In this document: one piece after another, positions 1 through 64,000 of the stretch
Numbering within the stretch: position 1 is the first letter of the stretch
Layout of the letters: every line of letters starts with the position of its first letter
From: Erysipelotrichaceae bacterium
Lineage (GTDB): Bacteria > Bacillota_I > Bacilli_A > RFN20 > CAG-449
Reading direction: 5' to 3'
Length of the DNA: 64,000 bases
Assembly (NCBI GenBank): GCA_015059095.1
Contig: SVBA01000009.1
Span: 3,228-67,227, forward strand
The notes under the pieces: generated by a model
The model's database searches: none
The model's input: only the letters and a program-made list of their open reading frames with translations
What the model was told of the DNA's origin: nothing
Position numbers and translations under genes: made by a program

Positions 1-203
1 AAGAAATTATTAAAGATGGGGCGGTTAGAGTTCATGGTGGAGGTTTTGCAGGTACCTTACTAGCAATTACTTCTAAAGAAGAAACTGATAATTATATTAT
101 GGAAATGAAAAAAATGTTTGGTCCAAAGAATGTTAGAAGAATTGCGACTAATCGATTTGGAACAAGATTTATTTGTAAAGTAAAGGATGTTGTAGAGGAG
201 TAA
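1..203 (+). CDS. 3' end of a GHMP-family kinase (5'-truncated at window edge)
   Basis: Frame 3 is open from the window start to TAA at 201-203. The C-terminal motif VRVHGGGFAGTLLAI resembles the glycine-rich loop of GHMP kinases (galactokinase/mevalonate kinase type). It is absent from the ORF track because it is incomplete. Confidence 0.4.
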   Translation, partial: EIIKDGAVRVHGGGFAGTLLAITSKEETDNYIMEMKKMFGPKNVRRIATNRFGTRFICKVKDVVEE

Positions 204-204
204 T

Positions 205-504
205 ATGGAAAAGAAAGAGTATTGTTTAGATTTTATTTCAAAAATTCAAAATAAAGAAAAAGAAAATTTATTTAAATTTTTTACTAGAAATACAGTAATT
301 GTATTTTTGGATTCTTTTAAAGAAATGATTGTCCCTTCTTTTTTAGATTATCTAGAAGAAAATTATTTTGGTAAAGATATTCAGGTTAAAAGAGTCTTAG
401 AAAGTAAAATTTGTACTAAAATTGAATTAATGATTGATAATAAAGAAGTGTCATTTCTTATTGAAATTAAAGAAAGAAGAATTAGAAGATTAGAAATTAT
501 GTAA
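205..504 (+). CDS. small hypothetical protein (99 aa)
   Basis: Complete ORF in the track with no motifs I can recognise. It starts 1 nt after the upstream stop. Confidence 0.35.
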   Translation: MEKKEYCLDFISKIQNKEKENLFKFFTRNTVIVFLDSFKEMIVPSFLDYLEENYFGKDIQVKRVLESKICTKIELMIDNKEVSFLIEIKERRIRRLEIM

Positions 505-567
505 GAGTACTAGTAATCTAGTACTTTTTCTTTACTCATATTTCATATATTAAAAAGAGGATAATAT

Positions 568-1818
568 ATGAAATATTTTAAGACTGATGGAATTAGGATG
601 AAGGGAAATGAATTAATCTTTTCTTTAATTCCTTTAAAGCTTGGTAGATTACTAGGTAATCATTCTAAAAAAGTGTGTATTGGATATGATACTAGAATTA
701 GTAGTAGTGAGATATTTGATTTGCTAGTTACAGGATTAATTACTAGAGGATGTGATGTAATATCTTTAGGAGTATGTCCTACTAGTGTGGTAGGTAGTAT
801 TACTAAAGAGGAAAATTGTGATTATGGGATTATGATAACAGCATCACATAATCCTTATTTTGATAATGGAATAAAGGTGTTTTCTTCTAATGGAGAAAAG
901 TTAACTTCTTTAGAAGAAAGAGAATTAGATTCCTTATTAAATCAAAATATTGTGTTTAATCAAGTGAGCAAATTAGGAAAAGTAGAAAATAAAGAAGAGT
1001 TAGTATCTAGATATATTTTATATTTAAGAAATCTATTAAAAGATAATAAAGATATTAAAGTATTATTTGATGTGAGCAATGGAGTTCAAAGTGAAATAAT
1101 TGAAAAAGTTGTAAAAGGCAAGATTAATTATAAAATTATCAATAATAGTCCAAATGGAAAAAATATTAATTTAAATGTTGGTAGTGAACATATTGATTGT
1201 TTAATAAATAATATGGATGAAAGCTTTACTTATGGAGTAAGCTTTGATGGTGATGCAGATAGGGTAGTTATCGTCAATCAAAACAAAGAAATTATTACGG
1301 GTGAGGATTTATTATTTTTATTTTCTAAAGAATATAATTATTCAAGTATTGTCACAACAAAAATGTCGAATATAGGTTTAATAGAAGAATTAAATAGAAA
1401 TAATAAAAAAGTATTTATTTCTAATGTTGGAGATAAAAATGTTTACAGAATGATGAAAGATGAAAATGTTTTAATAGGAGGAGAATCATCTGGTCATATT
1501 ATCTTCTTAAATAGTCTTTATAAAAATGATGGATTATTTACATTTATTAAATATTTAAATTTAGAAAATAAAGAAGTTAATTATAACAAATATTTTTCAA
1601 AAACAAGGAACTTTTTAGTGGAAAACAAAGATTTGAATAATTCAAATCTACTAATGATAGAAAACCAAATTAAAAATGAATTGAAGGAAAAAGGAAAAGT
1701 GTATATCAGAAAATCTGGGACTGAGGATTATTTAAGAGTTAATATTCAATTAAAAAATAAAGAAAAAGAATTAGAAGTAGATAATTTATTAGAAGAGTAT
1801 TTAAAAGATGTATTATAG
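568..1818 (+). CDS. glmM: phosphoglucosamine mutase-like phosphohexomutase
   Basis: N-terminal KTDGIRG-like start, catalytic Ser loop TASHNP, Mg-binding FDGDADR and sugar-binding GGESSGH, all matching the alpha-D-phosphohexomutase/GlmM family. AAGAGG RBS upstream. At 416 aa it is somewhat short for GlmM. Confidence 0.7.
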   Translation: MKYFKTDGIRMKGNELIFSLIPLKLGRLLGNHSKKVCIGYDTRISSSEIFDLLVTGLITRGCDVISLGVCPTSVVGSITKEENCDYGIMITASHNPYFDNGIKVFSSNGEKLTSLEERELDSLLNQNIVFNQVSKLGKVENKEELVSRYILYLRNLLKDNKDIKVLFDVSNGVQSEIIEKVVKGKINYKIINNSPNGKNINLNVGSEHIDCLINNMDESFTYGVSFDGDADRVVIVNQNKEIITGEDLLFLFSKEYNYSSIVTTKMSNIGLIEELNRNNKKVFISNVGDKNVYRMMKDENVLIGGESSGHIIFLNSLYKNDGLFTFIKYLNLENKEVNYNKYFSKTRNFLVENKDLNNSNLLMIENQIKNELKEKGKVYIRKSGTEDYLRVNIQLKNKEKELEVDNLLEEYLKDVL

Positions 1819-2518
1819 ATATTATAAAAATAGTAATGTAAATATTACTATTGTATTACTTCATGGTTGGGGAGTAGACTCTAAATACATGGAATCTTTA
1901 AAAGATTTATTAATAGAAGATTATTCTATTTTACTTATTGATTTACCAGGACATGGAGAATCTAAATTAAATAAAGAATATAATATGGACAATTATATAG
2001 ATGAATTATTTTATATTGTTACTAAAGAAAATATTAAGAATTTATATGGAATAGGTCATTCTTTTGGTGGTAAAGTATTATCTTATTATAGTTTAAAATA
2101 TCCTCTTCTAGGCGGAATATTGATTGCACCTTCTACTTATAAACCACAGTTTTCATTATCTAAATATATCAAAATTTATTTGTATAAATTACTAAAAAGA
2201 ATGCATTTAAAAATCCCTAAATTTCTTTTAGGGAGTCAGGATTATAGGTTGACTGATGGAATAAAAAGAAAGACATTTTTAAATGTAGTTAATTTTTATT
2301 TATCTAAAAATGAATTAAATAAAATAATAACTCCCATCATTATTATGGGTTTTAAATATGATCATGCAGTTAAAATTAAACAACTAAAGAAACTTAATAA
2401 ATACTTTGTAAATAGTAAATTATTTATCTATGATGGCGATCATTTTTCTTATTTTTCCTATTTAAAAGAAATTAAAATTTTTATTAATTATCTAATAAGA
2501 GGTGAATTTGAATGGTAG
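1808..2518 (+). CDS. alpha/beta-fold hydrolase
   Basis: HGWG oxyanion motif and GHSFGG nucleophile elbow, with a C-terminal D/H region. Overlaps glmM by 11 nt. Confidence 0.55.
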   Translation: MYYRYYKNSNVNITIVLLHGWGVDSKYMESLKDLLIEDYSILLIDLPGHGESKLNKEYNMDNYIDELFYIVTKENIKNLYGIGHSFGGKVLSYYSLKYPLLGGILIAPSTYKPQFSLSKYIKIYLYKLLKRMHLKIPKFLLGSQDYRLTDGIKRKTFLNVVNFYLSKNELNKIITPIIIMGFKYDHAVKIKQLKKLNKYFVNSKLFIYDGDHFSYFSYLKEIKIFINYLIRGEFEW

Positions 2519-3927
2519 TTTTATTAAATTTAATGATCAATGGATTATATATCTATTTTTTAATTTCTATTTTAATTAGTCAATATTATAATATCAAAAG
2601 ATTTTTAAAGGTAATCTTTTTTAATTTTCTAAAAAAAGAAAATTTAATTTTATTTGCTTGTTCCTCTTTGAGCTTTTGTTTTTATTTTGTTAGTAAATAT
2701 TTATTTTATTTAGTCTCATTTTGGTTTTTAGTTATTTTCTTTTTTATTAATAAACCGATTATTTTTAAATTTACTAGAAGAAATATATTACTATATATAG
2801 TTTCATTTTTATTAGGAGGATTAATATTAAGTTTTACTACATTAGGTGCCTTATTATCATTATTAATTGGATACTATTTATTATTGCCTTTTGAATTCTT
2901 AAATAACAAAAGATATAAAAGAAAAGCAAAAGAAAAGTTGGAGTCTTTAGATATAAAAGTAATTGGAATTACAGGAAGTTATGGAAAAACAACATTTAAA
3001 AATATGCTTTACCATGTATTAAAAACTACATTTAATGTAAGTATGCCGAAAGGAAATATTAATACTCCTTTAGGGATATGTAAATTTATTAATAATTCAT
3101 TAAAAGATAATGTAGAAGTATTGTTATTAGAATTAGGAATAGATGAAGTAAAAGGGATGAAAAAGTTTAAAGATTTTCTTTCGTTAGATATTGGAGTAAT
3201 TACTAGTATTGGAGAAAATCATTTATCAACATTTAAAAGTATTGAAAATACTAAGAAAGCAAAATTAAAAATAAGTGAATTACTAAAAAAAGACGGAAAA
3301 TTATATTTAAATAAAGATTCATTTTATTTAAAAAATATTAGTCTAAAAGAAAATTATGAATATTTTTCTAATGAGGAATATGTAGAAAAAGAAATTACAA
3401 TTGAAGGAGTTAATATAACATATAATGATAAAGAAATAAGAGTTCCTTTGTATGGAAGTTATGTATATTCTTATATAAATGGAATAATTAAAATAAGTGA
3501 GTTTTTAGGTATAAATAAGGATTTTATTGCATTGGGATTAAGCGAAATAAAACCTATAGATAGAAGGTTACAATTATTAAAATATAAAGATGGATATATT
3601 ATTAATGATTCTTATAATATTAATTTATCTGGAGTAAAGGAATCACTTACTTTATTAAAAGGATTATCTGGAAGTAAAGTAGTTGTTCTTGGAGGAATTA
3701 TCGAACAAGGAAAGTATTACTATTTAAACAATGTAAGACTATCAAATTTGTTAAGCGGTATGGAAGTTATATTTGTAGGTAGTAATAATCATCCACTTAT
3801 TAGCAATCATAATTTTTCAAAACTTTTTATAACTTCTTCTCTTTCTCAAGCATATAAATTAATTGAAGAAAATAATTATAAAAATGTTCTTCTATTGGCG
3901 AAATCTGAAGATATATTTTTAAAGTGA
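2512..3927 (+). CDS. murF: Mur-ligase family protein, MurF-like (UDP-MurNAc-tripeptide D-Ala-D-Ala ligase), with an N-terminal 4-TM domain replacing the canonical N-domain
   Basis: P-loop GITGSYGKTT at about residue 152. C-terminal NDSYNINL matches the MurF DDSYNANP motif, and a VVLGG...G region follows. It sits immediately upstream of ddl. The first 130 residues are four hydrophobic helices. Confidence 0.6.
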   Translation: MVVLLNLMINGLYIYFLISILISQYYNIKRFLKVIFFNFLKKENLILFACSSLSFCFYFVSKYLFYLVSFWFLVIFFFINKPIIFKFTRRNILLYIVSFLLGGLILSFTTLGALLSLLIGYYLLLPFEFLNNKRYKRKAKEKLESLDIKVIGITGSYGKTTFKNMLYHVLKTTFNVSMPKGNINTPLGICKFINNSLKDNVEVLLLELGIDEVKGMKKFKDFLSLDIGVITSIGENHLSTFKSIENTKKAKLKISELLKKDGKLYLNKDSFYLKNISLKENYEYFSNEEYVEKEITIEGVNITYNDKEIRVPLYGSYVYSYINGIIKISEFLGINKDFIALGLSEIKPIDRRLQLLKYKDGYIINDSYNINLSGVKESLTLLKGLSGSKVVVLGGIIEQGKYYYLNNVRLSNLLSGMEVIFVGSNNHPLISNHNFSKLFITSSLSQAYKLIEENNYKNVLLLAKSEDIFLK

Positions 3928-3934
3928 GGTATAT

Positions 3935-5035
3935 ATGAAAAGAATAGTTTTAGTGTATGGAGGTAGTTCTACAGAAAGTGAAATTTCTATTTTGACTGCT
4001 TTAAAAACTTATAAAGAATTAATGAAAGTTAATAAAAATGTTAGTTTAGTTTATTTGGATCATGATGGAAATTTTTATACTGGGAAAGAATTAGTAAATT
4101 TAGAATCTTATTCTTTAAAAAAGAATTTTAAAATAGTTAATTTCAAAAAGAAAAATAATAAGAGTTATTATACTTATCATTTTAAAAAAGTATATTTTGA
4201 TTTGGTTCTAATTTTAGGACATGGAAAGAATGTTGAAGATGGCACATTATCTTCTTATTTTGAAATTTTAAAGATTCCGTATTTATATGATGATTTGTCA
4301 AATGTCAGTTTATTTCAAGATAAGATAAAAACTAAATTATTATTAAAGAATTTTGGTATTAATCAAACAAAGTTTACATATCTGCATAAGCATCAATATG
4401 AAAATTATGATTATGATAAATTAGAACTAAATTATCCTTTAATTACAAAACCTTCTAGACTTGGATCTTCTATTGGAATAAAAAAAGTGAATAATTTAAA
4501 GGAATTAAAAGAAGGATTGATTAGAGGTTTTATGTATGATGAAACAGTGTTAATTGAAGAATTTATTGATAATAAAATTGAATATAATATTGCTATATTA
4601 GGTTATCAAGATAAAATTATTGTTTCTGATATAGAGGAAGTAAATCAAAATAATCAAGTATTATCATTCTATGATAAATATGACTATTCAAAAGGAAATG
4701 AAAAAAGGATAATTAAACCAAAAATTGTTTCTTCAATTAAAGATGAAATGATTGAAACTAGTAGATTTGTGTTTAATGAATGCAATTTATGTGGGTTGTA
4801 TCGTTTTGATTTTATTTTTGATATAGAAAGTAATAAATTATATTTAAATGAAATAAATACTTTGCCTGGTTCTTTAGCTTATTATTTATTCGAATCTAAA
4901 GGAATAAAAATGGTAGACTTAATATTGATGTACATTGATATTCTTTCTTTGAAAAATAAAAATAGGTCACACTTATTGACTACTTTTCAAGAAGGATTTG
5001 TTTCTAATGTTGATTTAGATAAGCTAAAAAAATAA
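3935..5035 (+). CDS. ddl: D-alanine--D-alanine ligase
   Basis: N-terminal IVLVYGGSSTESEIS (Ddl N-domain) and ATP-grasp features, with a C-terminal LNEINTLPG region. GGT RBS. Confidence 0.8.
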   Translation: MKRIVLVYGGSSTESEISILTALKTYKELMKVNKNVSLVYLDHDGNFYTGKELVNLESYSLKKNFKIVNFKKKNNKSYYTYHFKKVYFDLVLILGHGKNVEDGTLSSYFEILKIPYLYDDLSNVSLFQDKIKTKLLLKNFGINQTKFTYLHKHQYENYDYDKLELNYPLITKPSRLGSSIGIKKVNNLKELKEGLIRGFMYDETVLIEEFIDNKIEYNIAILGYQDKIIVSDIEEVNQNNQVLSFYDKYDYSKGNEKRIIKPKIVSSIKDEMIETSRFVFNECNLCGLYRFDFIFDIESNKLYLNEINTLPGSLAYYLFESKGIKMVDLILMYIDILSLKNKNRSHLLTTFQEGFVSNVDLDKLKK

Positions 5036-5122
5036 ATATGTCTTTTGTAAGCGATAAAAATGTGATAAACTACTATTATGAAAATTAATTATTAATTTTC
5101 CTAATATTAGGAGGTAAATATT

Positions 5123-5824
5123 ATGTCAACACCACACAATAGTGCAAAAATGGGTGATTTTGCAGAAACAGTCTTATTACCAGGGGACCCTTTAAGAGCT
5201 AAATTTATCGCTGAAAACTTTTTAACAGATGTTGTTCAAGTCAATGGCGTTAGAAATATGTTTGGCTATACTGGCTATTATAAAGGTAAAAAAGTATCTG
5301 TAATGGGTTCAGGTATGGGAATGCCTTCAATCGGTATTTATTGTTATGAATTATATGCTTTCTATGGAGTAAAAACTATTATTAGAGTTGGCTCATGTGG
5401 TGCATATGTTCCAGAATGTAAATTATACGATATCATTATTGCTCAAGGTGCATGTACAAACTCTAATTGGGCACATCAATATGGCTTGCCAGGTACATAT
5501 TCTGCAATTGCTGATTTTGAAACATTAAAGAAAGCTTATGATGTATGCCAAGAAAAAGGTTATAGAACACACGTAGGTAATATTCTTTCTAGTGATATCT
5601 TCTATAATGATCAACCAGAAGTTTGGCAAAAATGGGCAAAAATGGGGTGCTTAGGTGTAGAAATGGAAAGTTATGCTTTATATGCTACTGCCGCTTCATT
5701 AGGAAAAAAAGCATTATGTATTTTAACAGTTTCTGATAGTTTAGTTTCAAAAGAAGAAACAACTGCAGAAGAAAGACAAACAAGTTTCAAACAAATGATG
5801 GAAGTTGCTTTAGAAGTAGCTTAG
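5123..5824 (+). CDS. deoD: purine nucleoside phosphorylase, DeoD type
   Basis: MSTPHNSAKMGDFAETVLLPGDPLRAKFIAE...SVMGSGMGMPS...RVGSCGA matches the E. coli DeoD start almost residue for residue. AGGAGG RBS. Confidence 0.9.
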   Translation: MSTPHNSAKMGDFAETVLLPGDPLRAKFIAENFLTDVVQVNGVRNMFGYTGYYKGKKVSVMGSGMGMPSIGIYCYELYAFYGVKTIIRVGSCGAYVPECKLYDIIIAQGACTNSNWAHQYGLPGTYSAIADFETLKKAYDVCQEKGYRTHVGNILSSDIFYNDQPEVWQKWAKMGCLGVEMESYALYATAASLGKKALCILTVSDSLVSKEETTAEERQTSFKQMMEVALEVA

Positions 5825-5836
5825 TAAGGGATAATT

Positions 5837-6478
5837 ATGTTAATAGGGGCAATAATAGTAGTTTCACTTCTATTAGTTGGATATGGTTTCCTTATTTTTA
5901 CTCCATTAGTTAAAGAACAATTAGAAAAAAAGACTTTTCAAAAGAATTTTTATACTGATGTTTATCAACTAGCGATAGATAAGGATTTCTATGTGATTAA
6001 TGATGTTGTATTAGAAATTGATACTAAATTCATTCATTTTAATCACATCCTTTTTGGTGACAAGTATATTTATTGCATCTGTGATTCTTATTTTGATGGT
6101 CCAATATCAGGTAAGTATTCTGATCAACAATGGTTCTTATATAAAAAGAATGGTCAATTAGAACATATTAAAAATCCTTTATTATTACATCGTACTAGAT
6201 TATCTTATGTTACTTCAGCTTTAAGAGCAGAAGAATTATTTGTTGGTATATGTGTAGTTAATGAATCATGTATCGTTGATGAAATTCAAGATATACCGGA
6301 TAATTTAGTAGTTGTTAATGTTCATGAGTTTAAAGACTATATTTTTAAAAGAGAAAAGGAAAATGTTGCTCCAATTAATTCAATTCAACTTGATTCTCTA
6401 GTTCAACAAATTTATCAAAAAAATCTTCAATCTAGAGAAAAAGAAAAAGAAATAATAGTGAAACAAAATATAAATTAA
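5837..6478 (+). CDS. membrane-anchored NERD-domain (nuclease-related) protein
   Basis: N-terminal TM helix, then a core (VINDVVLEIDTKFIHFNHILFGDKYIYCI) that resembles the NERD domain. Confidence 0.45.
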   Translation: MLIGAIIVVSLLLVGYGFLIFTPLVKEQLEKKTFQKNFYTDVYQLAIDKDFYVINDVVLEIDTKFIHFNHILFGDKYIYCICDSYFDGPISGKYSDQQWFLYKKNGQLEHIKNPLLLHRTRLSYVTSALRAEELFVGICVVNESCIVDEIQDIPDNLVVVNVHEFKDYIFKREKENVAPINSIQLDSLVQQIYQKNLQSREKEKEIIVKQNIN

Positions 6479-6481
6479 TCA

Positions 6482-6541
6482 ATAACCTCCATCAATTGGA
6501 GGTTTTTATTTTTAAAATAAAAAGAGGACTAAATCCTCTTA
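6482..6541. terminator. pair of back-to-back rho-independent terminators
   Basis: AACCTCCATCAATTGGAGGTT followed by T-run (+ strand) and AAGAGGATTTAGTCCTCTT followed by T-run (- strand), between convergent genes. Confidence 0.6.
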
Positions 6542-6549
6542 AAATGTAA

Positions 6550-6789
6550 TTAATCTCTATGATGAGAATCAAATACTTTATCTCTTCTAGATAAATCTAC
6601 AAATAATAATAAGATATTGATGATTGCAGCGATAGCAATAATAACATAAATTACTCTAGCGCCCATATTTAATCCACCTGTGATTGTTGTTACTAAGTCA
6701 AAATCGAATAGACCTACTAATCCCCAGTTGATACCACCAATAATTGTTAAGACTAAACAGATCTTATGTACATAATTCATAGTTTGCAT
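6550..6789 (-). CDS. DUF378 small membrane protein
   Basis: GGINWGLVGLF motif and two TM helices, typical of DUF378 (YuzA-like). Confidence 0.7.
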   Translation of the reverse strand: MQTMNYVHKICLVLTIIGGINWGLVGLFDFDLVTTITGGLNMGARVIYVIIAIAAIINILLLFVDLSRRDKVFDSHHRD

Positions 6790-6875
6790 CTCCTTTTATT
6801 TTTATTATGTGTAAAAGATTATTTTTTAATACATATTTTATTTATTCTTTTCATATTGTTTATTGAGGTGGCTAT

Positions 6876-7877
6876 ATGGTTAAGAAAATTATTGCAGGAA
6901 TTCTTGTTTTAGCGATTATTGTACTCGCTGGTTTTAAAATCTTCTATAAAGGAGATGATGTGTCTAAGAAACTAGAGTCTTTAGGTGAAAATCTAACAAT
7001 GTATCATACAGAAGCAACAATGGATATTGAAACTAAAGATGAAGTGAGATCTTTTTATGTAACAGTTGATTATAAACTTGATAATGATAACGATTATTTT
7101 AGAATCTCATTATTAGATAAAAATATTAATCAAGAACAAATAATGTTGAGAAATGAAGAAGGTGTGTATGTATTAACACCAAAATTAAATCAAGTTTATC
7201 AATTTAAAGGTGATTATCCTTTAAATAGTCCTAAACCTTATTTATATCATTCATTAATCTCTTCGTTTAAAGAAAAAGATACTAATGTTGAAAAATTAAA
7301 CGATGGATATTTAATTTCTTATGATTGTGAATATGAGAATTCTCCTTCATGGAAAAAGCAAGATGTGAAATTATCTCAAGATTTAAAACCTGTATGGGTG
7401 AATATCTATGATGAAAGTAATAATGTTGTTGTCGAAATTAATTTTGCTAAAGTAGATTTTTCTCCTACATATTCTGAAGATCATTTTAGTGTCAATAAGA
7501 ATATGGAAACTTCTAGAAAAGAAGTAATTTCTTCAAGTGGTGAAGTAGAATTGCCTTATCTTCCAGAAGTGAGCGTATCTTCAACTTTAAAAGAACAAAC
7601 TGAAGCAACAGTTAATGGAGAAACAGTGTATATTTTAACTTATGAAGGAAGCAAAGAATTTACTATTACTCAAAGATTGTTAGAAGATTCAGAAGAAATA
7701 TTATTTGCTCAAGTAAGTGGAAGTATTGTTGAATTACCACTAGGTATTGGATATTATAATCAACAAAACTTACTATTTATACATAATGGAGTTGAATATA
7801 GAATCTACTCGGATTCATTAAGCGTTAATGAAATGATTGAAGTATTAGATTCAATGGATGTTGTAATAGAAAAATAG
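6876..7877 (+). CDS. membrane-anchored LolA-like/DUF4367-like protein (hypothetical)
   Basis: N-terminal TM anchor followed by a beta-rich domain. The family assignment is tentative. GAGGTGG RBS. Confidence 0.3.
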   Translation: MVKKIIAGILVLAIIVLAGFKIFYKGDDVSKKLESLGENLTMYHTEATMDIETKDEVRSFYVTVDYKLDNDNDYFRISLLDKNINQEQIMLRNEEGVYVLTPKLNQVYQFKGDYPLNSPKPYLYHSLISSFKEKDTNVEKLNDGYLISYDCEYENSPSWKKQDVKLSQDLKPVWVNIYDESNNVVVEINFAKVDFSPTYSEDHFSVNKNMETSRKEVISSSGEVELPYLPEVSVSSTLKEQTEATVNGETVYILTYEGSKEFTITQRLLEDSEEILFAQVSGSIVELPLGIGYYNQQNLLFIHNGVEYRIYSDSLSVNEMIEVLDSMDVVIEK

Positions 7878-7888
7878 GGATTTTATCC

Positions 7889-9655
7889 CTATTTTGTTTG
7901 ATTATAAATATTAACTAATTTATTAACTTTACGGTATTCAATAAGTGGTAAAGTCTTATCTCTTTGACCAAATAAAGGAGAAGAGATATGTTTAATATTA
8001 AGATTGATAAATAGTTCAATTAATGTCCAGTTATGAACTTCTGTTGCAATGATTGTTCCTTTATATGAGCCAAGACGAGAAATCATATCTGAGAATAAAA
8101 TTAATGGTTGAGAATTAGAAACATTAGAGAATGATGTACCATTAATGATGAAATAATCAAATAATTTTAAGATTTCAGGAAGTAAAACTAATGATGTAGA
8201 AGTGATTTCTAACCCAATAGTTAAGTTATGATGTTTAAGTTTTCTTAAGATTTTTGTTGTCTCATTTACATCTATATCATCGATGTCTTTATCGTTTAAA
8301 ATAAAGATGGTATTTACATTCTTAGGACGTTCGATTCTTGTGAAAATCTCAATTATTTCTTCATAGTACGATAACTTAATTGACATAGTAACAAATTGAG
8401 TAGAATATGCTCTTGAAGAAGAGAAAGTATATCCTGAATTTGTCTCTAAATATAATACTCTTAATAAGTCTACTAAGAAATTATTATGTGATGCATATTC
8501 AAGCATACTAGTAATAGAATATACAACTGATTTTGGAGCGGATAATAAACAATCATATCCAAACACTGTTCCATCTTTTGTATTTAATATTGGAGTATAT
8601 CGACAAGTAAATAATCTACGGTCAATATTTCTTTTAATGTTGGTTATTATTTGTGAAACGTTTTCTTGATGTTTGATAGAGTCATGATCATAAATTAATA
8701 CATCTGTAGATAAATTATTTGTTTCTGCATAGATTGCTACTTCTCTAGCAAATCTAGTTAGTGTTGTGAAATCGGATTCTTGTTTCTTTTCTTGATTAAT
8801 CCCGATTCGATAGGAAATGGAATCATCTGTAGAACTTAAACCTAACGTTTTTTGAATGACTTTTGCAAAGCTATGTCCAAGGGCAATCGCTTCATTTTTT
8901 GTTCTCATTTTAAAATCTACAATAACAATTTCATTTGATTTTAACTGACATAAATATCTCGAAGGGGATAAAAATTTAACTAATCTAGATATTAGTAAAG
9001 TGAATAATGTAAAGTCGAAATCTGTATTTTCCTTTTCTACTGTATCTAAAGAAGATAATCTAATTAAGAATAAGGTACGAGGATTATCTTCATAGTCTAA
9101 TAAGATTTTTGGCATTTCTGTATAATAAACAATATTAGTTTTTGAATTCTTCCTTCTTTTATTTTTCTTAATGGTTGGAAATAAACGAGATTCAAGATGA
9201 ATTATTTTATCCTCATAATTGATATGAGTAACGTCGATAACTGTAAATATTGGTTGTTTAACATTTTTTACTTTAGTTGTTACTTCTAAATGGTTAGGCG
9301 CAGTGTGATCTACTTTTACTAACTCGTTTAACCAAACTTGTAATCTAACTTTTTCTCCTGGAGAAAAGCAATTATAAAACCATTCAAGATTTTCTTTTCT
9401 TTTTTTAGATAGATTTCTTTTATCAACTGAATAAACATAATTTTTATCAAAGTGAATAGAAAAGTAGCGTACATTGTTATCTTCGTAAGTAACAATTTGT
9501 CTTAATTTTTTTGTTCTAATAAAAATACAAGTAAGAATTAAGATGGTTATAAGGATAATGAACATTATTAAAAACATAACTACATACCACTTAGTAAATA
9601 GATTTAATAATTTTTCAAATGTAATGTTTTCAAAAAAATCTTTAATCTTATCCAT
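7889..9655 (-). CDS. membrane-anchored GGDEF/EAL-like protein with degenerate catalytic motifs (likely inactive)
   Basis: N-terminal TM. The C-terminal domain follows the EAL pattern but is degenerate: GYDCLL where EALxR is expected, then GLEITSTS (for LEITE), INGTSFSN (for DDFGTGYS) and HISSPLFG (for QGYLF). A weak GGDEF-like middle domain is also degenerate. Confidence 0.45.
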   Translation of the reverse strand: MDKIKDFFENITFEKLLNLFTKWYVVMFLIMFIILITILILTCIFIRTKKLRQIVTYEDNNVRYFSIHFDKNYVYSVDKRNLSKKRKENLEWFYNCFSPGEKVRLQVWLNELVKVDHTAPNHLEVTTKVKNVKQPIFTVIDVTHINYEDKIIHLESRLFPTIKKNKRRKNSKTNIVYYTEMPKILLDYEDNPRTLFLIRLSSLDTVEKENTDFDFTLFTLLISRLVKFLSPSRYLCQLKSNEIVIVDFKMRTKNEAIALGHSFAKVIQKTLGLSSTDDSISYRIGINQEKKQESDFTTLTRFAREVAIYAETNNLSTDVLIYDHDSIKHQENVSQIITNIKRNIDRRLFTCRYTPILNTKDGTVFGYDCLLSAPKSVVYSITSMLEYASHNNFLVDLLRVLYLETNSGYTFSSSRAYSTQFVTMSIKLSYYEEIIEIFTRIERPKNVNTIFILNDKDIDDIDVNETTKILRKLKHHNLTIGLEITSTSLVLLPEILKLFDYFIINGTSFSNVSNSQPLILFSDMISRLGSYKGTIIATEVHNWTLIELFINLNIKHISSPLFGQRDKTLPLIEYRKVNKLVNIYNQTK

Positions 9656-9780
9656 AACAATTCCTCGTAATTATTATATCTAATAATATTTATATTTCCA
9701 ATAATAATCTAAATAATAATTTTTACATTATTTCAAAGAAATAAACATTATGTTATACTTTTAAAAAGGAGTTTATTTTT

Positions 9781-12735
9781 ATGAAATACTTTTTAAATAC
9801 TACTAATTATTATAATTTTGAAGTTATTAATGATAAAACTATTAGGCCACGTTCATATTTTATTCCTTATAAGGACAGTAATTTATTAAATATTACTTCA
9901 CTTATGGAAGAAAGATATTCTTCTAATTTAGTAAAAGTATTAAATGGAGACTGGAATTTTAAATTTTATAAAAATCCTAACTATTTAGATATTAATTTAG
10001 ATACTGAAAAAGTAGATTTTGATGTTATTGATGTTCCTTCGGTGTGGCAATATCGTCATTACGATAAACCGTTTTATTTAAATTGTAGATATCAATTTCC
10101 TTGTAAGCCTCCTATGATTCCTACTTTAAATAAAGTAGGAAAGTGTTTTAATGCTTTTGGTAATGGAAAGTTTTTTCATTATATGAAACCATTAGAAGAT
10201 GAATATAATTTTGTGGGTATATATCAAAAAGAAATTCAAATTAATAAATTAAAAAATAAGATGTATATTTTAACATTTCTAGGAGTTGCTTCTTGCTTTG
10301 ATTTATATATTAATGGAAAATATGTAGGTTATGCAGAAGGATCTCATAATATGCATGAGTTTGATTGTAGCAATTTTTTTATCGATGGAAATAATGAAAT
10401 TGTTGTAGTAGTTAGAAGATGGTGTAATGGATCATATTTAGAGTGTCAAGATATGTTCCGAAATAATGGTATTTTTAGAGACGTATTATTAAAAGAAGAA
10501 GAATATATCTTTGATTATTCTTTAAATACTAGAAAAAGAAATGGAAAATATGATTTAGAAGTTAAAGTGAATTTACGTAAAGAAGCAAAGTTAGTAGTTT
10601 CTTTGCTTGGTATAAAAAATGAATTTACTTTAGAAAAAAAGAAAAATCATATTATTAGTTTTAAGGATTTAGATGTAAAAGAATGGAACGCCGAAGAACC
10701 AAATACTTATATTTTACTTATTCAAGTTATGAGTGATGGTGTGAATGTAGAATCTATTAGGAAATATATTGGTTTTAAGGAAGTGAAAATTAAAGAAGAT
10801 AAATTCTATTTAAATGGTAAACTTATTAAGATTAAAGGCGTTAATCATCATGATACAAGTCCTAAAAATGGGTATTATATGACTCCAAAAGAAATAGAAA
10901 AAGATATATTGCTTTGTAAAGAATATAATGTAAATACGATAAGGACTTCTCATTATCCTAGTGATCCTTTATTGTTAGATTTGGCCACATTTTATGGAAT
11001 ATATATAATTGATGAAGCAGATTTAGAGACTCATGGTTGTCAAGTTGGAACATTAATGAATTTTAATTTGATTTCAAAAGATCCAAAGTGGGAACGTCAT
11101 TATTTAGATAGGGCAATACATCTATTTGAAAGAGATAAAAATAATAGTTGTATTATCATGTGGAGTCTAGGTAATGAAGCTGGTGGATATCAAAATCAAG
11201 ATAAAATGTATGAGTATTTTAAAAAGAATTCTCCTCTACCAGTTCATTATGAAAGTGTAGTACATTCAAAAAGGAAGGCATACGATGTTGGTTCGCAAAT
11301 GTATCCTTCTTTAGAAATGGTAGAAAGTGTAGGATTACATAAATGTAAGATAAAAGAATTTAATGACCGTCCGTATATATTATGCGAGTACGCCCATGCT
11401 ATGGGAGTAGGACCAGGAGCATTAAAAGAATATATGGATTTATTCTATAAGTATGACAATTTAATGGGTGGCTGTATTTGGGAAATGGTTGACCATTCTT
11501 ATTTAGATGAAAAAGGTGTATATAGATATGGGGGAGATCATAATGAATATATGCACGATGGTAACTTCTGTGTAGATGGTTTGTTCTATCCTGATAGAAC
11601 TCCTTCAACAGGAGCAAAGCTAATGAAGTATGAATATCGTCCATTAATCATTACTCATATTAAAGAAAATATATTTGAATTATTTAATACAAACGCTTTT
11701 ATTGATGCTAGTGAATATGTTGTAAGATTTAAAGTTAAAAATGAGGAGATTACTAGGAGTTTTTCCCTAAAAAGTCTATCAAAAATGAAATTCGAGTTAC
11801 CTATTAATTATAATGAAGAAAATATAATTTATATTAAAGTATATTATAAAGATAATTTGGTTTCAGAAGAGTCATTATTAATTAATTATCAAGTAGAACA
11901 AGAAGAGAAGTTATCTTCTCATGCTAAATTAGAAAATAATCAATTAATCTTTAGTGATGGAAAGATATATTTTGAAAATGAAAAATTAATCATCAAATAT
12001 CTAAATGAAAAAATAGAATATGCTGATTATGGTACTTTATTATTTAGAGCACCTACTGACAATGATTTTAATACTTTTGGATTTAAGTTATTTCATGATA
12101 ACGTGAATCAAGAAAATAAAATATCTTCTATTACTTATCAAGAGGGTAAGATTCACTTGACGACATTAATTAATAGTGGAAAAGATGTATTTATAAATGA
12201 AGAAGAGATTGAAGTATCTTCAGAAGGAAAAATTGTTTTTACTTCTATTTTAAAAACTAAGAAAGCTAAAAATGATTTATTTAGATTTGCAAAATCATTT
12301 AAATTAAGTAAAGAATTCAATAAAGTTACTTATTTTGGTAGAAACGAAGAATCTTATTGTGATATGAAAAATTATGCTTTAGTGCAAGAAGATTCTAGAT
12401 TAATAAAAAATATGGTTGAACCAAATATTCGTCCTCAAGAAAGTGGTAATAGATGTGATTGTAAATACGCTATCATTTCCAATGATTCTATTTATGTAAA
12501 ATTTAAAGCATTGGAAGATAGTTTTGAATTGGGAGCAAAGCCATATTCTGACAAAGAATTATTATCTATGAAACATAGAGATGATGAAACTAATAGTGGA
12601 ACATATATCAATATTTGTAAATTTAATAGAGGTATTGGTACAGGAGCATGCGGCCCAATAACTTTGGATAAATACAAATATTATCCAAATAAAGAATACA
12701 AATTGAAATTTGTAATTGAGTTAGGAAGAAAATAA
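9781..12735 (+). CDS. lacZ: beta-galactosidase, GH2 LacZ type
   Basis: GVNHHD, WSLGNEAGG and ILCEYAHAMGVGPG motifs match the LacZ catalytic region. 984 aa. Confidence 0.85.
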   Translation: MKYFLNTTNYYNFEVINDKTIRPRSYFIPYKDSNLLNITSLMEERYSSNLVKVLNGDWNFKFYKNPNYLDINLDTEKVDFDVIDVPSVWQYRHYDKPFYLNCRYQFPCKPPMIPTLNKVGKCFNAFGNGKFFHYMKPLEDEYNFVGIYQKEIQINKLKNKMYILTFLGVASCFDLYINGKYVGYAEGSHNMHEFDCSNFFIDGNNEIVVVVRRWCNGSYLECQDMFRNNGIFRDVLLKEEEYIFDYSLNTRKRNGKYDLEVKVNLRKEAKLVVSLLGIKNEFTLEKKKNHIISFKDLDVKEWNAEEPNTYILLIQVMSDGVNVESIRKYIGFKEVKIKEDKFYLNGKLIKIKGVNHHDTSPKNGYYMTPKEIEKDILLCKEYNVNTIRTSHYPSDPLLLDLATFYGIYIIDEADLETHGCQVGTLMNFNLISKDPKWERHYLDRAIHLFERDKNNSCIIMWSLGNEAGGYQNQDKMYEYFKKNSPLPVHYESVVHSKRKAYDVGSQMYPSLEMVESVGLHKCKIKEFNDRPYILCEYAHAMGVGPGALKEYMDLFYKYDNLMGGCIWEMVDHSYLDEKGVYRYGGDHNEYMHDGNFCVDGLFYPDRTPSTGAKLMKYEYRPLIITHIKENIFELFNTNAFIDASEYVVRFKVKNEEITRSFSLKSLSKMKFELPINYNEENIIYIKVYYKDNLVSEESLLINYQVEQEEKLSSHAKLENNQLIFSDGKIYFENEKLIIKYLNEKIEYADYGTLLFRAPTDNDFNTFGFKLFHDNVNQENKISSITYQEGKIHLTTLINSGKDVFINEEEIEVSSEGKIVFTSILKTKKAKNDLFRFAKSFKLSKEFNKVTYFGRNEESYCDMKNYALVQEDSRLIKNMVEPNIRPQESGNRCDCKYAIISNDSIYVKFKALEDSFELGAKPYSDKELLSMKHRDDETNSGTYINICKFNRGIGTGACGPITLDKYKYYPNKEYKLKFVIELGRK

Positions 12736-12736
12736 T

Positions 12737-13414
12737 ATGAGAGATATTTTACTAGTAGATTTAGATGATACATTATTAGATTTTTCTAAAGCAGAAAAAG
12801 AGGCTTTAGAAAAAGTTTTAGTAGCTTATGGTATAGATAATAATGAAGAAAATCATCAAAAATATTATAAAATTAATAAAGATTATTGGAAAAAATATGA
12901 ACTACATCAAATAAAACGAGAATCTCTTTTAGGAAAAAGATTTGAAGATTTCTTTGAATTATTTAATAAAAAAGTCGATGGAGATAAGGTGAATGAATTG
13001 TATTTCTCTTATTTATCTGAAGGAGCATATTTAATTGATAATGCCTTAGAATTTTGTGAAAAATGTAAAAAAGACGGATACAAATTAATAATTGTTTCAA
13101 ATGGTGTAGGAAGTGTACAAAAACCTAGAATAGAAAAATCTGGATTAAAAAAATACTTTGATAGAATTTATCTTTCTGAAGAAGTAGGTTATAATAAACC
13201 AGATATAGAGTTTTATACAAGAGTTTTGCTTGATTATTATCAACAAGAAAGAATGGTAATGATTGGCGATAGTTTATCGAGCGATATTCAAGGTGGTATT
13301 AACTTTAATATTCCTACGATTTGGTACAATCCTAATCATCTAAAAAGTGATTTGCCGAATTTTGAAGTAGATAATTTAATGGATATATTTAAAATATTGG
13401 AGGAAAATTTATGA
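12737..13414 (+). CDS. HAD-IA family hydrolase (YjjG-like nucleotidase/phosphatase)
   Basis: Motif [12 protein letters not shown], then SNG, K and [11 protein letters not shown] motifs. Starts 2 nt after the lacZ stop. Confidence 0.7.
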
Positions 13415-13788
13415 AAATAGCTTTAATTGCCCATGATAAGAAAAAACAAGATATGATTGATTTATGCGTTAAATATAGAGATGTATTGGATGGTCATGAT
13501 TTATACGCTACAGGAACAACAGGTACTATGGTAATGGGAGAAACAGGTCTTAAAATTATTAGAATGAAGTCTGGTCCTTTAGGAGGAGACCAACAAATTG
13601 GTTCAATGGTTGCAGAAAAGAATTTAGATATGATTATTTTCTTAAGAGATCCTTTGACTGCACAACCTCATGAACCAGATGTTACTGCTTTATTAAGATT
13701 AAGTGATGTTATGAACATTCCTTTAGCGACTAATGTTAGTAGTGCAACAATTATGCTTGAAGATTTAAAATTAAGAAAACAATTGTAA
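13411..13788 (+). CDS. mgsA: methylglyoxal synthase
   Basis: [12 protein letters not shown]...YATGTTG...[10 protein letters not shown] is the MgsA signature. Overlaps the HAD gene by 4 nt. Confidence 0.85.
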
Positions 13789-13799
13789 ATGGTTAGTTT

Positions 13800-14180
13800 A
13801 TGACAAAAGAAAGATTAATTGAATATCGAGATAAATTAAATAATATTGTTTTAATTTATCGAAAGAAAAATAAAAAATGGTCAATTTTATCAACCTTAAT
13901 GATCATCATAGGTATTCTTTTTGTTATTGTTCCAGCGATGATTGTTGGAGATAATAATGGTGAAGATAAACCATTATATTTCTTTGTTTTAGTAATTATC
14001 GGTTTGATTGTTATTATTGGTGGATTATTTTCTCTATGTATTTTTATATATAATAAATCTATAATTATTAAGCATAAAAATTACAAAGATGCGATTTCTC
14101 ATGAACTTACTTATATGTCTAGAAATGGGTTAGAAGAATCTAGCAAGGATTTTTCTTATTTGGATAAAATTAATATTTAG
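13800..14180 (+). CDS. small 2-TM membrane protein (hypothetical)
   Basis: Two hydrophobic helices. Directly upstream of the two-component pair. Confidence 0.35.
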   Translation: MTKERLIEYRDKLNNIVLIYRKKNKKWSILSTLMIIIGILFVIVPAMIVGDNNGEDKPLYFFVLVIIGLIVIIGGLFSLCIFIYNKSIIIKHKNYKDAISHELTYMSRNGLEESSKDFSYLDKINI

Positions 14181-14221
14181 TTAATATAAGTTAGTTAATA
14201 TAAGTATAGGACGGTGAGATT

Positions 14222-14899
14222 ATGATTAAAATTTTATTAGTTGAAGATGATGTTAATCTCAATGATTTAGTTAAAACAATATTAGAAAGAAATGGTTTTT
14301 TAGTAAGTAATTTTTATTCTGCAAATGATGCATTACGCAGCATGGAAAATAGAGCTTACGATTTGATTATTTCTGATATTATGATGCCTAATATTGATGG
14401 ATTTGAATTTGCTAAAGCTATTAGAGAAAATGATAAAAATATTCCGATTTTATTTATGACTGCAAAAGGTGAATTTGAAGACAAATTAAAGAGTTATTCT
14501 ATAGGTGTTGATGATTACATGGTTAAACCAATTGATATTAAAGAGTTGGTTTTAAGAGTAGGTGCTCTTTTAAGAAGAGCAAAAATCAATAATGAACGTA
14601 AAATTCAAATTGGTTCTACCATAATTGATTCGGATTCGTTAAGTATTATAGAAAATGAAGAAGAGATAATTTTGCCTTTAAAAGAATTTAACATTTTATT
14701 TAAATTATTATCAAATCCAGGAAAAATATATACTAGAAGTCAAATTATGAATGAATGCTGGGGTATATACACTGAGTCTATGGATAGAACAATTGATGTT
14801 CATATTACACATTTAAGAGAAAAAATTAAAGACAATCCCAATTTTGAAATTGTTACTGTTAGAGGATTAGGTTATAAGGCGGTAATTAAAAATGGATGA
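14222..14899 (+). CDS. OmpR-family response regulator
   Basis: Receiver domain (LVEDD...D...DIMMP...K) followed by a winged-helix trans_reg_C domain. GGTGAG RBS. Confidence 0.85.
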   Translation: MIKILLVEDDVNLNDLVKTILERNGFLVSNFYSANDALRSMENRAYDLIISDIMMPNIDGFEFAKAIRENDKNIPILFMTAKGEFEDKLKSYSIGVDDYMVKPIDIKELVLRVGALLRRAKINNERKIQIGSTIIDSDSLSIIENEEEIILPLKEFNILFKLLSNPGKIYTRSQIMNECWGIYTESMDRTIDVHITHLREKIKDNPNFEIVTVRGLGYKAVIKNG

Positions 14900-15953
14900 T
14901 CACAGAAGAAGAATTAAAGATAGGGTTGTTACTAAAGTTATCACTATCAGCTTTGTTAGTGTTCTTTTGACTTTTGCTATTTTAGCACTCCTTACTTTTT
15001 TTGCTTTTGAATTTGGTGATTGGGAGATACATAAGCCTTCAGAATTAAAACCTCGCTCTCCATTACTTACTATGGGAATATTAATATTTATTTCTTTAGT
15101 TTTTGGTTTGCTCTTTTCAGCATTTATTTCTACTAGATTCCTTCAACCTGTAAATGAATTAAAGAAAATGACTAGTAGAGTTGCTAAAGGAGATTTTACA
15201 GTTCAAATGGTCGACATTCCGGAGAGCGAATTTGGGGAATTTATACAAGACTTTAATACAATGGTTAAAGAGTTAAGAAAAAATGAAATGTTGAAGAATG
15301 ATTTTGTTTCTAATGTTTCTCACGAGTTTAAAACTCCTTTATCGGTAATTGAAGGTTATGCTACGTTACTTCAAGACCCTTCTTTGAGTGAAGAAGATAG
15401 AAAAAAGTATACTCAAATAATTATTGAATCAACAAAAAAATTAAGTACTTTAGTTAATAATGTTTTAAAGATTTCTAAATTAGATAATCGTAAAATAACA
15501 ATTAATAAAGAAGAGTATTACTTAGATGAACAAATAAGAGAATCAATTTTATCCTATCAAGATGAATGGGTAAACAAAAAAATTGATTTTGATATTGATA
15601 TGGAATCTATATTGATTAATGCAGACAAGAATTTATTAATTAATGTATGGAATAATTTAATCAGTAATGCTATCAAGTTTTCGCCAGAAAACAGTACTAT
15701 TTTTATAACTTTATCAAAAGAAAATGGACAAGCAAAAATTGCTATAAAGGATGAGGGATGTGGCATTCCAAAAGATGATATTCCTTACATTTTTGATAAA
15801 TTCTTTCAAGTTGATAAATCACACAAAAGTAATGGAAATGGATTAGGATTAACTTTGGTAAAAGATATTATTAATTTATTAAAAGGAACAATTGAAGTAG
15901 ATAGTGAAGTAAATAAGGGAACAACTTTTACTATATACTTACCTATAAGGTAA
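14892..15953 (+). CDS. sensor histidine kinase (TM-HAMP-HisKA-HATPase)
   Basis: Two TM helices, H-box SHEFKTPLSVIEGY, N box, and a G box GLGLTLVK. Overlaps the response regulator by 8 nt. Confidence 0.85.
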   Translation: MDDHRRRIKDRVVTKVITISFVSVLLTFAILALLTFFAFEFGDWEIHKPSELKPRSPLLTMGILIFISLVFGLLFSAFISTRFLQPVNELKKMTSRVAKGDFTVQMVDIPESEFGEFIQDFNTMVKELRKNEMLKNDFVSNVSHEFKTPLSVIEGYATLLQDPSLSEEDRKKYTQIIIESTKKLSTLVNNVLKISKLDNRKITINKEEYYLDEQIRESILSYQDEWVNKKIDFDIDMESILINADKNLLINVWNNLISNAIKFSPENSTIFITLSKENGQAKIAIKDEGCGIPKDDIPYIFDKFFQVDKSHKSNGNGLGLTLVKDIINLLKGTIEVDSEVNKGTTFTIYLPIR

Positions 15954-15986
15954 AAAAAACGTTAGGCGGTCCTAACGTTTTATTTT
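15952..15986. terminator. bidirectional rho-independent terminator
   Basis: AACGTTAGG-CGGT-CCTAACGTT hairpin, with an A-run on one side and a T-run on the other, between convergent genes. Confidence 0.7.
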
Positions 15987-15987
15987 G

Positions 15988-17127
15988 CTAAAAATCTTGA
16001 TTGTTGATAGCCTGTTCAACTTTTTCTTCTTCTTTTTGCTTTTTTTCAAGTTCTTCTAAGGCTTCGTCTAATTCAGCTTGTTCGTCTCTTTCTATATCGT
16101 ATTCATCTTCGATTTCACCGACCAATTCTTCGATGATATCTTCAAGAGTAATAATACCTATAATTTTATTATTAGATCTTACAAATGCCATATGTTGGTG
16201 TTCTTTTTGTAAAGTTTTTAACAAGCGAGAAATTTTAATGTTTGGTTTAGTGATGATTGGCTCTGCGATGATAGAATTTAAATCTTGTTCATCATTAATT
16301 AACATTTCATAGAATTCTTTTTGATAAATAATTCCATAAATTGTGCTTACTTTATTAGTTTTGGAAATAGGTAATCTAGAGTAATTATATTTTTCAAATA
16401 TTTCTTGGATAGTGTCATAACTATCGCCATCTTTTACATAAATTACATCTCTACCTTTAGTCATAATATCTTCTACTAATAAGTCACCATATTCGATGGT
16501 ATTTAAAATTAGTTTCTTTTCAATATTATTTAAAACACCTTCCCTTTGAATATTATCTACTAATAATTCGAATTCTTCTTCAGTCATAGTTGGTTCTTCT
16601 TTAATTTTAAATATTTTCTTGATTAACTTATTGAATAATTCAAAAATTAAAGATATAGGATAGAAGATATAGTATAGAACTGTGATAGGGTAAACTACAA
16701 ACATTGCATATTTTTCTGCGACTAATTTTGCTAAAGATTTAGGTAAAATTTCACCACAGATTAAAACTGTAATTGTAACGATGATTGTCATAACTCCAGT
16801 AGAAAAATTTTGTTCAACTGCGATTAAAGTCGCTAGTGAAGTACCTGCAATATTTACAATATTATTTCCTATTAAAATAGTTGAAATAAATCGGTCGTAT
16901 GAGTCTCTTAATTTAAGAGCTAATCTAGCAGTTTTTTTTGTTTTTGCTAAATTTTTCATTCTTATCGTAGAAAAAGATGTAAATGCTGTTTCTGTTGAAG
17001 AAAAGAATGCGGATAAAAGTAATAATAGTACTAATGTACCATATGCTATTATAGGATTTGCTATTAATCCATTACTTAAAATAATCGGCTGCTCGGGAAT
17101 CATATTTCGTTTTATTAAAACCTCCAT
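15988..17127 (-). CDS. CNNM/DUF21-CBS-CorC_HlyC family membrane protein (hemolysin C/CorC-like transporter)
   Basis: DUF21 TM region with SASETAFTS, a CBS pair and a C-terminal CorC_HlyC domain. The true start may be the internal ATG (MIPEQ...), which lies 24 nt downstream. Confidence 0.75.
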   Translation of the reverse strand: MEVLIKRNMIPEQPIILSNGLIANPIIAYGTLVLLLLLSAFFSSTETAFTSFSTIRMKNLAKTKKTARLALKLRDSYDRFISTILIGNNIVNIAGTSLATLIAVEQNFSTGVMTIIVTITVLICGEILPKSLAKLVAEKYAMFVVYPITVLYYIFYPISLIFELFNKLIKKIFKIKEEPTMTEEEFELLVDNIQREGVLNNIEKKLILNTIEYGDLLVEDIMTKGRDVIYVKDGDSYDTIQEIFEKYNYSRLPISKTNKVSTIYGIIYQKEFYEMLINDEQDLNSIIAEPIITKPNIKISRLLKTLQKEHQHMAFVRSNNKIIGIITLEDIIEELVGEIEDEYDIERDEQAELDEALEELEKKQKEEEKVEQAINNQDF

Positions 17128-17305
17128 TAATGAAAAATATTATATCACATTAGATTATATTTTCAATAATTTAAGAAAAATCATTTTTAGTTATTTGTTC
17201 GTATGAAAATAAAATTATTTTTTATAAAAGTGATGAAAAATAGTACAAACGCTTTTATATAAAATAATAATTTGATATTATTTATTTTATGAGGAGAAAG
17301 AAATT

Positions 17306-20014
17306 ATGAAGAAAAAACTTTTGTTTATGATTCCGTTTATCGCTCTTTCCTTATTAGTTGGTTGTACTAGTAATTCAAGAGTAAATATTGGAATCAAGCC
17401 TGCTGAAGATAACTCTTCTGAAGTATCAACAGTACAACAAGAAACCGAAAAAGTTAGAATTCATTACCAAAGAGCAGACAAGGATTACACTAATTGGGGC
17501 ATTTGGTTATGGAGATATAAACCTAACGGTAATGGTTATAATATTCCATTTGATGGAGAAGACGATTTTGGTGGATATGCTGATATTGACATCGTATCTG
17601 AAGATAGTGATTATGTCGGCGCAGAAATTTTAGGTTTTATTATTAAAACTGATATTGATGATAGAAAAGAATTCGGTAACGCTACTCGTGATCCAAAAAG
17701 TGTAGGTGATCGTTACATCACAATTAGTGAAACTTCACCAGGTGGTATTCAACACGTTTGGCTATGTGAAAATGATGCTGAAGTTTATGAAACAATGGAA
17801 GCTTCACAAAAGAATAAAGTTTTAAGTGGTGATTTTACTACAACTAAAAAATTCACTGTAAAAGTTGCTTTTGATGCTGATACTAAAACTGTAGAAGCAA
17901 GTCAATTCCACCTTTATGCTGATAATGAAGAATTACCAAAAACTCAATATACTTATTCTATTAAAGATACATTAATTACTGTTACTTTAAAATCAGAAGC
18001 TGATATTACTAAAAAGTATAAAGTAAAAATTGATTTTCCAGATAAGGAATGTGAATTAACTTTAGGTATTTCTGTATTCTATAATACTCAACAATTTAAA
18101 GATAATTACACTTATTATGGTGATGATTTAGGTGTTACATTCAATAAAACAAAAACGAAAACAACATTTAAATTATGGGCTCCTGTATCTACAAATGTTA
18201 TTTTAAATATTTATGATTATGGTACAGAATTCCAAAGTTTTGAAGAACCAGCACAAGCTTTACCTTCAAAAAGATATCAAATGAGACATGAACAACAAGG
18301 TGTTTGGTCTATTACAATTCCAGCATACTTACATGGTAAATACTTCACATATACTGTTACTAATGGTACTTTAACTAATGAAGTAGTTGATCCATATGCT
18401 AAGGCATGTGGTGTCAATGGTAAACGTGGTATGATCGTAGACTTTGATGTAATCAATGAAGAAATTGGTTGGGATGAAGTTTCTTGGCCAAATAAAAATT
18501 TAAACTCTAATACTGACGCTATCGTTTATGAAGCTCATGTAAGAGATATGACAATTTCTGAAACTTCAGGTGTTACTAGAGAAGAAAAAGGAACATTCTT
18601 AGGTTTATCAAGAAAAGGAACAACATATACAGATGCAAATGGTACTACAGTTTCAACAGGTTTAGACCATGTTAAAGAATTAGGTATCACTCATATTCAA
18701 TTAGAACCATTCTATGATTATGCTTCTACAGAAGAAACAGAAGTTAATAGATTCGAAGAAGAAGATAATTATAACTGGGGTTATGATCCATATAACTATA
18801 ACTGTTTAGAAGGTGGTTATTCTACTGATCCTCATAATGGTTTAACAAGAATTTATGAATTCAAAGAAATGATGAAAAGTTTCTATGATTATGATATCGG
18901 TTTAATTATGGACGTTGTTTATAATCATACTGCTAAGGGTCCAGACTCTTGGTTTAACTTAATCGTTCCAGGTTATTATTATAGATTATTACCAGATGGA
19001 GCATTCTATAATGACTCTGGTTGTGGTAATACAATCGCTACTGAAAGACCAATGGTAAGAAAATATATTATTGAATCATTAAAATTCTGGACATCAGAAT
19101 ATAAAATTTCTGGTTTCAGATTTGACTTAATGGGTTTAATGGATACAATTACAATGTCAATGGCTTACAAAGAATTAGAAAAAATTTATGATGACATCAT
19201 CATGTATGGTGAACCATGGCCTCAAGGCGGTCAAGCTGAAGAAGATCTTGGTTACCAAGGCGTTGTTTCTTGGGTTGGCGATAGACTTGCTCAAACAATT
19301 GGTGTTGGTGGTTTCAACGATAAGATGAGAGACTCAGTAAGAGGTGGCGCATGGGATGGCGCTCAACCTGGTTGGGTTCAAGGAAATCAAAATTGCAATA
19401 TCGGACAAATTATTAACGGTATTAAAGGTACAATTCAAGGTGAAACTACTTTAGATCCAACTAAGGTTGTTAACTATGTATCTTGTCATGATAACTATAC
19501 TCTTTACGATCATTTAAGATTATCTAGTGGATTAACAAATATTCATGCTAGATCTACTCAATCAGATGCATTTGTTTTATTTGCTCAAGGTATTCCATTC
19601 ATCCAAGAAGGTGAAGAATTCTTAAGAACTAAAGGTGATGATCACGAAGTTAACCATAACTCATATAATGCAGGTGACTTTGTTAATACAATGAACTATG
19701 CATTAAAAATTGAAAATGCAGATGTATTTAGAGAACTTCAAGAACAAATAGCTTTAAGAAAAGAATACGAAGGATTCAGATTAGATACTCGTGCTAAAGT
19801 TATTGATTCATTAAAAATCTCTAGTGAAACAGCAAATTTAATTTCTTACACTATTACTTATGGTGGAAAAACATTATATGTAGCTCATTCTCAAGGTGGA
19901 GCAACAATTAATGTAAGTGGATATACTTTAGCTTATTCAAATAAAGATGGTGCAACAAGTTCAGGAAGTAGTTATAAATTAGCTGCAAATGAATCAGTTG
20001 TATTTGTTAAATAA
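17306..20014 (+). CDS. pulA: type I pullulanase (GH13) lipoprotein
   Basis: Lipobox LLVGCTS, then GH13 regions YNWGYDP, DVVYNHT, GFRFDLMG, EPW and YVSCHDN. GAGGAG RBS. Confidence 0.85.
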   Translation: MKKKLLFMIPFIALSLLVGCTSNSRVNIGIKPAEDNSSEVSTVQQETEKVRIHYQRADKDYTNWGIWLWRYKPNGNGYNIPFDGEDDFGGYADIDIVSEDSDYVGAEILGFIIKTDIDDRKEFGNATRDPKSVGDRYITISETSPGGIQHVWLCENDAEVYETMEASQKNKVLSGDFTTTKKFTVKVAFDADTKTVEASQFHLYADNEELPKTQYTYSIKDTLITVTLKSEADITKKYKVKIDFPDKECELTLGISVFYNTQQFKDNYTYYGDDLGVTFNKTKTKTTFKLWAPVSTNVILNIYDYGTEFQSFEEPAQALPSKRYQMRHEQQGVWSITIPAYLHGKYFTYTVTNGTLTNEVVDPYAKACGVNGKRGMIVDFDVINEEIGWDEVSWPNKNLNSNTDAIVYEAHVRDMTISETSGVTREEKGTFLGLSRKGTTYTDANGTTVSTGLDHVKELGITHIQLEPFYDYASTEETEVNRFEEEDNYNWGYDPYNYNCLEGGYSTDPHNGLTRIYEFKEMMKSFYDYDIGLIMDVVYNHTAKGPDSWFNLIVPGYYYRLLPDGAFYNDSGCGNTIATERPMVRKYIIESLKFWTSEYKISGFRFDLMGLMDTITMSMAYKELEKIYDDIIMYGEPWPQGGQAEEDLGYQGVVSWVGDRLAQTIGVGGFNDKMRDSVRGGAWDGAQPGWVQGNQNCNIGQIINGIKGTIQGETTLDPTKVVNYVSCHDNYTLYDHLRLSSGLTNIHARSTQSDAFVLFAQGIPFIQEGEEFLRTKGDDHEVNHNSYNAGDFVNTMNYALKIENADVFRELQEQIALRKEYEGFRLDTRAKVIDSLKISSETANLISYTITYGGKTLYVAHSQGGATINVSGYTLAYSNKDGATSSGSSYKLAANESVVFVK

Positions 20015-20031
20015 GAAAGGAGATAGATGAT

Positions 20032-21009
20032 ATGAAATTAAGAAAATTATTATTAATTGCTCTTGCAGCATTATCTTTATCTTCTTTAGCTTCATGTGAT
20101 ATTACTGGAAATGGCGGAAGCGAACAATCTTCTAGCGAAATTTCTTCTAATCCAGATGAAGGTATTAATGTTTCTGGAACAAAAACTGAAACATCGTTAA
20201 CAGTTGATTTCTATTATAATCAACCAAACATGGGTATCTATAAAAGATATTATGTAGAACCAGGTTCAAAAATTAGATCATTTAATTGTTTAATTTCAGG
20301 TCTTAAATTCCAAGGCTTCTACTATGATGAATATGGTCAAGAACCTTTTAGTTTCTCAACTCCTATTACTGAAAATTTAACATTATTTGCATATCATTTA
20401 GGTAATGGTCAATCTCCTGAAACTTATCCTTATGAAGAAGAAGGTAATTACAAAATTACTTGGGGTAGAGTTATCGGTGCATCTTATCAAGAAGCAAGTG
20501 GTGAAGTATTACCATTAAGCGCTTCTAAAGATGACGTAGTTAAATTTAAATTGGTTAAAGATCCAGGCATTAATACTATCTTTAGTGTAACTTGTAATGG
20601 AGAAACTATTACTCCTGATAATGAAGGAATTTATAGTGTAACAATTACTAAAAATACAAGAATTAGTACTGCTATTGCAGGTAAAGAAGAACGTACTTAT
20701 GTTGTTGAAAATAACCCAGAATGGTTACAAAACGATGGTTGTGTAATCTTTGGTTGGGTTTGGGAACAAGGTAAAGAAGGTCACTGGGTAGAGGCTACTT
20801 TAGAAGGTACTACTTTCTCATTCACAACAGATGAAAATCTAGCAGGATTCTTATTTGTAAGATGTGTTAGAGGTACTTCAACTCCTTCTTGGTCAACTAC
20901 TGGTGATGCAGCAGGTAGAGTATATAATAAAACAATTGACTTTATTTGTGTTCCAGGTGTTACTACTTATAATGGTTCTACTTCTTGGGTAGACTATAAT
21001 CCTCAATAG
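20032..21009 (+). CDS. lipoprotein of unknown function downstream of pullulanase
   Basis: Lipobox LASCDI and a Ser-rich linker. Same strand as pulA and 17 nt after it. AGGAG RBS. Confidence 0.45.
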   Translation: MKLRKLLLIALAALSLSSLASCDITGNGGSEQSSSEISSNPDEGINVSGTKTETSLTVDFYYNQPNMGIYKRYYVEPGSKIRSFNCLISGLKFQGFYYDEYGQEPFSFSTPITENLTLFAYHLGNGQSPETYPYEEEGNYKITWGRVIGASYQEASGEVLPLSASKDDVVKFKLVKDPGINTIFSVTCNGETITPDNEGIYSVTITKNTRISTAIAGKEERTYVVENNPEWLQNDGCVIFGWVWEQGKEGHWVEATLEGTTFSFTTDENLAGFLFVRCVRGTSTPSWSTTGDAAGRVYNKTIDFICVPGVTTYNGSTSWVDYNPQ

Positions 21010-21026
21010 TAATTAATTTATTAATT

Positions 21027-21064
21027 AATCCTAATTTTCCGTTGTGAAAGTTAGGATTTTTTTC
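21027..21064 (+). terminator. rho-independent terminator
   Basis: AATCCTAA...TTAGGATT hairpin plus a T7 run. Confidence 0.7.
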
Positions 21065-21122
21065 TTTGTCAAAAAAAATAGATTTTATAGTGAAAAAAAC
21101 TAGTAATTTTTATAAAAGAGTC

Positions 21123-21148
21123 TATAATATAGTTTGTAACCGAACTAT
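21123..21148 (+). promoter_or_regulatory. TATAAT -10 box followed by an ATAGTT-N8-AACTAT palindrome (candidate MarR operator)
   Basis: TATAAT at 21123-21128. A perfect inverted repeat ATAGTTtgtaaccgAACTAT lies between the -10 box and the GGAGG RBS of the MarR gene. Confidence 0.4.
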
Positions 21149-21160
21149 TTGGAGGTAAAT

Positions 21161-21586
21161 ATGGAAAAAAGTATAGGATTTATGTCTAGAAAGTTAAGTA
21201 GATATGTTAAGCATAATATGTTTCATCGTATAGGTGATGTAACAGAACAACAAGTAACTCATATTCAAGCTAGAGTACTATGTTATTTAGAATGGAAGCA
21301 TGATGAAGGTGAAGTTGTATACCAAAAGAATATTGAAGAGTTTTTATCAGTTTCTAAATCTACTGCTAGTGAACTTATTTCTAATTTAGAAAAAAATGAA
21401 TATATTTCTAGAGTGAAGGAAGAAAGTGATGGTAGGGTTAGAAGAATAGTTTTACTAGAAAAAGGATTTAAAACTAATAAATTAATTGGGGAAACTATTC
21501 AAAATTTTGAAAATGAAATGAAGAATAAGCTATCAGAAGAAGAATTGAATACTTTCTTCTTAATTATTGAAAAGATTGTTAATTAA
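21161..21586 (+). CDS. MarR-family transcriptional regulator
   Basis: Winged-helix region LEKNEYISRVKEESDGRVRRIVLLEKG. I chose the ATG at 21161, which has GGAGG 6 nt upstream, over the track TTG start at 21149. Confidence 0.8.
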   Translation: MEKSIGFMSRKLSRYVKHNMFHRIGDVTEQQVTHIQARVLCYLEWKHDEGEVVYQKNIEEFLSVSKSTASELISNLEKNEYISRVKEESDGRVRRIVLLEKGFKTNKLIGETIQNFENEMKNKLSEEELNTFFLIIEKIVN

Positions 21587-21601
21587 TATAAGGAGGAAAT
21601 T

Positions 21602-23449
21602 ATGAAAAAAAAGAAAAGTAAAATTTTTAAAGCTTTAAATGGCGTAAAAAAATACGCTGTGCTTACTCCTTTAATGATGATTGGAGAAGTAATTATGGAA
21701 TGTTTAATTCCATTAATTATGGCTTTTTTAGTAGATTTTTTAAATATTTCTAAAGCGTGGAACGAAGGACATAATACAGTCAATAATTTAATTGTTCAAC
21801 TGCCTAACATTGATGAATTTAGAATTAAAACTTTCGTTCAATTGATGGACTGGAATTTTACTCCTTTATTAGCAATTACTTTGTGTGGTGTACTAATTAT
21901 TTTAGCATCATTCTTAAGTTTATTCTTTGGTGTTGGTGGTGCTAAATTTGGTGCTAAAGCAGGTGGATTATTTGCAAGAAATTTAAGAAAACAAATTTAT
22001 GATCATATTCAAACTTTATCGTTTGAAAATCTAGATAAATATCAAACTTCTTCTTTAGTTACTCGTTTAACAACTGATGTTACTTCTTGTCAAGATGCTT
22101 TCATTACTATGATTAGAATGTTATTTAGATCACCTGTAATGTTTGTGGTTTCATTTATTATGTGTACAACTATTAAAATTGAATTGACTGCAATTTTATT
22201 AGTAGCATTCCCAATATTAGTAGTCGCATTATTATTAATTATGACTAAGGCTCATCCTTATTTTGAAAAAATGTTTAAAACATATGATAAATTAAATCAA
22301 AGAGTACAAGAAAATTTAATTGGTATTAGAGTAGTTAAATCATTTGTTAGAGAAGATTTTGAAATTGAAAAGTTTAAAAAGACAAATGCAACTATGAGAC
22401 AAACTGGTATCAGTGCAGAAAAAATTCTTTCATTAAATGGTCCTATTATGAACTTTGTCATGTATGGAACAATCTTTGCAGTATGTTTCTTTGGTGGTAA
22501 ATTCTTTGTTGTGGGTGATGCTTCAATGGCTTTAGGTGATTTACAAGCATATATCACTTACATTATGCAAATCTTATCATCATTAATGATGGTATCTATG
22601 GTATTTGTTATGTTAGTTATGTCTAGAGCAAGCTTTAGACGTGTTAATGAAATTTTAAATGAAGAATCAACTTTAACTAATCCTTCTTCTCCTTTATATG
22701 AAGTAAAAGATGGTTCTGTTGAATTTGATAATGTCAATTTCTCTTATTCGAAAGATATGGATAATTTACATTTAGAAGGAGCAGATTTTAAAGTTGAAAG
22801 TGGACAAATAATTGGTATTATTGGTGGAACTGGTTCTAGTAAAACAACATTAGTATCATTAATTTCAAGATTGTATGATGTAACTTCAGGTTCAGTTAAA
22901 GTTGGTGGAGTAGATGTTAGAGATTATGATTTAGAAACTTTAAGAAATCAAGTTGCAGTTGTTCTTCAAAAGAATGTCCTTTTCTCAGGGTCAATTAGAG
23001 ATAATATGAAATGGGGAAAAGAAGACGCTAGTGATGAAGAAATTATTGAAGCTTTAAAGAATGCTCAAGCTTATGAATTTGTATCTAATTTACCTGGTGG
23101 ACTTGATTATGATTTAGGTCAAGGTGGAGTTAATGTATCTGGTGGACAAAAACAAAGATTATGTATTGCTAGAGCGTTATTAAAAAGTCCAAAAGTATTG
23201 ATTCTAGATGACTCTACTAGTGCAGTTGATACAAAAACTGATGCATTAATTAGAGAAAGTTTTAGAACAAAAATTCCTAATGTTACAAAATTTATTATTG
23301 CTCAAAGAATTAATTCGGTTCAAGATGCTGATAAAATCTTAGTTTTAGATGAAGGTAAGATTTATGGATTCGGTACTCATGAAGAATTATTAGAAAATAA
23401 TGACATCTATAAAGATGTATTTGAATCACAAACGAAAGGAGATGAATAG
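21602..23449 (+). CDS. ABC exporter, fused permease/ATPase (type I exporter subunit A)
   Basis: Six TM helices, then Walker A GGTGSSKTT, signature VSGGQKQR and Walker B ILDDSTSAVD. Confidence 0.85.
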   Translation: MKKKKSKIFKALNGVKKYAVLTPLMMIGEVIMECLIPLIMAFLVDFLNISKAWNEGHNTVNNLIVQLPNIDEFRIKTFVQLMDWNFTPLLAITLCGVLIILASFLSLFFGVGGAKFGAKAGGLFARNLRKQIYDHIQTLSFENLDKYQTSSLVTRLTTDVTSCQDAFITMIRMLFRSPVMFVVSFIMCTTIKIELTAILLVAFPILVVALLLIMTKAHPYFEKMFKTYDKLNQRVQENLIGIRVVKSFVREDFEIEKFKKTNATMRQTGISAEKILSLNGPIMNFVMYGTIFAVCFFGGKFFVVGDASMALGDLQAYITYIMQILSSLMMVSMVFVMLVMSRASFRRVNEILNEESTLTNPSSPLYEVKDGSVEFDNVNFSYSKDMDNLHLEGADFKVESGQIIGIIGGTGSSKTTLVSLISRLYDVTSGSVKVGGVDVRDYDLETLRNQVAVVLQKNVLFSGSIRDNMKWGKEDASDEEIIEALKNAQAYEFVSNLPGGLDYDLGQGGVNVSGGQKQRLCIARALLKSPKVLILDDSTSAVDTKTDALIRESFRTKIPNVTKFIIAQRINSVQDADKILVLDEGKIYGFGTHEELLENNDIYKDVFESQTKGDE

Positions 23450-23450
23450 T

Positions 23451-25418
23451 ATGCCACCAAGAGGGTTAAGAGGTACAGCAAAACCTAAAGATTTTAAAAA
23501 ATCTTTCTTACGTATCTTAACATATTATAAAAAGCATTTACTTAAAGTCATCTTTGCTTTCATTGGCTTATTTGGTAACACTTTATTTGTATTAATTGCT
23601 AACTCAAGATTCTTACAAGGTGTATTATCGTCTTTAGAATATGTTACTGATCCTACAAGGGTTCCAGTTGGTGTAACTGCTACTGGTATTGAGTTAATTC
23701 ATATTAAATGGAATGACTATGGAGGCTATCAAGATTTCTTATTTAATGTAATTATGATGTTTGCTTTCTTTATGTTAGGAGCATTATGTTCATTTATGTT
23801 TAATAGATTAATGGGTATTACTTCTAGATTAATTTTAGAAGACTTTAGAAATACTTTATTCGCTTCTATGGAAAAACTTCCTATTCGATATTTTGATACA
23901 CATACTCATGGTGAATTAATGTCAAGATATACTTCTGATATTGATGCGATGAGACAAATGATTTCTCAATCTATTCCTCAAACAGTATCTGGAGTAATTA
24001 CTATTGTTTCAACATTCATTGTCATGTGTACTAAGTCTTTAGAATTAACTATTGTTACTATATTAAGTATTATTGCAGTTACTTTTGTAACTAAGAGTGT
24101 TATTGGTAAATCTGGAAAGTTCTTTATGGAACAACAAAAGAACATTGGTAAATTAAATGGATTTATTGAAGAAATGACTGAAGGTCAAAAAGTAATTAAA
24201 GTATTCAATCATGAAGATGTAGCGATGAAAGAATTTGATTCTATTAATAATAAAGTATGTGAAACATATATTAATGCGAATAAGAATGCTTTCTCATTTG
24301 GCCCTATTTCAAATAATTTGAACCATGCTCAATATGCTATTACAGCATTAGTTGGTGGTATATTAATGGTTACAGGATTTAGATTCTTTCCTTCTCAAGG
24401 TGTAATGGAAGCTGCAACAATTATCACTTTCTTAACATTAACTAAAAACTTTGGTCAACCTATTTCTATGGTTGCTCAACAAATTAACTCTGTAGTTATT
24501 GCTTTAGCGGGGGCAGAACGTGTATTTGAAGTAATGGATGCTGAACCAGAACAAGATGAAGGATATGTTTCTTTAACTTATGGTGAATACGATGAAAATG
24601 GTAATATTGTTGAAGTTGATCATAAAACAAATTTATTCTTATGGAAACATCCTCATAGTGATGGAACAACAACTTTACAAAAATTGGAAGGTAATGTTGT
24701 TCTTGATGGTGTAGATTTTGGCTATATCCCAGAGAAACAAGTATTATTTGATGTTTCTTTATACGCTTTCCCAGGCCAAAAAATTGCATTTGTTGGATCA
24801 ACTGGTGCAGGTAAAACAACTATTACAAATTTAATTAATAGATTCTATGATATTCAAGATGGAAAAATTAGAATTGATGGTATCAATATTAATAAAATTA
24901 AAAAATCAGATTTGAGAAAATCTCAATCAGTAGTTTTACAAGACACACATTTATTTAGTGATACAGTAATGGAAAATATTCGTTATGGTAGATTAGATGC
25001 AACAGATGAAGAATGTATTGAAGCAGCAAAACTTGCAAATGCTCATCATTTTATTTCTCATTTACCGGAAGGATATAACACTCAATTAGTTGGTGATGGA
25101 AGTAATTTATCCCAAGGTCAAAGACAATTGTTAGCAATCGCTAGAGCAGCCGTTGCTAATCCTGCAGTATTAATTTTAGATGAAGCTACTTCATCAATTG
25201 ATACTAGAACAGAAAAATTAATTGAAAAGGGCATGGATAAATTAATGGACGGAAGAACTACATTTGTTATTGCTCATAGATTATCAACTGTTAGAAATTC
25301 TGACGCTATTATGGTATTAGAACATGGTAAAATAATCGAAAGAGGTAATCATGAAGAATTGATTGCTCAAGAAGGTAAGTATTATCAATTATATACTGGT
25401 GCCTTTGAATTAGATTAG
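23451..25418 (+). CDS. ABC exporter, fused permease/ATPase (subunit B of a heterodimeric pair)
   Basis: Walker A GSTGAGKTT, signature LSQGQRQL and Walker B ILDEATSSID. Start moved to ATG 23451 (MPPRG), which has a GGAG RBS; the track start at 23400 overlaps the upstream gene. Confidence 0.85.
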   Translation: MPPRGLRGTAKPKDFKKSFLRILTYYKKHLLKVIFAFIGLFGNTLFVLIANSRFLQGVLSSLEYVTDPTRVPVGVTATGIELIHIKWNDYGGYQDFLFNVIMMFAFFMLGALCSFMFNRLMGITSRLILEDFRNTLFASMEKLPIRYFDTHTHGELMSRYTSDIDAMRQMISQSIPQTVSGVITIVSTFIVMCTKSLELTIVTILSIIAVTFVTKSVIGKSGKFFMEQQKNIGKLNGFIEEMTEGQKVIKVFNHEDVAMKEFDSINNKVCETYINANKNAFSFGPISNNLNHAQYAITALVGGILMVTGFRFFPSQGVMEAATIITFLTLTKNFGQPISMVAQQINSVVIALAGAERVFEVMDAEPEQDEGYVSLTYGEYDENGNIVEVDHKTNLFLWKHPHSDGTTTLQKLEGNVVLDGVDFGYIPEKQVLFDVSLYAFPGQKIAFVGSTGAGKTTITNLINRFYDIQDGKIRIDGININKIKKSDLRKSQSVVLQDTHLFSDTVMENIRYGRLDATDEECIEAAKLANAHHFISHLPEGYNTQLVGDGSNLSQGQRQLLAIARAAVANPAVLILDEATSSIDTRTEKLIEKGMDKLMDGRTTFVIAHRLSTVRNSDAIMVLEHGKIIERGNHEELIAQEGKYYQLYTGAFELD

Positions 25419-25428
25419 GAGAATAGAT

Positions 25429-26340
25429 ATGTTAGTTAAAGTGTCAAAAGAAGTCCAAGAGGCGATTAAAAATAATATTCCAGTTGTTGCATTAGAATCA
25501 ACAATTATCTCTCATGGTATGCCTTATCCTAAAAATGTAGAAACTGCTTTAAATGTTGAAAAAATTATTAGAGATAATGGATGTGTTCCTGCTACTATAG
25601 GTATTATCGATGGTACTCCAATTGTTGGTATGTCACCTGATGAGATTGAATTATTCGGAAAAACTCCGGGTATTTTAAAAGCATCTAGAAGAGATTTACC
25701 TGTTATTATGGCTAAAAAGTTTTGGGGTGCAACTACTGTTACTACAACAATGATCTTTGCTGCAATGGCAGGAATTGAAGTGTTTGTAACAGGAGGAATT
25801 GGTGGAGTCCATAGAGGCGCAGAAACAAGTTTTGATATTTCTGCAGATCTTCAAGAATTATCAAAAACTAATGTAACTGTTGTTTGTGCGGGCGCAAAAG
25901 CTATTTTAGATTTGCCATTAACTTTAGAATATTTAGAAACTTTTGGAGTCCCAGTATTAGGATATAAATCTTCTAATTTAGCAGCATTTTATTCAAAGGA
26001 TTCTGGCTTAAAATTAGATTATGAAATGAATTCAAGTAAAGAGATTGCTGAAGCTATTTATTATAAAAGAAAACTTGGTTTAGATGGAGGTATCTTAGTA
26101 TCTAATCCAATTCCAGAAGAATATTCAATTCCAAATGAAGTAATTAATGTTTATATTGAAAAAGCGTTAAAAGAAATGAATGAATTAGGAATTAAAGGAA
26201 AAGATACTACACCTTTCTTATTGAAGAGTATCGCTGATGCAACTGAAGGTAAATCTTTAGAGGCTAATATTAAATTAGTATATAATAATGCTAAAGTGGG
26301 ATCAGAAATTGCTAAAGAATTAATTAAATTAGAAAAATAA
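25429..26340 (+). CDS. psuG: pseudouridine-5'-phosphate glycosidase
   Basis: Near full-length colinearity with the YeiN/PsuG family: VVALESTIISHGMPYP, ATGGIGGVHRGAETSFDISADLQEL and TVVCAGAKAILD. Confidence 0.85.
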   Translation: MLVKVSKEVQEAIKNNIPVVALESTIISHGMPYPKNVETALNVEKIIRDNGCVPATIGIIDGTPIVGMSPDEIELFGKTPGILKASRRDLPVIMAKKFWGATTVTTTMIFAAMAGIEVFVTGGIGGVHRGAETSFDISADLQELSKTNVTVVCAGAKAILDLPLTLEYLETFGVPVLGYKSSNLAAFYSKDSGLKLDYEMNSSKEIAEAIYYKRKLGLDGGILVSNPIPEEYSIPNEVINVYIEKALKEMNELGIKGKDTTPFLLKSIADATEGKSLEANIKLVYNNAKVGSEIAKELIKLEK

Positions 26341-26345
26341 TAATT

Positions 26346-26368
26346 AAGCGCATGAAAATGCGCTTTTA
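26346..26368 (+). terminator. rho-independent terminator
   Basis: GCGCATGAAAATGCGC hairpin followed by a T-run. Confidence 0.55.
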
Positions 26369-26479
26369 AAGTGCATACTAAATATATCGATAAATAAATA
26401 TTAAAAAAAATCGATAATTGTCAAAAAAAGGTTTATTTATTTTATAAATAACTCTATAATAACTACGAGGTAGAAAATT

Positions 26480-27061
26480 ATGGGAAAGATTTTGAAAAAA
26501 TTGATTTTGGTTACATCTCCACCAGCATGTGGAAAAACATATGTATCAAAAAAACTAGCAGAAAATTTAAATCATGTTGTTTATTTGGATAAGGATACTT
26601 TAATTCCATTATCTAAGCAAATCTTTTTAGTCGCTAATGAAGAATATAATCGTAGTTCACCATTTTTTAATAAATATATTAGAAATGAAGAATATGATGT
26701 AATTCTTGATTTAGCTTTTGAAGCAATTCAATATGCTGATTTAGTTTTAATTAACGCTCCATTTACAAAAGAAGTTAGAGATTTGCCTTATATTAGATCT
26801 TTAGAAGCAAAATTAAAAGACTATAATGCACAATTAGACATTGTTTGGGTTTCTACTAAACCAGAAATCTGTAAACAAAGAATGTTTGAAAGAAATTCTG
26901 ATAGGGATACATGGAAATTAAATAACTGGGATGAATACATTAAAACATGTAATTTCACAGTTCCAGAAGGTATTACAAATCTTCATATTTTTAACAACAA
27001 TTCACAAGAAGAATTTGATGAATCTATGAAGAGAATTTGTAAAATTTTAGAAGAAAATTAG
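26480..27061 (+). CDS. P-loop kinase (AAA_33/zeta-toxin-like small NTP-dependent kinase), substrate unknown
   Basis: Walker A SPPACGKTY near the N-terminus, 193 aa, with its own promoter. Confidence 0.45.
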   Translation: MGKILKKLILVTSPPACGKTYVSKKLAENLNHVVYLDKDTLIPLSKQIFLVANEEYNRSSPFFNKYIRNEEYDVILDLAFEAIQYADLVLINAPFTKEVRDLPYIRSLEAKLKDYNAQLDIVWVSTKPEICKQRMFERNSDRDTWKLNNWDEYIKTCNFTVPEGITNLHIFNNNSQEEFDESMKRICKILEEN

Positions 27062-27183
27062 GACAATTTTTGTTGTCCTTTTTATTTGAAAGCGTTTTTT
27101 TTAAAAAGATTATTTTAGTTCTTTTAATGAAATATTAAAAGCATTAATATATAGATGTAAAAAAAATTTTAAGGAGGAGTATA

Positions 27184-29286
27184 ATGAAAAATAAAGGGTT
27201 AAAATTATTTTTACTTGCTGCCGCTTTATTAATGAGTGGCTGTGGTAATCCTGGTTCTTCAAGTGAAAATTCTAGTAGTGAAGTTTCAAGTAGTGAAGTT
27301 TCTTCAGAAGAATCAAGTTCCGCTTCATCAAGCGAAAAAACTTACGAAAATCAAATCACTATAGCTAAAGCTTTAGAGTTAGCTAAAGCAGCTGGTGCTA
27401 ATGGTACTAGTGAGAACTATACTGTTATCGGTACTATTAAGGAAATTAAAAGCTATCAATATGGTGATATGACTATTACTGATGGTACTAATGAATTATA
27501 CATTTATGGACCTAGAGGTGCAGATGGTTATACTTATTTTGATAAACTAGAAGAGACTCCTTCTGTAGGTGATGAAGTTGTTTTATATGGTAAATTAAAA
27601 GACTACAGTGGAACTTTAGAAATGGATCATCCTGCGATTTTAGATTTTACTCATGTTGAAGTAGAATTTGATGATACAGCTTATGTAAGTAAAACAATTA
27701 AACAAGCTAGAGAAGCAAAAAAAGGCGATAAAATTAAAATTACAGGTGTTGTAGTTAGACATACATATGCAACTGGTATGGCTAAAAATGGTGTATACAT
27801 TGCAGATGAAACAGGATCTATTTATGTTTATGGCAAAGATGTTGCTAATAAAGTAAAAGAAGGTAACACAGTTACTATTGCAGGTGAAAAAGACTATTAC
27901 ATTTTAGATGCTGAACTTACTCCAGCAGGTAAGTGGGGATATACAGGTTGTAACCAAATCTCAAATGCATATTTAATTGAAAATGATAATTTAACAACAG
28001 GTAATTGGAATAAAACTTGGGTAGAAGAAAAAACAGTTAAAGAATTGATGGAAACTCCATTTACTTCTGATGTAACTACTAATATTTATAAAACAACTGC
28101 TTTAGTTAAAAAAGTTGAGGGAACAGGATTTACAAATTACTATATCGATGATTTAGACGGAACTACAGGCACATATTCTTATTCTCAAGCTAGTGGTGCT
28201 GATTATGAATGGTTAGATGCATGTGATGGTAAAATTTGTACAGTTTATGTTTCAATGCATAATGCAAAATCAGAAAATAAAGGATGTACTTGGAGATTTG
28301 TTCCAGTTGCAGCAGAAGTAGATACTACATTTAGTTTTGATATGGCAACTGCTCCTAAATTTGCATATGATTATTATTTAGATGGGCAATTAGAAGGATA
28401 TTATTATGAAGGTAGAGATGCTAAATTAGAATTAATTAATTCAATTAAAAATGATGTAGTTAATTTTGATGCAACTGTTAGTTATACTTCTTCAAATACA
28501 GAAGTTGCTACTATTGAAGTAAATGATGGAAAAACTATTCTTCATACAAATGCAATTGGTAAAACAACAATTAAAACAATCGTTTCTGTTTCTGGACAAA
28601 CAAGTTATGAAAAAGAAGTAGAAATTGAAGTACAAGAAGTTCCTGAATTTACTGCAAATACTGTTCAATATGCTATTGAATCAGATAAAGATACAGAAGT
28701 TACTTTACATGGTGTAGTAGTTGCTTCAGTTGTTAATCAATCTGGTTTCTATATTCAAGATAATACAGGAATTATTACAGTATTAGGCGCTGAAAATATG
28801 GTATCTTCTTTATCTATTGGTGATGAAATTGTAATTAAGGGAACAAGAGGAAATAAAATTAAATCAGGTATAAATGCTCCAGGTCAAATTGTTGTTAATG
28901 CTACTGAATTATTAGTTAATTTCCATGGTAATAATTCGTATTCAACTGATAAGTTTATCACTGGTAAAAATTTAAAATATCTATATGAGTTAAATAGTAG
29001 TGAAGATATTCATTCAACTGAAGTTTATGTTATTCAAGCTAAAGTTGTTGTAATTGAAGAAGCATATTTCACTAAGATCAACTTACAAGACGATTCTAGT
29101 GAATTTGAATTATATTGTTCAGGTGCTAATCAATATAGCTTCTTAAAACCATATGCAGGTAAAACAGTTACTTTAGAAATCAATCCATGTAACTACAATA
29201 AAACATTCTATAAAGGTTGTGTAATTTCAGTTACAGACGCTAATGGTGTAAAAACTATTAACTCATTAAATTTCCAAAATAAGTAA
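27184..29286 (+). CDS. surface lipoprotein with three OB-fold-like repeats and a Big_2 Ig-like domain
   Basis: Lipobox LMSGCGN and a Ser/Glu-rich linker. The motif G(T/V)(V/I)...G.YI.D.TG.I.V.G recurs three times. The Big_2-like segment is TVSYTSSNTEVATIEVNDGKTILHTNAIGKTTIKT. Confidence 0.5.
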   Translation: MKNKGLKLFLLAAALLMSGCGNPGSSSENSSSEVSSSEVSSEESSSASSSEKTYENQITIAKALELAKAAGANGTSENYTVIGTIKEIKSYQYGDMTITDGTNELYIYGPRGADGYTYFDKLEETPSVGDEVVLYGKLKDYSGTLEMDHPAILDFTHVEVEFDDTAYVSKTIKQAREAKKGDKIKITGVVVRHTYATGMAKNGVYIADETGSIYVYGKDVANKVKEGNTVTIAGEKDYYILDAELTPAGKWGYTGCNQISNAYLIENDNLTTGNWNKTWVEEKTVKELMETPFTSDVTTNIYKTTALVKKVEGTGFTNYYIDDLDGTTGTYSYSQASGADYEWLDACDGKICTVYVSMHNAKSENKGCTWRFVPVAAEVDTTFSFDMATAPKFAYDYYLDGQLEGYYYEGRDAKLELINSIKNDVVNFDATVSYTSSNTEVATIEVNDGKTILHTNAIGKTTIKTIVSVSGQTSYEKEVEIEVQEVPEFTANTVQYAIESDKDTEVTLHGVVVASVVNQSGFYIQDNTGIITVLGAENMVSSLSIGDEIVIKGTRGNKIKSGINAPGQIVVNATELLVNFHGNNSYSTDKFITGKNLKYLYELNSSEDIHSTEVYVIQAKVVVIEEAYFTKINLQDDSSEFELYCSGANQYSFLKPYAGKTVTLEINPCNYNKTFYKGCVISVTDANGVKTINSLNFQNK

Positions 29287-29306
29287 TAAAAAAACAGTTT
29301 AAAAGA

Positions 29307-29334
29307 AGCAACCTAATAAAATAGGTTGCTTTTT
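29307..29334. terminator. bidirectional rho-independent terminator
   Basis: AGCAACCTA-ATAAAA-TAGGTTGCT followed by a T-run, between convergent genes. Confidence 0.7.
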
Positions 29335-29349
29335 GCGTGAAACTAAATA

Positions 29350-30897
29350 TTATATACCAAAAATAATAGTGATATTGTCATCATTTATAGAAGTAGAAAT
29401 TAATGCGTTTTCAAATTGATCGGCAAAATTTCTAATAGTTTCATTTTCAAATATTAAATTAGAAAAATCTAATTTGATTTTTTGTTCGTTACTAGAAATG
29501 GAAATATAATCTTCATGGAATAGTGTATTCATATAATTTAACAAATTAATTTTTTGTTCTTCATTTAATTGAATATTACCTAGAGATAATGAATTTAGAT
29601 TTCCTTCAACTATTAACCCAGAATGAGGTAAAGTTGTAAAGTCAGCATGCACACCTAATCTACATCCATTTACATTAAGAATGAAATCTAACTCGATTTT
29701 ATCTTTAATAAAATCTAAGATGAGATGCTCTGTTCCAATAAATGAGACTTTGTTGTGATATTCTTCTTTTCCTTGATTACTATGACCAAAAGCGAATGTT
29801 GAACCTATCATTTCACTATTTTGAATAATTGAATTCATAATTGGTTCTTCAATGACTAAGGATAATGAGGTATCGCCTAATGTATAATCAAGTGATGTAG
29901 ATGAAATATGTTCTTTTAAAGTTAAATTGTTTTTAATTAATAATCCTTTATATGAAGAATTAGAATAAATTCCTACACTAGTTAAATCAAGATTATCGAT
30001 TATCGATTTTTCTTCATTTTCTAAAGAAGCATATCCGTTTAATAAATAGAAGAAGACTATATCAACTTGGCTTTGATTTATTAAAGAATTTGCTAATAAA
30101 TTTTCACTTAATATATCTACATTATTTAAACCAATTTCTGTAGGAATACCATAGAGTTCATTATATTTAAAATCTAATAAATCTAGAATAAAACTGACAT
30201 TGTTTTCTGTTTCAAATTCATATAAATTTTGGTTATTCTTATAAATATCTAATAACACATTAATCAATTGTTTGTGTGGATTAGAAATAGTGTTTTCTTT
30301 TACCATATCAATTAAATTTTGTTTAGTAATTGAAACGCTTAATGTTTTTAAGTCTAAAGAACAATATATTTTATTTTGTTCTAATGTTTTTATAACTTGT
30401 GAAATATCAATATTATCAATAATACTGTGGACAAAGTTATTATTTAAACCAAGTTTTCCTAATTTTAAATCTTTAATAAAAATGGTGAAAGTATCGTTTT
30501 GTTCTTCAAAGTCCAATTCTAAATCAACAACTGTATTAATACTTTGATATCCTAAACTAACTTTTAGATAATAAATTCCATCAATGCATTCTACTTTACT
30601 ACCATTAATATTAATTGGTTGAATTTGTTCTTCTAATGAATTAATTACAGAATATAATATATAATCTAATTTTTCTGGATCTAGAACAAATTTAATCTGA
30701 TTTGTTGAACTAGTATTGTGAAGAGCTTCTTCAACTAAATCATATATTGGTAAAGTTATATCTAACTCATTATTTTCATAGTTTTCGTTAATGTATGATG
30801 TATTGTCAATTACCATGTATGCTAGTAATCCAACACCTCCACCAATTAGTAATACAATAATGGATAAAAATATAAATAATCTTTTAAAAAATTTCAT
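29350..30897 (-). CDS. membrane-anchored protein of unknown function (515 aa)
   Basis: Single N-terminal TM helix, then a large N/S/L-rich extracytoplasmic domain with no motif I can recognise. Confidence 0.35.
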   Translation of the reverse strand: MKFFKRLFIFLSIIVLLIGGGVGLLAYMVIDNTSYINENYENNELDITLPIYDLVEEALHNTSSTNQIKFVLDPEKLDYILYSVINSLEEQIQPININGSKVECIDGIYYLKVSLGYQSINTVVDLELDFEEQNDTFTIFIKDLKLGKLGLNNNFVHSIIDNIDISQVIKTLEQNKIYCSLDLKTLSVSITKQNLIDMVKENTISNPHKQLINVLLDIYKNNQNLYEFETENNVSFILDLLDFKYNELYGIPTEIGLNNVDILSENLLANSLINQSQVDIVFFYLLNGYASLENEEKSIIDNLDLTSVGIYSNSSYKGLLIKNNLTLKEHISSTSLDYTLGDTSLSLVIEEPIMNSIIQNSEMIGSTFAFGHSNQGKEEYHNKVSFIGTEHLILDFIKDKIELDFILNVNGCRLGVHADFTTLPHSGLIVEGNLNSLSLGNIQLNEEQKINLLNYMNTLFHEDYISISSNEQKIKLDFSNLIFENETIRNFADQFENALISTSINDDNITIIFGI

Positions 30898-30898
30898 A

Positions 30899-31345
30899 TT
30901 AGTCCTCCAAAATTTCTAATAGTTTTTCTATTTCATCATCTGCAAAAACTATTATTTTATTTTTCTTTAATAGTTTAGTAGTAATTCCTTGACCTTCAAT
31001 TAATGTTCTTGAAAATGTTCCATCATAAACTTTATTGACTCCACAAGAAGGAGAATGATCTTTTAGTATTGCATATTTACAATGATTGTTAAGAGCAATC
31101 TCTAAAGTTCTTTGAGCACCTCTAACGAATTGTTTTGTTACGTCTAACTCAACTTGATTAAATACTTTATTTCCTCTTATTTCAGAAGGTATTCTAGGGG
31201 TAGGTAGTCCTCCTAAAACTTCTGCACAAAAAGGAACTAAATTGTATTTTTCTTTTAATTTAATAATATGTTCACGGGCATTATTTCTTCCATTCCATTT
31301 ACAGTTTTCTCCTAGAAGACATGCGCTTACTAAAATGTTAATCAT
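30899..31345 (-). CDS. DUF523 family protein (thiouracil desulfurase TudS-like)
   Basis: N-terminal ILVSACLLGENCKWNG and a Cys-rich motif DHSPSCG, typical of DUF523. Confidence 0.6.
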   Translation of the reverse strand: MINILVSACLLGENCKWNGRNNAREHIIKLKEKYNLVPFCAEVLGGLPTPRIPSEIRGNKVFNQVELDVTKQFVRGAQRTLEIALNNHCKYAILKDHSPSCGVNKVYDGTFSRTLIEGQGITTKLLKKNKIIVFADDEIEKLLEILED

Positions 31346-31405
31346 AACTTCTTACTCCTTTATTAAATTTATTATATCATATATAATAATAAAAGGTGAA
31401 ATCAA

Positions 31406-32056
31406 ATGGAAGTAGTAAAAAAACTTAAAATTCATGGAAAATGGATTATCTGTAAGATTAAACGAAGTAAATCAAAAAGAGGATTTTCTTCTATTTTATC
31501 TTATGGTCATTTGAGAATTGTTTGTGGTGAATTTTATACTGAAAGTAAAATTGTATCCACTTTAGAATCACTTTATTCTATTAAAAAAATTGAAAAAGTT
31601 TTTTCCGATGACTTAATAAATGATGAATATGTATATTTATTAGGGGAAAAAAGAAGGATTGTTGTATTAAGTGAAGGACAAAATGCTACTTCAATGACTG
31701 ATTTAATAGTTAGAAATAGAAAAGATATAGAAAAGTATCTTGATAAATTTAGAATAGAAGTATTTACTGAAAGAGTGAGGAGATATGAACAAATTATGAA
31801 TTCACCTATTGTTCATGAAGTAAAAACTAGACATTTAGATAGAGCGTATGGTAAAAATTTTTATGGTCTAAAAAAGATAGTATTAGAAAAACGTTTGATT
31901 CATTTTTCTTTAGAAATAATTGATCATACAGTTATGCATGAAATAGCACATGATTTTTATCAAAATCATTCAAAGGATTTTTATAGAATATTAGAAATCT
32001 TTTGTCCAAATCATAAAAAAATTAAAGATAAACTTAATTACGGGGTGAGAAAATAA
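31406..32056 (+). CDS. YgjP-like metal-dependent hydrolase (DUF45/M48-like, HExxH)
   Basis: C-terminal VMHEIAHDFYQNHSKDFYRIL matches the YgjP/DUF45 zinc motif. Confidence 0.6.
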   Translation: MEVVKKLKIHGKWIICKIKRSKSKRGFSSILSYGHLRIVCGEFYTESKIVSTLESLYSIKKIEKVFSDDLINDEYVYLLGEKRRIVVLSEGQNATSMTDLIVRNRKDIEKYLDKFRIEVFTERVRRYEQIMNSPIVHEVKTRHLDRAYGKNFYGLKKIVLEKRLIHFSLEIIDHTVMHEIAHDFYQNHSKDFYRILEIFCPNHKKIKDKLNYGVRK

Positions 32057-32766
32057 TGAAAAAATATATTACAAGTTCTTCAAACAAATTAATCAAAGAT
32101 TTAATAAAATTAAAAAATAATAAAGAAGAAAGATTTTTAATTGAAGGAAAAGATTTATTAGATTTAGCGTATCTTAATAATCTTTTAGAAATGGTTATTA
32201 CAACTGAAGACGATGATGAGTTTAATAATGTTGAAACGATAATTGTTCCTAAATTTATTTTAGAAAAATTATCAAATAATAAGTCAGTTCAACCTTATAT
32301 TGGCGTTAGTAGACTTCCTAAAGTTTCTTCTAAATTAGGTGATAAATTAGTTTATTTAGATGGAGTTCAAGATCCAGGAAATGTGGGAACTATTATTAGA
32401 ACTGCTTTAGCTTTCTCTTATGATGGAGTAATATTATCAAAGGATTCAGCATCATTAACTAATTCAAAAGTCATTCAATCTACTAAAGGAGCGTTATTTT
32501 CTATTCCTTTATCTAATCAAGTATCATTAAAGGAATTAAAAGAGCAAGGATACATGATTATTGTTACTAGTCTTGAAGATTCAATTAATTATCTTAAAAC
32601 TCCAAAATTTGATAAGTTTGTTTTGGTTTTAGGTAATGAAGGTCAAGGTGTAAAAAAAGAAAATATAGAACTTGCAGATACTGTTGTAAGAATTGAAATG
32701 GGAAATATAGATTCATTAAATGTTGCAGTTGCTGGTGGAATATTGATGAATCATTATAGGGGATAA
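32056..32766 (+). CDS. TrmH/SpoU-family RNA 2'-O-methyltransferase
   Basis: SPOUT motifs LDGVQDPGNVGTIIRTA, LVLGNEGQGV and a V.I.M segment. Confidence 0.8.
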   Translation: MKKYITSSSNKLIKDLIKLKNNKEERFLIEGKDLLDLAYLNNLLEMVITTEDDDEFNNVETIIVPKFILEKLSNNKSVQPYIGVSRLPKVSSKLGDKLVYLDGVQDPGNVGTIIRTALAFSYDGVILSKDSASLTNSKVIQSTKGALFSIPLSNQVSLKELKEQGYMIIVTSLEDSINYLKTPKFDKFVLVLGNEGQGVKKENIELADTVVRIEMGNIDSLNVAVAGGILMNHYRG

Positions 32767-32769
32767 GTT

Positions 32770-33519
32770 ATGAAGTTTGTATCGTTTAATGTTAATGGCT
32801 TAAGAGCTATTTTAAAAAAGACATTTATAGAAGATTTTGATAAATTTGACGCTGATATTTTTTCTTTAAATGAGACAAAATTAAGTGATGATTCTTTTCC
32901 TTTTATGCCTGAAGGATATAATGTTTATCATACATATTCTAAAGTAAGAAAAGGATACTCTGGAGTAGCAGTTTTTAGCAAAAAACTCCCTTTAAATGTT
33001 CATTATGGACTATTAGATAATAAGTATGATGACGAAGGTAGAGTAATCACTTTAGAATTTGAAAAATTTTATTATGTAGCATGTTATGTTCCTAATGCTG
33101 GTGATGAATTAAAGAGAATGGATTTTAGAATGCAATTTGAAAAAGATTTAATTGAATATTTTTCTTCATTAAATAAACCGATTGTATATTGTGGAGATTT
33201 AAATGTTGCTCATAATCCTATCGATTTAAAGAATCCTAAATCGAATACTCATAATGCTGGATTTACTATTGAAGAAAGAACAGCTTTTAATAATTTACTA
33301 TCGCAAGGATATATTGATACATTTAGATATCTTTATCCAGAAGTAATTAAATATTCTTGGTGGAGTTATATGTTTAATAGTAGAAAGAATAATGCTGGAT
33401 GGAGAATTGATTATTATTTAGTAAGTGAAGAAATTAAAGATTTAGTTAAAGATGCTGAAATTCATAATGATGTTTATGGTAGCGATCATTGTCCAGTTAG
33501 CTTAACTATTGATTTTTAA
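32770..33519 (+). CDS. xth: exodeoxyribonuclease III
   Basis: MKFVSFNVNGLRA start, E34-like NETK, and the C-terminal GSDHCPV motif of the ExoIII/APE1 family. Confidence 0.85.
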   Translation: MKFVSFNVNGLRAILKKTFIEDFDKFDADIFSLNETKLSDDSFPFMPEGYNVYHTYSKVRKGYSGVAVFSKKLPLNVHYGLLDNKYDDEGRVITLEFEKFYYVACYVPNAGDELKRMDFRMQFEKDLIEYFSSLNKPIVYCGDLNVAHNPIDLKNPKSNTHNAGFTIEERTAFNNLLSQGYIDTFRYLYPEVIKYSWWSYMFNSRKNNAGWRIDYYLVSEEIKDLVKDAEIHNDVYGSDHCPVSLTIDF

Positions 33520-33574
33520 AGTATTTGATGAGATTTAATTGTATTTTTATATTTTTTAATATAAACTATCTAAA

Positions 33575-33812
33575 GAAGCGTAAGAAGACAAAAGCCTAAG
33601 GTGATTTATTAGAGAGTTCTTCATATTGGTGAAAGAAGAATTAAAGTGACTTAGAAACTTATCACTTCCTAGCTAAGATTCTGAACTAAGAGTAAGAAAA
33701 TTCGTTTACATCACGTTACGATGAATCAAGGTGTCTAGAGAAAGTCTAGAAACTAAGGTGGTACCGCGTTATTGTTATTATAGCGTCCTTAGATATTAAG
33801 GACGCTTTTTAT
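33575..33812 (+). promoter_or_regulatory. T-box riboswitch leader (Ile-specific, controls ileS)
   Basis: Stem I start AGAGAGTT and an AGTGA K-turn-like element. The conserved T-box sequence AAACTAAGGTGGTACCGCG lies at about 33750-33768. The terminator AGCGTCCTTAGATATTAAGGACGCTTTTT follows immediately, 20 nt before the ileS RBS. Confidence 0.8.
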
Positions 33813-33831
33813 ATTTAAAGGAGGAAATTTT

Positions 33832-36576
33832 ATGGAAATCAATAAAACCTTATTAATGGGCAAGACTAATTTTGAAATGAGAGGTAATCTTGCTCAAAAA
33901 GAACCAATCATGTTAAAGAAATGGGAAGAAGATAATGTTTATCATGCATTATTAAAGAAAAGAGAAGGATGTGAAGAATATATTCTTCATGATGGTCCTC
34001 CATATGCTAATGGTGATATGCACTGTGGTCATATGTTAAATAGAATTTTAAAAGATATTATAGTTCGTTATAAAGGTATGAGTGGATATTATGTTCCATT
34101 CTATCCAGGTTGGGATACTCATGGTTTACCAATTGAAAATGCTGTAACTAAATCTGGTGTTAATAGAAAAGCAATTCCAGCTTCTGAATTTAGAACTAAA
34201 TGTGAAGCATATGCTAAAAAACAAATTTTAAGACAAATGGAACAAGTTAGAAGACTTGGTATTAATGCTGATTTTGATGATAGATATGTTACATTAGATA
34301 AGAAATTTGAAAAGAATCAAATTCATGTTTTCTCAAAAATGGCTTTAGATGGATTAATTTATAAAGGATTAAAACCTGTTTATTGGTCTCCATCGAGTGA
34401 ATCAGCTTTAGCAGAAGCAGAAATTGAATATGCTGATGTAAAAGCGACTACTATCTTTGTTAGATTCAATGTTAATGATGGTAAAGGTGTTTTATCTAGT
34501 GATGATGCATTTATCATTTGGACAACTACTCCTTGGACATTACCTGCTAACTTAGCAATTTGTTTAAATGAAAGATTAGAATATGGTTTATTTAAAACTG
34601 AAAAAGGAAACTTTGTTTTCTTAACTTGTTTAGAAAATGATTTAAAAGAAAAAATCGGTTTTGAATCAGTTGAATTAATTAAAACATTTAAAGGTAAAGA
34701 ATTAGAAGGTATTACTACTAAACATCCAATGTATGATAGAGATTCTATTATCATTTTAGGTGATCACGTTACTGCTGATGCAGGTACTGGTTGTGTACAT
34801 ACTGCTCCAGGACATGGTGCAGATGACTATAATGTTGGTACTAAATATGGTTTACCTCCTTTATGTCCAGTTGATGAACATGGATATATGATGGAAGAAT
34901 GTGGTGAAAGATTAAAAGGATTATTCTATGAAAAGGCAAATGATGAAGTTCTAGTTTGGTTAGAAGAAGTTAATGCTTTATTACATAGAGAAGATATCGT
35001 TCACTCTTATCCTCATGACTGGAGAACTCATAAACCTGTAATCTTTAGAGCAACACCTCAATGGTTCTGTTCTATCGATAAAATTAGAGATCAATTATTA
35101 GAACAAATTGATGCAGTTAATTGGACTCCATCTTGGGGTAAATTAAGAATGCATAATATGATTAAAGATAGAGGTGACTGGTGTATCTCTAGACAAAGAA
35201 TTTGGGGTGTACCAATTCCAATTATTTATAATGAAGATGGTTCTCCAATTATGGAAAAAGCAGTATTCGATCATATTGAAAATTTAATTGGTGAATATGG
35301 TAGTAATGTTTGGTTTGATAGAACTGCAAATGAATTACTTCCAGAAGGATATACTAACCCAGCTTCACCAAATGGTAACTTTAGAAAAGAAACTGATATC
35401 ATGGATGTATGGTTTGACTCGGGTTCATCATTTAATACAGAAATTGATAGAGGATATAAATATCCAGTAGATTTATATTTAGAAGGTAGTGACCAATATA
35501 GAGGTTGGTTCAACTCTTCATTAATTATTTCTACTGCTATGAATGGAGTTGCACCTTATAAAAATGTTGTTTCTCATGGATTTATCTGTGATGAAAAAGG
35601 ATTCAAGATGTCTAAATCATTAGGTAATGGTGTTGATCCAAATAAGATTATTAATGTCTATGGTTCTGATATTTTAAGATTGTGGTGTGCAACAGTTAAC
35701 TATCAAGCTGATGTTAGAATTTCAGAAAATTTAATTAAGAAAGTTTCTGAGACTTATAGAAAAATTAGAAATACATTTAAATTTATGTTAGCAAATCTTT
35801 CTGATGGTGAAGGGAAATCATTTAATCCTGAAACTGATTCAGTAAAAGAATTCTCTAAACTTTCTACTTATGTTTTAGCTTCTTTAGAACAAACTAAAAA
35901 TGAAGTTTTAGATGCATATGATGCTTATGATTATGCTAGTGTTGTACAAAGTTTATTAAATTACTTAACTGGTGATTGTTCTGCTTTATACTTAAGTGTC
36001 GCTAAAGATTCACTTTATTGCGAAAAAGTCGACTCTTTATCTAGAAAAGAAGTACAAACTGTTATTTATACAATGTTAACAACATTATCTAAATTATTAT
36101 CACCAATCTTAGCGTTTACTATGGATGAAGTATATCAAAATATTCCATATCATAAAGAAAGTCATATGCTACTTGAAGATATGCCTAGTAGATCTAATGA
36201 ATATGATCACTCTATCTTAGAGGAATTCGATTTATTTAAACAAGTAAGAAATGATGTATTAAAAGCATTAGAAGATGCTAGAGCAAATTCAGTGATTGGT
36301 TCTGGTCAAGAAGCTGATGTTAAATTCTCTCCAAAAGGTAGTAAAGAATTATTCCAATCTATGTCTAAAGAAGAGTTACAATTGTACTTTGTTGTTTCAA
36401 AAGTTACATTAGTAGATGAAAATGTTGGAACAGAATATGAAAATACATATGTAGAAGTTAAACATCATGAAGGTCACAAATGTGAAAGATGTTGGAACTA
36501 CTTTGATGAATTAGTTGAAATTGATGGACACTATGTATGTCCAAGATGTCATGAGGTAATTAAAGATGTGGAATAA
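33832..36576 (+). CDS. ileS: isoleucyl-tRNA synthetase
   Basis: HIGH-type motif (PYANGDMHCGHMLN), KMSKS, and C-terminal zinc-binding CxxC pairs. 914 aa. Confidence 0.95.
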   Translation: MEINKTLLMGKTNFEMRGNLAQKEPIMLKKWEEDNVYHALLKKREGCEEYILHDGPPYANGDMHCGHMLNRILKDIIVRYKGMSGYYVPFYPGWDTHGLPIENAVTKSGVNRKAIPASEFRTKCEAYAKKQILRQMEQVRRLGINADFDDRYVTLDKKFEKNQIHVFSKMALDGLIYKGLKPVYWSPSSESALAEAEIEYADVKATTIFVRFNVNDGKGVLSSDDAFIIWTTTPWTLPANLAICLNERLEYGLFKTEKGNFVFLTCLENDLKEKIGFESVELIKTFKGKELEGITTKHPMYDRDSIIILGDHVTADAGTGCVHTAPGHGADDYNVGTKYGLPPLCPVDEHGYMMEECGERLKGLFYEKANDEVLVWLEEVNALLHREDIVHSYPHDWRTHKPVIFRATPQWFCSIDKIRDQLLEQIDAVNWTPSWGKLRMHNMIKDRGDWCISRQRIWGVPIPIIYNEDGSPIMEKAVFDHIENLIGEYGSNVWFDRTANELLPEGYTNPASPNGNFRKETDIMDVWFDSGSSFNTEIDRGYKYPVDLYLEGSDQYRGWFNSSLIISTAMNGVAPYKNVVSHGFICDEKGFKMSKSLGNGVDPNKIINVYGSDILRLWCATVNYQADVRISENLIKKVSETYRKIRNTFKFMLANLSDGEGKSFNPETDSVKEFSKLSTYVLASLEQTKNEVLDAYDAYDYASVVQSLLNYLTGDCSALYLSVAKDSLYCEKVDSLSRKEVQTVIYTMLTTLSKLLSPILAFTMDEVYQNIPYHKESHMLLEDMPSRSNEYDHSILEEFDLFKQVRNDVLKALEDARANSVIGSGQEADVKFSPKGSKELFQSMSKEELQLYFVVSKVTLVDENVGTEYENTYVEVKHHEGHKCERCWNYFDELVEIDGHYVCPRCHEVIKDVE

Positions 36577-37180
36577 GGTAAAAAAAGTATTGCATAAAAT
36601 TTTTATTGAATACTTTGGCCTTGTTATTGTTGGATTACTTGCCGTTGATATAATAACTAAGTATGTCATGGAAGGAATTTTAAAAAATCCTGGAAGTTCT
36701 ATAGAATTAATTCCAGGATTATTAGAATTTCAATTAGTCTACAATAAAGGAGCATTCGCTGGAATGCTTGGTGGAACTGTTGGCCATATTCTATTAATAT
36801 TAATTTCTATTTTAGGAACAGGTGTTATGACTTATGGATTAATTAAGTATCGTTATAAAATTAATAAAGGAATGTTAATTGGCATTATTATGGCACTTCC
36901 TGGTTGTTTTGGTAATTTAATTGATCGAGTAATTTATGTTAATGGTGAACCACGTGGTGTAATTGATTTTATTCATTTCTATATTGATGCGATTAATTTT
37001 GATTGGCCAGTATTTAATGTAGCAGATATGCTACTAGTTGTTGGAACGATTGTCTTTGCTGTTTTCTATTTTATTTATGATTCTAAATTAGAAAAAGAAA
37101 AGAAAGCTAAATTAGAAGAAATAGAAAAGCAAAAGATGGAAGAATTAAATTCTACTAAAGAGGAAACAAACAATGAATAA
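36566..37180 (+). CDS. lspA: lipoprotein signal peptidase II with Lys/Glu-rich C-terminal tail
   Basis: GNLIDRV and FNVADMLLVVG motifs of signal peptidase II. It follows ileS, the conserved position. Confidence 0.8.
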   Translation: MWNKVKKVLHKIFIEYFGLVIVGLLAVDIITKYVMEGILKNPGSSIELIPGLLEFQLVYNKGAFAGMLGGTVGHILLILISILGTGVMTYGLIKYRYKINKGMLIGIIMALPGCFGNLIDRVIYVNGEPRGVIDFIHFYIDAINFDWPVFNVADMLLVVGTIVFAVFYFIYDSKLEKEKKAKLEEIEKQKMEELNSTKEETNNE

Positions 37181-38096
37181 GCAAAGATTTATTGTTGAAG
37201 AAGAGAATTCTTCGATGAGATTAGATGCCTATCTATCAAGTAAAGATTTAGGTAAATCACGATCTTATATTCAAAAATCAATTGAAGATGGAAATTGTTT
37301 AGTTAATGGGAAAATAATAAAAAAAGCTTCATATAAGGTTAATGAAGGTGAAGAAATTGAGTTTTCTTTATTAGAAGATAAACCTTTAGACGTAGTAAAA
37401 AAAGATATTCCAATTAATATTATTTATCAAGATGATGATTTGTTAGTTATTAATAAACCTAGAGGGATGGTTGTTCATCCAGCAAATGGTCATTATGATG
37501 GAGATACTTTAGTTAATGCGTTATTATACCATATTAAAGATTTATCTTCTATTAATGGAGTAGTAAGACCAGGTATTGTTCATCGTATTGATAAAGATAC
37601 TTCAGGATTATTAGTAGTTGCTAAAAATGATGAAGCACATGTGTTTTTATCTAATCAATTATTAGATCATTCAATGCACAGAGAATATATGGCTTTAGTT
37701 GAAGGAGTAATTCCTCATACCGATATTAAGATTGACGCACCTTTAGGAAAAGATCCAAAAGACAGATTAAAAAGATGTGTTGATATATATAATGGTAAAG
37801 AAGCAGTTACTCATGTTCATGTATTAGAAAGATTTAAAGCAAATACTTTAGTTAGATGTACTTTAGAAACAGGTAGAACACATCAAATTAGAGTTCATAT
37901 GCAATATATTAGACATCCTATTGTTGGTGATCCAGTATATGGATATAGAAAACAAGAGATTAAGGCAAACGGTCAAATTTTACATGCTTATCAATTAACA
38001 TTTGTTCATCCTAGAACTAAACAAGAAATGACATTTACTTGTCCTATTGATGAAGAATTTGAAAGAGCGTTAGAAGCGGCTAGAAATAAAAAATAA
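37173..38096 (+). CDS. rluD: RluA-family 23S rRNA pseudouridine synthase (RluD-like)
   Basis: S4 domain at the N-terminus and the catalytic HRIDKDTSGLLVVAK motif. Conserved ileS-lspA-rluD order. Confidence 0.85.
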   Translation: MNKQRFIVEEENSSMRLDAYLSSKDLGKSRSYIQKSIEDGNCLVNGKIIKKASYKVNEGEEIEFSLLEDKPLDVVKKDIPINIIYQDDDLLVINKPRGMVVHPANGHYDGDTLVNALLYHIKDLSSINGVVRPGIVHRIDKDTSGLLVVAKNDEAHVFLSNQLLDHSMHREYMALVEGVIPHTDIKIDAPLGKDPKDRLKRCVDIYNGKEAVTHVHVLERFKANTLVRCTLETGRTHQIRVHMQYIRHPIVGDPVYGYRKQEIKANGQILHAYQLTFVHPRTKQEMTFTCPIDEEFERALEAARNKK

Positions 38097-38125
38097 ACAC
38101 TATCGTAATGATAGTGTTTTATTTT
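38095..38125. terminator. rho-independent terminator
   Basis: AAACACTATC-GTAAT-GATAGTGTTT followed by a T-run. Confidence 0.7.
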
Positions 38126-38157
38126 GAATAAAGTCTGATTTTTCGGACATTTTAATG

Positions 38158-38697
38158 CTATAGACAATTAATTTTATCATTATATAATTGATATACTAAA
38201 TCAGTTATTTCCATCAATGTTTTATTATCAGTATCAATAGTATAATCGGCAAAAGATAATTTATCATTAGAAAATGCAATTCTATCGTTTCTTATTCTTT
38301 CTTCAATCGATTCAGGTAAATCTCCTCTATAAACCATTCTATTATATCTAGTAACTTCTGAACACATTAAAACAAAGACTACAATATGAGGATCATTTAA
38401 TTTTAAAAAGTTTGCTACTCCTTGAGGTTCTAAAATAACTGCTTTATTATCTGCAACTTCGTTTTTAGCACAGCCATAATAGTTATTATTATAGCATGCT
38501 GTTTCAACAAAATAGTTTTTACTAGCAAGTTCTAAAAATTCCTCTTTAGAAGTGAAATGATAGTCCACATGATTGACTTCATTTATTCTAATAGGTCTAG
38601 TTGTATTTGTTACAGCTTTCTTAATATTATATTTACTTGCTAATAGTTTAGCAACTTCAGTTTTACCACTTGCAGATGGTCCACATAAAATAATCAT
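38158..38697 (-). CDS. guanylate kinase-like P-loop kinase (short paralog, 179 aa)
   Basis: P-loop GPSASGKT, TTRPIR...VDYHF (the Gmk TTR-x-R...DY-F pattern), YYG and EPQG motifs. Confidence 0.55.
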   Translation of the reverse strand: MIILCGPSASGKTEVAKLLASKYNIKKAVTNTTRPIRINEVNHVDYHFTSKEEFLELASKNYFVETACYNNNYYGCAKNEVADNKAVILEPQGVANFLKLNDPHIVVFVLMCSEVTRYNRMVYRGDLPESIEERIRNDRIAFSNDKLSFADYTIDTDNKTLMEITDLVYQLYNDKINCL

Positions 38698-38778
38698 TTG
38701 TTTTCACCTCTTCATTTAATTATAAATTAAATTGAAGAAAGAATAAATATAAAATATAATAATTGTGGAGGATATGAT

Positions 38779-39894
38779 ATGAAAGTAGTTGTTATAGGCG
38801 CAGGTCCTTGTGGGATTATGGCAAGTATTGAAATTAAAAAGAATAATCCTGAATATCAAGTAATTCTACTTGAAAAAGATTCTAGAAGCATCGGTAGTAG
38901 AATTAAGGTTTCTGGTAATGGAAGATGTAATTTAGGAAATAGTAATATTAATGAAAAGAAGTACAATCATTCATTATTTGTAAGAGACATTATATCTTTA
39001 AAAGAAGATTTGTTTTCTTATTTAAATGAAGGTGGATTAGGATACTTTACTGATGAAGAAGGAAGAATTTATCCGCTTAGTGAATCTTCCATTTCTGTTA
39101 TTCATGTTTTAAATAATTTGTTGAAAAAATATGGTGTGGATGTCAAATTAGATAGTAAGGTTGTCGAAATAAAGAAAAGTGGTAATAAATATCGAGTTTT
39201 ATGCGAAAAAGACGAATATTTTGCTGACAAAATAGTTTTAGCAATTGGTGGAATATCTCAATTAAATGATAAGTCTTTATATAGTAAATTACTAAATGAA
39301 TTAGATGTTAGAATAACCGATTTAAAGCCATCATTAACTCCTATTTTAACTTCAAAATTCGATAAAAGATTAGAAGGAAAAAGATGTAAAGTAAATGTAA
39401 AACTATTTAGAGATGGTGATTTAGTAAAAATTGAAGATGGTGAAATGTTATTTAAAAAAGATGGTGTATCGGGAATTGTGATGTTTAATATGTCATCTTA
39501 TTTATCTAGACAACATATCGATGATTATAGTTCATATTATTTTATAATTGATTTACTTCCTAAATTAACATATCATGAGTATTTAAAATTTAGAAGTATT
39601 GATCCAAGTCTTAAAAATATCATGCAAGAAGATATTGCTAGAGAAGTTGTTTCTAAAGGAATTGATCCAAAAGAATTTTTATTAGAAATAAAAGGACTTT
39701 ATGATTTTAAAAATTCACAAGTTACAAGTGGAGGAGTTGCTTTAGAAGAATTAAATTCTAATTTATCTTTAAAAAAAGATAATAATATCTTTATAGGTGG
39801 GGAAACTATAGATATCGATGGAGAATGCGGAGGATATAATATAGAATTTGCATTCCTATCTGGTATTAAAATAGGTCGTTTCTTCAATGAATAA
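38779..39894 (+). CDS. HI0933/BaiN-like FAD-dependent flavoprotein (aminoacetone-oxidase family)
   Basis: Rossmann VVVIGAGPCG, then GSRIKVSGNGRCN, and a C-terminal GGETIDIDGECGGYN. Confidence 0.7.
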   Translation: MKVVVIGAGPCGIMASIEIKKNNPEYQVILLEKDSRSIGSRIKVSGNGRCNLGNSNINEKKYNHSLFVRDIISLKEDLFSYLNEGGLGYFTDEEGRIYPLSESSISVIHVLNNLLKKYGVDVKLDSKVVEIKKSGNKYRVLCEKDEYFADKIVLAIGGISQLNDKSLYSKLLNELDVRITDLKPSLTPILTSKFDKRLEGKRCKVNVKLFRDGDLVKIEDGEMLFKKDGVSGIVMFNMSSYLSRQHIDDYSSYYFIIDLLPKLTYHEYLKFRSIDPSLKNIMQEDIAREVVSKGIDPKEFLLEIKGLYDFKNSQVTSGGVALEELNSNLSLKKDNNIFIGGETIDIDGECGGYNIEFAFLSGIKIGRFFNE

Positions 39895-41707
39895 AAGATT
39901 ATTATTAGTAACTATATTTTGCTTAACTAGTTGTAAAATGAATGATTCATCAAATGAAGAAAGTATTTTAACTACTTCATTTGATGTTTTTTCTTATTAT
40001 CAAAAAGAAATTCAAGAATTGAATAATGTTTATTTAAAGAAAACGCAAATATTAGATAAAAATAATAAAGAATTTGAATTATTGACAAAAGAATATTGGG
40101 ATAAATATAATAATTTAATCAGTTATCTACAAAATAAACTCCAAGAAGTAGAAATAAAGGATTATTTTATTGAACAGATTGGTAAAGATGAAGTAGATTA
40201 TTTACTAAATATTGATACTAATAGAATTTTTTATTCTAAAAAATATATTCCTTTAGATATAAATAAAATAGATTCATTAATTCAAAAAATTAAAACTTCT
40301 ATTAATCTTTCATATGATTATTATCAGTTATCTTATTTACTAGATGAATTTTTAATTTTGTATGAGGATGCCATTTCTAGTTCTTTACATATAAATGTTT
40401 TAAGCGATTTATATTTAGATAATAAGTCTTATCAAAAAGAAAAAGAAATAGTAGATACATATATAGTGAAATTAGAAAATGATTATAAATATATATTTAA
40501 AGAATTATTAAGTAATGAATATTATAAAGAATTAGTAGTAGAAGATTTAGAGCTAAATGAGGATGAAATAAGTTATTTTTTAGTAAGTGAAATATATTCT
40601 AAAGAAGTCTTAACATTATTTGAAGAAGAAAGTCAATTAGAAAATAAATATCTAAATTTGTCGACTAATAGTAGTAAATTAGAATTGTTTATAGAATTAG
40701 TAAATATTAGAAAACAAATTAGTAATCTATTAGGATATTCTTCGTATGTGGATTATGTGTATAAAAGTGTTTATCAAAGAAATTACACTTTAGAAGATGT
40801 TAATAATTTATTAGAAAATATATTTATTAATAATTCATTAAAAAATAGTTATCTATATTATTCATATAAAGAAGATAAGACAAATTACTATTCAGTTAAT
40901 GAGTTAGATTTGTTAAATAATTTAGAGTATGTTAAGTATTTCTTGCCTGAAAGTGAACCAATCATTAAAGAATTGAAAACATATGGTTTTTATAATTTTG
41001 ATTATCGAAATAATAAATATAAAGGTTCTTATAAAACATATATTGATATTAAAAATAAAGATCAGTTCATTTTATTAAATGTAAATAATAATATTAATGA
41101 TTATTTAACTTTATTTCATGAGTTTGGTCATTATTTAAGTGGTAAACTAGAAAAAGATAAATTAAAAGGTAATAAATTTGATTTGGATATTGCAGAAGTT
41201 CATTCTCAATCTTTAGAGTATATAATGTCTTCTTACTATCATTTGTTTCTTAGCGAAGAAGAAAGTAGAGAATTGGATAATAGACTATTATTTAATGCAT
41301 TATGGACAATATATTCATCATCTATAGTTAGTGAATTTGAAAATTATGTATATTTAAATGATGTTGATATTTCTAATATTCAAGAGAAATTTGATTCATT
41401 AATTGAAGAACATTTATTCCCATATAGTTTTGGAATGGATAAAAATCACTATTTATTTACTAATATTTCTCATATTTATACTAGTCCTTGTTATTATATC
41501 TCCTATTTAACTAGTATTATACCTTCATTAATTTTATGGAGTGAAGATGATCAAGAATTAGTAAAAAAACAGTACAAAACTATTTTAGAATATGGTACTA
41601 GTAATGATTTTATTTATGTATTAGATCAAGTTAATTTACCTTCGCCTTTTGAAAAAAGTTCGATTGATTTAATAAGTCGATTTATAGAAAAGAAAAAGAC
41701 TATCTAA
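39887..41707 (+). CDS. lipoprotein with M3-like zinc metallopeptidase motif (oligoendopeptidase F-like)
   Basis: Lipobox LTSCKM and an HEFGHYL HExxH motif near residue 400. Family assignment is tentative. Confidence 0.4.
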   Translation: MNKRLLLVTIFCLTSCKMNDSSNEESILTTSFDVFSYYQKEIQELNNVYLKKTQILDKNNKEFELLTKEYWDKYNNLISYLQNKLQEVEIKDYFIEQIGKDEVDYLLNIDTNRIFYSKKYIPLDINKIDSLIQKIKTSINLSYDYYQLSYLLDEFLILYEDAISSSLHINVLSDLYLDNKSYQKEKEIVDTYIVKLENDYKYIFKELLSNEYYKELVVEDLELNEDEISYFLVSEIYSKEVLTLFEEESQLENKYLNLSTNSSKLELFIELVNIRKQISNLLGYSSYVDYVYKSVYQRNYTLEDVNNLLENIFINNSLKNSYLYYSYKEDKTNYYSVNELDLLNNLEYVKYFLPESEPIIKELKTYGFYNFDYRNNKYKGSYKTYIDIKNKDQFILLNVNNNINDYLTLFHEFGHYLSGKLEKDKLKGNKFDLDIAEVHSQSLEYIMSSYYHLFLSEEESRELDNRLLFNALWTIYSSSIVSEFENYVYLNDVDISNIQEKFDSLIEEHLFPYSFGMDKNHYLFTNISHIYTSPCYYISYLTSIIPSLILWSEDDQELVKKQYKTILEYGTSNDFIYVLDQVNLPSPFEKSSIDLISRFIEKKKTI

Positions 41708-41713
41708 GATAGT

Positions 41714-43543
41714 CTATTTTTCTTGAGATCTCATTTTTGCTTCGAATTTTTTTCTTTCTGCAGTTTGAAGAATTTTCTTTCTCATACGAATATGATTAGG
41801 AGTAATTTCTACTAATTCATCAGTATTAATATAGTCTAAACATTCTTCAAGAGACATTTTTCTAGCACCTTTTAAAGTAACTGTTGAATCTTTATTTGAT
41901 GAACGTTGGTTAGTTAAGTTCTTTTCTTTTACTGGAGTAACTGCTAAATCAATATCATATCTATTTTCACCAATAATCATACCTTCATAAATATCATCGC
42001 CTGGTTCAATAAATAATGTACCTCTTTCTTCTACATGTTGAATAGCGTATCCTGTTGCCATACCAGTATCTGTTGAAACTAATACACCAGTTTTTCTTTC
42101 ACCAACTGCAAGTTTTAAAATTGGACGATATTCTTTGAATGTGTGATTAATAATTCCATAACCTTTAGTTAATGTCATAAAGTTAGTCATAAATCCTAAT
42201 AAGCCTCTAGAAGGAACAACATAATTGATTCTAACTTGATTTTGATCATAATTCATATGGACGAGTTCTGCGCCTCTAGAACCTAAAGCTTCCATAATTG
42301 AACCCATGAATTCTTCTGGAACATCTATTTGAACATCTTCATATGGTTCACATCTTTCTCCATCGATTTCTTTAATAATAACTTTTGGTTTAGAAACTTC
42401 TAATTCAAAACCTTCACGTCTCATATTTTCGATTAAAATTGAAAGATGTAATTCACCTCTACCTGAAACAATCCAAGATTCAGAGTTTGGAATTCTTTCT
42501 ACTTTTAAAGATACATCTCTTTGAGTTTCTTTGTATAATCTATCTTCGATTTTTCTTGCAGTTAATTCTTTACCATCTTGTCCAGAGAATGGAGAAGAGT
42601 TAGTACCGAATGTCATTTGTAAAGTTGGTTCATCGATTCTTAAAGTAGGAAGAGGTAAAATATTATTTAATTCATTGATTGTTTCACCAACATTTAAATC
42701 AGGTAAACCTGCAATACCGATAATATCACCAGCAGAAGCTTCTTCAATTTCTATTCTTTTTAAACCGAAGAATCCAAACAATTTTTGAATTCTAAAGTTT
42801 TTAAAAGTTCCATCTAATCTACAGCAAGTAACCATGTCATTTAATTTTATAGTTCCTTGAGCAACTCTACCTATACCAATTTTACCAACATAGTCATTAT
42901 AGTCTAATAATGCAGGTTGGAATTGAAGTGGGGAAGTAGTATCTGTTTTAGGAGCAGGTATTTCTTCAATAATAGTTTCAAAAATTGCATCCATATTTGG
43001 AACTTGAGTCTCTAAATCATCACTAAATGAAGAAGTACCTTTTAAACCAGAGGCATAAACTGTTTTAAAATCTAACATTTCATCATCTGCGCCTAATTCA
43101 ATAAATAAATCTAATACTTCATCTAAAACTCTACTTGGGTCAGCATTAGGTCTATCAACTTTATTAACTACTACAACTGGTTTTACATGAGCTTCAAATG
43201 CTTTTTTTAACACGAAACGAGTTTGAGGCATAGTTCCTTCAAATGCATCAACAACTAATAAAACACCATCAACCATATGCATAATTCTTTCGACTTCTCC
43301 ACCAAAGTCGGCATGTCCTGGAGTGTCGATAATATTAATTCGATAGTCTTTATAGTTGATTCCTGTAGGTTTTGCTAGAATTGTGATTCCACGTTCTCTT
43401 TCAAGATCATTATTATCCATCATTCTATCTTGTACTTCTTCATTTTCTCTAAAAGTACCAGATGAAACTAATAATTGGTTTACTAATGTTGTTTTACCAT
43501 GGTCTACGTGAGCAATAATTGCAATATTTCTAATATTTTTCAT
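41714..43543 (-). CDS. typA: translational GTPase TypA/BipA
   Basis: G1 [14 protein letters not shown]3 DTPGHADF, G4 NKVD and EF-G-like domains. Start chosen at the internal ATG ([10 protein letters not shown]), which has an AAGGAG RBS; the track start at 43579 is 12 codons upstream. Confidence 0.9.
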
Positions 43544-43653
43544 AAAGGAACTCCTTTCAAAACGTATATATCTTATCACTATTGATTTTTATTGTTAATA
43601 AAAATTTAATAAAAAGAGAAAAAAAGCGTAAGTAAATACTTACTTAACGCTAA

Positions 43654-45339
43654 TTATTTGTCAATATCTAAAATAGCAGGAATAATTACTGGATTCTTAC
43701 CTGTTTCTCTACGAATGTATCTAGTTACTCTATCAATGATTTTATCTTCAACAGAAACTTCATCAGTATATCCAGTTAGATAAACTCTAATTTGATCTAA
43801 GAATAAATCGATGATTGTATGAAGAATATTTTCAGAGTCTTTTAAGAATACAAAGCCTCTCATTTGGACATCAGGTCCAGCAACAATTTCTTGAGTTTTA
43901 CTAGAGATAGTAATTCCCATAATTACAACACCATCATTTGATAATCTATTTCTTTCTTCGATGACATTATTGCCAACATTTCCAATATCTTTACCATCAA
44001 TCATAACATTGCTAGTAGGAATTAAGTTTTTATAATCGATTTTACAAATTCCATTTTCACAATTTATTACCATACCATTATCTGGAACTAAAATATTCGA
44101 ATAATTGTATTTTTTATCTAAATTTAGAGCGATTTTTGCATTTGTCATCATATTAGTAAATGATCCAGATATTGGTACATAATACTTAGGATTAAAGAAG
44201 GTAATTAATGTCTTAATATCTTCTTCGCATGCATGCATTGAGTAAATAACTTTTCTAGAGAAGTTAATTACTTTACATCCAGTTTTATATACTTCATCTA
44301 ATGCTTCAGTACCTAAAACTTCATTAGTAGGAACAGCAGGGCAATTTAAAATGAAAGTATCATCACTAGTAAAATCAATAGATTTAGAAGAAAAACCACC
44401 ATTAACAAAACTAATAATATTTTCAAATAATGTTGATCCTTCGCCTAATAAAAGAACTAAAACATCTTTATCTCTAATTCTAGAAATATTTTCTAATTGT
44501 TCGTATTTAATTTTCGCTGGAATTTTTGAACAACATATGTCTTGATATAATTTAGACATTACTGGAGTTGCATCTTTTTGAGCGAATACTACAGTTTTAT
44601 TAGTTTTTTCTGCTAGAGTAATTAATTCGTAGAAGTTCATCATATTTTGTCCATATAGGGCTGCAAAGATTCTTCCGGTTGAATTTTCAAAAATCTCTTT
44701 TACGTGAGGTGTAATCATGTATCTAGGTGAACATGATCCTTTTAAATGAGCATTTGTTGAATCAGATAATAACATCAATGCTTCTTTACCTTCATTATGC
44801 AAGAAGTTCTTAGTAGAGAACTTGAAAGATGGGGCAAGATTATTATAGTCAATAATCATATCTGAAGTATAAATAATATTACCTTGAGAAGTTTCTACTG
44901 AACAAGCAAAACTAAATGGAATAGAGTGAGTTACTTGAGTGAAGTGGAATCTATAACCAGAAATAGTTAAAAATTCATGTCCATCTATAAGTATAAATTT
45001 ATATTTATTATCGATACCAACTTTTTTAGAGAACATTTCAATAATTCCTGCTGTAAATTGAGTTGTTACAATAGGAGCAGGTACTTCTCTATAAACATAA
45101 GGTAATCCACCCATTTTATCATCGTGTCCATGAGTAATAATATAAGCTTTAACACGATTTTTATTTTCTTTTAAATAATCAAAATTTGGAATTAATGCAT
45201 CTACGCCTGGAATAGATTTATGAGGATATTTTAAACCACAATCAAAAACAAAAATATTATCATTGATTTCAACGATAAGTAAGTTCTTACCTTTTTCATC
45301 TAAACCACCTAAAGCGAACACTTTTATTTTATCATTCAT
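43654..45339 (-). CDS. rnj: ribonuclease J
   Basis: Metallo-beta-lactamase motif ITHGHDDKMGG, beta-CASP, and the RNase J C-terminal domain. N-terminus (KVFALGGLDEKGKN) matches RNase J. Confidence 0.85.
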   Translation of the reverse strand: MNDKIKVFALGGLDEKGKNLLIVEINDNIFVFDCGLKYPHKSIPGVDALIPNFDYLKENKNRVKAYIITHGHDDKMGGLPYVYREVPAPIVTTQFTAGIIEMFSKKVGIDNKYKFILIDGHEFLTISGYRFHFTQVTHSIPFSFACSVETSQGNIIYTSDMIIDYNNLAPSFKFSTKNFLHNEGKEALMLLSDSTNAHLKGSCSPRYMITPHVKEIFENSTGRIFAALYGQNMMNFYELITLAEKTNKTVVFAQKDATPVMSKLYQDICCSKIPAKIKYEQLENISRIRDKDVLVLLLGEGSTLFENIISFVNGGFSSKSIDFTSDDTFILNCPAVPTNEVLGTEALDEVYKTGCKVINFSRKVIYSMHACEEDIKTLITFFNPKYYVPISGSFTNMMTNAKIALNLDKKYNYSNILVPDNGMVINCENGICKIDYKNLIPTSNVMIDGKDIGNVGNNVIEERNRLSNDGVVIMGITISSKTQEIVAGPDVQMRGFVFLKDSENILHTIIDLFLDQIRVYLTGYTDEVSVEDKIIDRVTRYIRRETGKNPVIIPAILDIDK

Positions 45340-45485
45340 AAATATTATGTCTCCTTAAATAAATACATAGATATTATAAATTAATATCTATAGAATATCA
45401 ATAAAAAGATAACTATATAATTTGGCAAATATTCTATTTTTTACTTTACATTTAGCCAATTATTATATAAAATATATACTGCAAT

Positions 45486-45562
45486 GGCGATTATGGTGAA
45501 GTGGTTAACACATCTGGCTGTGAACCAGACATTCGTCAGTTCGATTCTGATTAATCGCCCCA
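45486..45562 (+). tRNA. tRNA-His (GTG anticodon) with encoded G-1 and CCA
   Basis: Cloverleaf with acceptor GCGATTA/TAATCGC, G-1 opposite C73, anticodon loop CTGTGAA, T-loop TTCGATT and an encoded CCA end. Confidence 0.85.
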
Positions 45563-45574
45563 TTTGTTAATATA

Positions 45575-45598
45575 GACCGATACGTCGGTCTTTTTTTT
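45575..45598 (+). terminator. rho-independent terminator after tRNA-His
   Basis: GACCGA-TACG-TCGGTC followed by T8. Confidence 0.8.
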
Positions 45599-45614
45599 AT
45601 TAAAAAAGCGAAAA

Positions 45615-46739
45615 TTACTTTCCGCTTAATTTATTTTTAAATTCTTTATCTGCACATGATTTACCAAAATACATTAATTCCCATACTGCTGAAGGTTCAG
45701 TAGCTTTTTCTACTACGATTCCATTTTCAATTTTTTCAATAGTAGCATCACCTTCAAATCTTAGATATGATCCTGAGAATCCTATTAATTTTGCTAATAA
45801 TTGTAATGGTTTAGGTAGAAGTTCAATAAATCTTTGCTTTGAGATATCATTTTTTCTATTAAATGATATTCTATAAAATTCATTATCAGGAGTTAAGTAT
45901 TCATAGATTACATGGTTATATACTGGCTTTCCTGTATGCTCATCAAGGTATTCATCAGTTGATACAAATTTTAGGGTATGATTCGAGTTGTCGCCTAAAA
46001 TCCTATCTTTTTTTGCTAACATAAAGACATCAAAATCTTTGTATCCATATTTCTTTTCTCCAGTAATCCAAGCTGATATTACTTTATAGTCACCAATTTT
46101 TGCGCGTCCCCAATACCAATGGTGCATAAGTTTTAGCATGGATATATTTCCCCAGTTATGATCGTGATATCCTGATCCTTCTAAAGTTTTAGTTTCACCA
46201 TTTAAAGTAATTGTAGCAGTGGCTTTTCCTTCTGGTATTGCAGGTAGCCAAGAGAAATAATATTTTTCATCATCTCCAAAAAAGATACTTCCAGTTTGTG
46301 ATCTCCAAGCAGGAATTGTTCCTACTAATTCAGTTTGTGCTTGGATATTTTTACCAACAAATTTTATATTGTATTTTTTTAAATCGCCAATAAGATAAGA
46401 ATCATTTATTTTCACATCACATTGAGATTTTGAAAAATGAGATTCTTCTATTGAGCAAGTTATTAAATCCATATATTTTGTTCCATCTGGTAAAGTTAAT
46501 TCAAGAGTTGCTTGAGGGTTGATAGGTCCATTAACTTCAATTGGTGATTTAGAAAAGAAGATAATAACCATCTTTGTTCCATCATTAAAAGCAAAATCGT
46601 TATACCACCATTCATATGTTCCTTTTGAACCGTCAGTTCTTGAACCATCTTCCCAAATTTCTATTTTATCCTTAGTTAATCCTAGTTTTTTATAATGTAT
46701 TTCATCGTCTGGATGAATTGAGTTTTGAATTTTTTTCAT
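45615..46739 (-). CDS. hypothetical protein, possibly CrtC/AttH-like lipocalin-fold family
   Basis: GYHDHNWG motif, WYWGR and a beta-rich composition. Family assignment is tentative. Confidence 0.3.
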   Translation of the reverse strand: MKKIQNSIHPDDEIHYKKLGLTKDKIEIWEDGSRTDGSKGTYEWWYNDFAFNDGTKMVIIFFSKSPIEVNGPINPQATLELTLPDGTKYMDLITCSIEESHFSKSQCDVKINDSYLIGDLKKYNIKFVGKNIQAQTELVGTIPAWRSQTGSIFFGDDEKYYFSWLPAIPEGKATATITLNGETKTLEGSGYHDHNWGNISMLKLMHHWYWGRAKIGDYKVISAWITGEKKYGYKDFDVFMLAKKDRILGDNSNHTLKFVSTDEYLDEHTGKPVYNHVIYEYLTPDNEFYRISFNRKNDISKQRFIELLPKPLQLLAKLIGFSGSYLRFEGDATIEKIENGIVVEKATEPSAVWELMYFGKSCADKEFKNKLSGK

Positions 46740-46856
46740 ATTTATATCTCCTTAAATTAATGTTAATACAATACAAAAATACAGTCAAATGTAGTTTAAT
46801 AATATTGTTTTAGAATATTTTACAATGTGTTAAAATATTTCTTGAGGTGATTATTT

Positions 46857-47465
46857 ATGAGATTTGATATTAATAAATTAAAATGGACTAGATTACCTAA
46901 AGAATATTCTATTAATGAGAATGAAATAGTTGTTGTTACTAATCCTCATACTGATTTATGGCAACGTACTTATTATGGATTTAGAAATGATAATGCACCT
47001 GTTTTACAAATGGAAACTAATGAAAAGTATTTTTCTTTTATTGTCAAAACTTCATTTGAAAGTAAAGTTAGATTTGATCAATGTGGTGTTTGTATTTATT
47101 TAGATAGTGAGAATTGGTTAAAAGGATCAATTGAATATGAAAATGAAAAAATACAAAGATTAGGTAGTGTAGTTACTAATTTAGGGTATTCAGATTGGGC
47201 TACTACGGATATTTCTTCTTGTGTTAAAGAAATGTGGTATCGTTTATCTAGAAGAGAAGATTCTTATTGTATTGAATGTAGTGAAGATGGTATTAGTTTT
47301 AAACAAATGAGGATATGTCATTTAGAAAAAGGAAAAGACGTTATTAAATTTGGTATATATGCTTGTTCTCCTGAAGATTCTTCTTTTAAAGCAACTTTTA
47401 CTAATTTTGAATTAAGAGAATGTGAATGGAAAGCTCATGATGGTCAACAACCTGATGTAGAATAA
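46857..47465 (+). CDS. DUF1349 (concanavalin-like, enolase-regulator-1-like) protein
   Basis: Overall length and beta-sandwich pattern fit DUF1349. Confidence 0.45.
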   Translation: MRFDINKLKWTRLPKEYSINENEIVVVTNPHTDLWQRTYYGFRNDNAPVLQMETNEKYFSFIVKTSFESKVRFDQCGVCIYLDSENWLKGSIEYENEKIQRLGSVVTNLGYSDWATTDISSCVKEMWYRLSRREDSYCIECSEDGISFKQMRICHLEKGKDVIKFGIYACSPEDSSFKATFTNFELRECEWKAHDGQQPDVE

Positions 47466-47532
47466 TAAATTTTTAACAGTAATTTAATATTTTTAGTATA
47501 TTATTGAATAAAATCAACAATGAAAGGATTGT

Positions 47533-48228
47533 ATGAAATATATTAAAAAAAGGAAAAAATGGTTTGAAAATTTAAAGAAAATTCTTAGATTGTTCATCAA
47601 AAAATCAGAATTTATTTATTTGGGTGAAAAAATAGAAGATGGTAGTATTATTATTTCTAATCATGAAGGTGCATCTTCTCCTTTAACTTTGGAATTATAT
47701 AGTGATTTTTATTTTAGATTTTGGGGAACATATGAAATGAACTCAGGATTAAAAAGTGTTTATAAATATTTAAGCGAAATATATTTCCACAAGAAAAAAC
47801 ATTGGAATATTCATTTAAGTAGAATTTTTTGTATTATTGCTGCCCCTATTGTTAATTTGTTTTATAAAGGTTTAGATTTGATATCTACTTATCCTGATGG
47901 AAGATTATTAAATACTATTAAAGAAAGTATAAAAGTATTAGAAAATAATAAAAATTTAGTGATTTATCCTGAAAATTCTAATAAAGGTTACTTTAAAGCA
48001 TTAGAAATGTTCCATCCGGGTATTTCTTTATTCTTAGAACAATGTTTAAAAAAGAATATTAATGCTAAAGTATATGTATCTTATTTAAAAAAAGAAGAAA
48101 GAAAATACATCATTGATAAACCTATTTATATTAAAGAATTATTAGATATGCGTTTATCAAGAGAAGAACTTGCTTCTTATCTTTGTGATAAATGTAATAA
48201 TTTGAGCAATATTGAGATCTCAAAATAG
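47533..48228 (+). CDS. putative acyltransferase-like protein (weak PlsC-like)
   Basis: IIISNHEGASS and a VIYPE region resemble lysophospholipid acyltransferase motifs I and III, but the canonical Asp in HX4D is absent. Confidence 0.3.
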   Translation: MKYIKKRKKWFENLKKILRLFIKKSEFIYLGEKIEDGSIIISNHEGASSPLTLELYSDFYFRFWGTYEMNSGLKSVYKYLSEIYFHKKKHWNIHLSRIFCIIAAPIVNLFYKGLDLISTYPDGRLLNTIKESIKVLENNKNLVIYPENSNKGYFKALEMFHPGISLFLEQCLKKNINAKVYVSYLKKEERKYIIDKPIYIKELLDMRLSREELASYLCDKCNNLSNIEISK

Positions 48229-48283
48229 AGATCTTTTTATTTTTCTTTAAAAAATGGGTAACCTATTTTAAAGGAGAAATTAT

Positions 48284-48718
48284 ATGATTGAAGAAGATAC
48301 AATTAAGTTATTAAGAGAATGTGATCAAGGAATTAAGATGGGTATTAGCTCTATTGATCAAGTTATTTCTTATGTAAGTTCAGAAAAAATGAAAAACGTT
48401 TTTTTAAAATCAAAAATGGAACATTCGAAAATTGAAAATGAAATAGAAGAGATGTTGTCTAGATTTCAAGATGAAGGTAAAAATCCTAATATATTTGTTC
48501 AGGGAATGTCAAAAATGAAGACAAATATTGAATTAATGATCAATGATTCAGATTATAAAATTGCTAGTATTATGGTGGATGGAACAAATATGGGAGTTAA
48601 ATCATTAAGTAGATATTTAAATCAATACAAGGCTGCAAGTGAAGAAGCAAAATACATAACTCGTAAAATAATTAAATTAGAAGAAAAATTATCAAAAGAT
48701 TTAAGAGAATTTTTATAA
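48284..48718 (+). CDS. hypothetical helical protein (DUF2383-like?)
   Basis: Alpha-helical and Lys/Glu-rich, with no catalytic motif. AGGAG RBS. Confidence 0.3.
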   Translation: MIEEDTIKLLRECDQGIKMGISSIDQVISYVSSEKMKNVFLKSKMEHSKIENEIEEMLSRFQDEGKNPNIFVQGMSKMKTNIELMINDSDYKIASIMVDGTNMGVKSLSRYLNQYKAASEEAKYITRKIIKLEEKLSKDLREFL

Positions 48719-48824
48719 TTTGAGTCGAATAAATCGAAAATCTAACATTTTTCATAATATAAGTTGTATAATTAAAGTATAAAAATAGATTGGCACATAA
48801 TAGCTAAACTGGAAGGAACAAAAT

Positions 48825-49361
48825 ATGAAAAATGTTGTGATTATTTCTTCATCACCAAGAAAAGATGGAAACACAGAAACTTTATGTAAGGAGTTTTATC
48901 GTGGAAGTGAATCGATGGGACATCATGTTGAATTAATATGTCTTAGAGATTATAATTTAAAATATTGTTTGGGATGTTATAGTTGTACTAAATTGGGTAG
49001 ATGTATACATAAAGATGGAATGGATGAAATTTCTGAAAAACTATTAAAAGCAGATGTAATAGTTTTATCAACTCCAGTATATTTTTATTCAATGTCTGGT
49101 CAATTAAAGGTATTTATTGATCGATTAGTCCCTTATTATAGTAAAATTAAGGCCGATATTTATCTAATTGGAACGATGTTTGACATTGAACAAGAAATGA
49201 TGGATTCAACTTTTGAAGCAATAAGAGGAGCGACTAGAGATTGCTTTGTTAATTGTAAAGAAAAAGGTGTCATCTATGGTTTAGGTTTATATAATAAAGA
49301 TGATGTTTTAAAAAGAGAAGACTTAAAAGCCAAAGCTTATGCGATGGGAATGAGTGTTTAA
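48825..49361 (+). CDS. iron-sulfur flavoprotein / NADPH-dependent FMN reductase-like
   Basis: Flavodoxin-like VVIISSSPRKDGNT plus a CLGCYSCTKLGRC Cys cluster. GGAAGG RBS. Confidence 0.6.
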   Translation: MKNVVIISSSPRKDGNTETLCKEFYRGSESMGHHVELICLRDYNLKYCLGCYSCTKLGRCIHKDGMDEISEKLLKADVIVLSTPVYFYSMSGQLKVFIDRLVPYYSKIKADIYLIGTMFDIEQEMMDSTFEAIRGATRDCFVNCKEKGVIYGLGLYNKDDVLKREDLKAKAYAMGMSV

Positions 49362-49367
49362 TTTAAT

Positions 49368-49395
49368 GGAGAATGAATTATTTCATTCTCTTTTT
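49368..49395 (+). terminator. rho-independent terminator
   Basis: GGAGAATGAA-TTATTT-CATTCTC followed by T5. Confidence 0.7.
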
Positions 49396-49426
49396 AAGTG
49401 TGCTAAAATTAGTTTATATTTAGGTA

Positions 49427-49885
49427 ATGATTATGAAAATAGTTAGATATGAAGAAAAACATATTCAAGATGTCGTTTCTTATGAATTAACTTTAAGAAA
49501 TGAAGAACCTGATTGGGGATGGGAAATTAATGAAGAATACATTAATAAAGTATCTTCATCTTTTTGTGATTCTAAATATAATAATGCTTTATCTTTTATT
49601 GCTTACATTGATAATAAAGTGGTAGGAAGAATTGATGCAAGTTTAATTCCTACTCATTTCGATGGAAGTATGAAAGCTTATTTAGATTGGATATGTGTAT
49701 TAAAGAGTTATCGTCATAAAGGTGTTGCTCAAGCATTAATGAAAGAATTAAGAAAAGTACTAAAAGAAGAGTATAATGTGGATACTTTAGTAGGATTAAT
49801 CGCCTCAAATGAAGAAGCACAAAGATTTTATAGATCTTTAGATAAATCTATAATTAGAGATGAAGGGATTTGGATTGATTGCTAA
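49427..49885 (+). CDS. GNAT-family N-acetyltransferase
   Basis: Acetyl-CoA motif A, RHKGVAQALMKEL. Confidence 0.75.
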   Translation: MIMKIVRYEEKHIQDVVSYELTLRNEEPDWGWEINEEYINKVSSSFCDSKYNNALSFIAYIDNKVVGRIDASLIPTHFDGSMKAYLDWICVLKSYRHKGVAQALMKELRKVLKEEYNVDTLVGLIASNEEAQRFYRSLDKSIIRDEGIWIDC

Positions 49886-50366
49886 TATGAATAAAGTTTA
49901 TTTAAAAGAACATTTAAAAAAATATCCACTAATGGATATTCAAGATATTATTAAACTCCATTTACAGGCTATATTAGGTCCTGCTCATCTTTTGCCTAGT
50001 AAAGAAAGAATTAAAGAAAATTTTATTAAAGAGTATAATGAAATTAAAGATTTAGATTATCATTATGATTTACTAGAAGATGTTAGTGAAACTTATACTA
50101 GAGTCTATTTAAAACCTTATTATGAATTAATGGGAAGTTTTGATAAATTAGTAGATGTGTTTTATTATTCAATTGATAAAGATTTAGATATTGAAGGATA
50201 TAAAAAGGTGATTAAAGGACTAATTAATGAGGAAAATAAGGAGTTTATTAGTAGATATTTAGAAAGTGACAGTGTGTTAATTAGTCATTCTAAAAAATAT
50301 AAAGATAATTATCATCCTCACTACATTGTAGTAAAGTCAATGTATATAGGATTAGCACTTAAATAG
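49860..50366 (+). CDS. hypothetical protein
   Basis: No recognisable motif. The true start may be the ATG at 49887 (MNKVYL), just after the GNAT stop. Confidence 0.35.
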   Translation: MKGFGLIANMNKVYLKEHLKKYPLMDIQDIIKLHLQAILGPAHLLPSKERIKENFIKEYNEIKDLDYHYDLLEDVSETYTRVYLKPYYELMGSFDKLVDVFYYSIDKDLDIEGYKKVIKGLINEENKEFISRYLESDSVLISHSKKYKDNYHPHYIVVKSMYIGLALK

Positions 50367-50377
50367 GAGGAAAATTT

Positions 50378-51244
50378 ATGAGTAAATCTAAGGTGTATTT
50401 TAGTAGTAAAATTACTAAAGAATCAGTATTAAATTTGTATAGAACTTTAGGAGTTGAATTAAAAGGAAATGTTGCGGTTAAAGTGCATTCGGGTGAGCCA
50501 GGAAATCAAAACTTTATTAGACCTGATTTTTGGAGTGATATGATTAATGAAGTTAATGGTACGGTAGTTGAATGTAATACAGCTTATGCAGGTAGAAGAA
50601 ATACAACTAAAGCCCATTTAGAGACTTTTAAAGAACATGGATGGAATGCTTTTAGTGTAGATTTATTGGATGCAGAAGGTCCAGATTTAGTTTTAGATAT
50701 TCCAAAAGGAAAAGTAATTAAAAAGAATTATGTTGGTAAAGATATTGTTAATTATGATTCAATGTTAGTGTTATCTCATTTTAAAGGTCATCCAATGGGT
50801 GGATATGGTGGAGCGATTAAACAACTTTCAATTGGATTAGCTTCATCTTATGGTAAAGCGTATATTCATGGAGCAGGTGATCCTAGTAAAATTTGGACTG
50901 CAGATCATGATAAGTTTTTAGAATCAATGGCAGATGCAGCGTTAAGTGTAGTTGAATATTTTAAAGGTAATATTGTCTATATTAATGTTATGAAAAATAT
51001 GTCAGTAGATTGTGATTGCTGCGCAGTTGCAGAAGATCCATGTATTAAAGATATTGGGATTTTGATTTCAACTGATCCAATTGCAATCGATCAAGCTTGT
51101 ATTGATTTAGTATATTCTTGTGATGATGAAAAGAAAAATCATTTAATTGAAAGAATTGAATCAAGAAATGGAATTCATACGATTGTTGCAAGTGCAGAAT
51201 TAGAGTTTGGTTCAAGAGATTATGAACTAATTAAAATAGATTAA
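50378..51244 (+). CDS. DUF362 domain protein (putative Fe-S binding)
   Basis: DCDCCAVAEDPC Cys cluster and overall DUF362 pattern. GGAGG RBS. Confidence 0.6.
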   Translation: MSKSKVYFSSKITKESVLNLYRTLGVELKGNVAVKVHSGEPGNQNFIRPDFWSDMINEVNGTVVECNTAYAGRRNTTKAHLETFKEHGWNAFSVDLLDAEGPDLVLDIPKGKVIKKNYVGKDIVNYDSMLVLSHFKGHPMGGYGGAIKQLSIGLASSYGKAYIHGAGDPSKIWTADHDKFLESMADAALSVVEYFKGNIVYINVMKNMSVDCDCCAVAEDPCIKDIGILISTDPIAIDQACIDLVYSCDDEKKNHLIERIESRNGIHTIVASAELEFGSRDYELIKID

Positions 51245-51256
51245 TAGAGGTCAAAA

Positions 51257-52069
51257 ATGGAATTTTGGGATGTATATGATGAATTAGGAAATAAATTAAA
51301 TAAGATTCATTCTCGAGGCGAAAAACTTTTAGATGGTGAATATCATTTAGTGTGTGAATGTTTAGTAAAACATGTTGATGGAACTTTCTTATTAATGAAA
51401 AGGCATCCTTCAAAGAAAGTTTATCCATTATGTTATGAGGCGACTGCAGGAGGTTCTGCTTTAGCTAATGAAACACCTTTAGATTGTGTAAAAAGAGAAT
51501 TAAAAGAAGAGACTGGAATTGATTGTGATAATTTTATCCAAGTTAATTATTCTATTTCTAAAGAAAGACATGCTATATATTATTCCTATGTTTGTGTAGT
51601 TGATTGTTTGAAAGATAGTGTTATTCTTCAAGAAGGGGAAACTATCGATTATAAATGGGTGGATGTAGACGAATTTAAAGATTATATCTCTTCTACTGAA
51701 TCAGTGAAAACCCAAGTGGAAAGATATAAAAAATATTATGATACTTTTGAAATAGGATATAATTTTATGGTTATTATTGACCGTCCTCTTGGTAGTATTC
51801 ATCCTAAGCATAAAAATATTGTTTATCCTGTAAACTATGGATATATTCCAAATAGAATTGGTGGAGATAATGAAGAGCAAGATGCATATGTTTTAGCTTT
51901 AGAAGATATACCATTAAAATCTTATATTGGTAGATTAATTGGTGTAATAATTAGAATTGATGATAATGAAACTAAATGGATTATTTCTAATAGGGATTTT
52001 AGTGAAAAAGAGATATTAGAAAAGGTTTCTTTCCAAGAAAAATACTTTAAAAGTGTATTATTTAAATAG
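51257..52069 (+). CDS. NUDIX hydrolase fused to a C-terminal inorganic-pyrophosphatase-like domain
   Basis: NUDIX box GGSALANETPLDCVKRELKEETGI in the N-terminal half. C-terminal half: YPVNYGYIPNRIGGDNEEQDAYVL...IGVIIRIDDNETKWII parallels family I PPase YPANYGYI...DGDPVDVLV...VGVLKMTDE. Confidence 0.65.
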   Translation: MEFWDVYDELGNKLNKIHSRGEKLLDGEYHLVCECLVKHVDGTFLLMKRHPSKKVYPLCYEATAGGSALANETPLDCVKRELKEETGIDCDNFIQVNYSISKERHAIYYSYVCVVDCLKDSVILQEGETIDYKWVDVDEFKDYISSTESVKTQVERYKKYYDTFEIGYNFMVIIDRPLGSIHPKHKNIVYPVNYGYIPNRIGGDNEEQDAYVLALEDIPLKSYIGRLIGVIIRIDDNETKWIISNRDFSEKEILEKVSFQEKYFKSVLFK

Positions 52070-52080
52070 GAGAAAAAAAT

Positions 52081-52608
52081 ATGAAAAAATTATTAATTAT
52101 TGTAGATTATCAATATGATTTTGTTAACGGAAGTTTAGGCTTTGAAGGAGCAGAAAAATTAATTCCAGTGATCAAAGAAAAAATTGAAAATTATTTAAAA
52201 GAAAATCAAGATATAATTTATACTTTAGATACCCATGAAGAAGATTATTTGTCTTCAACTATGGAAGGTAAATTATTACCTGTAGCACATTGTTTAAGAT
52301 GTAGTAAGGGGTGGAAAGTAGTAGATGAAGTTGATTATTTAGATAGAGCGATTAAGGTATTTGAAAAACCTACATTTCCATCTTTAGAATTAGCAAATTA
52401 TTTAAAAGATAAAGAGTATGATGAGGTTGAATTATGTGGGCTTGTTTCTAATATTTGCGTATTGAGTAATGCAGTAATGGTAAAATCTAGTTTACCTAAT
52501 GCTAGTATTATTGTAGATGCTAAAGCGACGGATTCTTTCAATAAAGATCTTCATGAAAAGTGTTTAGACATTTTAGAAGGTCTCCATATTCAAGTGATTA
52601 ATAGATAA
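52081..52608 (+). CDS. isochorismatase-family cysteine hydrolase, nicotinamidase (PncA)-like
   Basis: LLIIVDYQYDFVNGSL (Asp), K, and the nucleophile CGLVSNICV. Confidence 0.65.
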   Translation: MKKLLIIVDYQYDFVNGSLGFEGAEKLIPVIKEKIENYLKENQDIIYTLDTHEEDYLSSTMEGKLLPVAHCLRCSKGWKVVDEVDYLDRAIKVFEKPTFPSLELANYLKDKEYDEVELCGLVSNICVLSNAVMVKSSLPNASIIVDAKATDSFNKDLHEKCLDILEGLHIQVINR

Positions 52609-52617
52609 TTAAAATTT

Positions 52618-52658
52618 AGAGTAAAATTTAGAACTTAATTTTTACTCTTTTTTTTGGT
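52618..52658 (+). terminator. rho-independent terminator
   Basis: AGAGTAAAAT...ATTTTTACTCT followed by T8. Confidence 0.7.
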
Positions 52659-52839
52659 AAATAAAAAAAACGATTTATCATTATATATTAATTATTTATG
52701 AGAAATATATAAGAATAAAGTGATTAATTAATGAGAATAATGTTGATTTATCGGATTTTTTAAGGTTGATTTAATTGAAAAAGATTGTTAATATATTATT
52801 GTTCTTGATAGTATTATCAAGGACTCTTTAGGAGGTAAG

Positions 52840-53100
52840 TATGCATAAAATGCGTCTAGAGGTGACTTTAGGCGTGTAATGGAGGAAAAGTAGGTGGAAG
52901 CCTACTTGATATTATTAATTATTATACTCACTTTAATAAGTAGTATAGTGAATAATAAAGTTTCTAAGTAATTAGAAAAATCCATTGCATACCTATTGTT
53001 TCCTTAAAGAGGAAAAGGGATGAGGTAGTGACTCATCCCTTTTCTAATGATATCCATTGCATATCTGTATATATTATATATGAAAATTAAAATTAGTTGA
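52840..53100 (+). other. structured leader region with a 12-codon uORF, direct repeats and a terminator-like hairpin upstream of the U32 peptidase gene
   Basis: GGAGG RBS plus ATG at 52841 encodes MHKMRLEVTLGV. A GTAGGTGGAAGCCTAC hairpin follows. Direct repeats TCCATTGCATA at about 52981 and 53054 flank the hairpin AAGGGATGAG-GTAGTGA-CTCATCCCTT, which is followed by a T-run. Confidence 0.3.
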
Positions 53101-53131
53101 ATATAATTTGTTTATTTTTTATAATTTTTGT

Positions 53132-55456
53132 ATGAAAAAAATCGAACTCCTTTCTCCAGCAGGATCTTTAGAAAGTTTCTATGCAGCGATTAGTGCTGGG
53201 GCTAATGCTGTATATATGGGTGGTAAGCAATTTTCTGCAAGAGCATATGCTTCCAATTTTTCTAATGAGCAAATTAAAGATTTAATCATATATGCTCATA
53301 AGAGAAATGTAAAAGTATATATCACTGTTAACACTTTGATTTTTGAAGATGAATTTGAAGAAGTTGTAAATTTTATTGATTTTTTATATAGAAGTGATGT
53401 TGATGGGATTTTACTTCAAGATTTAGGTTTAGCATATTATCTTCATAATTGTTATCCAGAACTTGTTTTACATGCCTCAACTCAATTAAATTGTCATAAT
53501 GTTAGTGAAGCAAAAGCTTTAATTAATTTAGGATTTAAAAGATTAGTTTTGGCTAGAGAAGTATCTTTAGAGGAAGCTAAAAGAATTAAAGATTTAGGAG
53601 TAGAAGTTGAAGTTTTTGTTCATGGAGCGTTATGTGTTTCTTATTCTGGACAATGTTTGATGTCTTCTTTTATCGGTAATAGAAGCGGGAATAGAGGTAA
53701 ATGTGCTCAACCTTGTAGAAATGAAATGAAAGTAATTTCCAATGAAAAAGAATCAGAATTATTTGGTATTTCTACTAAAGATATGTGTTCTATTGAATAT
53801 ATAGATAAATTAATAGAAGCCGGCATTGATTCTTTAAAAATTGAAGGAAGAATGAAGAGAGAAGAATATGTTTATCAAGTTGTTTCTTCATATAAGTTAG
53901 CAATTGATAATTATTATCAAAAGAATAAAATTGATTATCAAGATGAAATTAATAAGATGAAATCATTATTCAATAGAGGATTTACTAAGGGTTATTTATT
54001 TAATGAATCAAGAACTAAATTATTAAATCAAAAGACTTCTTCTCATCAAGGTACAATCCTTGGAAGAGTAATTAAAGTTAAAGGAAATTATATTGATATT
54101 AGATTAGAAGATGATTTATTTCTTCAAGATGGTATTAGATTTAATAATAGATTTCAATCTGGTCAACAAGTTCAAAAGATGTTTATTAATTCTAAAGATG
54201 TTAAGGTCGCTTATAAAGGTCAAGTTGTCAGTTTGATTGGACACAATGTTAGAGTTTTTAAAGATGATGAAGTGATTAAAACTACATCATCATATCAATT
54301 GGAAAACATTCAAAAAAAGTTAAAAAATGATATTAAAAATGAACTTTCAATGGAGATTAATGCTTATCAAAATAAACCATTAGAATTAAAATTAACTGCA
54401 TTTAATCAAAGTCAAAAAGTATATTCATCATTTATTGTTACTGAAGCGATTAATAATCCAACTTCTAAAGAAAGAATTATAGAACAATTATCTAAATTAG
54501 GTGATACTCCTTTTCAAGCTTCAAATATTAAAGTAAATATGGATAATGATATATTTATTTCTATTAAAGAATTAAATAATTTGAGAAGAGAGGGTGTTAA
54601 TAAATTATTAGAGAAACTACAAACTATTAATTATTATGATGTTGAAAATGTGAAATTATTTAATTTAAATTCGTCATCGATTAATAAAGAATTTACATTA
54701 ATGTGTCAAGTAGAAACTAAAGAACAATTAGAAGAAGCTTTAAAATATCCATTTAGTAAAATTTTAATTAATAATGATAAGCTATTTGAAGAAAATAAAG
54801 AAAAAGAAAATATCTATCATTCTTTAAGAAGAATTGATCATTTTGATGATAAATCTACATTAAGTAATGAAGTATTATCTTATATTAAAGAAATTGGTTC
54901 TAAGGATAATTTATTAACTTCACCATACTTTAATTTGGTTAACTCTTATTCGTTGGATTTGGCATATAATTTAGGCATTAAAGAAGTAATTTTATCATAT
55001 GAATTATCTAAAGAAGATATTAATAACATGATGAATGAATATAAAAATAGAAACTCTAGTTATCCATTAGTTAATATTCCTATATATGGAAAAGTGGATT
55101 TAATGATTATGAAGTCTTGTCCAATTGCAAATATGTATGGTATTAGTAAAGATCATTGTCAAATGTGTAAAAAGAATAATTATTACTTAAAAGATCGAAT
55201 GAATCTTCATTTTGATATGATTCAAGATGAATATTGTACTACTAGAGTATTAAATTCTCATTGTCTTTATCTTTTAGATAAAACAAATGAAATTAAAAAT
55301 ATGCATATTAGTGGAGGAATCTTATATTTTACTAATGAGACTAAAGAAGAAACTAGAAGAATTATCAAAGACGCTTTCTTGAAAAATGTAAATGAAAATA
55401 AAGATATTATTCTTGATAATATAACTAGAGGACATTTTCTTAAAAAAATAGATTAA
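53132..55456 (+). CDS. peptidase U32 family protein (collagenase-like PrtC), long form with C-terminal extension
   Basis: N-terminal MKKIELLSPAGS...AGANAVYMGG start and conserved E/C residues of U32. The track start at 53108 is a TTG; the ATG at 53132 is more likely. Confidence 0.75.
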   Translation: MKKIELLSPAGSLESFYAAISAGANAVYMGGKQFSARAYASNFSNEQIKDLIIYAHKRNVKVYITVNTLIFEDEFEEVVNFIDFLYRSDVDGILLQDLGLAYYLHNCYPELVLHASTQLNCHNVSEAKALINLGFKRLVLAREVSLEEAKRIKDLGVEVEVFVHGALCVSYSGQCLMSSFIGNRSGNRGKCAQPCRNEMKVISNEKESELFGISTKDMCSIEYIDKLIEAGIDSLKIEGRMKREEYVYQVVSSYKLAIDNYYQKNKIDYQDEINKMKSLFNRGFTKGYLFNESRTKLLNQKTSSHQGTILGRVIKVKGNYIDIRLEDDLFLQDGIRFNNRFQSGQQVQKMFINSKDVKVAYKGQVVSLIGHNVRVFKDDEVIKTTSSYQLENIQKKLKNDIKNELSMEINAYQNKPLELKLTAFNQSQKVYSSFIVTEAINNPTSKERIIEQLSKLGDTPFQASNIKVNMDNDIFISIKELNNLRREGVNKLLEKLQTINYYDVENVKLFNLNSSSINKEFTLMCQVETKEQLEEALKYPFSKILINNDKLFEENKEKENIYHSLRRIDHFDDKSTLSNEVLSYIKEIGSKDNLLTSPYFNLVNSYSLDLAYNLGIKEVILSYELSKEDINNMMNEYKNRNSSYPLVNIPIYGKVDLMIMKSCPIANMYGISKDHCQMCKKNNYYLKDRMNLHFDMIQDEYCTTRVLNSHCLYLLDKTNEIKNMHISGGILYFTNETKEETRRIIKDAFLKNVNENKDIILDNITRGHFLKKID

Positions 55457-55525
55457 TTTTGTTAAAAAATTAATTCAATTGTGTAATAATAATGGAAATT
55501 ATAGAAAAAAAGGAGGAAAAAGTAT

Positions 55526-56893
55526 ATGTATAATAAAAATGCTTGGAAGTCTTATTCTAAAGAAGACTTAGAAAAAGTAATGAGTTTTGCTGAAGGTTAT
55601 AAAGATTTTATTTCTAAAGGTAAAACTGAAAGAGAATGTGTTACTTTAGGTGTTAAAATTGCTGAAGAACACGGATATAAAAATATCAAAGATTGTAAAG
55701 AATTACATCCTGGCGATAAAGTTTACTCTGTAAATAAAGGTAAAAATATTGCGATTATGGTTGTAGGTCAAAAACCAGTAGAAGAAGGTTTAAGAGTTTT
55801 AGGTGCTCATATTGATTCACCTAGAATTGACGTTAAACAAAATCCATTATATGAATCTACAGGTTTCTGTTTAATGGATACTCACTATTATGGTGGTATT
55901 GTTAAATATCAATGGGTTGCTATTCCTTTAGCTTTATATGGTGTAGTTTGTAAAAAAGATGGCACTGTAATTAATATTTCTATCGGCGATGATCCATCTG
56001 ATCCAGTCGTTGGTATTACTGATTTATTACCTCACTTAGCAGGTGATAAAATGCAAAAACCAGCTTACAAGGCTATTGAAGGTGAAGCATTAGATGTAAC
56101 TATGGGTTCTATGCCTTTAGAAGGTGAAGAAAAAGAATCTGTAAAAGCTCATGTTTTAAAAATCTTAAAAGAAAAATATGATTTCGAAGAAGAAGATTTC
56201 TTATCTGCAGAAATTGAAATCGTTCCAGCAGGTCCTGCTAGAGACTATGGTTTAGATAGATCATTAGTAGCAGGTTATGGCCATGATGATAGAGTATGTG
56301 CTTATACTTCTATGATGGCAGTTATTGATGCAGGTGAATGTGAATATACTACTTGTGCTGTATTTGTAGATAAAGAAGAAATCGGTTCAGTAGGTGCAAC
56401 AGGTGCTCAATCTAAATGGTTTGAAAATGTTGTCGCAGAATTAGTTGATTTAACAACTTCTTATTCTGAATTAAAAGTTAGACACGCTTTAGAAAACACA
56501 ATGATGTTATCTTCTGACGTAAGTGCAGGATTTGATCCTTTATACGCTTATGTTAATGATTCTAAGAACTCTGCTTATTTAGGACGTGGTATTTGTTTCA
56601 ATAAATATACAGGTTCTAGAGGTAAGAGTGGTGCTAATGATGCTGCTCCAGAATACTTTGCAAAAATTAGAAATGTTATGGATGAAAATAATATCCATTT
56701 CCAAACTTCTGAACTTGGTAAAGTTGATCAAGGTGGCGGTGGTACAATCGCTTATATCTTGGGTAATTACAACATGAATGTTATTGATGCTGGTGTACCA
56801 GTATTAAATATGCATGCTCCAATGGAAGTTATTTCTAAAGCTGACTTATATGAAGCTTACAAAGCATATAAAGTATTTGTTAAACATATGTAA
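55526..56893 (+). CDS. M18-family aminopeptidase (aspartyl aminopeptidase-like)
   Basis: The N-terminal KNAWKSYSKEDLEKVMSFAEGYKDFISKGKTERE region and His/Asp/Glu metal ligands are colinear with M18 ApeA. AGGAGG RBS. Confidence 0.75.
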   Translation: MYNKNAWKSYSKEDLEKVMSFAEGYKDFISKGKTERECVTLGVKIAEEHGYKNIKDCKELHPGDKVYSVNKGKNIAIMVVGQKPVEEGLRVLGAHIDSPRIDVKQNPLYESTGFCLMDTHYYGGIVKYQWVAIPLALYGVVCKKDGTVINISIGDDPSDPVVGITDLLPHLAGDKMQKPAYKAIEGEALDVTMGSMPLEGEEKESVKAHVLKILKEKYDFEEEDFLSAEIEIVPAGPARDYGLDRSLVAGYGHDDRVCAYTSMMAVIDAGECEYTTCAVFVDKEEIGSVGATGAQSKWFENVVAELVDLTTSYSELKVRHALENTMMLSSDVSAGFDPLYAYVNDSKNSAYLGRGICFNKYTGSRGKSGANDAAPEYFAKIRNVMDENNIHFQTSELGKVDQGGGGTIAYILGNYNMNVIDAGVPVLNMHAPMEVISKADLYEAYKAYKVFVKHM

Positions 56894-56900
56894 TTAAGAT

Positions 56901-56932
56901 ACTCTACCTATCGGTAGAGTATTTTTATTTTT
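56901..56932 (+). terminator. rho-independent terminator
   Basis: ACTCTACC-TATC-GGTAGAGT followed by a T-run. Confidence 0.75.
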
Positions 56933-56986
56933 CTTGTCTAATTTTAATTATTTATTTATAATTAAGGTATAAAAGGAGAAAATTTT

Positions 56987-58432
56987 ATGGAAAAAGAAGT
57001 GAATTATATCCAAAAAACTTCTGGATTAAAGAAGATTGATTATTTTGGATATGCTATGGGTGATGTTGCTTCCTTATTAGTTTTTGGTTTAGTAAATAGT
57101 ATTCTTCAAATTTATTATACTGACTATTTAGGTTTAAGCCTTGTTAGCGTAATGATTTTATTTACTGTATCTAGAATTTGGGATGCATGTAATGACCCAT
57201 TGATGGGTAGAATTATTGATACTACTAAATGTAAACCAGGTAGTAGATATCGTAGATGGTTAGTTTTATTATCTGTACCTCTTGCTATCGCTACTGTATT
57301 AATGTTTGTTGACGTTAGATCTTTAGGTCAAACTGGTGCATTTATTTTTGCTACTATCACTTATATTTTATTCTGTACTTTATATACAGGTACAAATATT
57401 CCTTATGGTTCAATGGCTGCAGTCATTACTTCAGATGAAAAAGAAAGAAATACTTTATCAGTATTTAGATCAATGGGTTCTACTTTTGGTGCATTCCCAG
57501 CTATGGCTCTAGCAGGTATGTGGATTGTATCAAATCCAGATGGAACTAAAACTTTTAAATATAACGTATTATTAATTGGGGTAATTATTATTGCTGTTTT
57601 ATCAATTGTTGGTTATTTTATTTGTTACAAATTCTCTAAAGAAAGAATTGTTACTGTTCCAGAAAAAAAGAAGGTAAAAGGTTATACTTTTAAAACAATT
57701 AAAGGTTTATTATCTACAAAGTCATTCTTAGTTGTTTCTTTAGCTGGCATGTTATTCTTAGCAGGTCAAATGTACCAACAATCATATAACCAATACTTAT
57801 TTACTTATGTATTTGATGCTCCTGGATTAATGAGTTTACCAACTATTATGCAATATTTACCGGTAGCAATTGTTATGTTCTTTTCAAATAAATTATGTAA
57901 GAAATTTGGTAGAAAAGAAATTTGTGCAGTAGGTATGTTACTTGCAGGTTTATCTTTCTTATCAATTGCGTTCTTAAAAGTTACTAATCCTTATATTTAC
58001 TTAGGTGTATGTTTAGTTTCAGGTATTGGTAATTCATTTATCTTCTTAATGGTTTGGGCATTAGTAAATGATGCTATCGATGATTATATGGTTAAATCAG
58101 GTAGAAGAGATGATGGTACAGCATATTCATTATTTACATTCTGTAGACAAATTGGTCAAACAGTCGCTGCAATTTTAGTAAATGCTGGTTTAATGTCATT
58201 TAATTATGATAAAGATTTAATTGGTAATTCTCCAGAAATGTTAGAAAGTATGTATCTTCAATCTTGTTTAATTCCTGCAATCTTATTTATTTTAATCTTC
58301 GTATTATTATGGTTCTTCTATCCACTTAATAAGAAGAGATTACAAGAACTTCAAGTTGAAAAAGAAGCAGTATTAGAAAAAATTGCTCTTGAAAATGAAG
58401 AAAATAAAGAACAAGAAGTAGTTTCTGAATAA
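56987..58432 (+). CDS. MFS transporter, GPH family (glycoside-pentoside-hexuronide:cation symporter, MelB-like)
   Basis: YFGYAMGD and DPLMGRIIDTT signature of GPH symporters. Twelve TM segments. AAGGAG RBS. Confidence 0.8.
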   Translation: MEKEVNYIQKTSGLKKIDYFGYAMGDVASLLVFGLVNSILQIYYTDYLGLSLVSVMILFTVSRIWDACNDPLMGRIIDTTKCKPGSRYRRWLVLLSVPLAIATVLMFVDVRSLGQTGAFIFATITYILFCTLYTGTNIPYGSMAAVITSDEKERNTLSVFRSMGSTFGAFPAMALAGMWIVSNPDGTKTFKYNVLLIGVIIIAVLSIVGYFICYKFSKERIVTVPEKKKVKGYTFKTIKGLLSTKSFLVVSLAGMLFLAGQMYQQSYNQYLFTYVFDAPGLMSLPTIMQYLPVAIVMFFSNKLCKKFGRKEICAVGMLLAGLSFLSIAFLKVTNPYIYLGVCLVSGIGNSFIFLMVWALVNDAIDDYMVKSGRRDDGTAYSLFTFCRQIGQTVAAILVNAGLMSFNYDKDLIGNSPEMLESMYLQSCLIPAILFILIFVLLWFFYPLNKKRLQELQVEKEAVLEKIALENEENKEQEVVSE

Positions 58433-58534
58433 TTAGTAACTAAGCATCAAGTTTATCTTGGTGCTTTTTAATTGAAAAATTAAATAAAAAAATTGGATTA
58501 TTAATAACTAGGAGTTATAATATAATCACCATTT

Positions 58535-58611
58535 GGTCTATTGGAGAAGCGGCTTAACTCGACGCCCTCTCAAGGCGTTATTCACGGGTTCGAACCCCGT
58601 ATAGATCACCA
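58535..58611 (+). tRNA. tRNA with CUC anticodon (tRNA-Glu-like), CCA encoded; marks the left edge of the island
   Basis: Hand-folded cloverleaf: acceptor GGTCTAT/ATAGATC, D-loop containing GG, anticodon stem ACGCC/GGCGT with loop CTCTCAA, T-arm ACGGG-TTCGAAC-CCCGT, discriminator A, then CCA. Confidence 0.55.
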
Positions 58612-58620
58612 GAATAGTAG

Positions 58621-58690
58621 AACAGGTTTGATACAATGCTATCAAGCCTTTTTTTGTGCTTTTATAAGGGTTCAAATCTCACCCGTAAGG
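58621..58690 (+). repeat. repeat module copy 1: TTGATAC-type terminator hairpin + T-run + tRNA T-arm-like segment
   Basis: GGTTTGATAcaatgcTATCAAGCC, then T7, then GCTTTTATAAGGGTTCAAATCTCACCCGTA. The last part resembles the 3' half (T-arm) of the adjacent tRNA (GGGTTCGAACCCCGTA). Confidence 0.5.
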
Positions 58691-58754
58691 AATTACTTAA
58701 ATGATTATTAATGATTTAAGTGTATAAATTGTTATTTTTAGTGTGTCTATTCGA

Positions 58755-58870
58755 TAAACGATTTAATAGAGTGGTTTCAAAAATTTAAGGACGGTTTCAT
58801 TATTAAACGATTATGTTAAGGTGGTTTCAAAAATAGTTCAAAGGTAGTTTCACACTATTAAACGATTATA
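58755..58870 (+). repeat. iteron array L: about 4 tandem 31-bp units of GGTGGTTTCA-N-TATTAAACGATTAT
   Basis: AAACGATT occurs 3 times and G(G/T)(T/A)GTTTCA occurs 4 times at about 31-bp spacing. Confidence 0.6.
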
Positions 58871-58929
58871 CAAATTCATAGTAAATACAAAGAAAATATG
58901 ATATAATAAATCAAAGGAAGTGGCTATAT

Positions 58930-59730
58930 ATGTTTGAGAGTTTGAAAATAATAAGTGAGTGTAAAAGAACACTTAAAAATCATAATATTAAATATAATGA
59001 AGACTTTAAAATATATAAGAAATTTGGATTAATTCATTGTCAAGTTGACGATTGGAGAGGTCCTGTTGAAGTTGATGGTTTTCCAGTTTTGACAATTAAA
59101 TCAGCCACTTTATTACTTATTGAATCTTGTGCATTTGATCATTATTTGTTGGAGGAAAAAAATAAAAGAGAACAGCTAATTAAAGAATATCCTTTAGGAT
59201 ATGGAGAATATGAAACGAGAAAATATCTTTTTGAAAATATACTAAAAGTCATAAAAGGTTATGATGAAAAACACTATGTTAGTTTAATTAATAAATATAC
59301 AAAGTATTTAAATATGAATAGGAAAACAAAGCAAAGATGGTCATACAATAAATCAACAGAAAAGTTTGAAATTTATCCTATTGCTTCATATTCAGCGGTG
59401 ATTATATCTAAAGCAATAAATACTATTAGAATTTATAATCAAGATCCTTGTGGTGGAAGATTAGATGATAATATTTATAAATTAATATCTGAAAATTTTG
59501 AAGATGGATTATTTAAATTTTCTTTTACTAATAACGGAGAAGACAGATTTTATTTAGAAATTTATAATCCGCAATATGCAGATGGTTCAGACAATTACAT
59601 TATGATTTATAAGGCTGATAAAGTAGTATGGTCGTATATGCCATTTGAAAATAGCGAGTCAAAACAAGAAAGAATATTTATTTTTGATGGAACAAAATTA
59701 AATATTGTTGGTGAAATTAATTTTAAATAA
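58930..59730 (+). CDS. hypothetical protein (266 aa), island gene
   Basis: Soluble protein with no motif I can recognise. AAGGAAG RBS. It is the first gene after iteron array L. Confidence 0.4.
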   Translation: MFESLKIISECKRTLKNHNIKYNEDFKIYKKFGLIHCQVDDWRGPVEVDGFPVLTIKSATLLLIESCAFDHYLLEEKNKREQLIKEYPLGYGEYETRKYLFENILKVIKGYDEKHYVSLINKYTKYLNMNRKTKQRWSYNKSTEKFEIYPIASYSAVIISKAINTIRIYNQDPCGGRLDDNIYKLISENFEDGLFKFSFTNNGEDRFYLEIYNPQYADGSDNYIMIYKADKVVWSYMPFENSESKQERIFIFDGTKLNIVGEINFK

Positions 59731-59770
59731 AGGATTAAAAAAATATCAACGAAAGGATAAAATTATAATT

Positions 59771-60256
59771 ATGATCAATAAGAAAGGTATAATTGGTGAA
59801 TTTATGGAAGAAAATGTAACATTGATTGGCTATAATTCTAAAAAACAGCCTTATATATTTTTAGGTGCAGCTATCTTGGTATTTATTATTGCTATACTGT
59901 GTATATTTTTTGCTGAAGGAAATAAAAAATTTGCATCAATTGCATTGTTTCTTATAGGGATAGGACTCATGATTGGCTTTTTTTATTTGTTAAAATTACC
60001 TCATATAGGTATTAAAGTAATAGATGACAAATACTTATACTTTTATGATAAAGATAATGTGAAAATTATTGATATTAGTAATATTGAAAAAGTAAATTAT
60101 TGGCCAGCAAATTATGGCCTTAAGATTGTTCTTTTCACTTCAAAAGGTAGTGAATATTTTACTTATTTATTATCTAATATCAAAGATGTAAAAAAACATT
60201 TATTATATTTATTTGAAAAAGAAAATATTAAGGTAATAAATAGGTATAGTAAGTAG
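59771..60256 (+). CDS. small membrane protein (2 TM + cytoplasmic domain), island gene
   Basis: The track ORF 59705..60256 begins with TTG. The first ATG (MINKKG) is at 59771. The protein has two TM helices and a roughly 100-aa C-terminal domain. Confidence 0.4.
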   Translation: MINKKGIIGEFMEENVTLIGYNSKKQPYIFLGAAILVFIIAILCIFFAEGNKKFASIALFLIGIGLMIGFFYLLKLPHIGIKVIDDKYLYFYDKDNVKIIDISNIEKVNYWPANYGLKIVLFTSKGSEYFTYLLSNIKDVKKHLLYLFEKENIKVINRYSK

Positions 60257-60411
60257 TATTGAATTATTCTCGATATTAAGTATTGGTGAAAAAATTGCAC
60301 TTGAAGTATTATAGAAAAGAAATGATGGTCTTAGTAAAAATGGCAAAATATTTTCTTTAAAGATGAAAGTATGTATTATAAAAAATTAAGTCCTATGAAA
60401 TAGGATTAAAA

Positions 60412-60585
60412 ATGAAATTAATAAGAGAAGCTAATGATGTAAGTAAAACAGAATTAGCCATTAGATTAAAAGTCAATCGAAAGACAGTTATATTATTAGA
60501 AAAAGGTGATAGGTTACCTTCATTAGAATATATCTATAACTTTTGTAAAATGTTTGATGTTTTGATTGAATTAATGTTAAATTAA
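60412..60585 (+). CDS. small XRE-family HTH regulator (57 aa)
   Basis: Hand translation gives MKLIREANDVSKTELAIRLKVNRKTVILLEKGDRLPSLEYIYNFCKMFDVLIELMLN, a Cro/C1-type HTH. Missing from the track because it is under 60 aa. A perfect palindrome TCCTATgaaATAGGA lies at 60391-60405, overlapping its RBS. Confidence 0.55.
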   Translation: MKLIREANDVSKTELAIRLKVNRKTVILLEKGDRLPSLEYIYNFCKMFDVLIELMLN

Positions 60586-60600
60586 AGGGGGTTATTTTCA

Positions 60601-61494
60601 ATGAAGTTAAATATTGTTGTTTTTATTTTATTTGTAATAATTTATGTTTTGACTATAGTTTTAACAATATTTAAAATCAAAGATATACACAAGAATCCTG
60701 AAAAATATGAGCATGAAGATTTAATTAATGAAACAAATAGAAAATATGCTAACAAATGGGATAAATTTTCTAGTTTTTTTAAATCATTATCTCATCAATA
60801 TGGAATGATAAATATGTTATTATGTTTTGTCTTTGTTGCTTTAGGAACAATATTTATCTTTTCCATAAATAAAGCGTATAGTCAAGGTGAAGGATATATT
60901 ACCTTAGGAACGCAACTAATTGGTTCAATTGGCCTATTATTTTTAGGGATTCCATTATGTATGATAATTATTCCATTGGCAATCAAAAAACCATTCTTTG
61001 TTGTTACAACGTTAGATATGTTTAATACAGACCATAGACCAAAAATATATTTTAAAGGATATATATTATTTTTAGTATTTTTTATAATAACATTTCCATT
61101 TATAACTCTGTCTTGTAACAATTACGTTTATTATGATTCAAATGGCATTTATTCAAATAGATATTTTCAGATTGAAGAAAAGTTTACTTCATATGAAGAA
61201 ATAACAAAGATTGAAATTTATTTAACCTATAAAGAAGAAAAAATATCTGGAGTACATTATGATGTGTATTTAAATGACGGAAGATTTAATATTAATTCAC
61301 CTAGCGGTAAAAAGAAGATATTTGCTGATAATACCTTTACAATACATAATTATGTTATAAATAAAAGTAATTGTGAATTTATTATTACTCCATTAACTGA
61401 AGATGATATTAATTTTTTAGTGGAAAACTATACTAACGATGATTATCAAAAAATTTTAGAAGTCTTTAATGCTGATCAATTAAAGGAGAATTAA
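60601..61494 (+). CDS. polytopic membrane protein (297 aa), island gene
   Basis: AAGGGGG RBS 8 nt upstream and at least five hydrophobic helices. Immediately downstream of the small XRE gene. Confidence 0.4.
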   Translation: MKLNIVVFILFVIIYVLTIVLTIFKIKDIHKNPEKYEHEDLINETNRKYANKWDKFSSFFKSLSHQYGMINMLLCFVFVALGTIFIFSINKAYSQGEGYITLGTQLIGSIGLLFLGIPLCMIIIPLAIKKPFFVVTTLDMFNTDHRPKIYFKGYILFLVFFIITFPFITLSCNNYVYYDSNGIYSNRYFQIEEKFTSYEEITKIEIYLTYKEEKISGVHYDVYLNDGRFNINSPSGKKKIFADNTFTIHNYVINKSNCEFIITPLTEDDINFLVENYTNDDYQKILEVFNADQLKEN

Positions 61495-61495
61495 A

Positions 61496-61984
61496 ATGAA
61501 AATAGGAATTATTAAGGAAAAGAAAGTTGGGTTACTAATATCTACTATTATTTGTCTTATATGTTGTATTTTTCCATTTTTTACTAAATTAGAGTTTATT
61601 GACAAAATATTTATATTCGTTATGCTGTTAATAGCATATTTAATTATATTATTATGTTTTCTAATATCGATGGAATGGTACATAATAGACATAGAATCTA
61701 TTACAGTTAAAAATGTTTTTGGAACAGTAAATAAAGTTTATTATAAAGATGTTAAATATTCTTATGTTAAACGATTACCTGTTTTTACTAGAGATAAAGG
61801 AATCTCTTGCTTATTATTTAATGATGGTAGAAAAGAATGCAGTTTCTTCACAGGTAATAATATAGATAATCATAAAAAATATATTATTAGAATTCCATAT
61901 ACTCAAGAAGTTGTGGATTATTTCAAAAAAAATAATATTGAGTTAAATAATAATTCGATTTTTAAAACTATAATAAATGAATAA
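61496..61984 (+). CDS. small membrane protein (2 TM + cytoplasmic domain), island gene
   Basis: AAGGAG RBS. Same architecture as 59771..60256, with a weak shared motif after TM2 (IIDIESITV versus IIDISNIEKV). Confidence 0.4.
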   Translation: MKIGIIKEKKVGLLISTIICLICCIFPFFTKLEFIDKIFIFVMLLIAYLIILLCFLISMEWYIIDIESITVKNVFGTVNKVYYKDVKYSYVKRLPVFTRDKGISCLLFNDGRKECSFFTGNNIDNHKKYIIRIPYTQEVVDYFKKNNIELNNNSIFKTIINE

Positions 61985-61985
61985 A

Positions 61986-62140
61986 ACAAACGATTTGCTA
62001 GGTGGTTTCATTATTAAACGATTTAGGCAGGTAGTTTCAAATTATTAAACGATTACAACTGATTTTCAGTAATTATTAAACGATATGGTCAGGTGGTTTC
62101 AAATTATTAAACGATTATGGCAACTATTAAACGATTTATT
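61986..62140 (+). repeat. iteron array R: about 4.5 tandem 31-bp units GGTGGTTTCA(A/T)ATTATTAAACGATT
   Basis: TATTAAACGAT appears 5 times at spacings of about 31, 31, 31 and 17 bp. Same unit and same orientation as array L. Confidence 0.65.
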
Positions 62141-62257
62141 AAAATTGTATTAATAGTGTCATACCTTGCCATTTAAGAAGATTAGATTTGATACAATATA
62201 TCAAGCCTTTTTTATTTGCTTTTATAGAGGTTCAAGTTCCACCCGTCTTGTTAAAAG
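62141..62257 (+). repeat. repeat module copy 2 (extended): AAAATTGT...TTGCCATTTAA + TTGATAC hairpin + T-run + GGTTCAAGTTCCACCCGT
   Basis: Aligns with copy 1 (hairpin, T-run, T-arm-like part) and over a longer stretch with copy 3. Confidence 0.5.
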
Positions 62258-62423
62258 ATGATATTGTTTCATTTTTATAACTGAAGTTTAGTGACTGATT
62301 TAATTAAGGAACTGCAGAGATTTTATAACTTTATAACGATTTGATAACAATTTAACGATTACCTAACTTTTTAAGACATCCTCCTAGATTGCACTAAGTT
62401 ATGGTGTTGCACCGCATTCAAGT

Positions 62424-62600
62424 ACCTATGGGCGGTAATAGATAGCTGTACGCAGATTATGGCAATTGATCAGGTGAGACTCCTACCCAACGAAAGTGGA
62501 GTCTTTTTATTATCTCGCATTGATGGATATTTTAATTATTTTTTAATATAATTTATATAGTGAAAATCGACTGATAAATTAGAATTTGACGGTCAAATCC
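62424..62600 (+). repeat. about 180-bp cassette A: conserved 60-nt segment + terminator hairpin + extended -10 promoter
   Basis: ACCTATGGGCGGTAATAGATAGCTGTACGCAGATTATGGCA..., then GAGACTCC...GGAGTC followed by T5, then TTGATG...TAATATAAT. About 88% identical to cassette B at 63475. Confidence 0.55.
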
Positions 62601-62691
62601 ACTCTACCACTGGTTAATTTCCTCACTAAACCAATGGTAGGTGTATTTTATAGAAAATAATTATTACACTAGATACGAAAGGAGATAACTT

Positions 62692-63294
62692 ATGAATCAA
62701 ATTAAAATAGGAAGATTTATTGCTGAATGTAGAAAAAAAGAAAACTTAACCCAAATGCAGTTAGCTGAAAAGTTAAACATCACAGACAAAGCAGTATCTA
62801 AGTGGGAAAGAGGTATAGCAATGCCTGATGCTTCTTTAATGCTTGATCTATGTAGTATTCTTGGTATTAGTGTAAATGAATTATTAAGTGGGGAGAAAAT
62901 TGATGTGGAAAATAATAATAACGAAAAGCTTTTGCTTGATATGGCAAAAGAATTAGAAAACAAAAACAAAACTATTTGGTCATCTATGTGGGCACTTATG
63001 ACTGTAAGTTTGATTACTTTAATTGCAGGTATTTTTATTGCTGCATTTTTGATACCAGAAGGTATCTGGCAACTTGTAACAATTCTTGGTGTTTGTGTTG
63101 TGTTTTTAATACCTTGCATCTACGCTGTAAAATTAGAAGTTAGTGTGGGAGCATATAAATGTAAAAACTGTGGTTATGAAATTGTTCCTACATATAAAGA
63201 AGCAATGATGTCGATGCATAGAGGAACAACTCGTCATTTATTGTGCCCTAAATGCAACAAACGTACTTGGTGTAAAAAAGTAATAAGGAAATAA
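62692..63294 (+). CDS. XRE-family HTH regulator fused to 2 TM helices and a C-terminal zinc-ribbon
   Basis: N-terminal HTH_3 (RFIAECRKKENLTQMQLAEKLNITDKAVSKWERG), two hydrophobic helices, then CKNCGYEIVP...CPKCNKRTWC. AAGGAG RBS. Confidence 0.55.
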   Translation: MNQIKIGRFIAECRKKENLTQMQLAEKLNITDKAVSKWERGIAMPDASLMLDLCSILGISVNELLSGEKIDVENNNNEKLLLDMAKELENKNKTIWSSMWALMTVSLITLIAGIFIAAFLIPEGIWQLVTILGVCVVFLIPCIYAVKLEVSVGAYKCKNCGYEIVPTYKEAMMSMHRGTTRHLLCPKCNKRTWCKKVIRK

Positions 63295-63359
63295 GATTTC
63301 AAATTGAGAGAGCGTCAAATTCCTATTTATCGTTTAGAAATAGGGGTATGCAATTGTAT

Positions 63360-63455
63360 TAAAATTGTGTAACGTTGCCATTTAAAATTACCAATCTTGA
63401 TACAATAAAAAGTATCAAGATTTTTTATTTTTATGGTGTTCAAGTTCAACTCCTT
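63360..63455 (+). repeat. repeat module copy 3: AAAATTGTGTAACGTTGCCATTTAA + perfect 11-bp TTGATAC hairpin + T-run + GGTGTTCAAGTTCAACTCC
   Basis: AATCTTGATACaataaaaaGTATCAAGATT followed by T6. Aligns with copies 1 and 2. Confidence 0.5.
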
Positions 63456-63474
63456 GATATACACAGCATTTAAA

Positions 63475-63640
63475 TACCTATGGACGGTAATAGATAGCTG
63501 TACGCAGATTATGGCAGTTAATCAAGTGAGGCTCCTACTCAATGAAAGTGGAGTCTTTTTATTATCTCGCATTGGTGGACATTTTAGTTGTTTTTTGATA
63601 TAATTTATATGGTGAAAATTGACTGATAAATTAGAATTTG
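63475..63640 (+). repeat. about 170-bp cassette B (near-identical to cassette A)
   Basis: ACCTATGGACGGTAATAGATAGCTGTACGCAGATTATGGCA..., then GAGGCTCC...GGAGTC followed by T5, then TTGGTG...TGATATAAT (extended -10). It ends 10 nt before the next ATG. Confidence 0.55.
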
Positions 63641-63650
63641 TAGGTGTGTT

Positions 63651-64000
63651 TATGAATAAAGAGTGGTCAGAATTAAATAAAGAAGTTAAGATTTTATTGA
63701 ATAAAAAAACAACCTTTAAAGATGGAATTAATAAACTCATTGCATTAAGAAGTTTACTTTTTAATGAATGGAAAAAAGCTATGAGTGATTTATCTATTGA
63801 AGATTATTCGAATCAACCATTTTTTAATAGAGATGGATACGAATCTAAAACGATCGCATATTCTATTTTTCACGTGTTTAGAATTGAAGATATTGTATTA
63901 AATACATTGATAAATAATAGACAACAAATTTTTATTCGAGATGATTATCAATATAAGATGAATTCATCTATTATTACAACGGGAAATGAATTAAAAGGCG
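63651..64000 (+). CDS. DinB_2/DUF664-like protein (3'-truncated at window edge)
   Basis: Frame is open from ATG 63651 to the window end. The segment IAYSIFHVFRIEDIVLNTLI resembles the DinB_2 helical bundle. Confidence 0.4.

Follow-up and report, generated by a model that had tools for sequence, protein, structure and literature searches.

The DNA that follows the tRNA-Glu(CUC) gene in the window (i.e., the whole stretch of 64,000 nucleotides analysed here) raises the question of how repeats of several kinds and a set of mostly orphan genes came to accumulate at the 3′ end of a tRNA gene. The first-pass annotation had described three degenerate copies of one module, two direct arrays of about 31-bp iterons and a duplicated terminator–promoter cassette at this place, and had ascribed them to successive insertions into the tRNA gene end. 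The tRNA and the three modules are present as described, according to ARAGORN, Rfam, and alignments, and so are the arrays and the cassette (see below). Successive insertion is likewise supported, namely, by the occurrence of one type of terminus, END, in ~21 contigs, by junctions with the native trailer of tRNA-Leu(CAA), and by the existence of recombinase-bearing relatives. Since the END and LE termini, the recombinase linkage and the tRNA-trailer junctions in relatives all point in the same direction, we consider it probable that five recombinase-less units (E1–E5; Table 1), leftovers of temperate phages with serine recombinases, stand in tandem at the 3′ end of tRNA-Glu(CUC) and make up the island. 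The stack holds at least five units, derived from temperate gut phages inserting at tRNA gene ends, and each unit is formed by two att-flanking ends of one integrating-element family with one to five co-oriented cargo genes between them.

Table 1. The tRNA-Glu(CUC) gene and features of the adjoining island within the window.
Feature	Position	Strand	Basis
tRNA-Glu(CUC), encoded CCA	58535..58611	+	ARAGORN; Rfam tRNA, 56 bits
LE of E1 (module 1)	58612..58690	+	Aligns with left terminus of phage PV036447
E1 left subterminal box array	58750..58870	+	Repeat searches; counterpart in phage left terminus
E1 cargo: 266-aa soluble orphan protein	58930..59730	+	ORF
E1 cargo: 161-aa two-TM protein	59771..60256	+	ORF list; alternative TTG start 59705
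E1 cargo: 57-aa XRE-type HTH protein	60412..60585	+	Pfam HTH_3
E1 cargo: 297-aa polytopic membrane protein	60601..61494	+	ORF list; no Pfam family
E1 cargo: 162-aa two-TM protein	61496..61984	+	ORF list; no Pfam family
Right END of E1	61988..62171	+	TRF; motif counts; comparison with other loci
LE of E2 (module 2)	62172..62250	+	Alignment; match in L024
E2 left-side A boxes TATAACGATT, TTTAACGATTAC	62319..62374	+	Also in END modules of other loci
Cassette copy 1	62374..62593	+	Self-alignment; terminator/promoter scoring; L065 match
E2 cargo: 200-aa protein, XRE HTH, two TM segments, Cys4 ribbon	62692..63294	+	Pfam HTH_3, E = 1.5e-13
Right END of E2	63317..63380	+	Alignment with phage and L065
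LE of E3 (module 3)	63381..63461	+	Alignment; terminator scoring
Cassette copy 2: terminator, promoter 63576–63604, palindromic leader	63462..63645	+	Self-alignment; promoter scoring
E3 cargo operon gene 1: 216 aa, leaves window	63652..64000	+	L022, L001

The tRNA-Glu(CUC) gene is the attachment target, and the array begins directly past its ..CACCA end. The target was assigned from the window and from the CACCA start of a phage record; the other junctions all involve tRNA-Leu(CAA). The island spans positions 58612 to ~66500 and thus, as had been suspected, continues past 64000, where two further modules are located at ~65.77 and ~66.44 kb. The GC content is 22–25% in E1 and 28–30% in the flanks, reaching 37% in the kinase gene of E3, and five terminator-like sites are seen in the region vs. 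0.9 expected. In agreement with the earlier impression of an integrase-free island, neither a serine recombinase nor the tyrosine-recombinase box II was found in the 73-kb composite around it, which leaves two readings of the units, remnants or elements mobilised in trans. The sole hint of presence/absence polymorphism at tRNA-Glu comes from contig ends: three contigs terminate at 58618 or 58676, two of them, independently, at 58618, that is, 7 nt 3′ of the tRNA gene. At the island locus, neither an empty tRNA-Glu site nor a circular junction nor an excision product was seen.

Comparison with other contigs yields a common architecture of the termini. END consists of short boxes placed every ~21–31 nt and a subsequent core, TTGTATTAAAAT..GT..GCCA, and LE starts with ~15 nt resembling a tRNA trailer, which are followed by a terminator hairpin and then by a T-arm-like piece; A boxes are present in some LEs. 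Each of the modules, previously read as a decayed att scar derived from the tRNA T-arm, is instead a junction between the right END of one element (..GCCA) and the LE of the next one. Twenty-two metagenome stretches contain the END core, and ~21 of them have END alone in common with the window; the upstream cargo, co-oriented with END, is different in every contig, and the similarity breaks sharply at ..GCCA. In L032, L041, L047, and L065, END is followed by the trailer TTTTTTGAAATCT.., which in L056 lies directly 3′ of the CCA of tRNA-Leu(CAA), being the native trailer of this gene; LE, in turn, is found directly 3′ of tRNA-Leu(CAA) in L043 and L024. The exact 25-nt END core is absent from IMG/VR, and END is absent at the DNA level from the phage and plasmid collections searched.

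In E1, LE is composed of a 12-nt trailer, a terminator hairpin (58624–58649) with a T-run, and the T-arm-like GGGTTCAAATCTCACCCGT; the corresponding left terminus of phage PV036447 reads CACCA followed by TTAGAGTACATTAGTCTTGATAC.. The boxes of E1 are of two types, A, (A/T)TAAACGATT, and B, GGTGGTTTCA, and the phage terminus carries an equivalent array (3 × TTAGAACGATTAC). In the END of E1, A and B boxes with a 31-nt period (61988–62135) precede the core AAAATTGTATTAATAGTGTCATACCTTGCCA, which finishes at 62171; the same box type and the ..TTGCCA end occur in L066, 3′ of a prophage with two serine recombinases. E1 has neither the cassette nor the palindromic leader, and its tie to a recombinase-bearing element is formed by one locus, L066.

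The gene set was as previously described, except for the DinB_2-like label of the 216-aa product, for which the part within the window has no Pfam match and none is recorded for the complete product. Among the island genes within the window, only those encoding the 57-aa (27.6 bits with the cut-off of 23) and 200-aa proteins have Pfam matches, both to HTH_3. The 266-aa protein belongs to no family in Pfam, PADLOC, PHROGs, or NCBIfam; its 26 homologues come from Bacilli MAGs and lie in differing contexts, and fold comparison of its AF2 model (pLDDT 82.6) gave no informative match. Family matches of the 161-aa protein are all sub-threshold. The suggestion that these genes form a defence or abortive-infection module has found no direct support: PADLOC matches HTH domains only, and the 266-aa gene is found in other genomes without the other four E1 genes.

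The LE of E2 (trailer TTTAAGAAGATTAG, terminator hairpin at ~62187–62207, T-arm-like segment) is found in L024 directly 3′ of the CCA of tRNA-Leu(CAA). L024 is possibly an assembly chimera; its three mismatches to the window all fall in the first ~95 nt past the tRNA. The first cassette copy comprises a conserved RNA-like motif with a terminator (62385–62510), a promoter-like site (62524–62552, score 10/12), and a palindromic leader, GATAAATTAGAATTT (62573–62590), and its segment 62374–62508 is 95% identical to the sequence directly 3′ of the second serine recombinase gene in L065. The duplication (62410–62593 vs. 63462–63645) covers 184 nt at 90% identity, the promoter-like site of the second copy scoring 11/12 and having a TG extension. 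The cassette thus combines a cargo promoter with the sequence flanking a serine recombinase gene on its 3′ side. The END of E2, a hairpin CCTATTTATCGTTTAGAAATAGG followed by a B box joined to the core GGGTATGCAATTGTATTAAAATTGTGTAACGTTGCCA, has counterparts, by alignment, in the right terminus of PV036447 and in the END 3′ of the recombinase genes in L065. In E3, LE is formed by a terminator (63393–63422) and the T-arm-like segment GTGTTCAAGTTCAACTCC, and a similar LE lies 3′ of tRNA-Leu(CAA) in L043. Two of the three module hairpins score as intrinsic terminators. According to L022 and L001, E3 extends beyond the window with genes of an AAA_18 kinase, a GNAT protein and a glyoxalase, all three with the palindromic leader in front, and is followed by END 4 (~65.77 kb), a 142-aa gene, END 5 (~66.44 kb), and a 174-aa gene.

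Autonomous representatives of the family are temperate phages that resemble Ca. Heliusvirales and inhabit Acholeplasma/Anaeroplasma-like Bacilli. Two large serine recombinases, together with a phrog_2308 HTH protein and a SHOCT protein, make up their integration module, which occupies the extreme right end of the prophage, beside END. In L065, the order is HTH, SHOCT, 427-aa serine recombinase, 537-aa serine recombinase, cassette terminator, END, native trailer, and the same module is present in L066, L067, L069, and L070. In L066, cargo and then END with E1-type boxes come next; in L067, END has GGTGTACGCA boxes and ends with ..TCCA, directly followed by TTTAAGAAG; in L066 and L070, tail, Dit and holin genes (holin E = 4e-28) lie 5′ of the module. 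Similarly, the termini of phage NatCom_34063 (Anaeroplasmataceae, Ca. Heliusvirales; PV036447.1) are LE and END, with the same integration module at the right end (53% identity). L029 is a deletion derivative, in which the HTH gene is fused with the C-terminal portion of the second recombinase. Between the recombinase genes and END lie accessory genes, each with its own promoter and palindromic leader; this site is the position of phage morons, accessory genes adjoining the attachment site.

The stack may have been built as follows. The recombinase pair, as the likely catalyst, would recombine the phage attP, in which END abuts LE, with attB, located at the ..CCA end of a tRNA gene, the crossover presumably falling at this point. 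New arrivals would enter at the tRNA, shifting older units outward, and internal deletions would then strip the phage body and the recombinase genes, leaving only LE, the cassette (which flanked the second recombinase gene on its 3′ side), cargo, and END.

A possible, if doubtful, alternative is that the units are not dead remnants but maintained recombinase-less mini-elements, similar to satellites or cis-mobilisable elements, which would keep both att ends and the box arrays for excision, movement in trans, and perhaps replication by a resident Heliusvirales-like phage. The END cores of E2, E4, and E5 are mutually identical over 32–37 nt and 97–100% identical to the END beside intact recombinase genes, but this could also reflect recent arrival or gene conversion. 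Many short units of one to five genes with intact ends and varied cargo are seen in other contigs (e.g., two ENDs 1.7 kb apart in L044), the E2 protein is found with identical sequence in three contexts (here, L024, and L025), and E1 retains matched box arrays at both ends; on the other hand, the genome fragment shows no circular form, empty site or helper phage, and some ends are decayed (a 1-nt deletion in END 4, a degenerate trailer past END 5, and only 82% similarity between the LEs of E1 and E2). The box arrays bear on the nature of the recombinase. TRF reports 4.3 copies with period 31 at 61988–62116; seven out of nine occurrences of ATTAAACGAT in the window fall in 58802–58866 and 62013–62135, vs. 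0.3 expected, and four out of five matches of GGTGGTTTCAAA lie in the arrays, both of which are in direct orientation. These "iterons" are subterminal box arrays; the phage genome record bears such arrays at its termini too. They are no evidence for a plasmid-type replicon. Large serine recombinases normally require no accessory sites, and the arrays could thus indicate another protein or another process, e.g., replication or regulation. Direct repeats on both att arms at a tRNA 3′ end are what textbooks describe for tyrosine integrases, and the box sequence differs between elements while the core is constant; an integrase of this type encoded elsewhere might move the elements, with the boxes as arm-type sites and the serine recombinase linkage being incidental. 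This is improbable given that the serine recombinase pair lies directly beside END in five independent loci and one phage genome, whereas no tyrosine recombinase was seen beside END or LE in loci read by eye, and the box II motif is absent from the 73 kb.

Equally little credence can be given to an integron-like platform capturing single genes one by one at the palindromic leader and so building operons such as that of E3. In the window composite, the 18-bp leader, GATAAATTAGAATTTAT, is indeed found ahead of five genes or junctions in a row, and at least seven other loci have it before cargo genes; the start of END (AAATTCCTATTTATC) is similar to it, and the GNAT, glyoxalase and kinase cargo is reminiscent of integron cassettes. 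However, an IntI-type recombinase, attC structures and the GTTRRRY core are all missing, and the leader lies just 3′ of the −10 boxes, where an operator or 5′-leader element would sit. In L025, the sequence switches to another upstream gene at 37 nt 5′ of the ATG of the E2 gene, as gene-by-gene capture would suggest, but this junction lacks the leader motif. Finally, the modules might be non-mobile, species-wide intergenic repeats (REP/BOX-like terminators), and the arrays, regulatory sites of a resident operon: each module has a functional-looking terminator, and the left array of E1 sits just 5′ of its promoter region. This reading, very improbable, is already largely refuted: the module, iteron and cassette repeats are confined to 58.6–66.5 kb of the 73-kb composite, so that the genome-wide repeat family considered in the first-pass annotation is not seen in the other 65 kb; the modules are shared at 95–100% identity by contigs of 24–43% GC with unrelated genes; and a phage genome record has them as its termini.

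Taking all this into account, the array of recombinase-less units, probably left by serine-recombinase phages, whatever mobility they may have today, belongs to a familiar kind of genomic island, of which it is a well-resolved example, and is not a new system.

The region 3' of tRNA-Glu(CUC) is best explained as a tandem stack of five recombinase-less units (E1–E5) derived from Heliusvirales-type phages and placed at this tRNA gene. The observations that carry this reading are the architecture of the island, the homology of the unit ends, the linkage of the conserved right end (END, boxes plus a core terminating ..GCCA) to phage genes as well as to a pair of serine recombinases, the junctions at tRNA 3' ends, and the absence of a local recombinase. 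The left end (LE), which carries a terminator, starts directly 3' of the ..CACCA of the tRNA. Downstream lie three copies of a repeat module (TTGATAC-type hairpin, T-run, and T-arm-like segment), two of the hairpins scoring as intrinsic terminators; a bipartite repeat forming two direct arrays that bracket five genes (A box ATTAAACGATT, B box GGTGGTTTCA); and a 184-nt segment, present twice at 90% identity, in which a strong promoter-like site comes after a terminator. According to TRF, the right array has a period of 31 and 4.3 copies, and the A box occurs nine times in the 64 kb versus 0.3 expected, with seven of the nine copies inside the arrays. The modules, the arrays, the duplicated segment, and the tRNA gene had been listed by the first-pass annotation and were confirmed in the window.

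A 79-kb JGI metagenome contig contains the window sequence without a difference, and the metagenome locus L022 carries the sequence on to the equivalent of 73.3 kb. In the resulting 73-kb composite the island continues past 64000, as had been suspected, with two further repeat modules and a third, partial copy of the duplicated segment; it comprises four internal END/LE junctions and the initial tRNA/LE junction, all on the + strand. The box type of E1 is GGTGGTTTCA and that of E2–E5 is GGGTATGCAA, and the ends of E4 and E5 are decayed. The repeats could have belonged to a genome-wide intergenic family; all repeat types are restricted to 58.6–66.5 kb of the composite. The GC content is 22–25% in E1, 28–30% in the flanks, and up to 37% in the kinase gene. 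The genes past 64000, all on the + strand, encode, in order, a 216-aa orphan, an AAA_18 kinase, GNAT, glyoxalase, and 142-aa, 174-aa, and 69-aa proteins, followed by MatE and ordinary genes. This stretch, proposed as a place to look for a missing integrase, thus holds small accessory genes and no recombinase, and neither tblastn with serine recombinases nor a crude regex for the tyrosine-recombinase box II gave a match in the 73-kb composite, in agreement with the initial impression that no integrase is visible inside the window.

Among the island proteins, Pfam matches are limited to HTH_3 in the 57-aa and 200-aa proteins, and PADLOC, PHROGs, and NCBIfam yield nothing beyond HTH; the "DinB_2-like" label attached to one of them is without support. 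The suggested phage-exclusion function gained nothing from PADLOC-DB v2, where the 266-aa protein and the membrane proteins are unmatched, and the HTH domains match generic HTH/RmrA models only. An inverted repeat of 12 bp, found beside the first copy of the duplicated segment and missing from the second, may be the operator of the XRE-TM-Zn regulator.

Coordinates of features in the window, in its downstream extension (kb values past 64000), and in database stretches compared with it (handles beginning with L; revcomp, reverse complement)
Feature	Location	Content
tRNA-Glu(CUC)	58535–58611	
tRNA/LE junction	LE from 58612	..GATCACCA then GAATAGTAG
E1	58612–62171	Five orphan genes, own box type
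Right array of E1	61988–62116	
E2	62172–63380	LE, A boxes, cassette, XRE-TM-Zn gene, END
E3	63381 to about 65.8 kb	LE, cassette, four-gene operon, END
E4	About 65.8 to 66.5 kb	142-aa gene
E5	From about 66.5 kb	174-aa gene
Further repeat modules	About 65.77 kb; about 66.44 kb	
Duplicated segment ("cassette")	62410–62593; 63462–63645	184 nt
Third cassette copy	About 65.85 kb	Partial
Segment matching the cassette terminator half of L065	62374–62508	
Conserved motif, ~75 nt	62395–62510; 63470–63560; L065 4040–4165; L067 3120–3250	
Inverted repeat, 12 bp	62596–62650	CTACCACTGGTT..AACCAATGGTAG, between cassette copy 1 and XRE-TM-Zn gene
Palindromic leader, 18 bp	62573–62590; 63625–63642; L022 11608, 12135, 12599	
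PV036447.1 termini	L071 7596–7706; L072 1–250	END; LE
ANT(6)-like gene	L039 (revcomp) 12654–13535	Aminoglycoside nucleotidyltransferase (name from sequence reading), directly upstream of END
ArsR / 189-aa / ArsC operon	L031 (revcomp) 4330–5530	Beside IS3, directly upstream of END (names from sequence reading)
Resolvase, 200 aa	L034 6568–7170; L038 858–1346; also L050–L057	After END in L034 and L038
Divergent END-like modules	L064 3400–3510, 4793–4875, 7007–7080	
Reversed tRNA fragments	L056 (revcomp of 6688–7083); L065 4440–4490	
Stretch comparatively GC-rich by eye	L025 1–600	First ~330 nt

The anatomy of the unit ends was obtained from one metagenome scan with a degenerate END core, which returned 22 stretches, including a chance match (L033). 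The in-register alignment of the scanned stretches shows two separate sequences meeting at a sharp boundary. END begins directly after the cargo stop codon with the hairpin AAATTCCTATTTATCGTTTAGAAATAG, whose stem is maintained by different sequences in three loci (L041, L035, L036), and continues with one to five B boxes ((A/G)GGGTATGCAAA) ~21 nt apart, often accompanied by TTTAACGATTAC A boxes; the last B box merges into the core GGGTATGCAATTGTATTAAAATTGTGTAACGTTGCCA, and the similarity between loci ends at ..GCCA. LE consists of 12–15 nt, a rho-independent terminator of variable sequence, and then often TTTTATAGGGGTTCAAGTCYCACC. In these terms, the repeat modules near 62181 and 63385 are END/LE junctions, that near 58621 is the tRNA/LE junction, and the right array of E1 together with AAAATTGTATTAATAGTGTCATACCTTGCCA represents an END whose boxes are of another type. 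The box sequences differ between elements (GGGTATGCAA, GGTGGTTTCA, GGGTGCGAA, GGGGTGCAA, GGGGTGTCG, GGTGTACGCA, GGTATGCCAA), and the core remains recognisable. Box arrays with 21–31 nt spacing stand beside both element ends, and in the locus L066 an A–B unit also lies upstream of the HTH gene. IMG/VR scans gave no match for the END core and the cassette and single chance matches for the iteron pattern, and BLASTN of END against plasmid and phage collections gave none; the link to phages was found solely through the recombinase protein. In L064, a Bacilli MAG stretch with a 60%-identical homologue of the 266-aa protein, divergent END-like modules contain boxes of the form GGTATGCCAA or GGGGTGTGCAAAA, spaced ~21 nt apart, their cores terminate ..TAATAACACA or ..ACATTCACA, and each is followed by a terminator; hence the scan pattern covers only part of this family of ends.

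The cargo upstream of END is different in every locus and always co-oriented with END; it includes ANT(6)-like, ArsR-x-ArsC, HsdS-like, Fic/Doc-like, and radical-SAM genes (names read from sequences), and the END-bearing contigs have GC content of 24–43%. An 18-bp near-palindrome, GATAAATTAGAATTTAT, is situated 10–25 nt upstream of cargo start codons, often just past the −10 box, as well as between the genes of a single operon; it precedes cargo genes in at least seven other loci (L030, L031, L035, L036, L037, L048, L066). A function as operator or leader element is conceivable, and the END start (AAATTCCTATTTATC) resembles it. In the contig L025 the E2 gene is fused to the neighbourhood of a kinase-like gene of 169 aa; the first ~330 nt of this contig are comparatively GC-rich by eye and might be structured, with no Rfam match at gathering thresholds.

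The relation to tRNA genes is also seen at tRNA-Leu(CAA). In human-gut contigs (L056) this gene lies downstream of ArgRS; its end is ..CCCCTACCA, the trailer TTTTTTGAAATCTATAGGTCTTC.. comes next, and this native trailer reappears exactly after END in four loci (L032, L041, L047, L065), which is the appearance expected of attR; such attR-type junctions were seen in the tRNA-Leu relatives only. At the opposite end, LE directly follows the CCA of tRNA-Leu(CAA) in L043 and L024. The latter carries E2–E3 at 99.8% identity and is treated as possibly chimeric, since its three mismatches all fall in the first ~95 nt past the tRNA; L043 provides evidence independent of it. Together with the tRNA/LE and END/LE junctions of the island, the attR-like trailers of the relatives support the class of event originally proposed, insertions at a tRNA 3' end.

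At tRNA-Glu itself, contigs from three other samples (L003–L005) end at 58618 (two) or 58676 (one), 7–65 nt past the tRNA, and others read through the junction; these ends fit an assembly-graph branch point at the att junction and are no proof of polymorphism. All E1-bearing contigs have E1 in the same context, no empty tRNA-Glu site was retrieved, and a scan of genome contigs with the MFS protein returned an irrelevant Anaerolineales match only. Separately, the native tRNA-Leu(CAA) trailer has one to three reversed tRNA 3'-half fragments (..TGACCACGGACTCGAACC.., GGGATTCGAATG, GGGACTCGAACC) on its downstream side, possible scars left at this site by other elements.

A candidate enzyme comes from loci sharing these ends. 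L029 contains a truncated large serine recombinase followed by a cassette copy, a cargo gene, and END; here an in-frame deletion joins the HTH gene to the recombinase C-terminus, and thus internal deletions of the recombinase region do occur. Full-length relatives of this recombinase are always found within a four-gene module (L065, L066, L067, L069, L070) encoding a ~128-aa HTH_38/sigma-70 region 4-like protein (phrog_2308, E = 6e-39), a ~90-aa SHOCT_2 protein (phrog_2996), and serine recombinases of about 430 aa and about 530 aa. The best NCBIfam match of both recombinases is the CcrB model, with 131–134 bits versus the cut-off of 900, and hence they are distant relatives of CcrB and not orthologues. 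Behind the second recombinase gene of L065 stand, in this order, the cassette's terminator half (95% identity to the window), END, and the native tRNA-Leu trailer. Due to this order, the "terminator-promoter cassette" of the first-pass annotation, while correctly described as a duplicate with a terminator and a promoter-like site, consists of the sequence flanking the recombinase gene on its 3' side and the promoter that serves the first cargo gene. In L066, the module, a promoter, and four cargo genes precede an END with E1-type boxes (..GTGTGGTTTCAACTATTAAACGAT..) terminating ..TTTGCCA, which ties the E1 "iterons" to the same kind of element, and in L067, from an Acholeplasma sp. MAG, END has GGTGTACGCA boxes and terminates ..TCCA followed by TTTAAGAAG.

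A conserved motif of ~75 nt (..GCACTAAGTTATGGTGTTGCACCGCATTCAAGTACCTATGGGCGGTAATAGATAGCTGTACGCA), a GGCAA-loop hairpin, and a terminator lie in this order 3' of the second recombinase gene. The hairpin stems of L067 differ yet pair (GATTA/TTGATC versus TCTTGA/TCAAGA; GAGACTCC/GGAGTC versus GACCTT/AAGGTC), and the motif may correspond to a small RNA or to part of a 3' UTR. A search of 56–64 kb against Rfam at E ≤ 1 gave tRNA only, placing the motif outside known RNA families, and folding of one cassette copy alone was not significant (z = −0.73).

The parent of the units is indicated by the neighbours of the module, as in L066 and L070 it is preceded by genes for tail proteins (phrog_6779, Dit_N) and a holin (phrog_13712, E = 4e-28). 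The best GenBank-phage match of the second recombinase is from Anaeroplasmataceae phage NatCom_34063 (PV036447.1, Ca. Heliusvirales; 53% identity), which likewise has genes for a small HTH protein, a small SHOCT-like protein, and two large serine recombinases at the extreme right genome end. Two alignments (A6 and A7) show its termini to be homologous to the ENDs and LEs of the window. The last 110 nt of the phage record are an END with three GGGGTGTCG boxes 21–22 nt apart, followed by ..TTGTATTAAAAT..GTGTAAATACA, the last box merging into TTGTATTAAAATAGTTGTGTAAATACA. The first 250 nt are an LE, composed of CACCA, TTAGAGTACATTAG, a TCTTGATAC..GTGTCAAGA terminator with a T-run (TTGATAC-type), and TTTTTAGGGG, and continuing with three TTAGAACGATTAC A boxes and one inverted B box. 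The "complete genome" begins and ends exactly at the LE/END junction, and its first bases, CACCA, are the last five bases of a tRNA; hence the record seems to be cut at the attachment site.

The window units differ from NatCom_34063 in having no phage structural, replication, or recombinase genes and in their box sequences; besides, the A/B unit is inverted between the ends of the phage, whereas the arrays of E1 are direct. The Heliusvirales markers include TerL, portal, major capsid protein, and replication proteins (PMC11283538); no structural or replication genes were found among the island proteins with PHROGs, Pfam, and NCBIfam, and the downstream genes are small accessory ones. The units are phage derivatives, not prophages. 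Among complete genomes of Ca. Heliusvirales, 97.9% are temperate; the paper names the recombinase "DNA invertase" and does not mention tRNA, integrase, or attachment sites (PMC11283538). This annotation is probably one half of the paired serine integrase.

Other readings account for the same features less well. If the array were an integron, its head would be expected to hold intI and attI; the head is the tRNA gene preceded by MFS and peptidase genes, neither intI nor attI is present, and the crude regex found no box II in 73 kb. As read from the sequence, ENDs terminate ..GTAACGTTGCCA and have direct box repeats, not the RYYYAAC .. GTTRRRY inverted-repeat design of attC. An iteron-type plasmid or phage origin was suggested by the direct arrays, which are real; no Rep-like protein was found among the island genes, and the arrays occur at both element ends and at phage record termini. 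An iteron origin served in trans is still conceivable. The END core is not a mimic of a tRNA 3' half, as its stem-loop CAATT-GTATTAA-AATTG (5-bp stem, 7-nt loop) is 2 nt out of the T-arm register, and relatives terminate ..ACACA or ..ATACA, not CCA. Several approximately 21-bp sites and a terminal CA are reminiscent of Tn7/Mu-like transposon ends, but the array has no inverted END copy.

Another enzyme found after END is a serine recombinase of the resolvase type (200 aa), which occurs in tRNA-Leu(CAA) islands by ArgRS in human-gut contigs, as a rule facing a small ORF with an HTH and a zinc finger in convergent orientation; it has at least 8000 homologues at E ≤ 1e-30, with identity of 83–97% among the 120 matches listed. 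It was not accepted as the recombinase of the END element, since it is also present where END is missing and is preceded by a conserved region of ~250 nt that is its own. As for the boxes, serine integrases normally act on minimal sites. Our guess is that the boxes are bound by a sequence-specific accessory protein, perhaps the phrog_2308 HTH protein acting as a regulator or directionality factor; a role in replication or packaging is just as possible.

Similar architectures are known. The SCC/ccrAB islands of staphylococci and the Enterococcus cassette chromosome (PMC6222049) also feature two large serine recombinases encoded side by side, and they insert at a defined site and in a defined orientation into the 3' end of a single housekeeping gene. 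Their units are stacked in tandem, and many cargo units without a recombinase share the end repeats and are considered movable in trans. The target there is rlmH (orfX), whereas here the targets are tRNA-Glu(CUC) and tRNA-Leu(CAA), and the autonomous members here are phages. No ccrA, ccrB, or ccrC orthologues were found, the window having no recombinase and those of the relatives scoring far under the CcrB cut-off. We know of no SCC counterpart to the subterminal box arrays. Tycheposons of Prochlorococcus resemble the island in tRNA-adjacent insertion with older elements pushed outward, degenerated remnants, adaptive or defence cargo, and the phage-satellite-like nature of some members (bioRxiv 10.1101/2020.12.28.424599). 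However, 910 out of 937 tycheposons have tyrosine recombinases, and their repeats are partial tRNAs (bioRxiv 10.1101/2020.12.28.424599), whereas the family described here is linked to a serine recombinase pair, its repeat shares only ..CCA with tRNA, and the host lineage is different.

Streptococcal CIMEs of the ICE/IME families also have attL/attR-type flanks, no recombination genes, an origin by deletion, tandem arrangement with related elements, and, in principle, excision in trans (PMC5704250). In contrast, their parents are conjugative or mobilisable elements, most of which use tyrosine integrases, whereas the window units are phage-derived, with cargo in the moron position. The ssrA islands of Dehalococcoides are reportedly tandem, with short direct repeats and a serine recombinase, and to our knowledge are not phage-derived; their target, host, and cargo are other than in the window. 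They are horizontally acquired and integrate site-specifically at the small-RNA gene ssrA (PMC3146451).

For a stack of phage derivatives, the following course of events may be proposed. The recombinase pair would catalyse attP × attB recombination with a crossover presumably within or beside CCA, only CA/CCA being common to tRNA ends and ENDs; newer units would enter beside the tRNA, and units would be derived by internal deletion. The cargo occupies the position between the integrase genes and attR, with its own promoters and the 18-bp palindromic leader. This interval is the place of morons in temperate phages. Near-identical END cores and many short units elsewhere point to recent activity, and the decayed ends of E4 and E5 point to erosion. 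A further idea, which we consider rather unlikely, is that the recombinase-less units are living miniature hitch-hikers on Heliusvirales-type phages, retaining att-flanking ends and box arrays for the use of a helper, whose paired serine recombinases, perhaps with a box-binding protein, would excise, copy, and re-insert the units at tRNA ends. If so, phage-driven cassette exchange would operate in Acholeplasma/Anaeroplasma-like gut and rumen bacteria; orphan membrane proteins, Fic/Doc, components of restriction systems, and resistance genes (ANT(6)-like, ars operon) are among the cargo seen, and the palindromic leader would be a common control or joining site for cargo.

Returning to the stack of phage derivatives, the region is of a kind already familiar, in which units derived from prophages are stacked at a tRNA gene, and the parent family and a candidate enzyme are identified. 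The patchwork of repeats is a recognisable footprint of one phage family and gives the first concrete att-site anatomy of a Ca. Heliusvirales-type phage that we could find. It suggests tRNA 3' ends as Heliusvirales targets and the "DNA invertase" genes as a paired serine integrase, and the integrase–attR region is a busy point of accessory-gene exchange, persisting as small units after phage loss. The END and LE signatures can be used to delimit such prophages and islands in metagenome bins, and, if the miniature units are still mobilisable, they would be a simple recombinase-less vehicle of gene flow in poorly studied uncultured Bacilli/Mollicutes-like bacteria of the gut and rumen.

Follow-up and report, generated by a model that had tools for sequence, protein, structure and literature searches.

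The last 5.5 kb of a 64,000-nucleotide stretch of DNA (the window) contain a tRNA-Glu(CTC) gene followed by three homologous modules, each with a hairpin, a T-run and a T-arm-like box (58612-58690, 62172-62250 and 63381-63452), and raise the question of how three such modules came to lie behind one tRNA gene. The host is an uncultured Erysipelotrichaceae-like bacterium. In the most likely reading, each module marks the left end of a unit, and three units are stacked behind the tRNA gene. The whole region would then open a tandem array of small mobile units that lack a recombinase and sit at a tRNA CCA end, with attP-like junctions of a large serine recombinase (LSR) and recombinases encoded elsewhere (probability about 0.68).

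Modules and Array

The module sequences quoted in the earlier note were present exactly as given. Copy 1 consisted of a hairpin (58624-58649), T7 (58650-58656) and a box (58666-58690), copy 2 of a hairpin (62186-62208), T6 and a box (62224-62250), and copy 3 of a hairpin (63393-63422), T6 and a box (63433-63452). Copies 2 and 3 extended further upstream than first noted, with the repeated unit starting at '...TTGCCA', 13 nt 5' of each hairpin. The repeat search grouped the modules as families D5 and D8, and D4 lengthened copies 2 and 3 upstream. In the window search, TTGATACAAT was confined on the + strand to the three modules, and a degenerate 29-nt pattern of the box matched copies 1 and 2 only (0 expected). 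Further copies were absent from the rest of the window, including positions 1-58000, a distribution at odds with the generic REP or terminator family that the earlier note had considered. In an alignment of 10 sequences, homologues from other genomes included, mean column identity was 67% and GATACAAT was invariant; the 5' arm of the hairpin was invariant and the 3' arm and loop were variable.

Every module started directly after "...CCA". Copy 1 was preceded by the end of tRNA-Glu(CTC), and copies 2 and 3 by a conserved element end, ATTGTATTAA-N16-CCA. Modules in other genomes were likewise always at a tRNA-CCA or an element-end-CCA junction. The features of the array, with putative units U1 to U3, are as follows.

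58535..58611, + strand: tRNA-Glu(CTC) (ARAGORN; Rfam RF00005, 56 bits); from T-arm to CCA, the final 28 nt make up the left half (B-type, chromosomal) of the first junction, CA being at 58610-58611
58612..58690, + strand: module 1, putative left end of U1, terminator-like (-12.8 kcal/mol), GATAC at +19
58612-58637, + strand: P'-type half-site of module 1, 26 nt, GAATAGTAGAACAGGTTTGATACAAT
58750..58870, + strand: left-arm family-a direct repeats GGTGGTTTCA / ATTAAACGATT, then a promoter-like region 5' of the U1 genes
58930..61984, + strand: U1 cargo, five co-oriented genes of 266, 161-183, 57 (HTH_3), 297 and 162 aa, with no recombinase among them
61995..62143, + strand: right-arm family-a direct repeats, ATTAAACGAT five times, the first four at 31-nt spacing
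62144..62197, + strand: U1/U2 54-bp attP-like junction (pattern match), ATTGTATTAATAGTGTCATACCTTGC (family-a end), CA at 62170-62171, TTTAAGAAGATTAGATTTGATACAAT
62172..62250, + strand: module 2, putative left end of U2, half-site at 62172-62197, 99.8% identical to L003
62327..62374, + strand: U2 leader with family-b short repeats ATAACGATT and ATTTAACGATTAC
62382..62512, + strand: conserved non-coding element (nc) with a hairpin and T-run at its end
62524-62552, + strand: conserved promoter-like site TGGATA-17-TATAAT, followed by the L-site
62573-62588, + strand: L-site palindrome GATAAATTAGAATTTG
62692..63294, + strand: U2 cargo, a 200-aa HTH_3 / membrane / zinc-ribbon-like protein
63315..63352, + strand: R-site CAAATTCCTATTTATCG, then TTTAGAAATAGGGGTATGCA leading to the element end (inverted repeat I19)
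63353..63406, + strand: U2/U3 54-bp attP-like junction, ATTGTATTAAAATTGTGTAACGTTGC (family-b end), CA at 63379-63380, TTTAAAATTACCAATCTTGATACAAT
63381..63452, + strand: module 3, putative left end of U3 (-13.2 kcal/mol, z = -6.8), with the most divergent box
63462..63640, + strand: second copy of nc, promoter and L-site (repeat D1, 90%), the promoter TGGACA-17-TATAAT at 63576-63604 and the L-site at 63625-63640
63652 to beyond the window edge, + strand: first U3 cassette gene

Junctions Behind Different tRNAs

Positions 62169-63720 of the window matched 3475-5026 of a locus from another genome, L003, with 99.8% identity. A CCA was the exact starting point of the homology in both: in L003 it closes tRNA-Leu(CAA), in the window it closes U1 (62169, at the U1/U2 junction). 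Because an almost identical copy of module 2 and the next 1.5 kb follows tRNA-Leu(CAA) elsewhere, this sequence arrived with a mobile unit, which speaks against the idea in the earlier note that the modules are copies of the adjacent tRNA 3' half decaying in place by age. The counterpart of module 2 in L013 followed a tRNA-Arg 3' fragment, and tRNA-Leu(CAA) preceded further units in L012 and L055, as did tRNA-Thr(GGT) in L022.

Before the junction, only CCA was common to tRNA-Leu, the tRNA-Arg fragment, tRNA-Thr, tRNA-Glu and the element ends, and the target tRNAs had little common sequence beyond the T-arm and CCA. Identity of the partners over about CCA corresponds to the few bp at the crossover expected of an LSR attP-type site, and also speaks against duplication of the adjacent tRNA. 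The trailers following the tRNA and following the element end were 80-90% alike over >100 nt in L022 and L013, a likeness that is unpredicted by simple attP x attB exchange.

The 54-bp Site

Element end and module together formed a 54-bp dyad-symmetric site, ATTGTATyAAAA-N14-CA-N14-TyTTGATACAAT, in which the 5' arm of the hairpin was the outer right motif. The two 26-nt halves were inverted repeats over their outer 11-14 nt and varied over their inner 14 nt, and the 26+2+26 geometry was common to four divergent families. GATAC lay exactly at +19 to +23 in 19 of 51 distinct right flanks (chance 0.002 per flank). The site was found in about 45 loci of uncultured gut Bacillota, several of them short MAG contigs with possibly incorrect taxonomic labels; the 24-nt element-end motif had exact matches at 25 loci in genomes and 20 in metagenomes, with conservation upstream and divergence directly after CCA.

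The zinc-ribbon motif of A118-family serine integrases, TTTAGTATC, occupies bp 16-24 in either attP half-site, and crossover is at a central dinucleotide (PMC3783163). At bp 16-23 of the half-site TTTGATAC was found here, in agreement with the A118 motif in position only. The length (attP-type LSR sites being ~40-55 bp), the imperfect dyad symmetry around a central dinucleotide and the position of the distal motif were all as in an attP-type LSR site.

In this layout, a unit starts with a module whose 26-nt P' half-site carries the outer motif TyTTGATACAAT as the 5' arm and loop of the hairpin, followed by the T-run and, in some lineages, by a fossil tRNA T-arm. It ends with the conserved P half, ATTGTATyAAAA-N14, directly before CA. 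Since units end in P and start with P', the junctions between them are intact 54-bp attP-like P-CA-P' sites, and the first junction is attL-like, tRNA-CA-P'. Crossover would be at the CA of CCA, catalyzed by an LSR pair that recognizes the sites and is encoded directly 5' of the element end in autonomous relatives, temperate phages included. Units such as those of the window would then depend on mobilization in trans, as deletion derivatives or as hitchers.

Recombinase Genes and the Mechanism at CCA

A recombinase gene was present neither in the window nor in the next 10 kb. In three autonomous elements, one of them a prophage, an HTH-SHOCT-LSR-LSR gene module preceded the site by 0.3-1.2 kb. 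Resolvase+Recombinase+Zn_ribbon_recom genes lay 5' of the site in L061, L063 and the L064/L065 prophage, which is the LSR adjacency of an attP-type site. The module was HTH_38-SHOCT_2-LSR(427-431 aa)-LSR(535-537 aa) in L061 and L063, where nc, short repeats and the element end followed within about 290 nt, and a truncated copy was present in L042. The nc element of the window was 96% identical to the sequence directly 3' of the LSR2 stop codon in L061 and L063; it matched no Rfam family, and its fold was indistinct from shuffles. Compared in 50-nt windows, the L064 and L065 prophages were 98-100% identical across LSR2 and the cargo as far as ...GTGCCATTAA; beyond it their flanks diverged, the L064 flank being a T-type half-site that completed a 54-bp site. 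The autonomous elements were represented among the loci without their left end. The LSR link is one of adjacency in three related element types, and the 54-bp sites appear to be used by an LSR pair encoded elsewhere.

Orthology of these LSRs to CcrA/CcrB or CcrC was rejected, with NCBIfam scores of 131-134 bits for CcrB (cut-off 900) and 71 for CcrA (cut-off 700).

Several points counted against the LSR reading. Serine integrases of the classical kind are not known to act on attL or attP-like hybrids unless a directionality factor is present, so building and resolution of a tandem P-CA-P' array are not what they would be expected to do. Short direct repeats on both arms are typical of tyrosine-integrase arm-type sites and are not needed by serine integrases, and repeats of this kind (GGGTATGCAAA, TTTAACGATTAC, GGTGGTTTCA) occurred on both arms. 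Left-arm family-a repeats (D2, D3) had 9 and 6 matches against 0.3 and 0.13 expected and were also present in L012 and L011; family-b motifs flanked the junction on both sides in L013, L020, L055 and L063.

A different mechanism at CCA, with the LSR genes merely neighbors at a hot spot, would accommodate these family-specific repeats with their 20-31-nt phasing, the similar trailers of the single units in L022 and L013, and a window without LSR; the agent could be a heterobivalent tyrosine integrase, an unknown repeat-binding enzyme encoded elsewhere, or homologous recombination between similar tRNA trailers. The element end was nevertheless at a constant short distance 3' of LSR2 in three LSR lineages, with a repeat motif that varied by lineage and tracked it, and a dyad around a dinucleotide with ~3 bp of identity fits serine rather than tyrosine recombinases. 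Such a mechanism is considered unlikely, and mobilization by an LSR pair encoded elsewhere is preferred.

The T-arm-like Box and the Hairpin

Likeness of the box to the 3' end of the adjacent tRNA-Glu(CTC), on which the earlier note had relied, was weak: against shuffles, copies 1 to 3 gave p = 0.03, 0.33 and 0.15. The boxes of copies 1 and 2 were 14/16 identical to tRNA-Leu(CAA) T-arms from related loci (p < 0.002), and the box of copy 3 was significant against no tRNA compared in the shuffle test. About two thirds of homologous modules had no box. The box is best read, from these comparisons, as a dispensable fossil that is probably nearer to tRNA-Leu(CAA) than to the adjacent tRNA.

These results bear on the proposal that the modules arose by repeated duplication of the adjacent tRNA 3' end, were left by tyrosine-integrase islands that entered at different times, and decayed in place. 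The array does lie directly behind a tRNA, the box is T-arm-like, repeats on both arms resemble arm-type sites, and L013 has a genuine classical displaced tRNA-Arg 3' fragment beside such a unit. However, a tyrosine integrase was found neither among the ORFs of the window, nor in the next 10 kb, nor among the ORFs examined in related loci. The boxes sat after the hairpin and not before the trailer, which is the wrong order for attR, and the distal boundaries were the CCA of element ends, with no displaced copy of the target tRNA 3' end. With these findings, the p-values, the frequent lack of the box and the position of module 2 behind a different tRNA elsewhere, the proposal is largely refuted for the modules as a whole and is now quite improbable. 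What stood of the att-site idea in the earlier note is that the junctions are of attachment-site type and belong to elements integrated at a tRNA gene; decay of duplications in place did not stand.

Hairpins 1 and 3 were called terminator-like (5 calls in the region against 0.9 expected), each combining a G+C-containing hairpin with a T-run as intrinsic terminators do, and the hairpin of module 2 (-5.6 kcal/mol) gave no call. The alternative in the earlier note, terminators followed by a downstream box, was therefore borne out for the scores of copies 1 and 3, but a recombinase half-site accounts for the conserved hairpin sequence better than a terminator does. Because the site replaces the tRNA's own trailer, hairpin and T-run would also terminate the tRNA or the preceding unit. 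An intrinsic terminator family with a conserved box, REP-like or generic, unrelated to recombination and duplicated with neighboring DNA, would fit the location of the modules at transcription-unit ends, but is very improbable given zero extra copies across 58 kb of ordinary genes, an invariant 5' arm beside a variable 3' arm and loop, a fixed distance of 26 nt from CCA with mirror symmetry to the element end, and conservation of module 2 despite its weak hairpin.

Cassette Sites Within Units

The units contained a second layer that resembled an integron and consisted of short palindromic cassette sites. Cassette boundaries were 16-22-bp palindromes (ATAAATT-AG-AATTT), with ~30 nt between stop and start codons. 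A conserved promoter was followed by co-oriented promoterless single-gene cassettes with GNAT, glyoxalase, kinase and HTH cargo, and one cassette occurred with different neighbors. The cassette array ended in an inverted copy of the site; in U2 the R-site repeated the L-site in inverted orientation, and the central dinucleotides of the two differed. No attC (R''-L''...L'-R', 57-141 bp) was found at the cassette junctions, and no IntI was seen.

Tentatively, the units could be the visible part of an undescribed two-level, serine-recombinase-driven gene-capture system of uncultured gut Bacillota. At the outer level, promoter-plus-cassette platforms with or without the recombinase pair would dock at the CA of the CCA of many tRNAs, the universally conserved T-arm lying inside the chromosomal half-site. 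At the inner level, single promoterless genes would be exchanged at L-sites directly 3' of the recombinase genes and the conserved promoter, and temperate phages would serve as carriers and helpers. If true, this would be an LSR-based functional analogue of the integron, in place of the IntI tyrosine recombinase.

Comparison With Known Systems

The sites resembled attP/attB of phage serine integrases (A118/LI, Bxb1, phiC31; PMC3783163) in the ~50-bp imperfect dyad with a central crossover dinucleotide, the distal motif at bp 16-24, partners almost without common sequence beyond the core, and a recombinase gene adjoining attP at one prophage end. They differed in the association with two tandem LSR genes plus HTH and SHOCT genes, in a target that is the CCA end of several tRNA genes and not one protein-coding gene, in the persistence of intact attP-like junctions in chromosomal arrays, in the many recombinase-less derivatives, and in extra phased direct repeats on both arms.

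Integrons and CALINs likewise have a conserved promoter, promoterless single-gene cassettes and the typical cargo that was also found here. In contrast to them, IntI was lacking, the site was a 16-22-bp palindrome rather than a structured attC of 57-141 bp, an inverted site closed the array, and the associated recombinases were of serine type.

SCC/SCCmec and the Enterococcus cassette chromosome (CcrAB) have an LSR pair, integrate at the 3' end of a conserved housekeeping gene, and form tandem arrays that include recombinase-less members, with att-core repeats between them and resistance and defence cargo. The present elements are alike in the LSR pair, 3'-end integration, such arrays and such cargo. 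They differ in that their recombinases are not Ccr orthologues, the target is the tRNA CCA end and not rlmH, helpers include phages, and units are as small as 0.7 kb.

With tRNA-gene islands, CIMEs and tycheposon-type accretion (PMC4383910), the array shares a tRNA hot spot, tandem accretion and integrase-less members that depend on helpers. Those systems rely on tyrosine integrases whose crossover falls within the tRNA and leave displaced 3' fragments, whereas here the tRNA was untouched, identity was ~CCA and a serine recombinase was associated.

Modules and tRNA in the window

The three modules described in the earlier note, each a hairpin, a T-run and a T-arm-like box, were found in the window exactly as written. 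They were mutually homologous (repeat families D5, D8 and D4), and pattern searches gave no further copies in the rest of the 64-kb window. Every module hairpin began 13 nt past a "...CCA", a gap of fixed site geometry; this CCA was the tRNA end before copy 1, and closed a common AATTGTATTAA.A.TGT....TTGCCA (D4) before copies 2 and 3. Terminators were called at the hairpins of modules 1 and 3, and the hairpin of module 2 was weak. Rfam scans, with gathering and with permissive thresholds, returned two tRNAs only and no family over the modules or over a 184-nt repeat (D1), which followed modules 2 and 3 and contained a hairpin with a T-run, a promoter-like site and the motif GATAAATTAGAATTTG. 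Arrays of GGTGGTTTCA and ATTAAACGATT flanked the first gene block on both sides. The order of the array was as follows:

58535-58611, tRNA called Glu(CTC), behind genes for a U32 peptidase, an M18 aminopeptidase and an MFS transporter
U1, after the CA of the tRNA: module 1 (58612-58690), family-a repeats, five genes, family-a repeats, element end
U2, after CA: module 2 (62172-62250), leader repeats, nc (a conserved non-coding element), promoter, L-site, HTH gene, R-site, element end
U3, after CA: module 3 (63381-63452), nc, promoter, L-site, four cassettes, and onwards

In a genome with about 27% G+C, the value of the window, this tRNA is atypical: it has a CUC anticodon, the discriminator A73 and a D-loop that is Ser/Leu-like (AGCGGCTTAA), yet a short variable arm. 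It was solitary, had a promoter-like site to itself, and may have been acquired or be specialised. The TypA protein of the window was 100% identical to one in a metagenome-assembled genome (MAG) labelled Erysipelotrichaceae bacterium. Among three independent metagenome contigs with an identical upstream MFS gene, two ended 7 nt past the tRNA CCA (L039, L040) and the third broke inside the box (L038), which is compatible with strain-level variation in the sequence after the tRNA. An empty site was not recovered among these contigs.

The same locus and its units elsewhere

Exact-protein look-up placed the window locus in three independent assemblies (L001, L002 and L034, of the related loci L001 to L067 from other assemblies and metagenomes). 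L001 reached 10 kb beyond the window, with at least one further unit after U3 and additional small genes in a common orientation (for an AAA_18 kinase, a GNAT, a glyoxalase, and proteins of 216, 142 and 174 aa); no integrase was found in this extension.

The earlier note had suggested, as one of two readings, that the modules are age-graded relics of the neighbouring tRNA, which was not borne out. In L003, the order was tRNA-Leu(CAA), module 2, HTH gene, module 3 and next gene, and window 62169-63720 was 99.8% identical to L003 3475-5026, with homology starting exactly at CCA; therefore, module 2 was not made in place from tRNA-Glu. On these alignments, module 2 is the first part of a segment found behind different left partners in different genomes. 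The left anchor, where visible, was a tRNA followed by a module: tRNA-Leu(CAA) in L003, L012 and L055, tRNA-Thr(GGT) in L022, tRNA-Arg(ACG) in L013 and tRNA-Glu(CTC) in the window. The smallest complete unit measured 675 nt (L012) and consisted of tRNA-CCA, module, promoter, one gene, end-CCA and next module. Trailers flanking single units were 80-90% alike on both sides in L022 and L013.

In L013, a module closely related to module 2 followed a 3' fragment of tRNA-Arg. A segment of about 200 nt (L013 4852-5053, displayed on the - strand), carrying duplicated trailers, lay between the complete tRNA-Arg(ACG) and this 25-nt displaced 3'-end copy. It looks like a remnant of a classical, tyrosine-type tRNA island, whose displaced fragment seems later to have served as a docking point for one unit. 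IS3-family insertion sequences (rve) occurred in or beside arrays, with orfA/orfB just upstream of the L-site in L044 and a copy at L062 13826-15036.

Element end and dyad-symmetric junction

The sequence preceding modules 2 and 3 was the end of a widespread element. Exact matches to GCAATTGTATTAAAATTGTGTAAC came from species-representative genomes (25 loci) and from metagenomes (20 loci), with MAGs labelled Erysipelotrichaceae, Bacilli, Anaeroplasmataceae, Christensenellaceae, Clostridia and Acutalibacteraceae, labels that are doubtful on a few short contigs. Upstream of the end, all these loci showed a gene stop, then CAAATTCCWATTTATCG, then GGGTATGCAAA and TTTAACGATTAC repeats in variable number, then GGGTATGCAATTGTATTAAAATTGTGTAACGTTGCCA, and all diverged right after CCA. 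The element end had no matches in viral contigs, phage records or plasmid records.

Among distinct right flanks of the end, 19 of 51 had GATAC at exactly +19 to +23 (0.002 expected by chance per flank). With the CA of CCA as centre and 26 nt taken to its left and right, the outer 11-14 nt were inverted repeats (ATTGTATTAAAATTG compared with TyTTGATACAAT in reverse complement) and the inner 14 nt were variable. The element end is therefore mirrored in the hairpin's invariant GATACAAT (alignment A1). Four sequence families shared this 26+2+26 layout, and their arm repeats differed from family to family:

Family a, window 62144-62197, and L011
Family b, window 63353-63406
Family c, L020
Family d, L064

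Short, family-specific direct repeats stood on both sides of the junction with a spacing of 20-21 or 31 nt (window 58750-58870 and 61995-62143; L026 881-971; L064 12640-12710; L020). Their motifs were GGTGGTTTCA with ATTAAACGATT, GGGTATGCAAA with TTTAACGATTAC, GTGTACGCA, and GGGGTGCGAAA. The final repeat merged into the element end, and the motif varied with the recombinase lineage; proteins with HTH_38 and SHOCT_2 domains are candidate binders. A recurrent cysteine-rich protein of 230-235 aa was encoded directly before the element end, with no R-site, in L015, L026, L042 and L055. Its 235-aa ORF adjoined GGTATGCA repeats and had no Pfam domain.

Recombinase genes

Inspection of cargo ORFs by eye, with a Pfam search for some of them, showed no recombinase, and neither did Pfam on all island ORFs and on suspicious window ORFs, including a 374-aa reverse-strand ORF beside tRNA-His. 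A truncated large serine recombinase (LSR) gene was found in L042, just upstream of nc and the element end. Full-length homologues occurred in a fixed module of genes for HTH_38 (128 aa), SHOCT_2 (90 aa), LSR (427-438 aa) and LSR (527-537 aa) proteins. Behind the second LSR gene, L061 and L063 had nc (at 96% identity to window 62382-62512), then short repeats and the element end known from the window, and in L063 a complete module with box came after that end. The LSRs were not Ccr orthologues, and their closest solved relative was a conjugative-transposon recombinase.

The HTH-SHOCT-LSR-LSR module also closed a siphovirus-like prophage in L064 and L065, and L067 was another phage with an HTH_38-SHOCT_2-LSR-LSR module. 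L064 and L065 were 98-100% identical (50-nt windows) from LSR2 through the ArsR/DUF5714 cargo and three GGGGTGCGAAA repeats to ATTGTATCAATTTAGGTAATTCGTGCCATTAA, past which their flanks were unrelated; the L064 flank was a T-type half-site completing a 54-bp site. In A118-family serine integrases, a zinc-ribbon motif (TTTAGTATC) lies at bp 16-24 of each attP half-site and the crossover is the central dinucleotide (PMC3783163); the half-sites here had TTTGATAC at bp 16-23, a likeness in position to A118-family attP.

The enzyme acting at the junction would probably be a serine integrase and not a tyrosine integrase, because identity was limited to about CCA, the dyad was centred on a dinucleotide, the motif had the position given and LSR genes adjoined the site. 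The att-site idea of the earlier note was right in kind, the modules being most likely element-borne halves of a serine-recombinase-type site that would double as terminators. A terminator within the half-site would make functional sense, since each incoming unit would replace the native trailer of the tRNA.

The nc element measured about 130 nt and ended in a hairpin with a T-run (window 62382-62512 and 63462-63564; L061 4038-4167; L063 5072-5197; L055 481-579; L042). In autonomous elements it always came immediately behind the stop codon of LSR2, and recombinase-less units had kept it. It had no Rfam family and its fold energy was no better than that of shuffles; possible roles are those of a regulatory RNA, of a region bound by protein and of an insulating terminator. 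U2 resembles an autonomous element stripped of its HTH-SHOCT-LSR-LSR genes, because nc, which normally follows LSR2, was retained. An ORF in L042 (1227-2255, - strand) fused the first HTH_38 residues to the C-terminal region of LSR2, which comprises Recombinase, zinc ribbon and coiled coil. The SHOCT gene, LSR1 and the catalytic domain were deleted, and the ORF captures an autonomous unit partway through its decay into a recombinase-less one.

The T-arm-like box

The box was significantly similar to tRNA T-arms, as the earlier note had held. Its resemblance to the adjacent tRNA held less well: the best match was tRNA-Leu(CAA), which the family targets most often (GGGTTCAAGTCCCACC against GGGTTCGAATCCCACC, 14/16), tRNA-Glu matched more weakly, and copy 3 was not significant against any tRNA. 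By a pattern that misses the copies of L012 and L056, the box was present in 8 of 53 distinct flanks and 7 of 26 T-type flanks. Better-preserved boxes (L020, L031, L055 and L063) were followed by a short trailer of their own and a second terminator. An independent parallel occurred behind tRNA-Arg in L013, in the order tRNA, trailer, hairpin and decayed 3' end of a tRNA, the last accompanied by another hairpin. The box is read here as a fossil of a displaced tRNA 3' end, absorbed into the P' arm, now travelling with some unit lineages and dispensable for the site; that it is an auxiliary binding site is a lesser possibility.

Inner cassettes

Inside units, genes were separated by a palindrome, (G)ATAAATT-AG-AATTTG, 8-15 nt ahead of each ribosome-binding site, and arrays were closed by its inverted form, in which the centre differs (ACAAATT-CC-AATTTATCG):

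Window 62573-62588 and 63625-63640, L-sites
Window 63315-63332, R-site
L001 11608, 12135, 12599 and 12990, and L024 388-2697, further palindromic sites

At the AAATT core, one and the same cassette was joined to differing partners: the AAA_18 kinase, a GNAT and a GrpB-like gene each led into the following cassette in one locus and into the closing site in a second. The conserved promoter, L-site and cassettes came directly after the second LSR gene in L062 and L066, and some junctions were not at the L-site (L004). An extra exact ATAAATTAGAATTT palindrome inside an ordinary ORF (window 39753-39768) is probably due to chance, because 1.3 matches were expected.

Alternative readings

A heterobivalent tyrosine integrase with arm sites is a minor rival to the LSR reading. 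Insertion of the IS200/IS605 type, 3' of a target tetranucleotide, was not supported, given the long similar trailers and the dyad site. For a zinc-ribbon motif shifted by 5 bp in tRNAs and native trailers, a rough comparison by eye gave only weak matches, inconsistent between loci, and the motif carries no weight here. The element end as a mimic of a tRNA minihelix was off by 2 nt in geometry and had no 5' acceptor partner. The spacer as a MITE, with R- and L-sites as terminal inverted repeats, was dismissed since recombination at CCA gives one module three different left partners, and retro-mobility primed from the tRNA-like ...CCA 3' end was dismissed since the module, a terminator, precedes the promoter of the unit.

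Significance and relation to known systems

The tRNA 3'-end niche is normally credited to tyrosine integrases. If the serine-integrase reading is true, this is a serine-recombinase system with the tRNA CCA end as chromosomal target, in which one enzyme could serve many tRNAs, the conserved T-arm falling within the 26-bp half-site. Miniature recombinase-less units of 0.7-3.5 kb, with genes of resistance, detoxification and defence types, would spread among distant gut Bacillota, keep perfectly conserved 37-nt ends and accumulate as arrays, and the 54-bp sites with their recombinase pairs would be candidate new genome-engineering tools. True integrons are rare in Gram-positive bacteria, and the inner cassettes would be a possible integron-like layer there. 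A description of such an integron-like serine-recombinase cassette system was not found in the searchable literature, and this inner layer is possibly more novel than the outer site layer.

Among known systems, the modules would be a variant of serine-integrase att sites, and the array is likened to SCC-like or CIME-like accretion. The cassette layout of L062 and L066 resembles that of an integron, from which it differs in its short palindromic sites and serine recombinases.

Follow-up and report, generated by a model that had tools for sequence, protein, structure and literature searches.

Array L, a set of short direct motifs in front of the first gene of an island in the window (the whole 64-kb stretch of DNA that was analysed), is one of two such arrays, which lie at the left and right ends of a small cassette, C1, that begins exactly after the CCA end of a tRNA-Glu gene and contains no recombinase gene. 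The reading that we prefer, tentatively and at somewhat less than an even chance, is that arrays L and R are the arms of this cassette, at which a protein encoded by a helper element would dock in trans during cassette recombination. C1 apparently belongs to a widespread and so far undescribed cassette family of gut Bacilli.

Array L occupies 58755-58868 on the + strand and consists of four B motifs (GKRGTTTCA) and three A motifs (TTAAACGATTA), unevenly spaced and in a single orientation. These motifs, and the promoter element that follows them, were read from the sequence.

58755, 58803-58813 and 58858-58868, + strand: A motif of array L, TAAACGATT(T/A)
58771-58779, 58792-58799, 58821-58829 and 58844-58852, + strand: B motif of array L, G(T/C)(G/A)GTTTCA
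58899-58907, + strand: putative extended -10 of the cassette promoter, TGATATAAT, conserved in the contigs L243 and L244, with an overlapping weak match in a consensus scan

The original prediction had described four tandem units of about 31 bp at this place. The motifs are real and lie where they had been reported, but the regular tandem is not borne out: just two complete B-N-A composites are present (58792-58813 and 58844-58868), the B-to-B distances are 21, 30 and 23 nt, and Tandem Repeats Finder, at a minimum score of 30, makes no call. Exact TAAACGATT occurs eight times in the 64-kb window, every copy within 58755-62136, against 1.08 expected from shuffles, none of 100 of which reached eight; the composite GGTTTCA-N3-6-TTAAACGAT is found three times where no copy is expected. 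The array does lie directly upstream of the first island gene, as had been stated, ending 30 nt from the putative extended -10 and 61 nt before the ATG at 58930, and it was rightly held not to be CRISPR, its bipartite motifs being contiguous, with linkers of 3-14 nt and without unique spacers. Between strains the number of units differs by whole-unit insertions or deletions, over a range of 2-6 (alignment A1). In the window, array L is a partly decayed version of the left-end array. Its spacing, less even than that of array R, and the degenerate AATTGTATTAA-like stretch 3' of it (ACAAATTCATAGTAA, 74% like the AATTGTATTAA region after array R; repeat family D13) suggest that it may itself be a decaying copy of a right end.

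The limits of C1, and of the cassette that follows it, can be placed by the repeats at their ends.

58535-58611, + strand: tRNA-Glu gene, anticodon CTC (ARAGORN; 56 bits as an Rfam tRNA)
58612-62171: cassette C1, 3,560 bp, starting exactly after the tRNA-Glu CCA
58612-58656, + strand: left end of C1, a P'-type half-site of 16 nt and then TTGATACAAT (58628-58637)
62143-62197, + strand: junction J1, a 55-bp quasi-palindromic core, AATTGTATTAA-N12-TTGC-CA-N16-TTGATACAAT
62172-63380: cassette C2, 1,209 bp
63343-63406, + strand: junction J2, the end of C2, where one GGGGTATGC unit abuts AATTGTATTAAAATTGTGTAACGTTGCCAT, followed by 16 nt and TTGATACAAT (repeat family D4)

The spacings of the repeats, 3560 and 1209 nt, are the lengths of C1 and C2. 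At the left end of C1 the TTGATACAAT stem forms a terminator hairpin at 58624-58649, followed by a T-run (terminator scan), and two further copies of this hairpin, with the GGGTTCAAATCTCACCCGT stretch that follows the tRNA, lie behind array R and 1.2 kb beyond that. The outer motifs of the junction, ATTGTATTAA and TTGATACAAT, are inverted (9/10), 55 bp apart and centred on the CA of TTGCCA. Identical geometry is found at the tRNA, where CA lies at 58610-58611 and is followed by 16 nt and by TTGATACAAT from 58628; CA, 16 nt and TTGATAC are arranged in the same way at 62170-62194. When the junctions are aligned, likeness begins exactly after the CCA of the tRNA or of TTGCCA. The right halves are identical at 60/79 and 61/79 positions (random 79-mers have a mean of 44 and a maximum of 51), and the left half of the tRNA junction (J0), identical to the next junction at 31/60 positions, is random-like and unrelated to it. 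The direct repeat that flanks C1 is CCA only. The CCA end of the tRNA-Glu gene (58609-58611) is the insertion point and the B half of attL, and we infer that crossover at J1 takes place at CA, 62170-62171. A longer copy of the window's contig (L001) continues downstream with at least three more cassettes, bounded by like junctions.

Several further features accompany these junctions. A T-arm-like hairpin, GGGTTCAAATCTCACCCGT, follows each junction terminator (58668-58686 on the + strand, 62228-62246 and 63436-63452; repeat families D5/D8) and is a conserved component of the left-end module; its equivalent elsewhere is GGGGTTC(A/G)AGTCTCC, with GGGGTTCGAGTCTCC at other loci, compatible with G-U pairing, and it could be a relic of a tRNA 3'-fragment or a structured element. 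A search of 56-64 kb for RNA families found nothing beyond the tRNA, and a short sRNA or conserved stem within the junction was rejected because the sequences, judged by eye, do not keep a stem. Inside the conserved half-site, on the minus strand, a promoter-like ATGGCA-17-TACAAT (from 62172 to 62144 and from 63381 to 63353; a consensus match only) would read back into the array, against the direction of the cassette genes. The left ends of C2 and C3 share a 184-nt repeat, 90% identical (62410-62593 and 63462-63645), which holds a T-run hairpin (GAGACTCC..GGAGTCTTTTT) and a near-consensus promoter, TGGACA-17-TATAAT with TG, at 63576-63604, and which looks like a shared 'expression platform' of a second cassette type. 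The XRE gene of C2 is bracketed by the inverted repeat GATAAATTAGAATTTG ... CAAATTCCTATTTATC (62573-62594 / 63310-63331); the left motif of this pair, with an RBS, also precedes four consecutive genes downstream (L001 14696, 15369, 15896 and 16360), and the two motifs may mark the boundary of gene-level modules. In most junction loci AAATTCCTATTTATCGTTTAGAAAT lies 3' of the last stop codon. Finally, among the contigs that carry the window's MFS gene (L135-L138), several metagenome contigs with the same flanking genes break within about 200-900 nt after that gene. The breaks thus lie close to tRNA-Glu or in the early part of the first cassette, which is consistent with assembly breaks at a repeated junction or with strain variation in cassette content.

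The second array of C1 is the more regular of the two, and related motifs continue into C2.

61988-62137, + strand: array R, about five B-N3-5-A units with a regular 31-nt period (repeat families D2/D3)
62332-62372, + strand: A-type motifs TATAACGATTT and TTTAACGATTAC at the left end of C2 (Tandem Repeats Finder, period 19)

Array R has the orientation of array L and sits between the last stop codon and J1; Tandem Repeats Finder reports it at 61988-62116, with a period of 31, 4.3 copies and a score of 120. Units of the TTTAACGATTAC kind also occur inside the right-end arrays of other cassettes.

Between the two arrays lie the five cargo genes of C1, as given by the ORF list.

58930-61984, + strand: the five cargo genes together
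58930-59730, + strand: 266-aa protein
ending at 60256, + strand: membrane protein of about 181-183 aa
60412-60585, + strand: 57-aa XRE HTH protein, the sole family match in C1 (Pfam, PADLOC, PHROGs)
60601-61494, + strand: 297-aa membrane protein
61496-61984, + strand: 162-aa membrane protein

Searches with Pfam, PADLOC and PHROGs found neither a recombinase nor a replication protein in C1. The 266-aa protein and the XRE proteins had been put forward as binders of the array; this is unlikely, given that the same type of array flanks unrelated cargo. The 266-aa protein was also rejected, as binder or as Rep, on its own account: it has no Pfam, PADLOC or PHROG match, its confident structural model (pLDDT 82) matches no PDB fold and contains no recognisable DNA-binding or Rep-like fold, and its homologues are found in many contexts without the arrays. 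It is cargo. One homologue is the sole gene of a 1.2-kb island in a GC-richer relative (L130, GCA_052832505.1, GC 48%, 5761-6991). This island is inserted at the 3' end of rpsI, is flanked by 15-bp direct repeats, CTCCAAGAGATAATT, and has at its right end two copies of GGTGCAA and nine of ACGATAT, at about 10-nt spacing.

A scan with the junction pattern AATTGTATTAA-N-TTGCCAT-N-TGATAC identified 46 further contigs, 20 from GTDB species-representative genomes and 26 from metagenomes. Their sources are gut and rumen MAGs of Erysipelotrichaceae, 'Bacilli', Anaeroplasma/Anaeroplasmataceae and Acholeplasmatales; a few small contigs filed under Agathobacter, Clostridia and Alphaproteobacteria are possibly mis-binned. 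The repeat unit, for which a search in related taxa had been suggested, is also found outside the window, so that absence elsewhere, named as grounds for refuting the original prediction, does not apply. Contigs with a common left half of the junction often differ in the right half, and vice versa, and the break always falls directly after TTGCCA(T). The left end of C1, including array L, is found in four contexts: in the window it follows tRNA-Glu, in L243 it stands behind other cassettes downstream of tmRNA, and in L244 and L125 it adjoins other right ends. The right half in L125 is the native 3' flank of tmRNA as in L243. Because this left end occurs in four contexts and junction halves are exchanged between contigs, the cassettes are discrete units moved by site-specific recombination. 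C1 itself is a cis-mobilizable element (CIME / pseudo-SCC type): it is bounded by att sites, lacks a recombinase, stands in tandem with others and appears in varied contexts. Surveyed with Pfam at the level of the recurrent (top-25) families, 136 ORFs around the 46 junctions yielded cargo only, namely RhuM, GNAT, Fic, nucleotidyltransferases, methylases and AbiEii-like AAA proteins.

Arrays accompany most members of this junction family. Among 43 distinct junctions, 36 have at least two repeat units within 150 nt upstream, and the mean is 3.5 units, as against 0.13 in control windows. In these 36 junctions 2-5 phased units directly adjoin the core; the spacings of the units cluster at 19-22 and 28-32 nt, that is, two or three helical turns. 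The last unit of the right end abuts AATTGTATTAA, so that the right-hand array stands in fixed register with the junction. The type of unit depends on the cassette (GGGTATGC, GGGGTTGC, GGGTGCGA, GGGTACGG or, in the window, the bipartite GTGGTTTCA+TTAAACGATTA) and covaries with the 12 nt between AATTGTATTAA and TTGCCAT. A-type TTTAACGATTAC units are interspersed within GGGTATGC arrays, and cassettes of the GGGTATGC type have B units at the right end only. Left-end arrays are found in the C1-type left-end module only, which accounts for 3/37 right-hand contexts. Right ends of the GGGGTGTGCA type (L127 7940-8360 and L129 3395-3480) have an inverted copy between the last direct unit and TGTATCAAAA (GTGTGCAA-N15-TTGCACAC), and in L127 a second array, four copies of GGGGGTTGCA, comes after the junction.

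The B/A arrays flank unrelated cargo in L253, L260, L261, L270 and L282, in each of which the L array stands in front of that cargo. In 33 non-redundant units taken from many contigs, the B motif is GTGGTTTCA in 27 and the A motif TAAACGATT in 28, and the flanking hexamers take 25-26 different forms. The view that these look like multimeric protein-binding sites therefore stands, in so far as the motifs are conserved and the flanks variable. Since the arrays are, in addition, independent of the cargo, the pattern points to selection for binding of a protein that would not be encoded by the cassette.

No recombinase gene, and in particular no gene for a large serine recombinase (LSR), lies in the window. 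At the end of the viral contig L247 (IMGVR_UViG_3300024272_004407), five GGGTGCGAA units spaced by 21 nt adjoin a junction of the same type. Two LSR genes lie directly upstream of this array and a third further up; the region 7111-17077 encodes LSRs of 616, 431 and 535 aa, together with a 328-aa protein with three tandem XRE HTH domains and a 135-aa HTH protein. L247 is a prophage, because it carries a phage distal tail (Dit) protein; the contig ends before the left end of the prophage. An identical copy, from the metagenome of L001, has a different right half. L263, L273 and L125 carry relatives of the L247 LSR on the same strand as their junctions and 4-6 kb upstream of them, and with L247 included LSR genes recur 0-6 kb upstream of the junction and in its orientation. 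Downstream of about 50 more distant relatives of the prophage LSR, at 53-66% identity to it, arrays of this kind are absent, for which reason the arrays were rejected as a general feature of related LSR genes, and no small HTH partner of the LSR is shared across the helper elements. The tandem-HTH protein of 328 aa is a candidate binder of direct-repeat arrays.

The junction resembles an LSR att site in its anatomy. At 55 bp it falls within the size of such sites, about 40-60 bp, it has partial dyad symmetry around a central dinucleotide, and the identity between partners is very short: tRNA-Glu (..CACCAG..), tmRNA (..CACCAT..) and element (..TTGCCAT..) have just CCA(T) in common. A crossover identity of this length fits the 2-bp exchange of the serine type and not the 6-8-bp overlap of the tyrosine type. 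The best reading is that the cassettes are recombinase-less, cis-mobilizable and served in trans by LSRs of helper elements. One respect in which the junctions depart from LSR sites is that the latter are simple, whereas arrays abut the core in 36/43 junctions. Characterised serine integrases use simple sites of <50 bp without accessory DNA sites (PMC1470463), and an arm-like array at the att core is therefore without precedent among them.

On the reading that we prefer, site-specific recombination would have placed C1 at the CCA end of tRNA-Glu, where further such cassettes follow it in tandem. The arrays would be putative docking sites at which a sequence-specific DNA-binding protein attaches; a helper that carries a recombinase, for example a prophage, would supply it in trans. 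Candidates for this protein are a directionality factor, an accessory factor or the recombinase itself. Phasing by two to three turns would place it on one face of the helix, where it would organise the cassette ends for excision and integration in the manner of arm-type or accessory sites. Array L lies at about -35 to -150 relative to the promoter, for which reason the protein could, in addition, control cassette expression. Against this reading count the simple sites of characterised serine integrases, the LSR relatives without arrays, the window without an LSR gene and the irregularity of array L, with its possible descent from a right end; it also counts against it that L arrays belong to one left-end module family, beside a promoter, which fits a purely regulatory role equally well. 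A bolder extension, which we regard as doubtful, is that serine recombinases would here, for the first time, be seen to work with arm-like accessory DNA: arrays that diversify together with the core would recruit extra recombinase subunits or a DNA-binding directionality factor, and the resulting synaptic complex would excise and integrate recombinase-less, integron-like cassettes at the CCA ends of tRNA and tmRNA genes in gut Erysipelotrichaceae, Anaeroplasma and Acholeplasmatales.

A purely regulatory role of array L is the main rival, although we consider it unlikely. Array L would be an operator or activator array at which a trans regulator switches the cargo, and array R a second regulatory site or a roadblock, with no part in recombination. 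In C1-type left-end modules a conserved promoter, AATGACA..17..TGTGATATAAT or, in the window, TGATATAAT, is indeed always found directly 3' of the array, whose final unit stands about 25 nt from the -35 region, and other left-end types lack L arrays. However, what is universal is a right-end array, which follows the last stop codon, precedes the terminator, keeps register with the junction and is not close to a promoter; the type of unit covaries with the recombination core; and the GGGTATGC-type cassettes, with B units at their right end only, have nothing of the kind at the left.

That the arrays are instead arm-type sites of a tyrosine integrase encoded elsewhere, in a classical complex attP at tRNA and tmRNA 3' ends, seems very improbable. 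Direct repeats on two arms and the targeting of tRNA/tmRNA 3' ends are, as is well established, typical of tyrosine integrases (PMC1470463). Yet among the recurrent (top-25) families of the 136 ORFs around the 46 junctions, as in the region of the window, there is no such integrase, while LSRs recur near the junctions; the partner identity is too short for the overlap that such an enzyme uses; and the core has dyad symmetry over 55 bp around a central dinucleotide. We give just as little credence to array L being a functionless relic, the decayed right end of an ancient empty cassette fused to the promoter of the next. Its irregularity and decayed A units, the likeness of ACAAATTCATAGTAA to the AATTGTATTAA region and the confinement of L arrays to one module family would all agree with this, but the B and A motifs remain intact across diverged contigs in which the spacers vary, and changes in unit number by whole units are typical of maintained arrays.

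The weakest alternative is the Rep-iteron origin of the original prediction, with Rep acting in cis or from a helper on an excised circle: direct repeats phased at 20-22 or about 31 nt do resemble iterons and a circular form would join array R, junction and array L contiguously, but C1 (Pfam, PADLOC, PHROGs) and the 136 ORFs around the 46 junctions contain no initiator (Rep), primase or helicase gene, blastn of the island against phage and plasmid collections gave no match, just 9-11 of each 20-31 nt are conserved, and the arrays lie at both ends of the element, with array R in register with the recombination junction. A scan of viral contigs with a single composite unit gave single, chance-like matches only, and the matches to two A motifs were rejected as unrelated low-complexity repeats.

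If the reading that we prefer is correct, abundant gut and rumen Bacilli hold an undescribed integron-like or SCC-like cassette system, in which small promoter-bearing cassettes with GNAT, Fic, RhuM, nucleotidyltransferase, methylase or Abi-like genes stack at tRNA/tmRNA ends and would owe their mobility to serine recombinases that helper prophages encode. It is for the simplicity of their sites that genome engineering values serine integrases. Natural accessory arrays that evolve together with the core would point to a new layer of control over directionality, specificity or helper dependence, and would provide orthogonal sets of paired sites and factors. In annotation, cassette limits can be set to the single base with the pattern AATTGTATTAA-N12-TTGCCAT-N15-TTGATAC.

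Among known systems, the SCC and pseudo-SCC elements of staphylococci are moved by the CcrAB large serine recombinases at the 3' end of rlmH. They accrete in tandem at one site; many have short repeats at their ends and no recombinase, and presumably rely on the serine recombinase of another element, acting in trans. The present cassettes resemble them in tandem accretion at one chromosomal site, in recombinase-less elements with short bounding repeats and in presumed trans mobilisation by a serine recombinase; they differ in their targets, which are the CCA ends of tRNA-Glu and tmRNA (rpsI in one relative), and in being much smaller, at 0.7-3.6 kb. We know of no phased repeat arrays that abut the att core in SCC. 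A comparison between SCC and ssrA islands has been drawn for Dehalococcoides, whose ssrA islands (DsiB, a CcrB-like serine recombinase) lie in tandem downstream of tmRNA with short repeats, some of them without an integration module and read as cis-mobilizable (PMC3146451). Tandem islands, short repeats and the partial absence of integration modules are shared with the cassettes described here, whereas the 20-bp ssrA repeat and insertion in the T-loop are not; no arrays are reported there, and the phylum is another. Tycheposons of Prochlorococcus reportedly integrate as cargo elements at tRNA/tmRNA genes, where they form islands that include cargo-only satellites. The likeness lies in cargo-carrying elements, some cargo-only, at such genes; the host lineage and the att anatomy differ, and to our knowledge tycheposons have no phased arrays at their ends.

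The arms of lambda-type attP sites provide a parallel for the arrays as such, with direct repeats that flank the core and serve as binding sites of integrase and of bending or directionality factors (PMC1470463). Direct repeats flank the core on both arms here too, but the core is serine-like (a 55-bp dyad, with CCA as the identity) and the recombinases nearby are serine only. Plasmid iterons, of about 17-22 bp, are likewise head-to-tail repeats in helical phase; the cassettes differ in having no Rep gene, arrays at both ends, a short conserved core and a tie to the recombination junction. The literature searched describes tandem serine-recombinase islands and cis-mobilizable elements; we found in it no description of phased arrays or accessory sites at serine-type att sites, or of this cassette family of Erysipelotrichaceae. 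Integron cassettes, lastly, are comparable in being small, mostly with 1-5 genes, in lacking a recombinase and in serial insertion at a fixed site. IntI was not found, and the junctions are not attC hairpins; what sets the present cassettes apart from those of integrons is that they have their own promoters and terminators and are associated with recombinases of the serine type.
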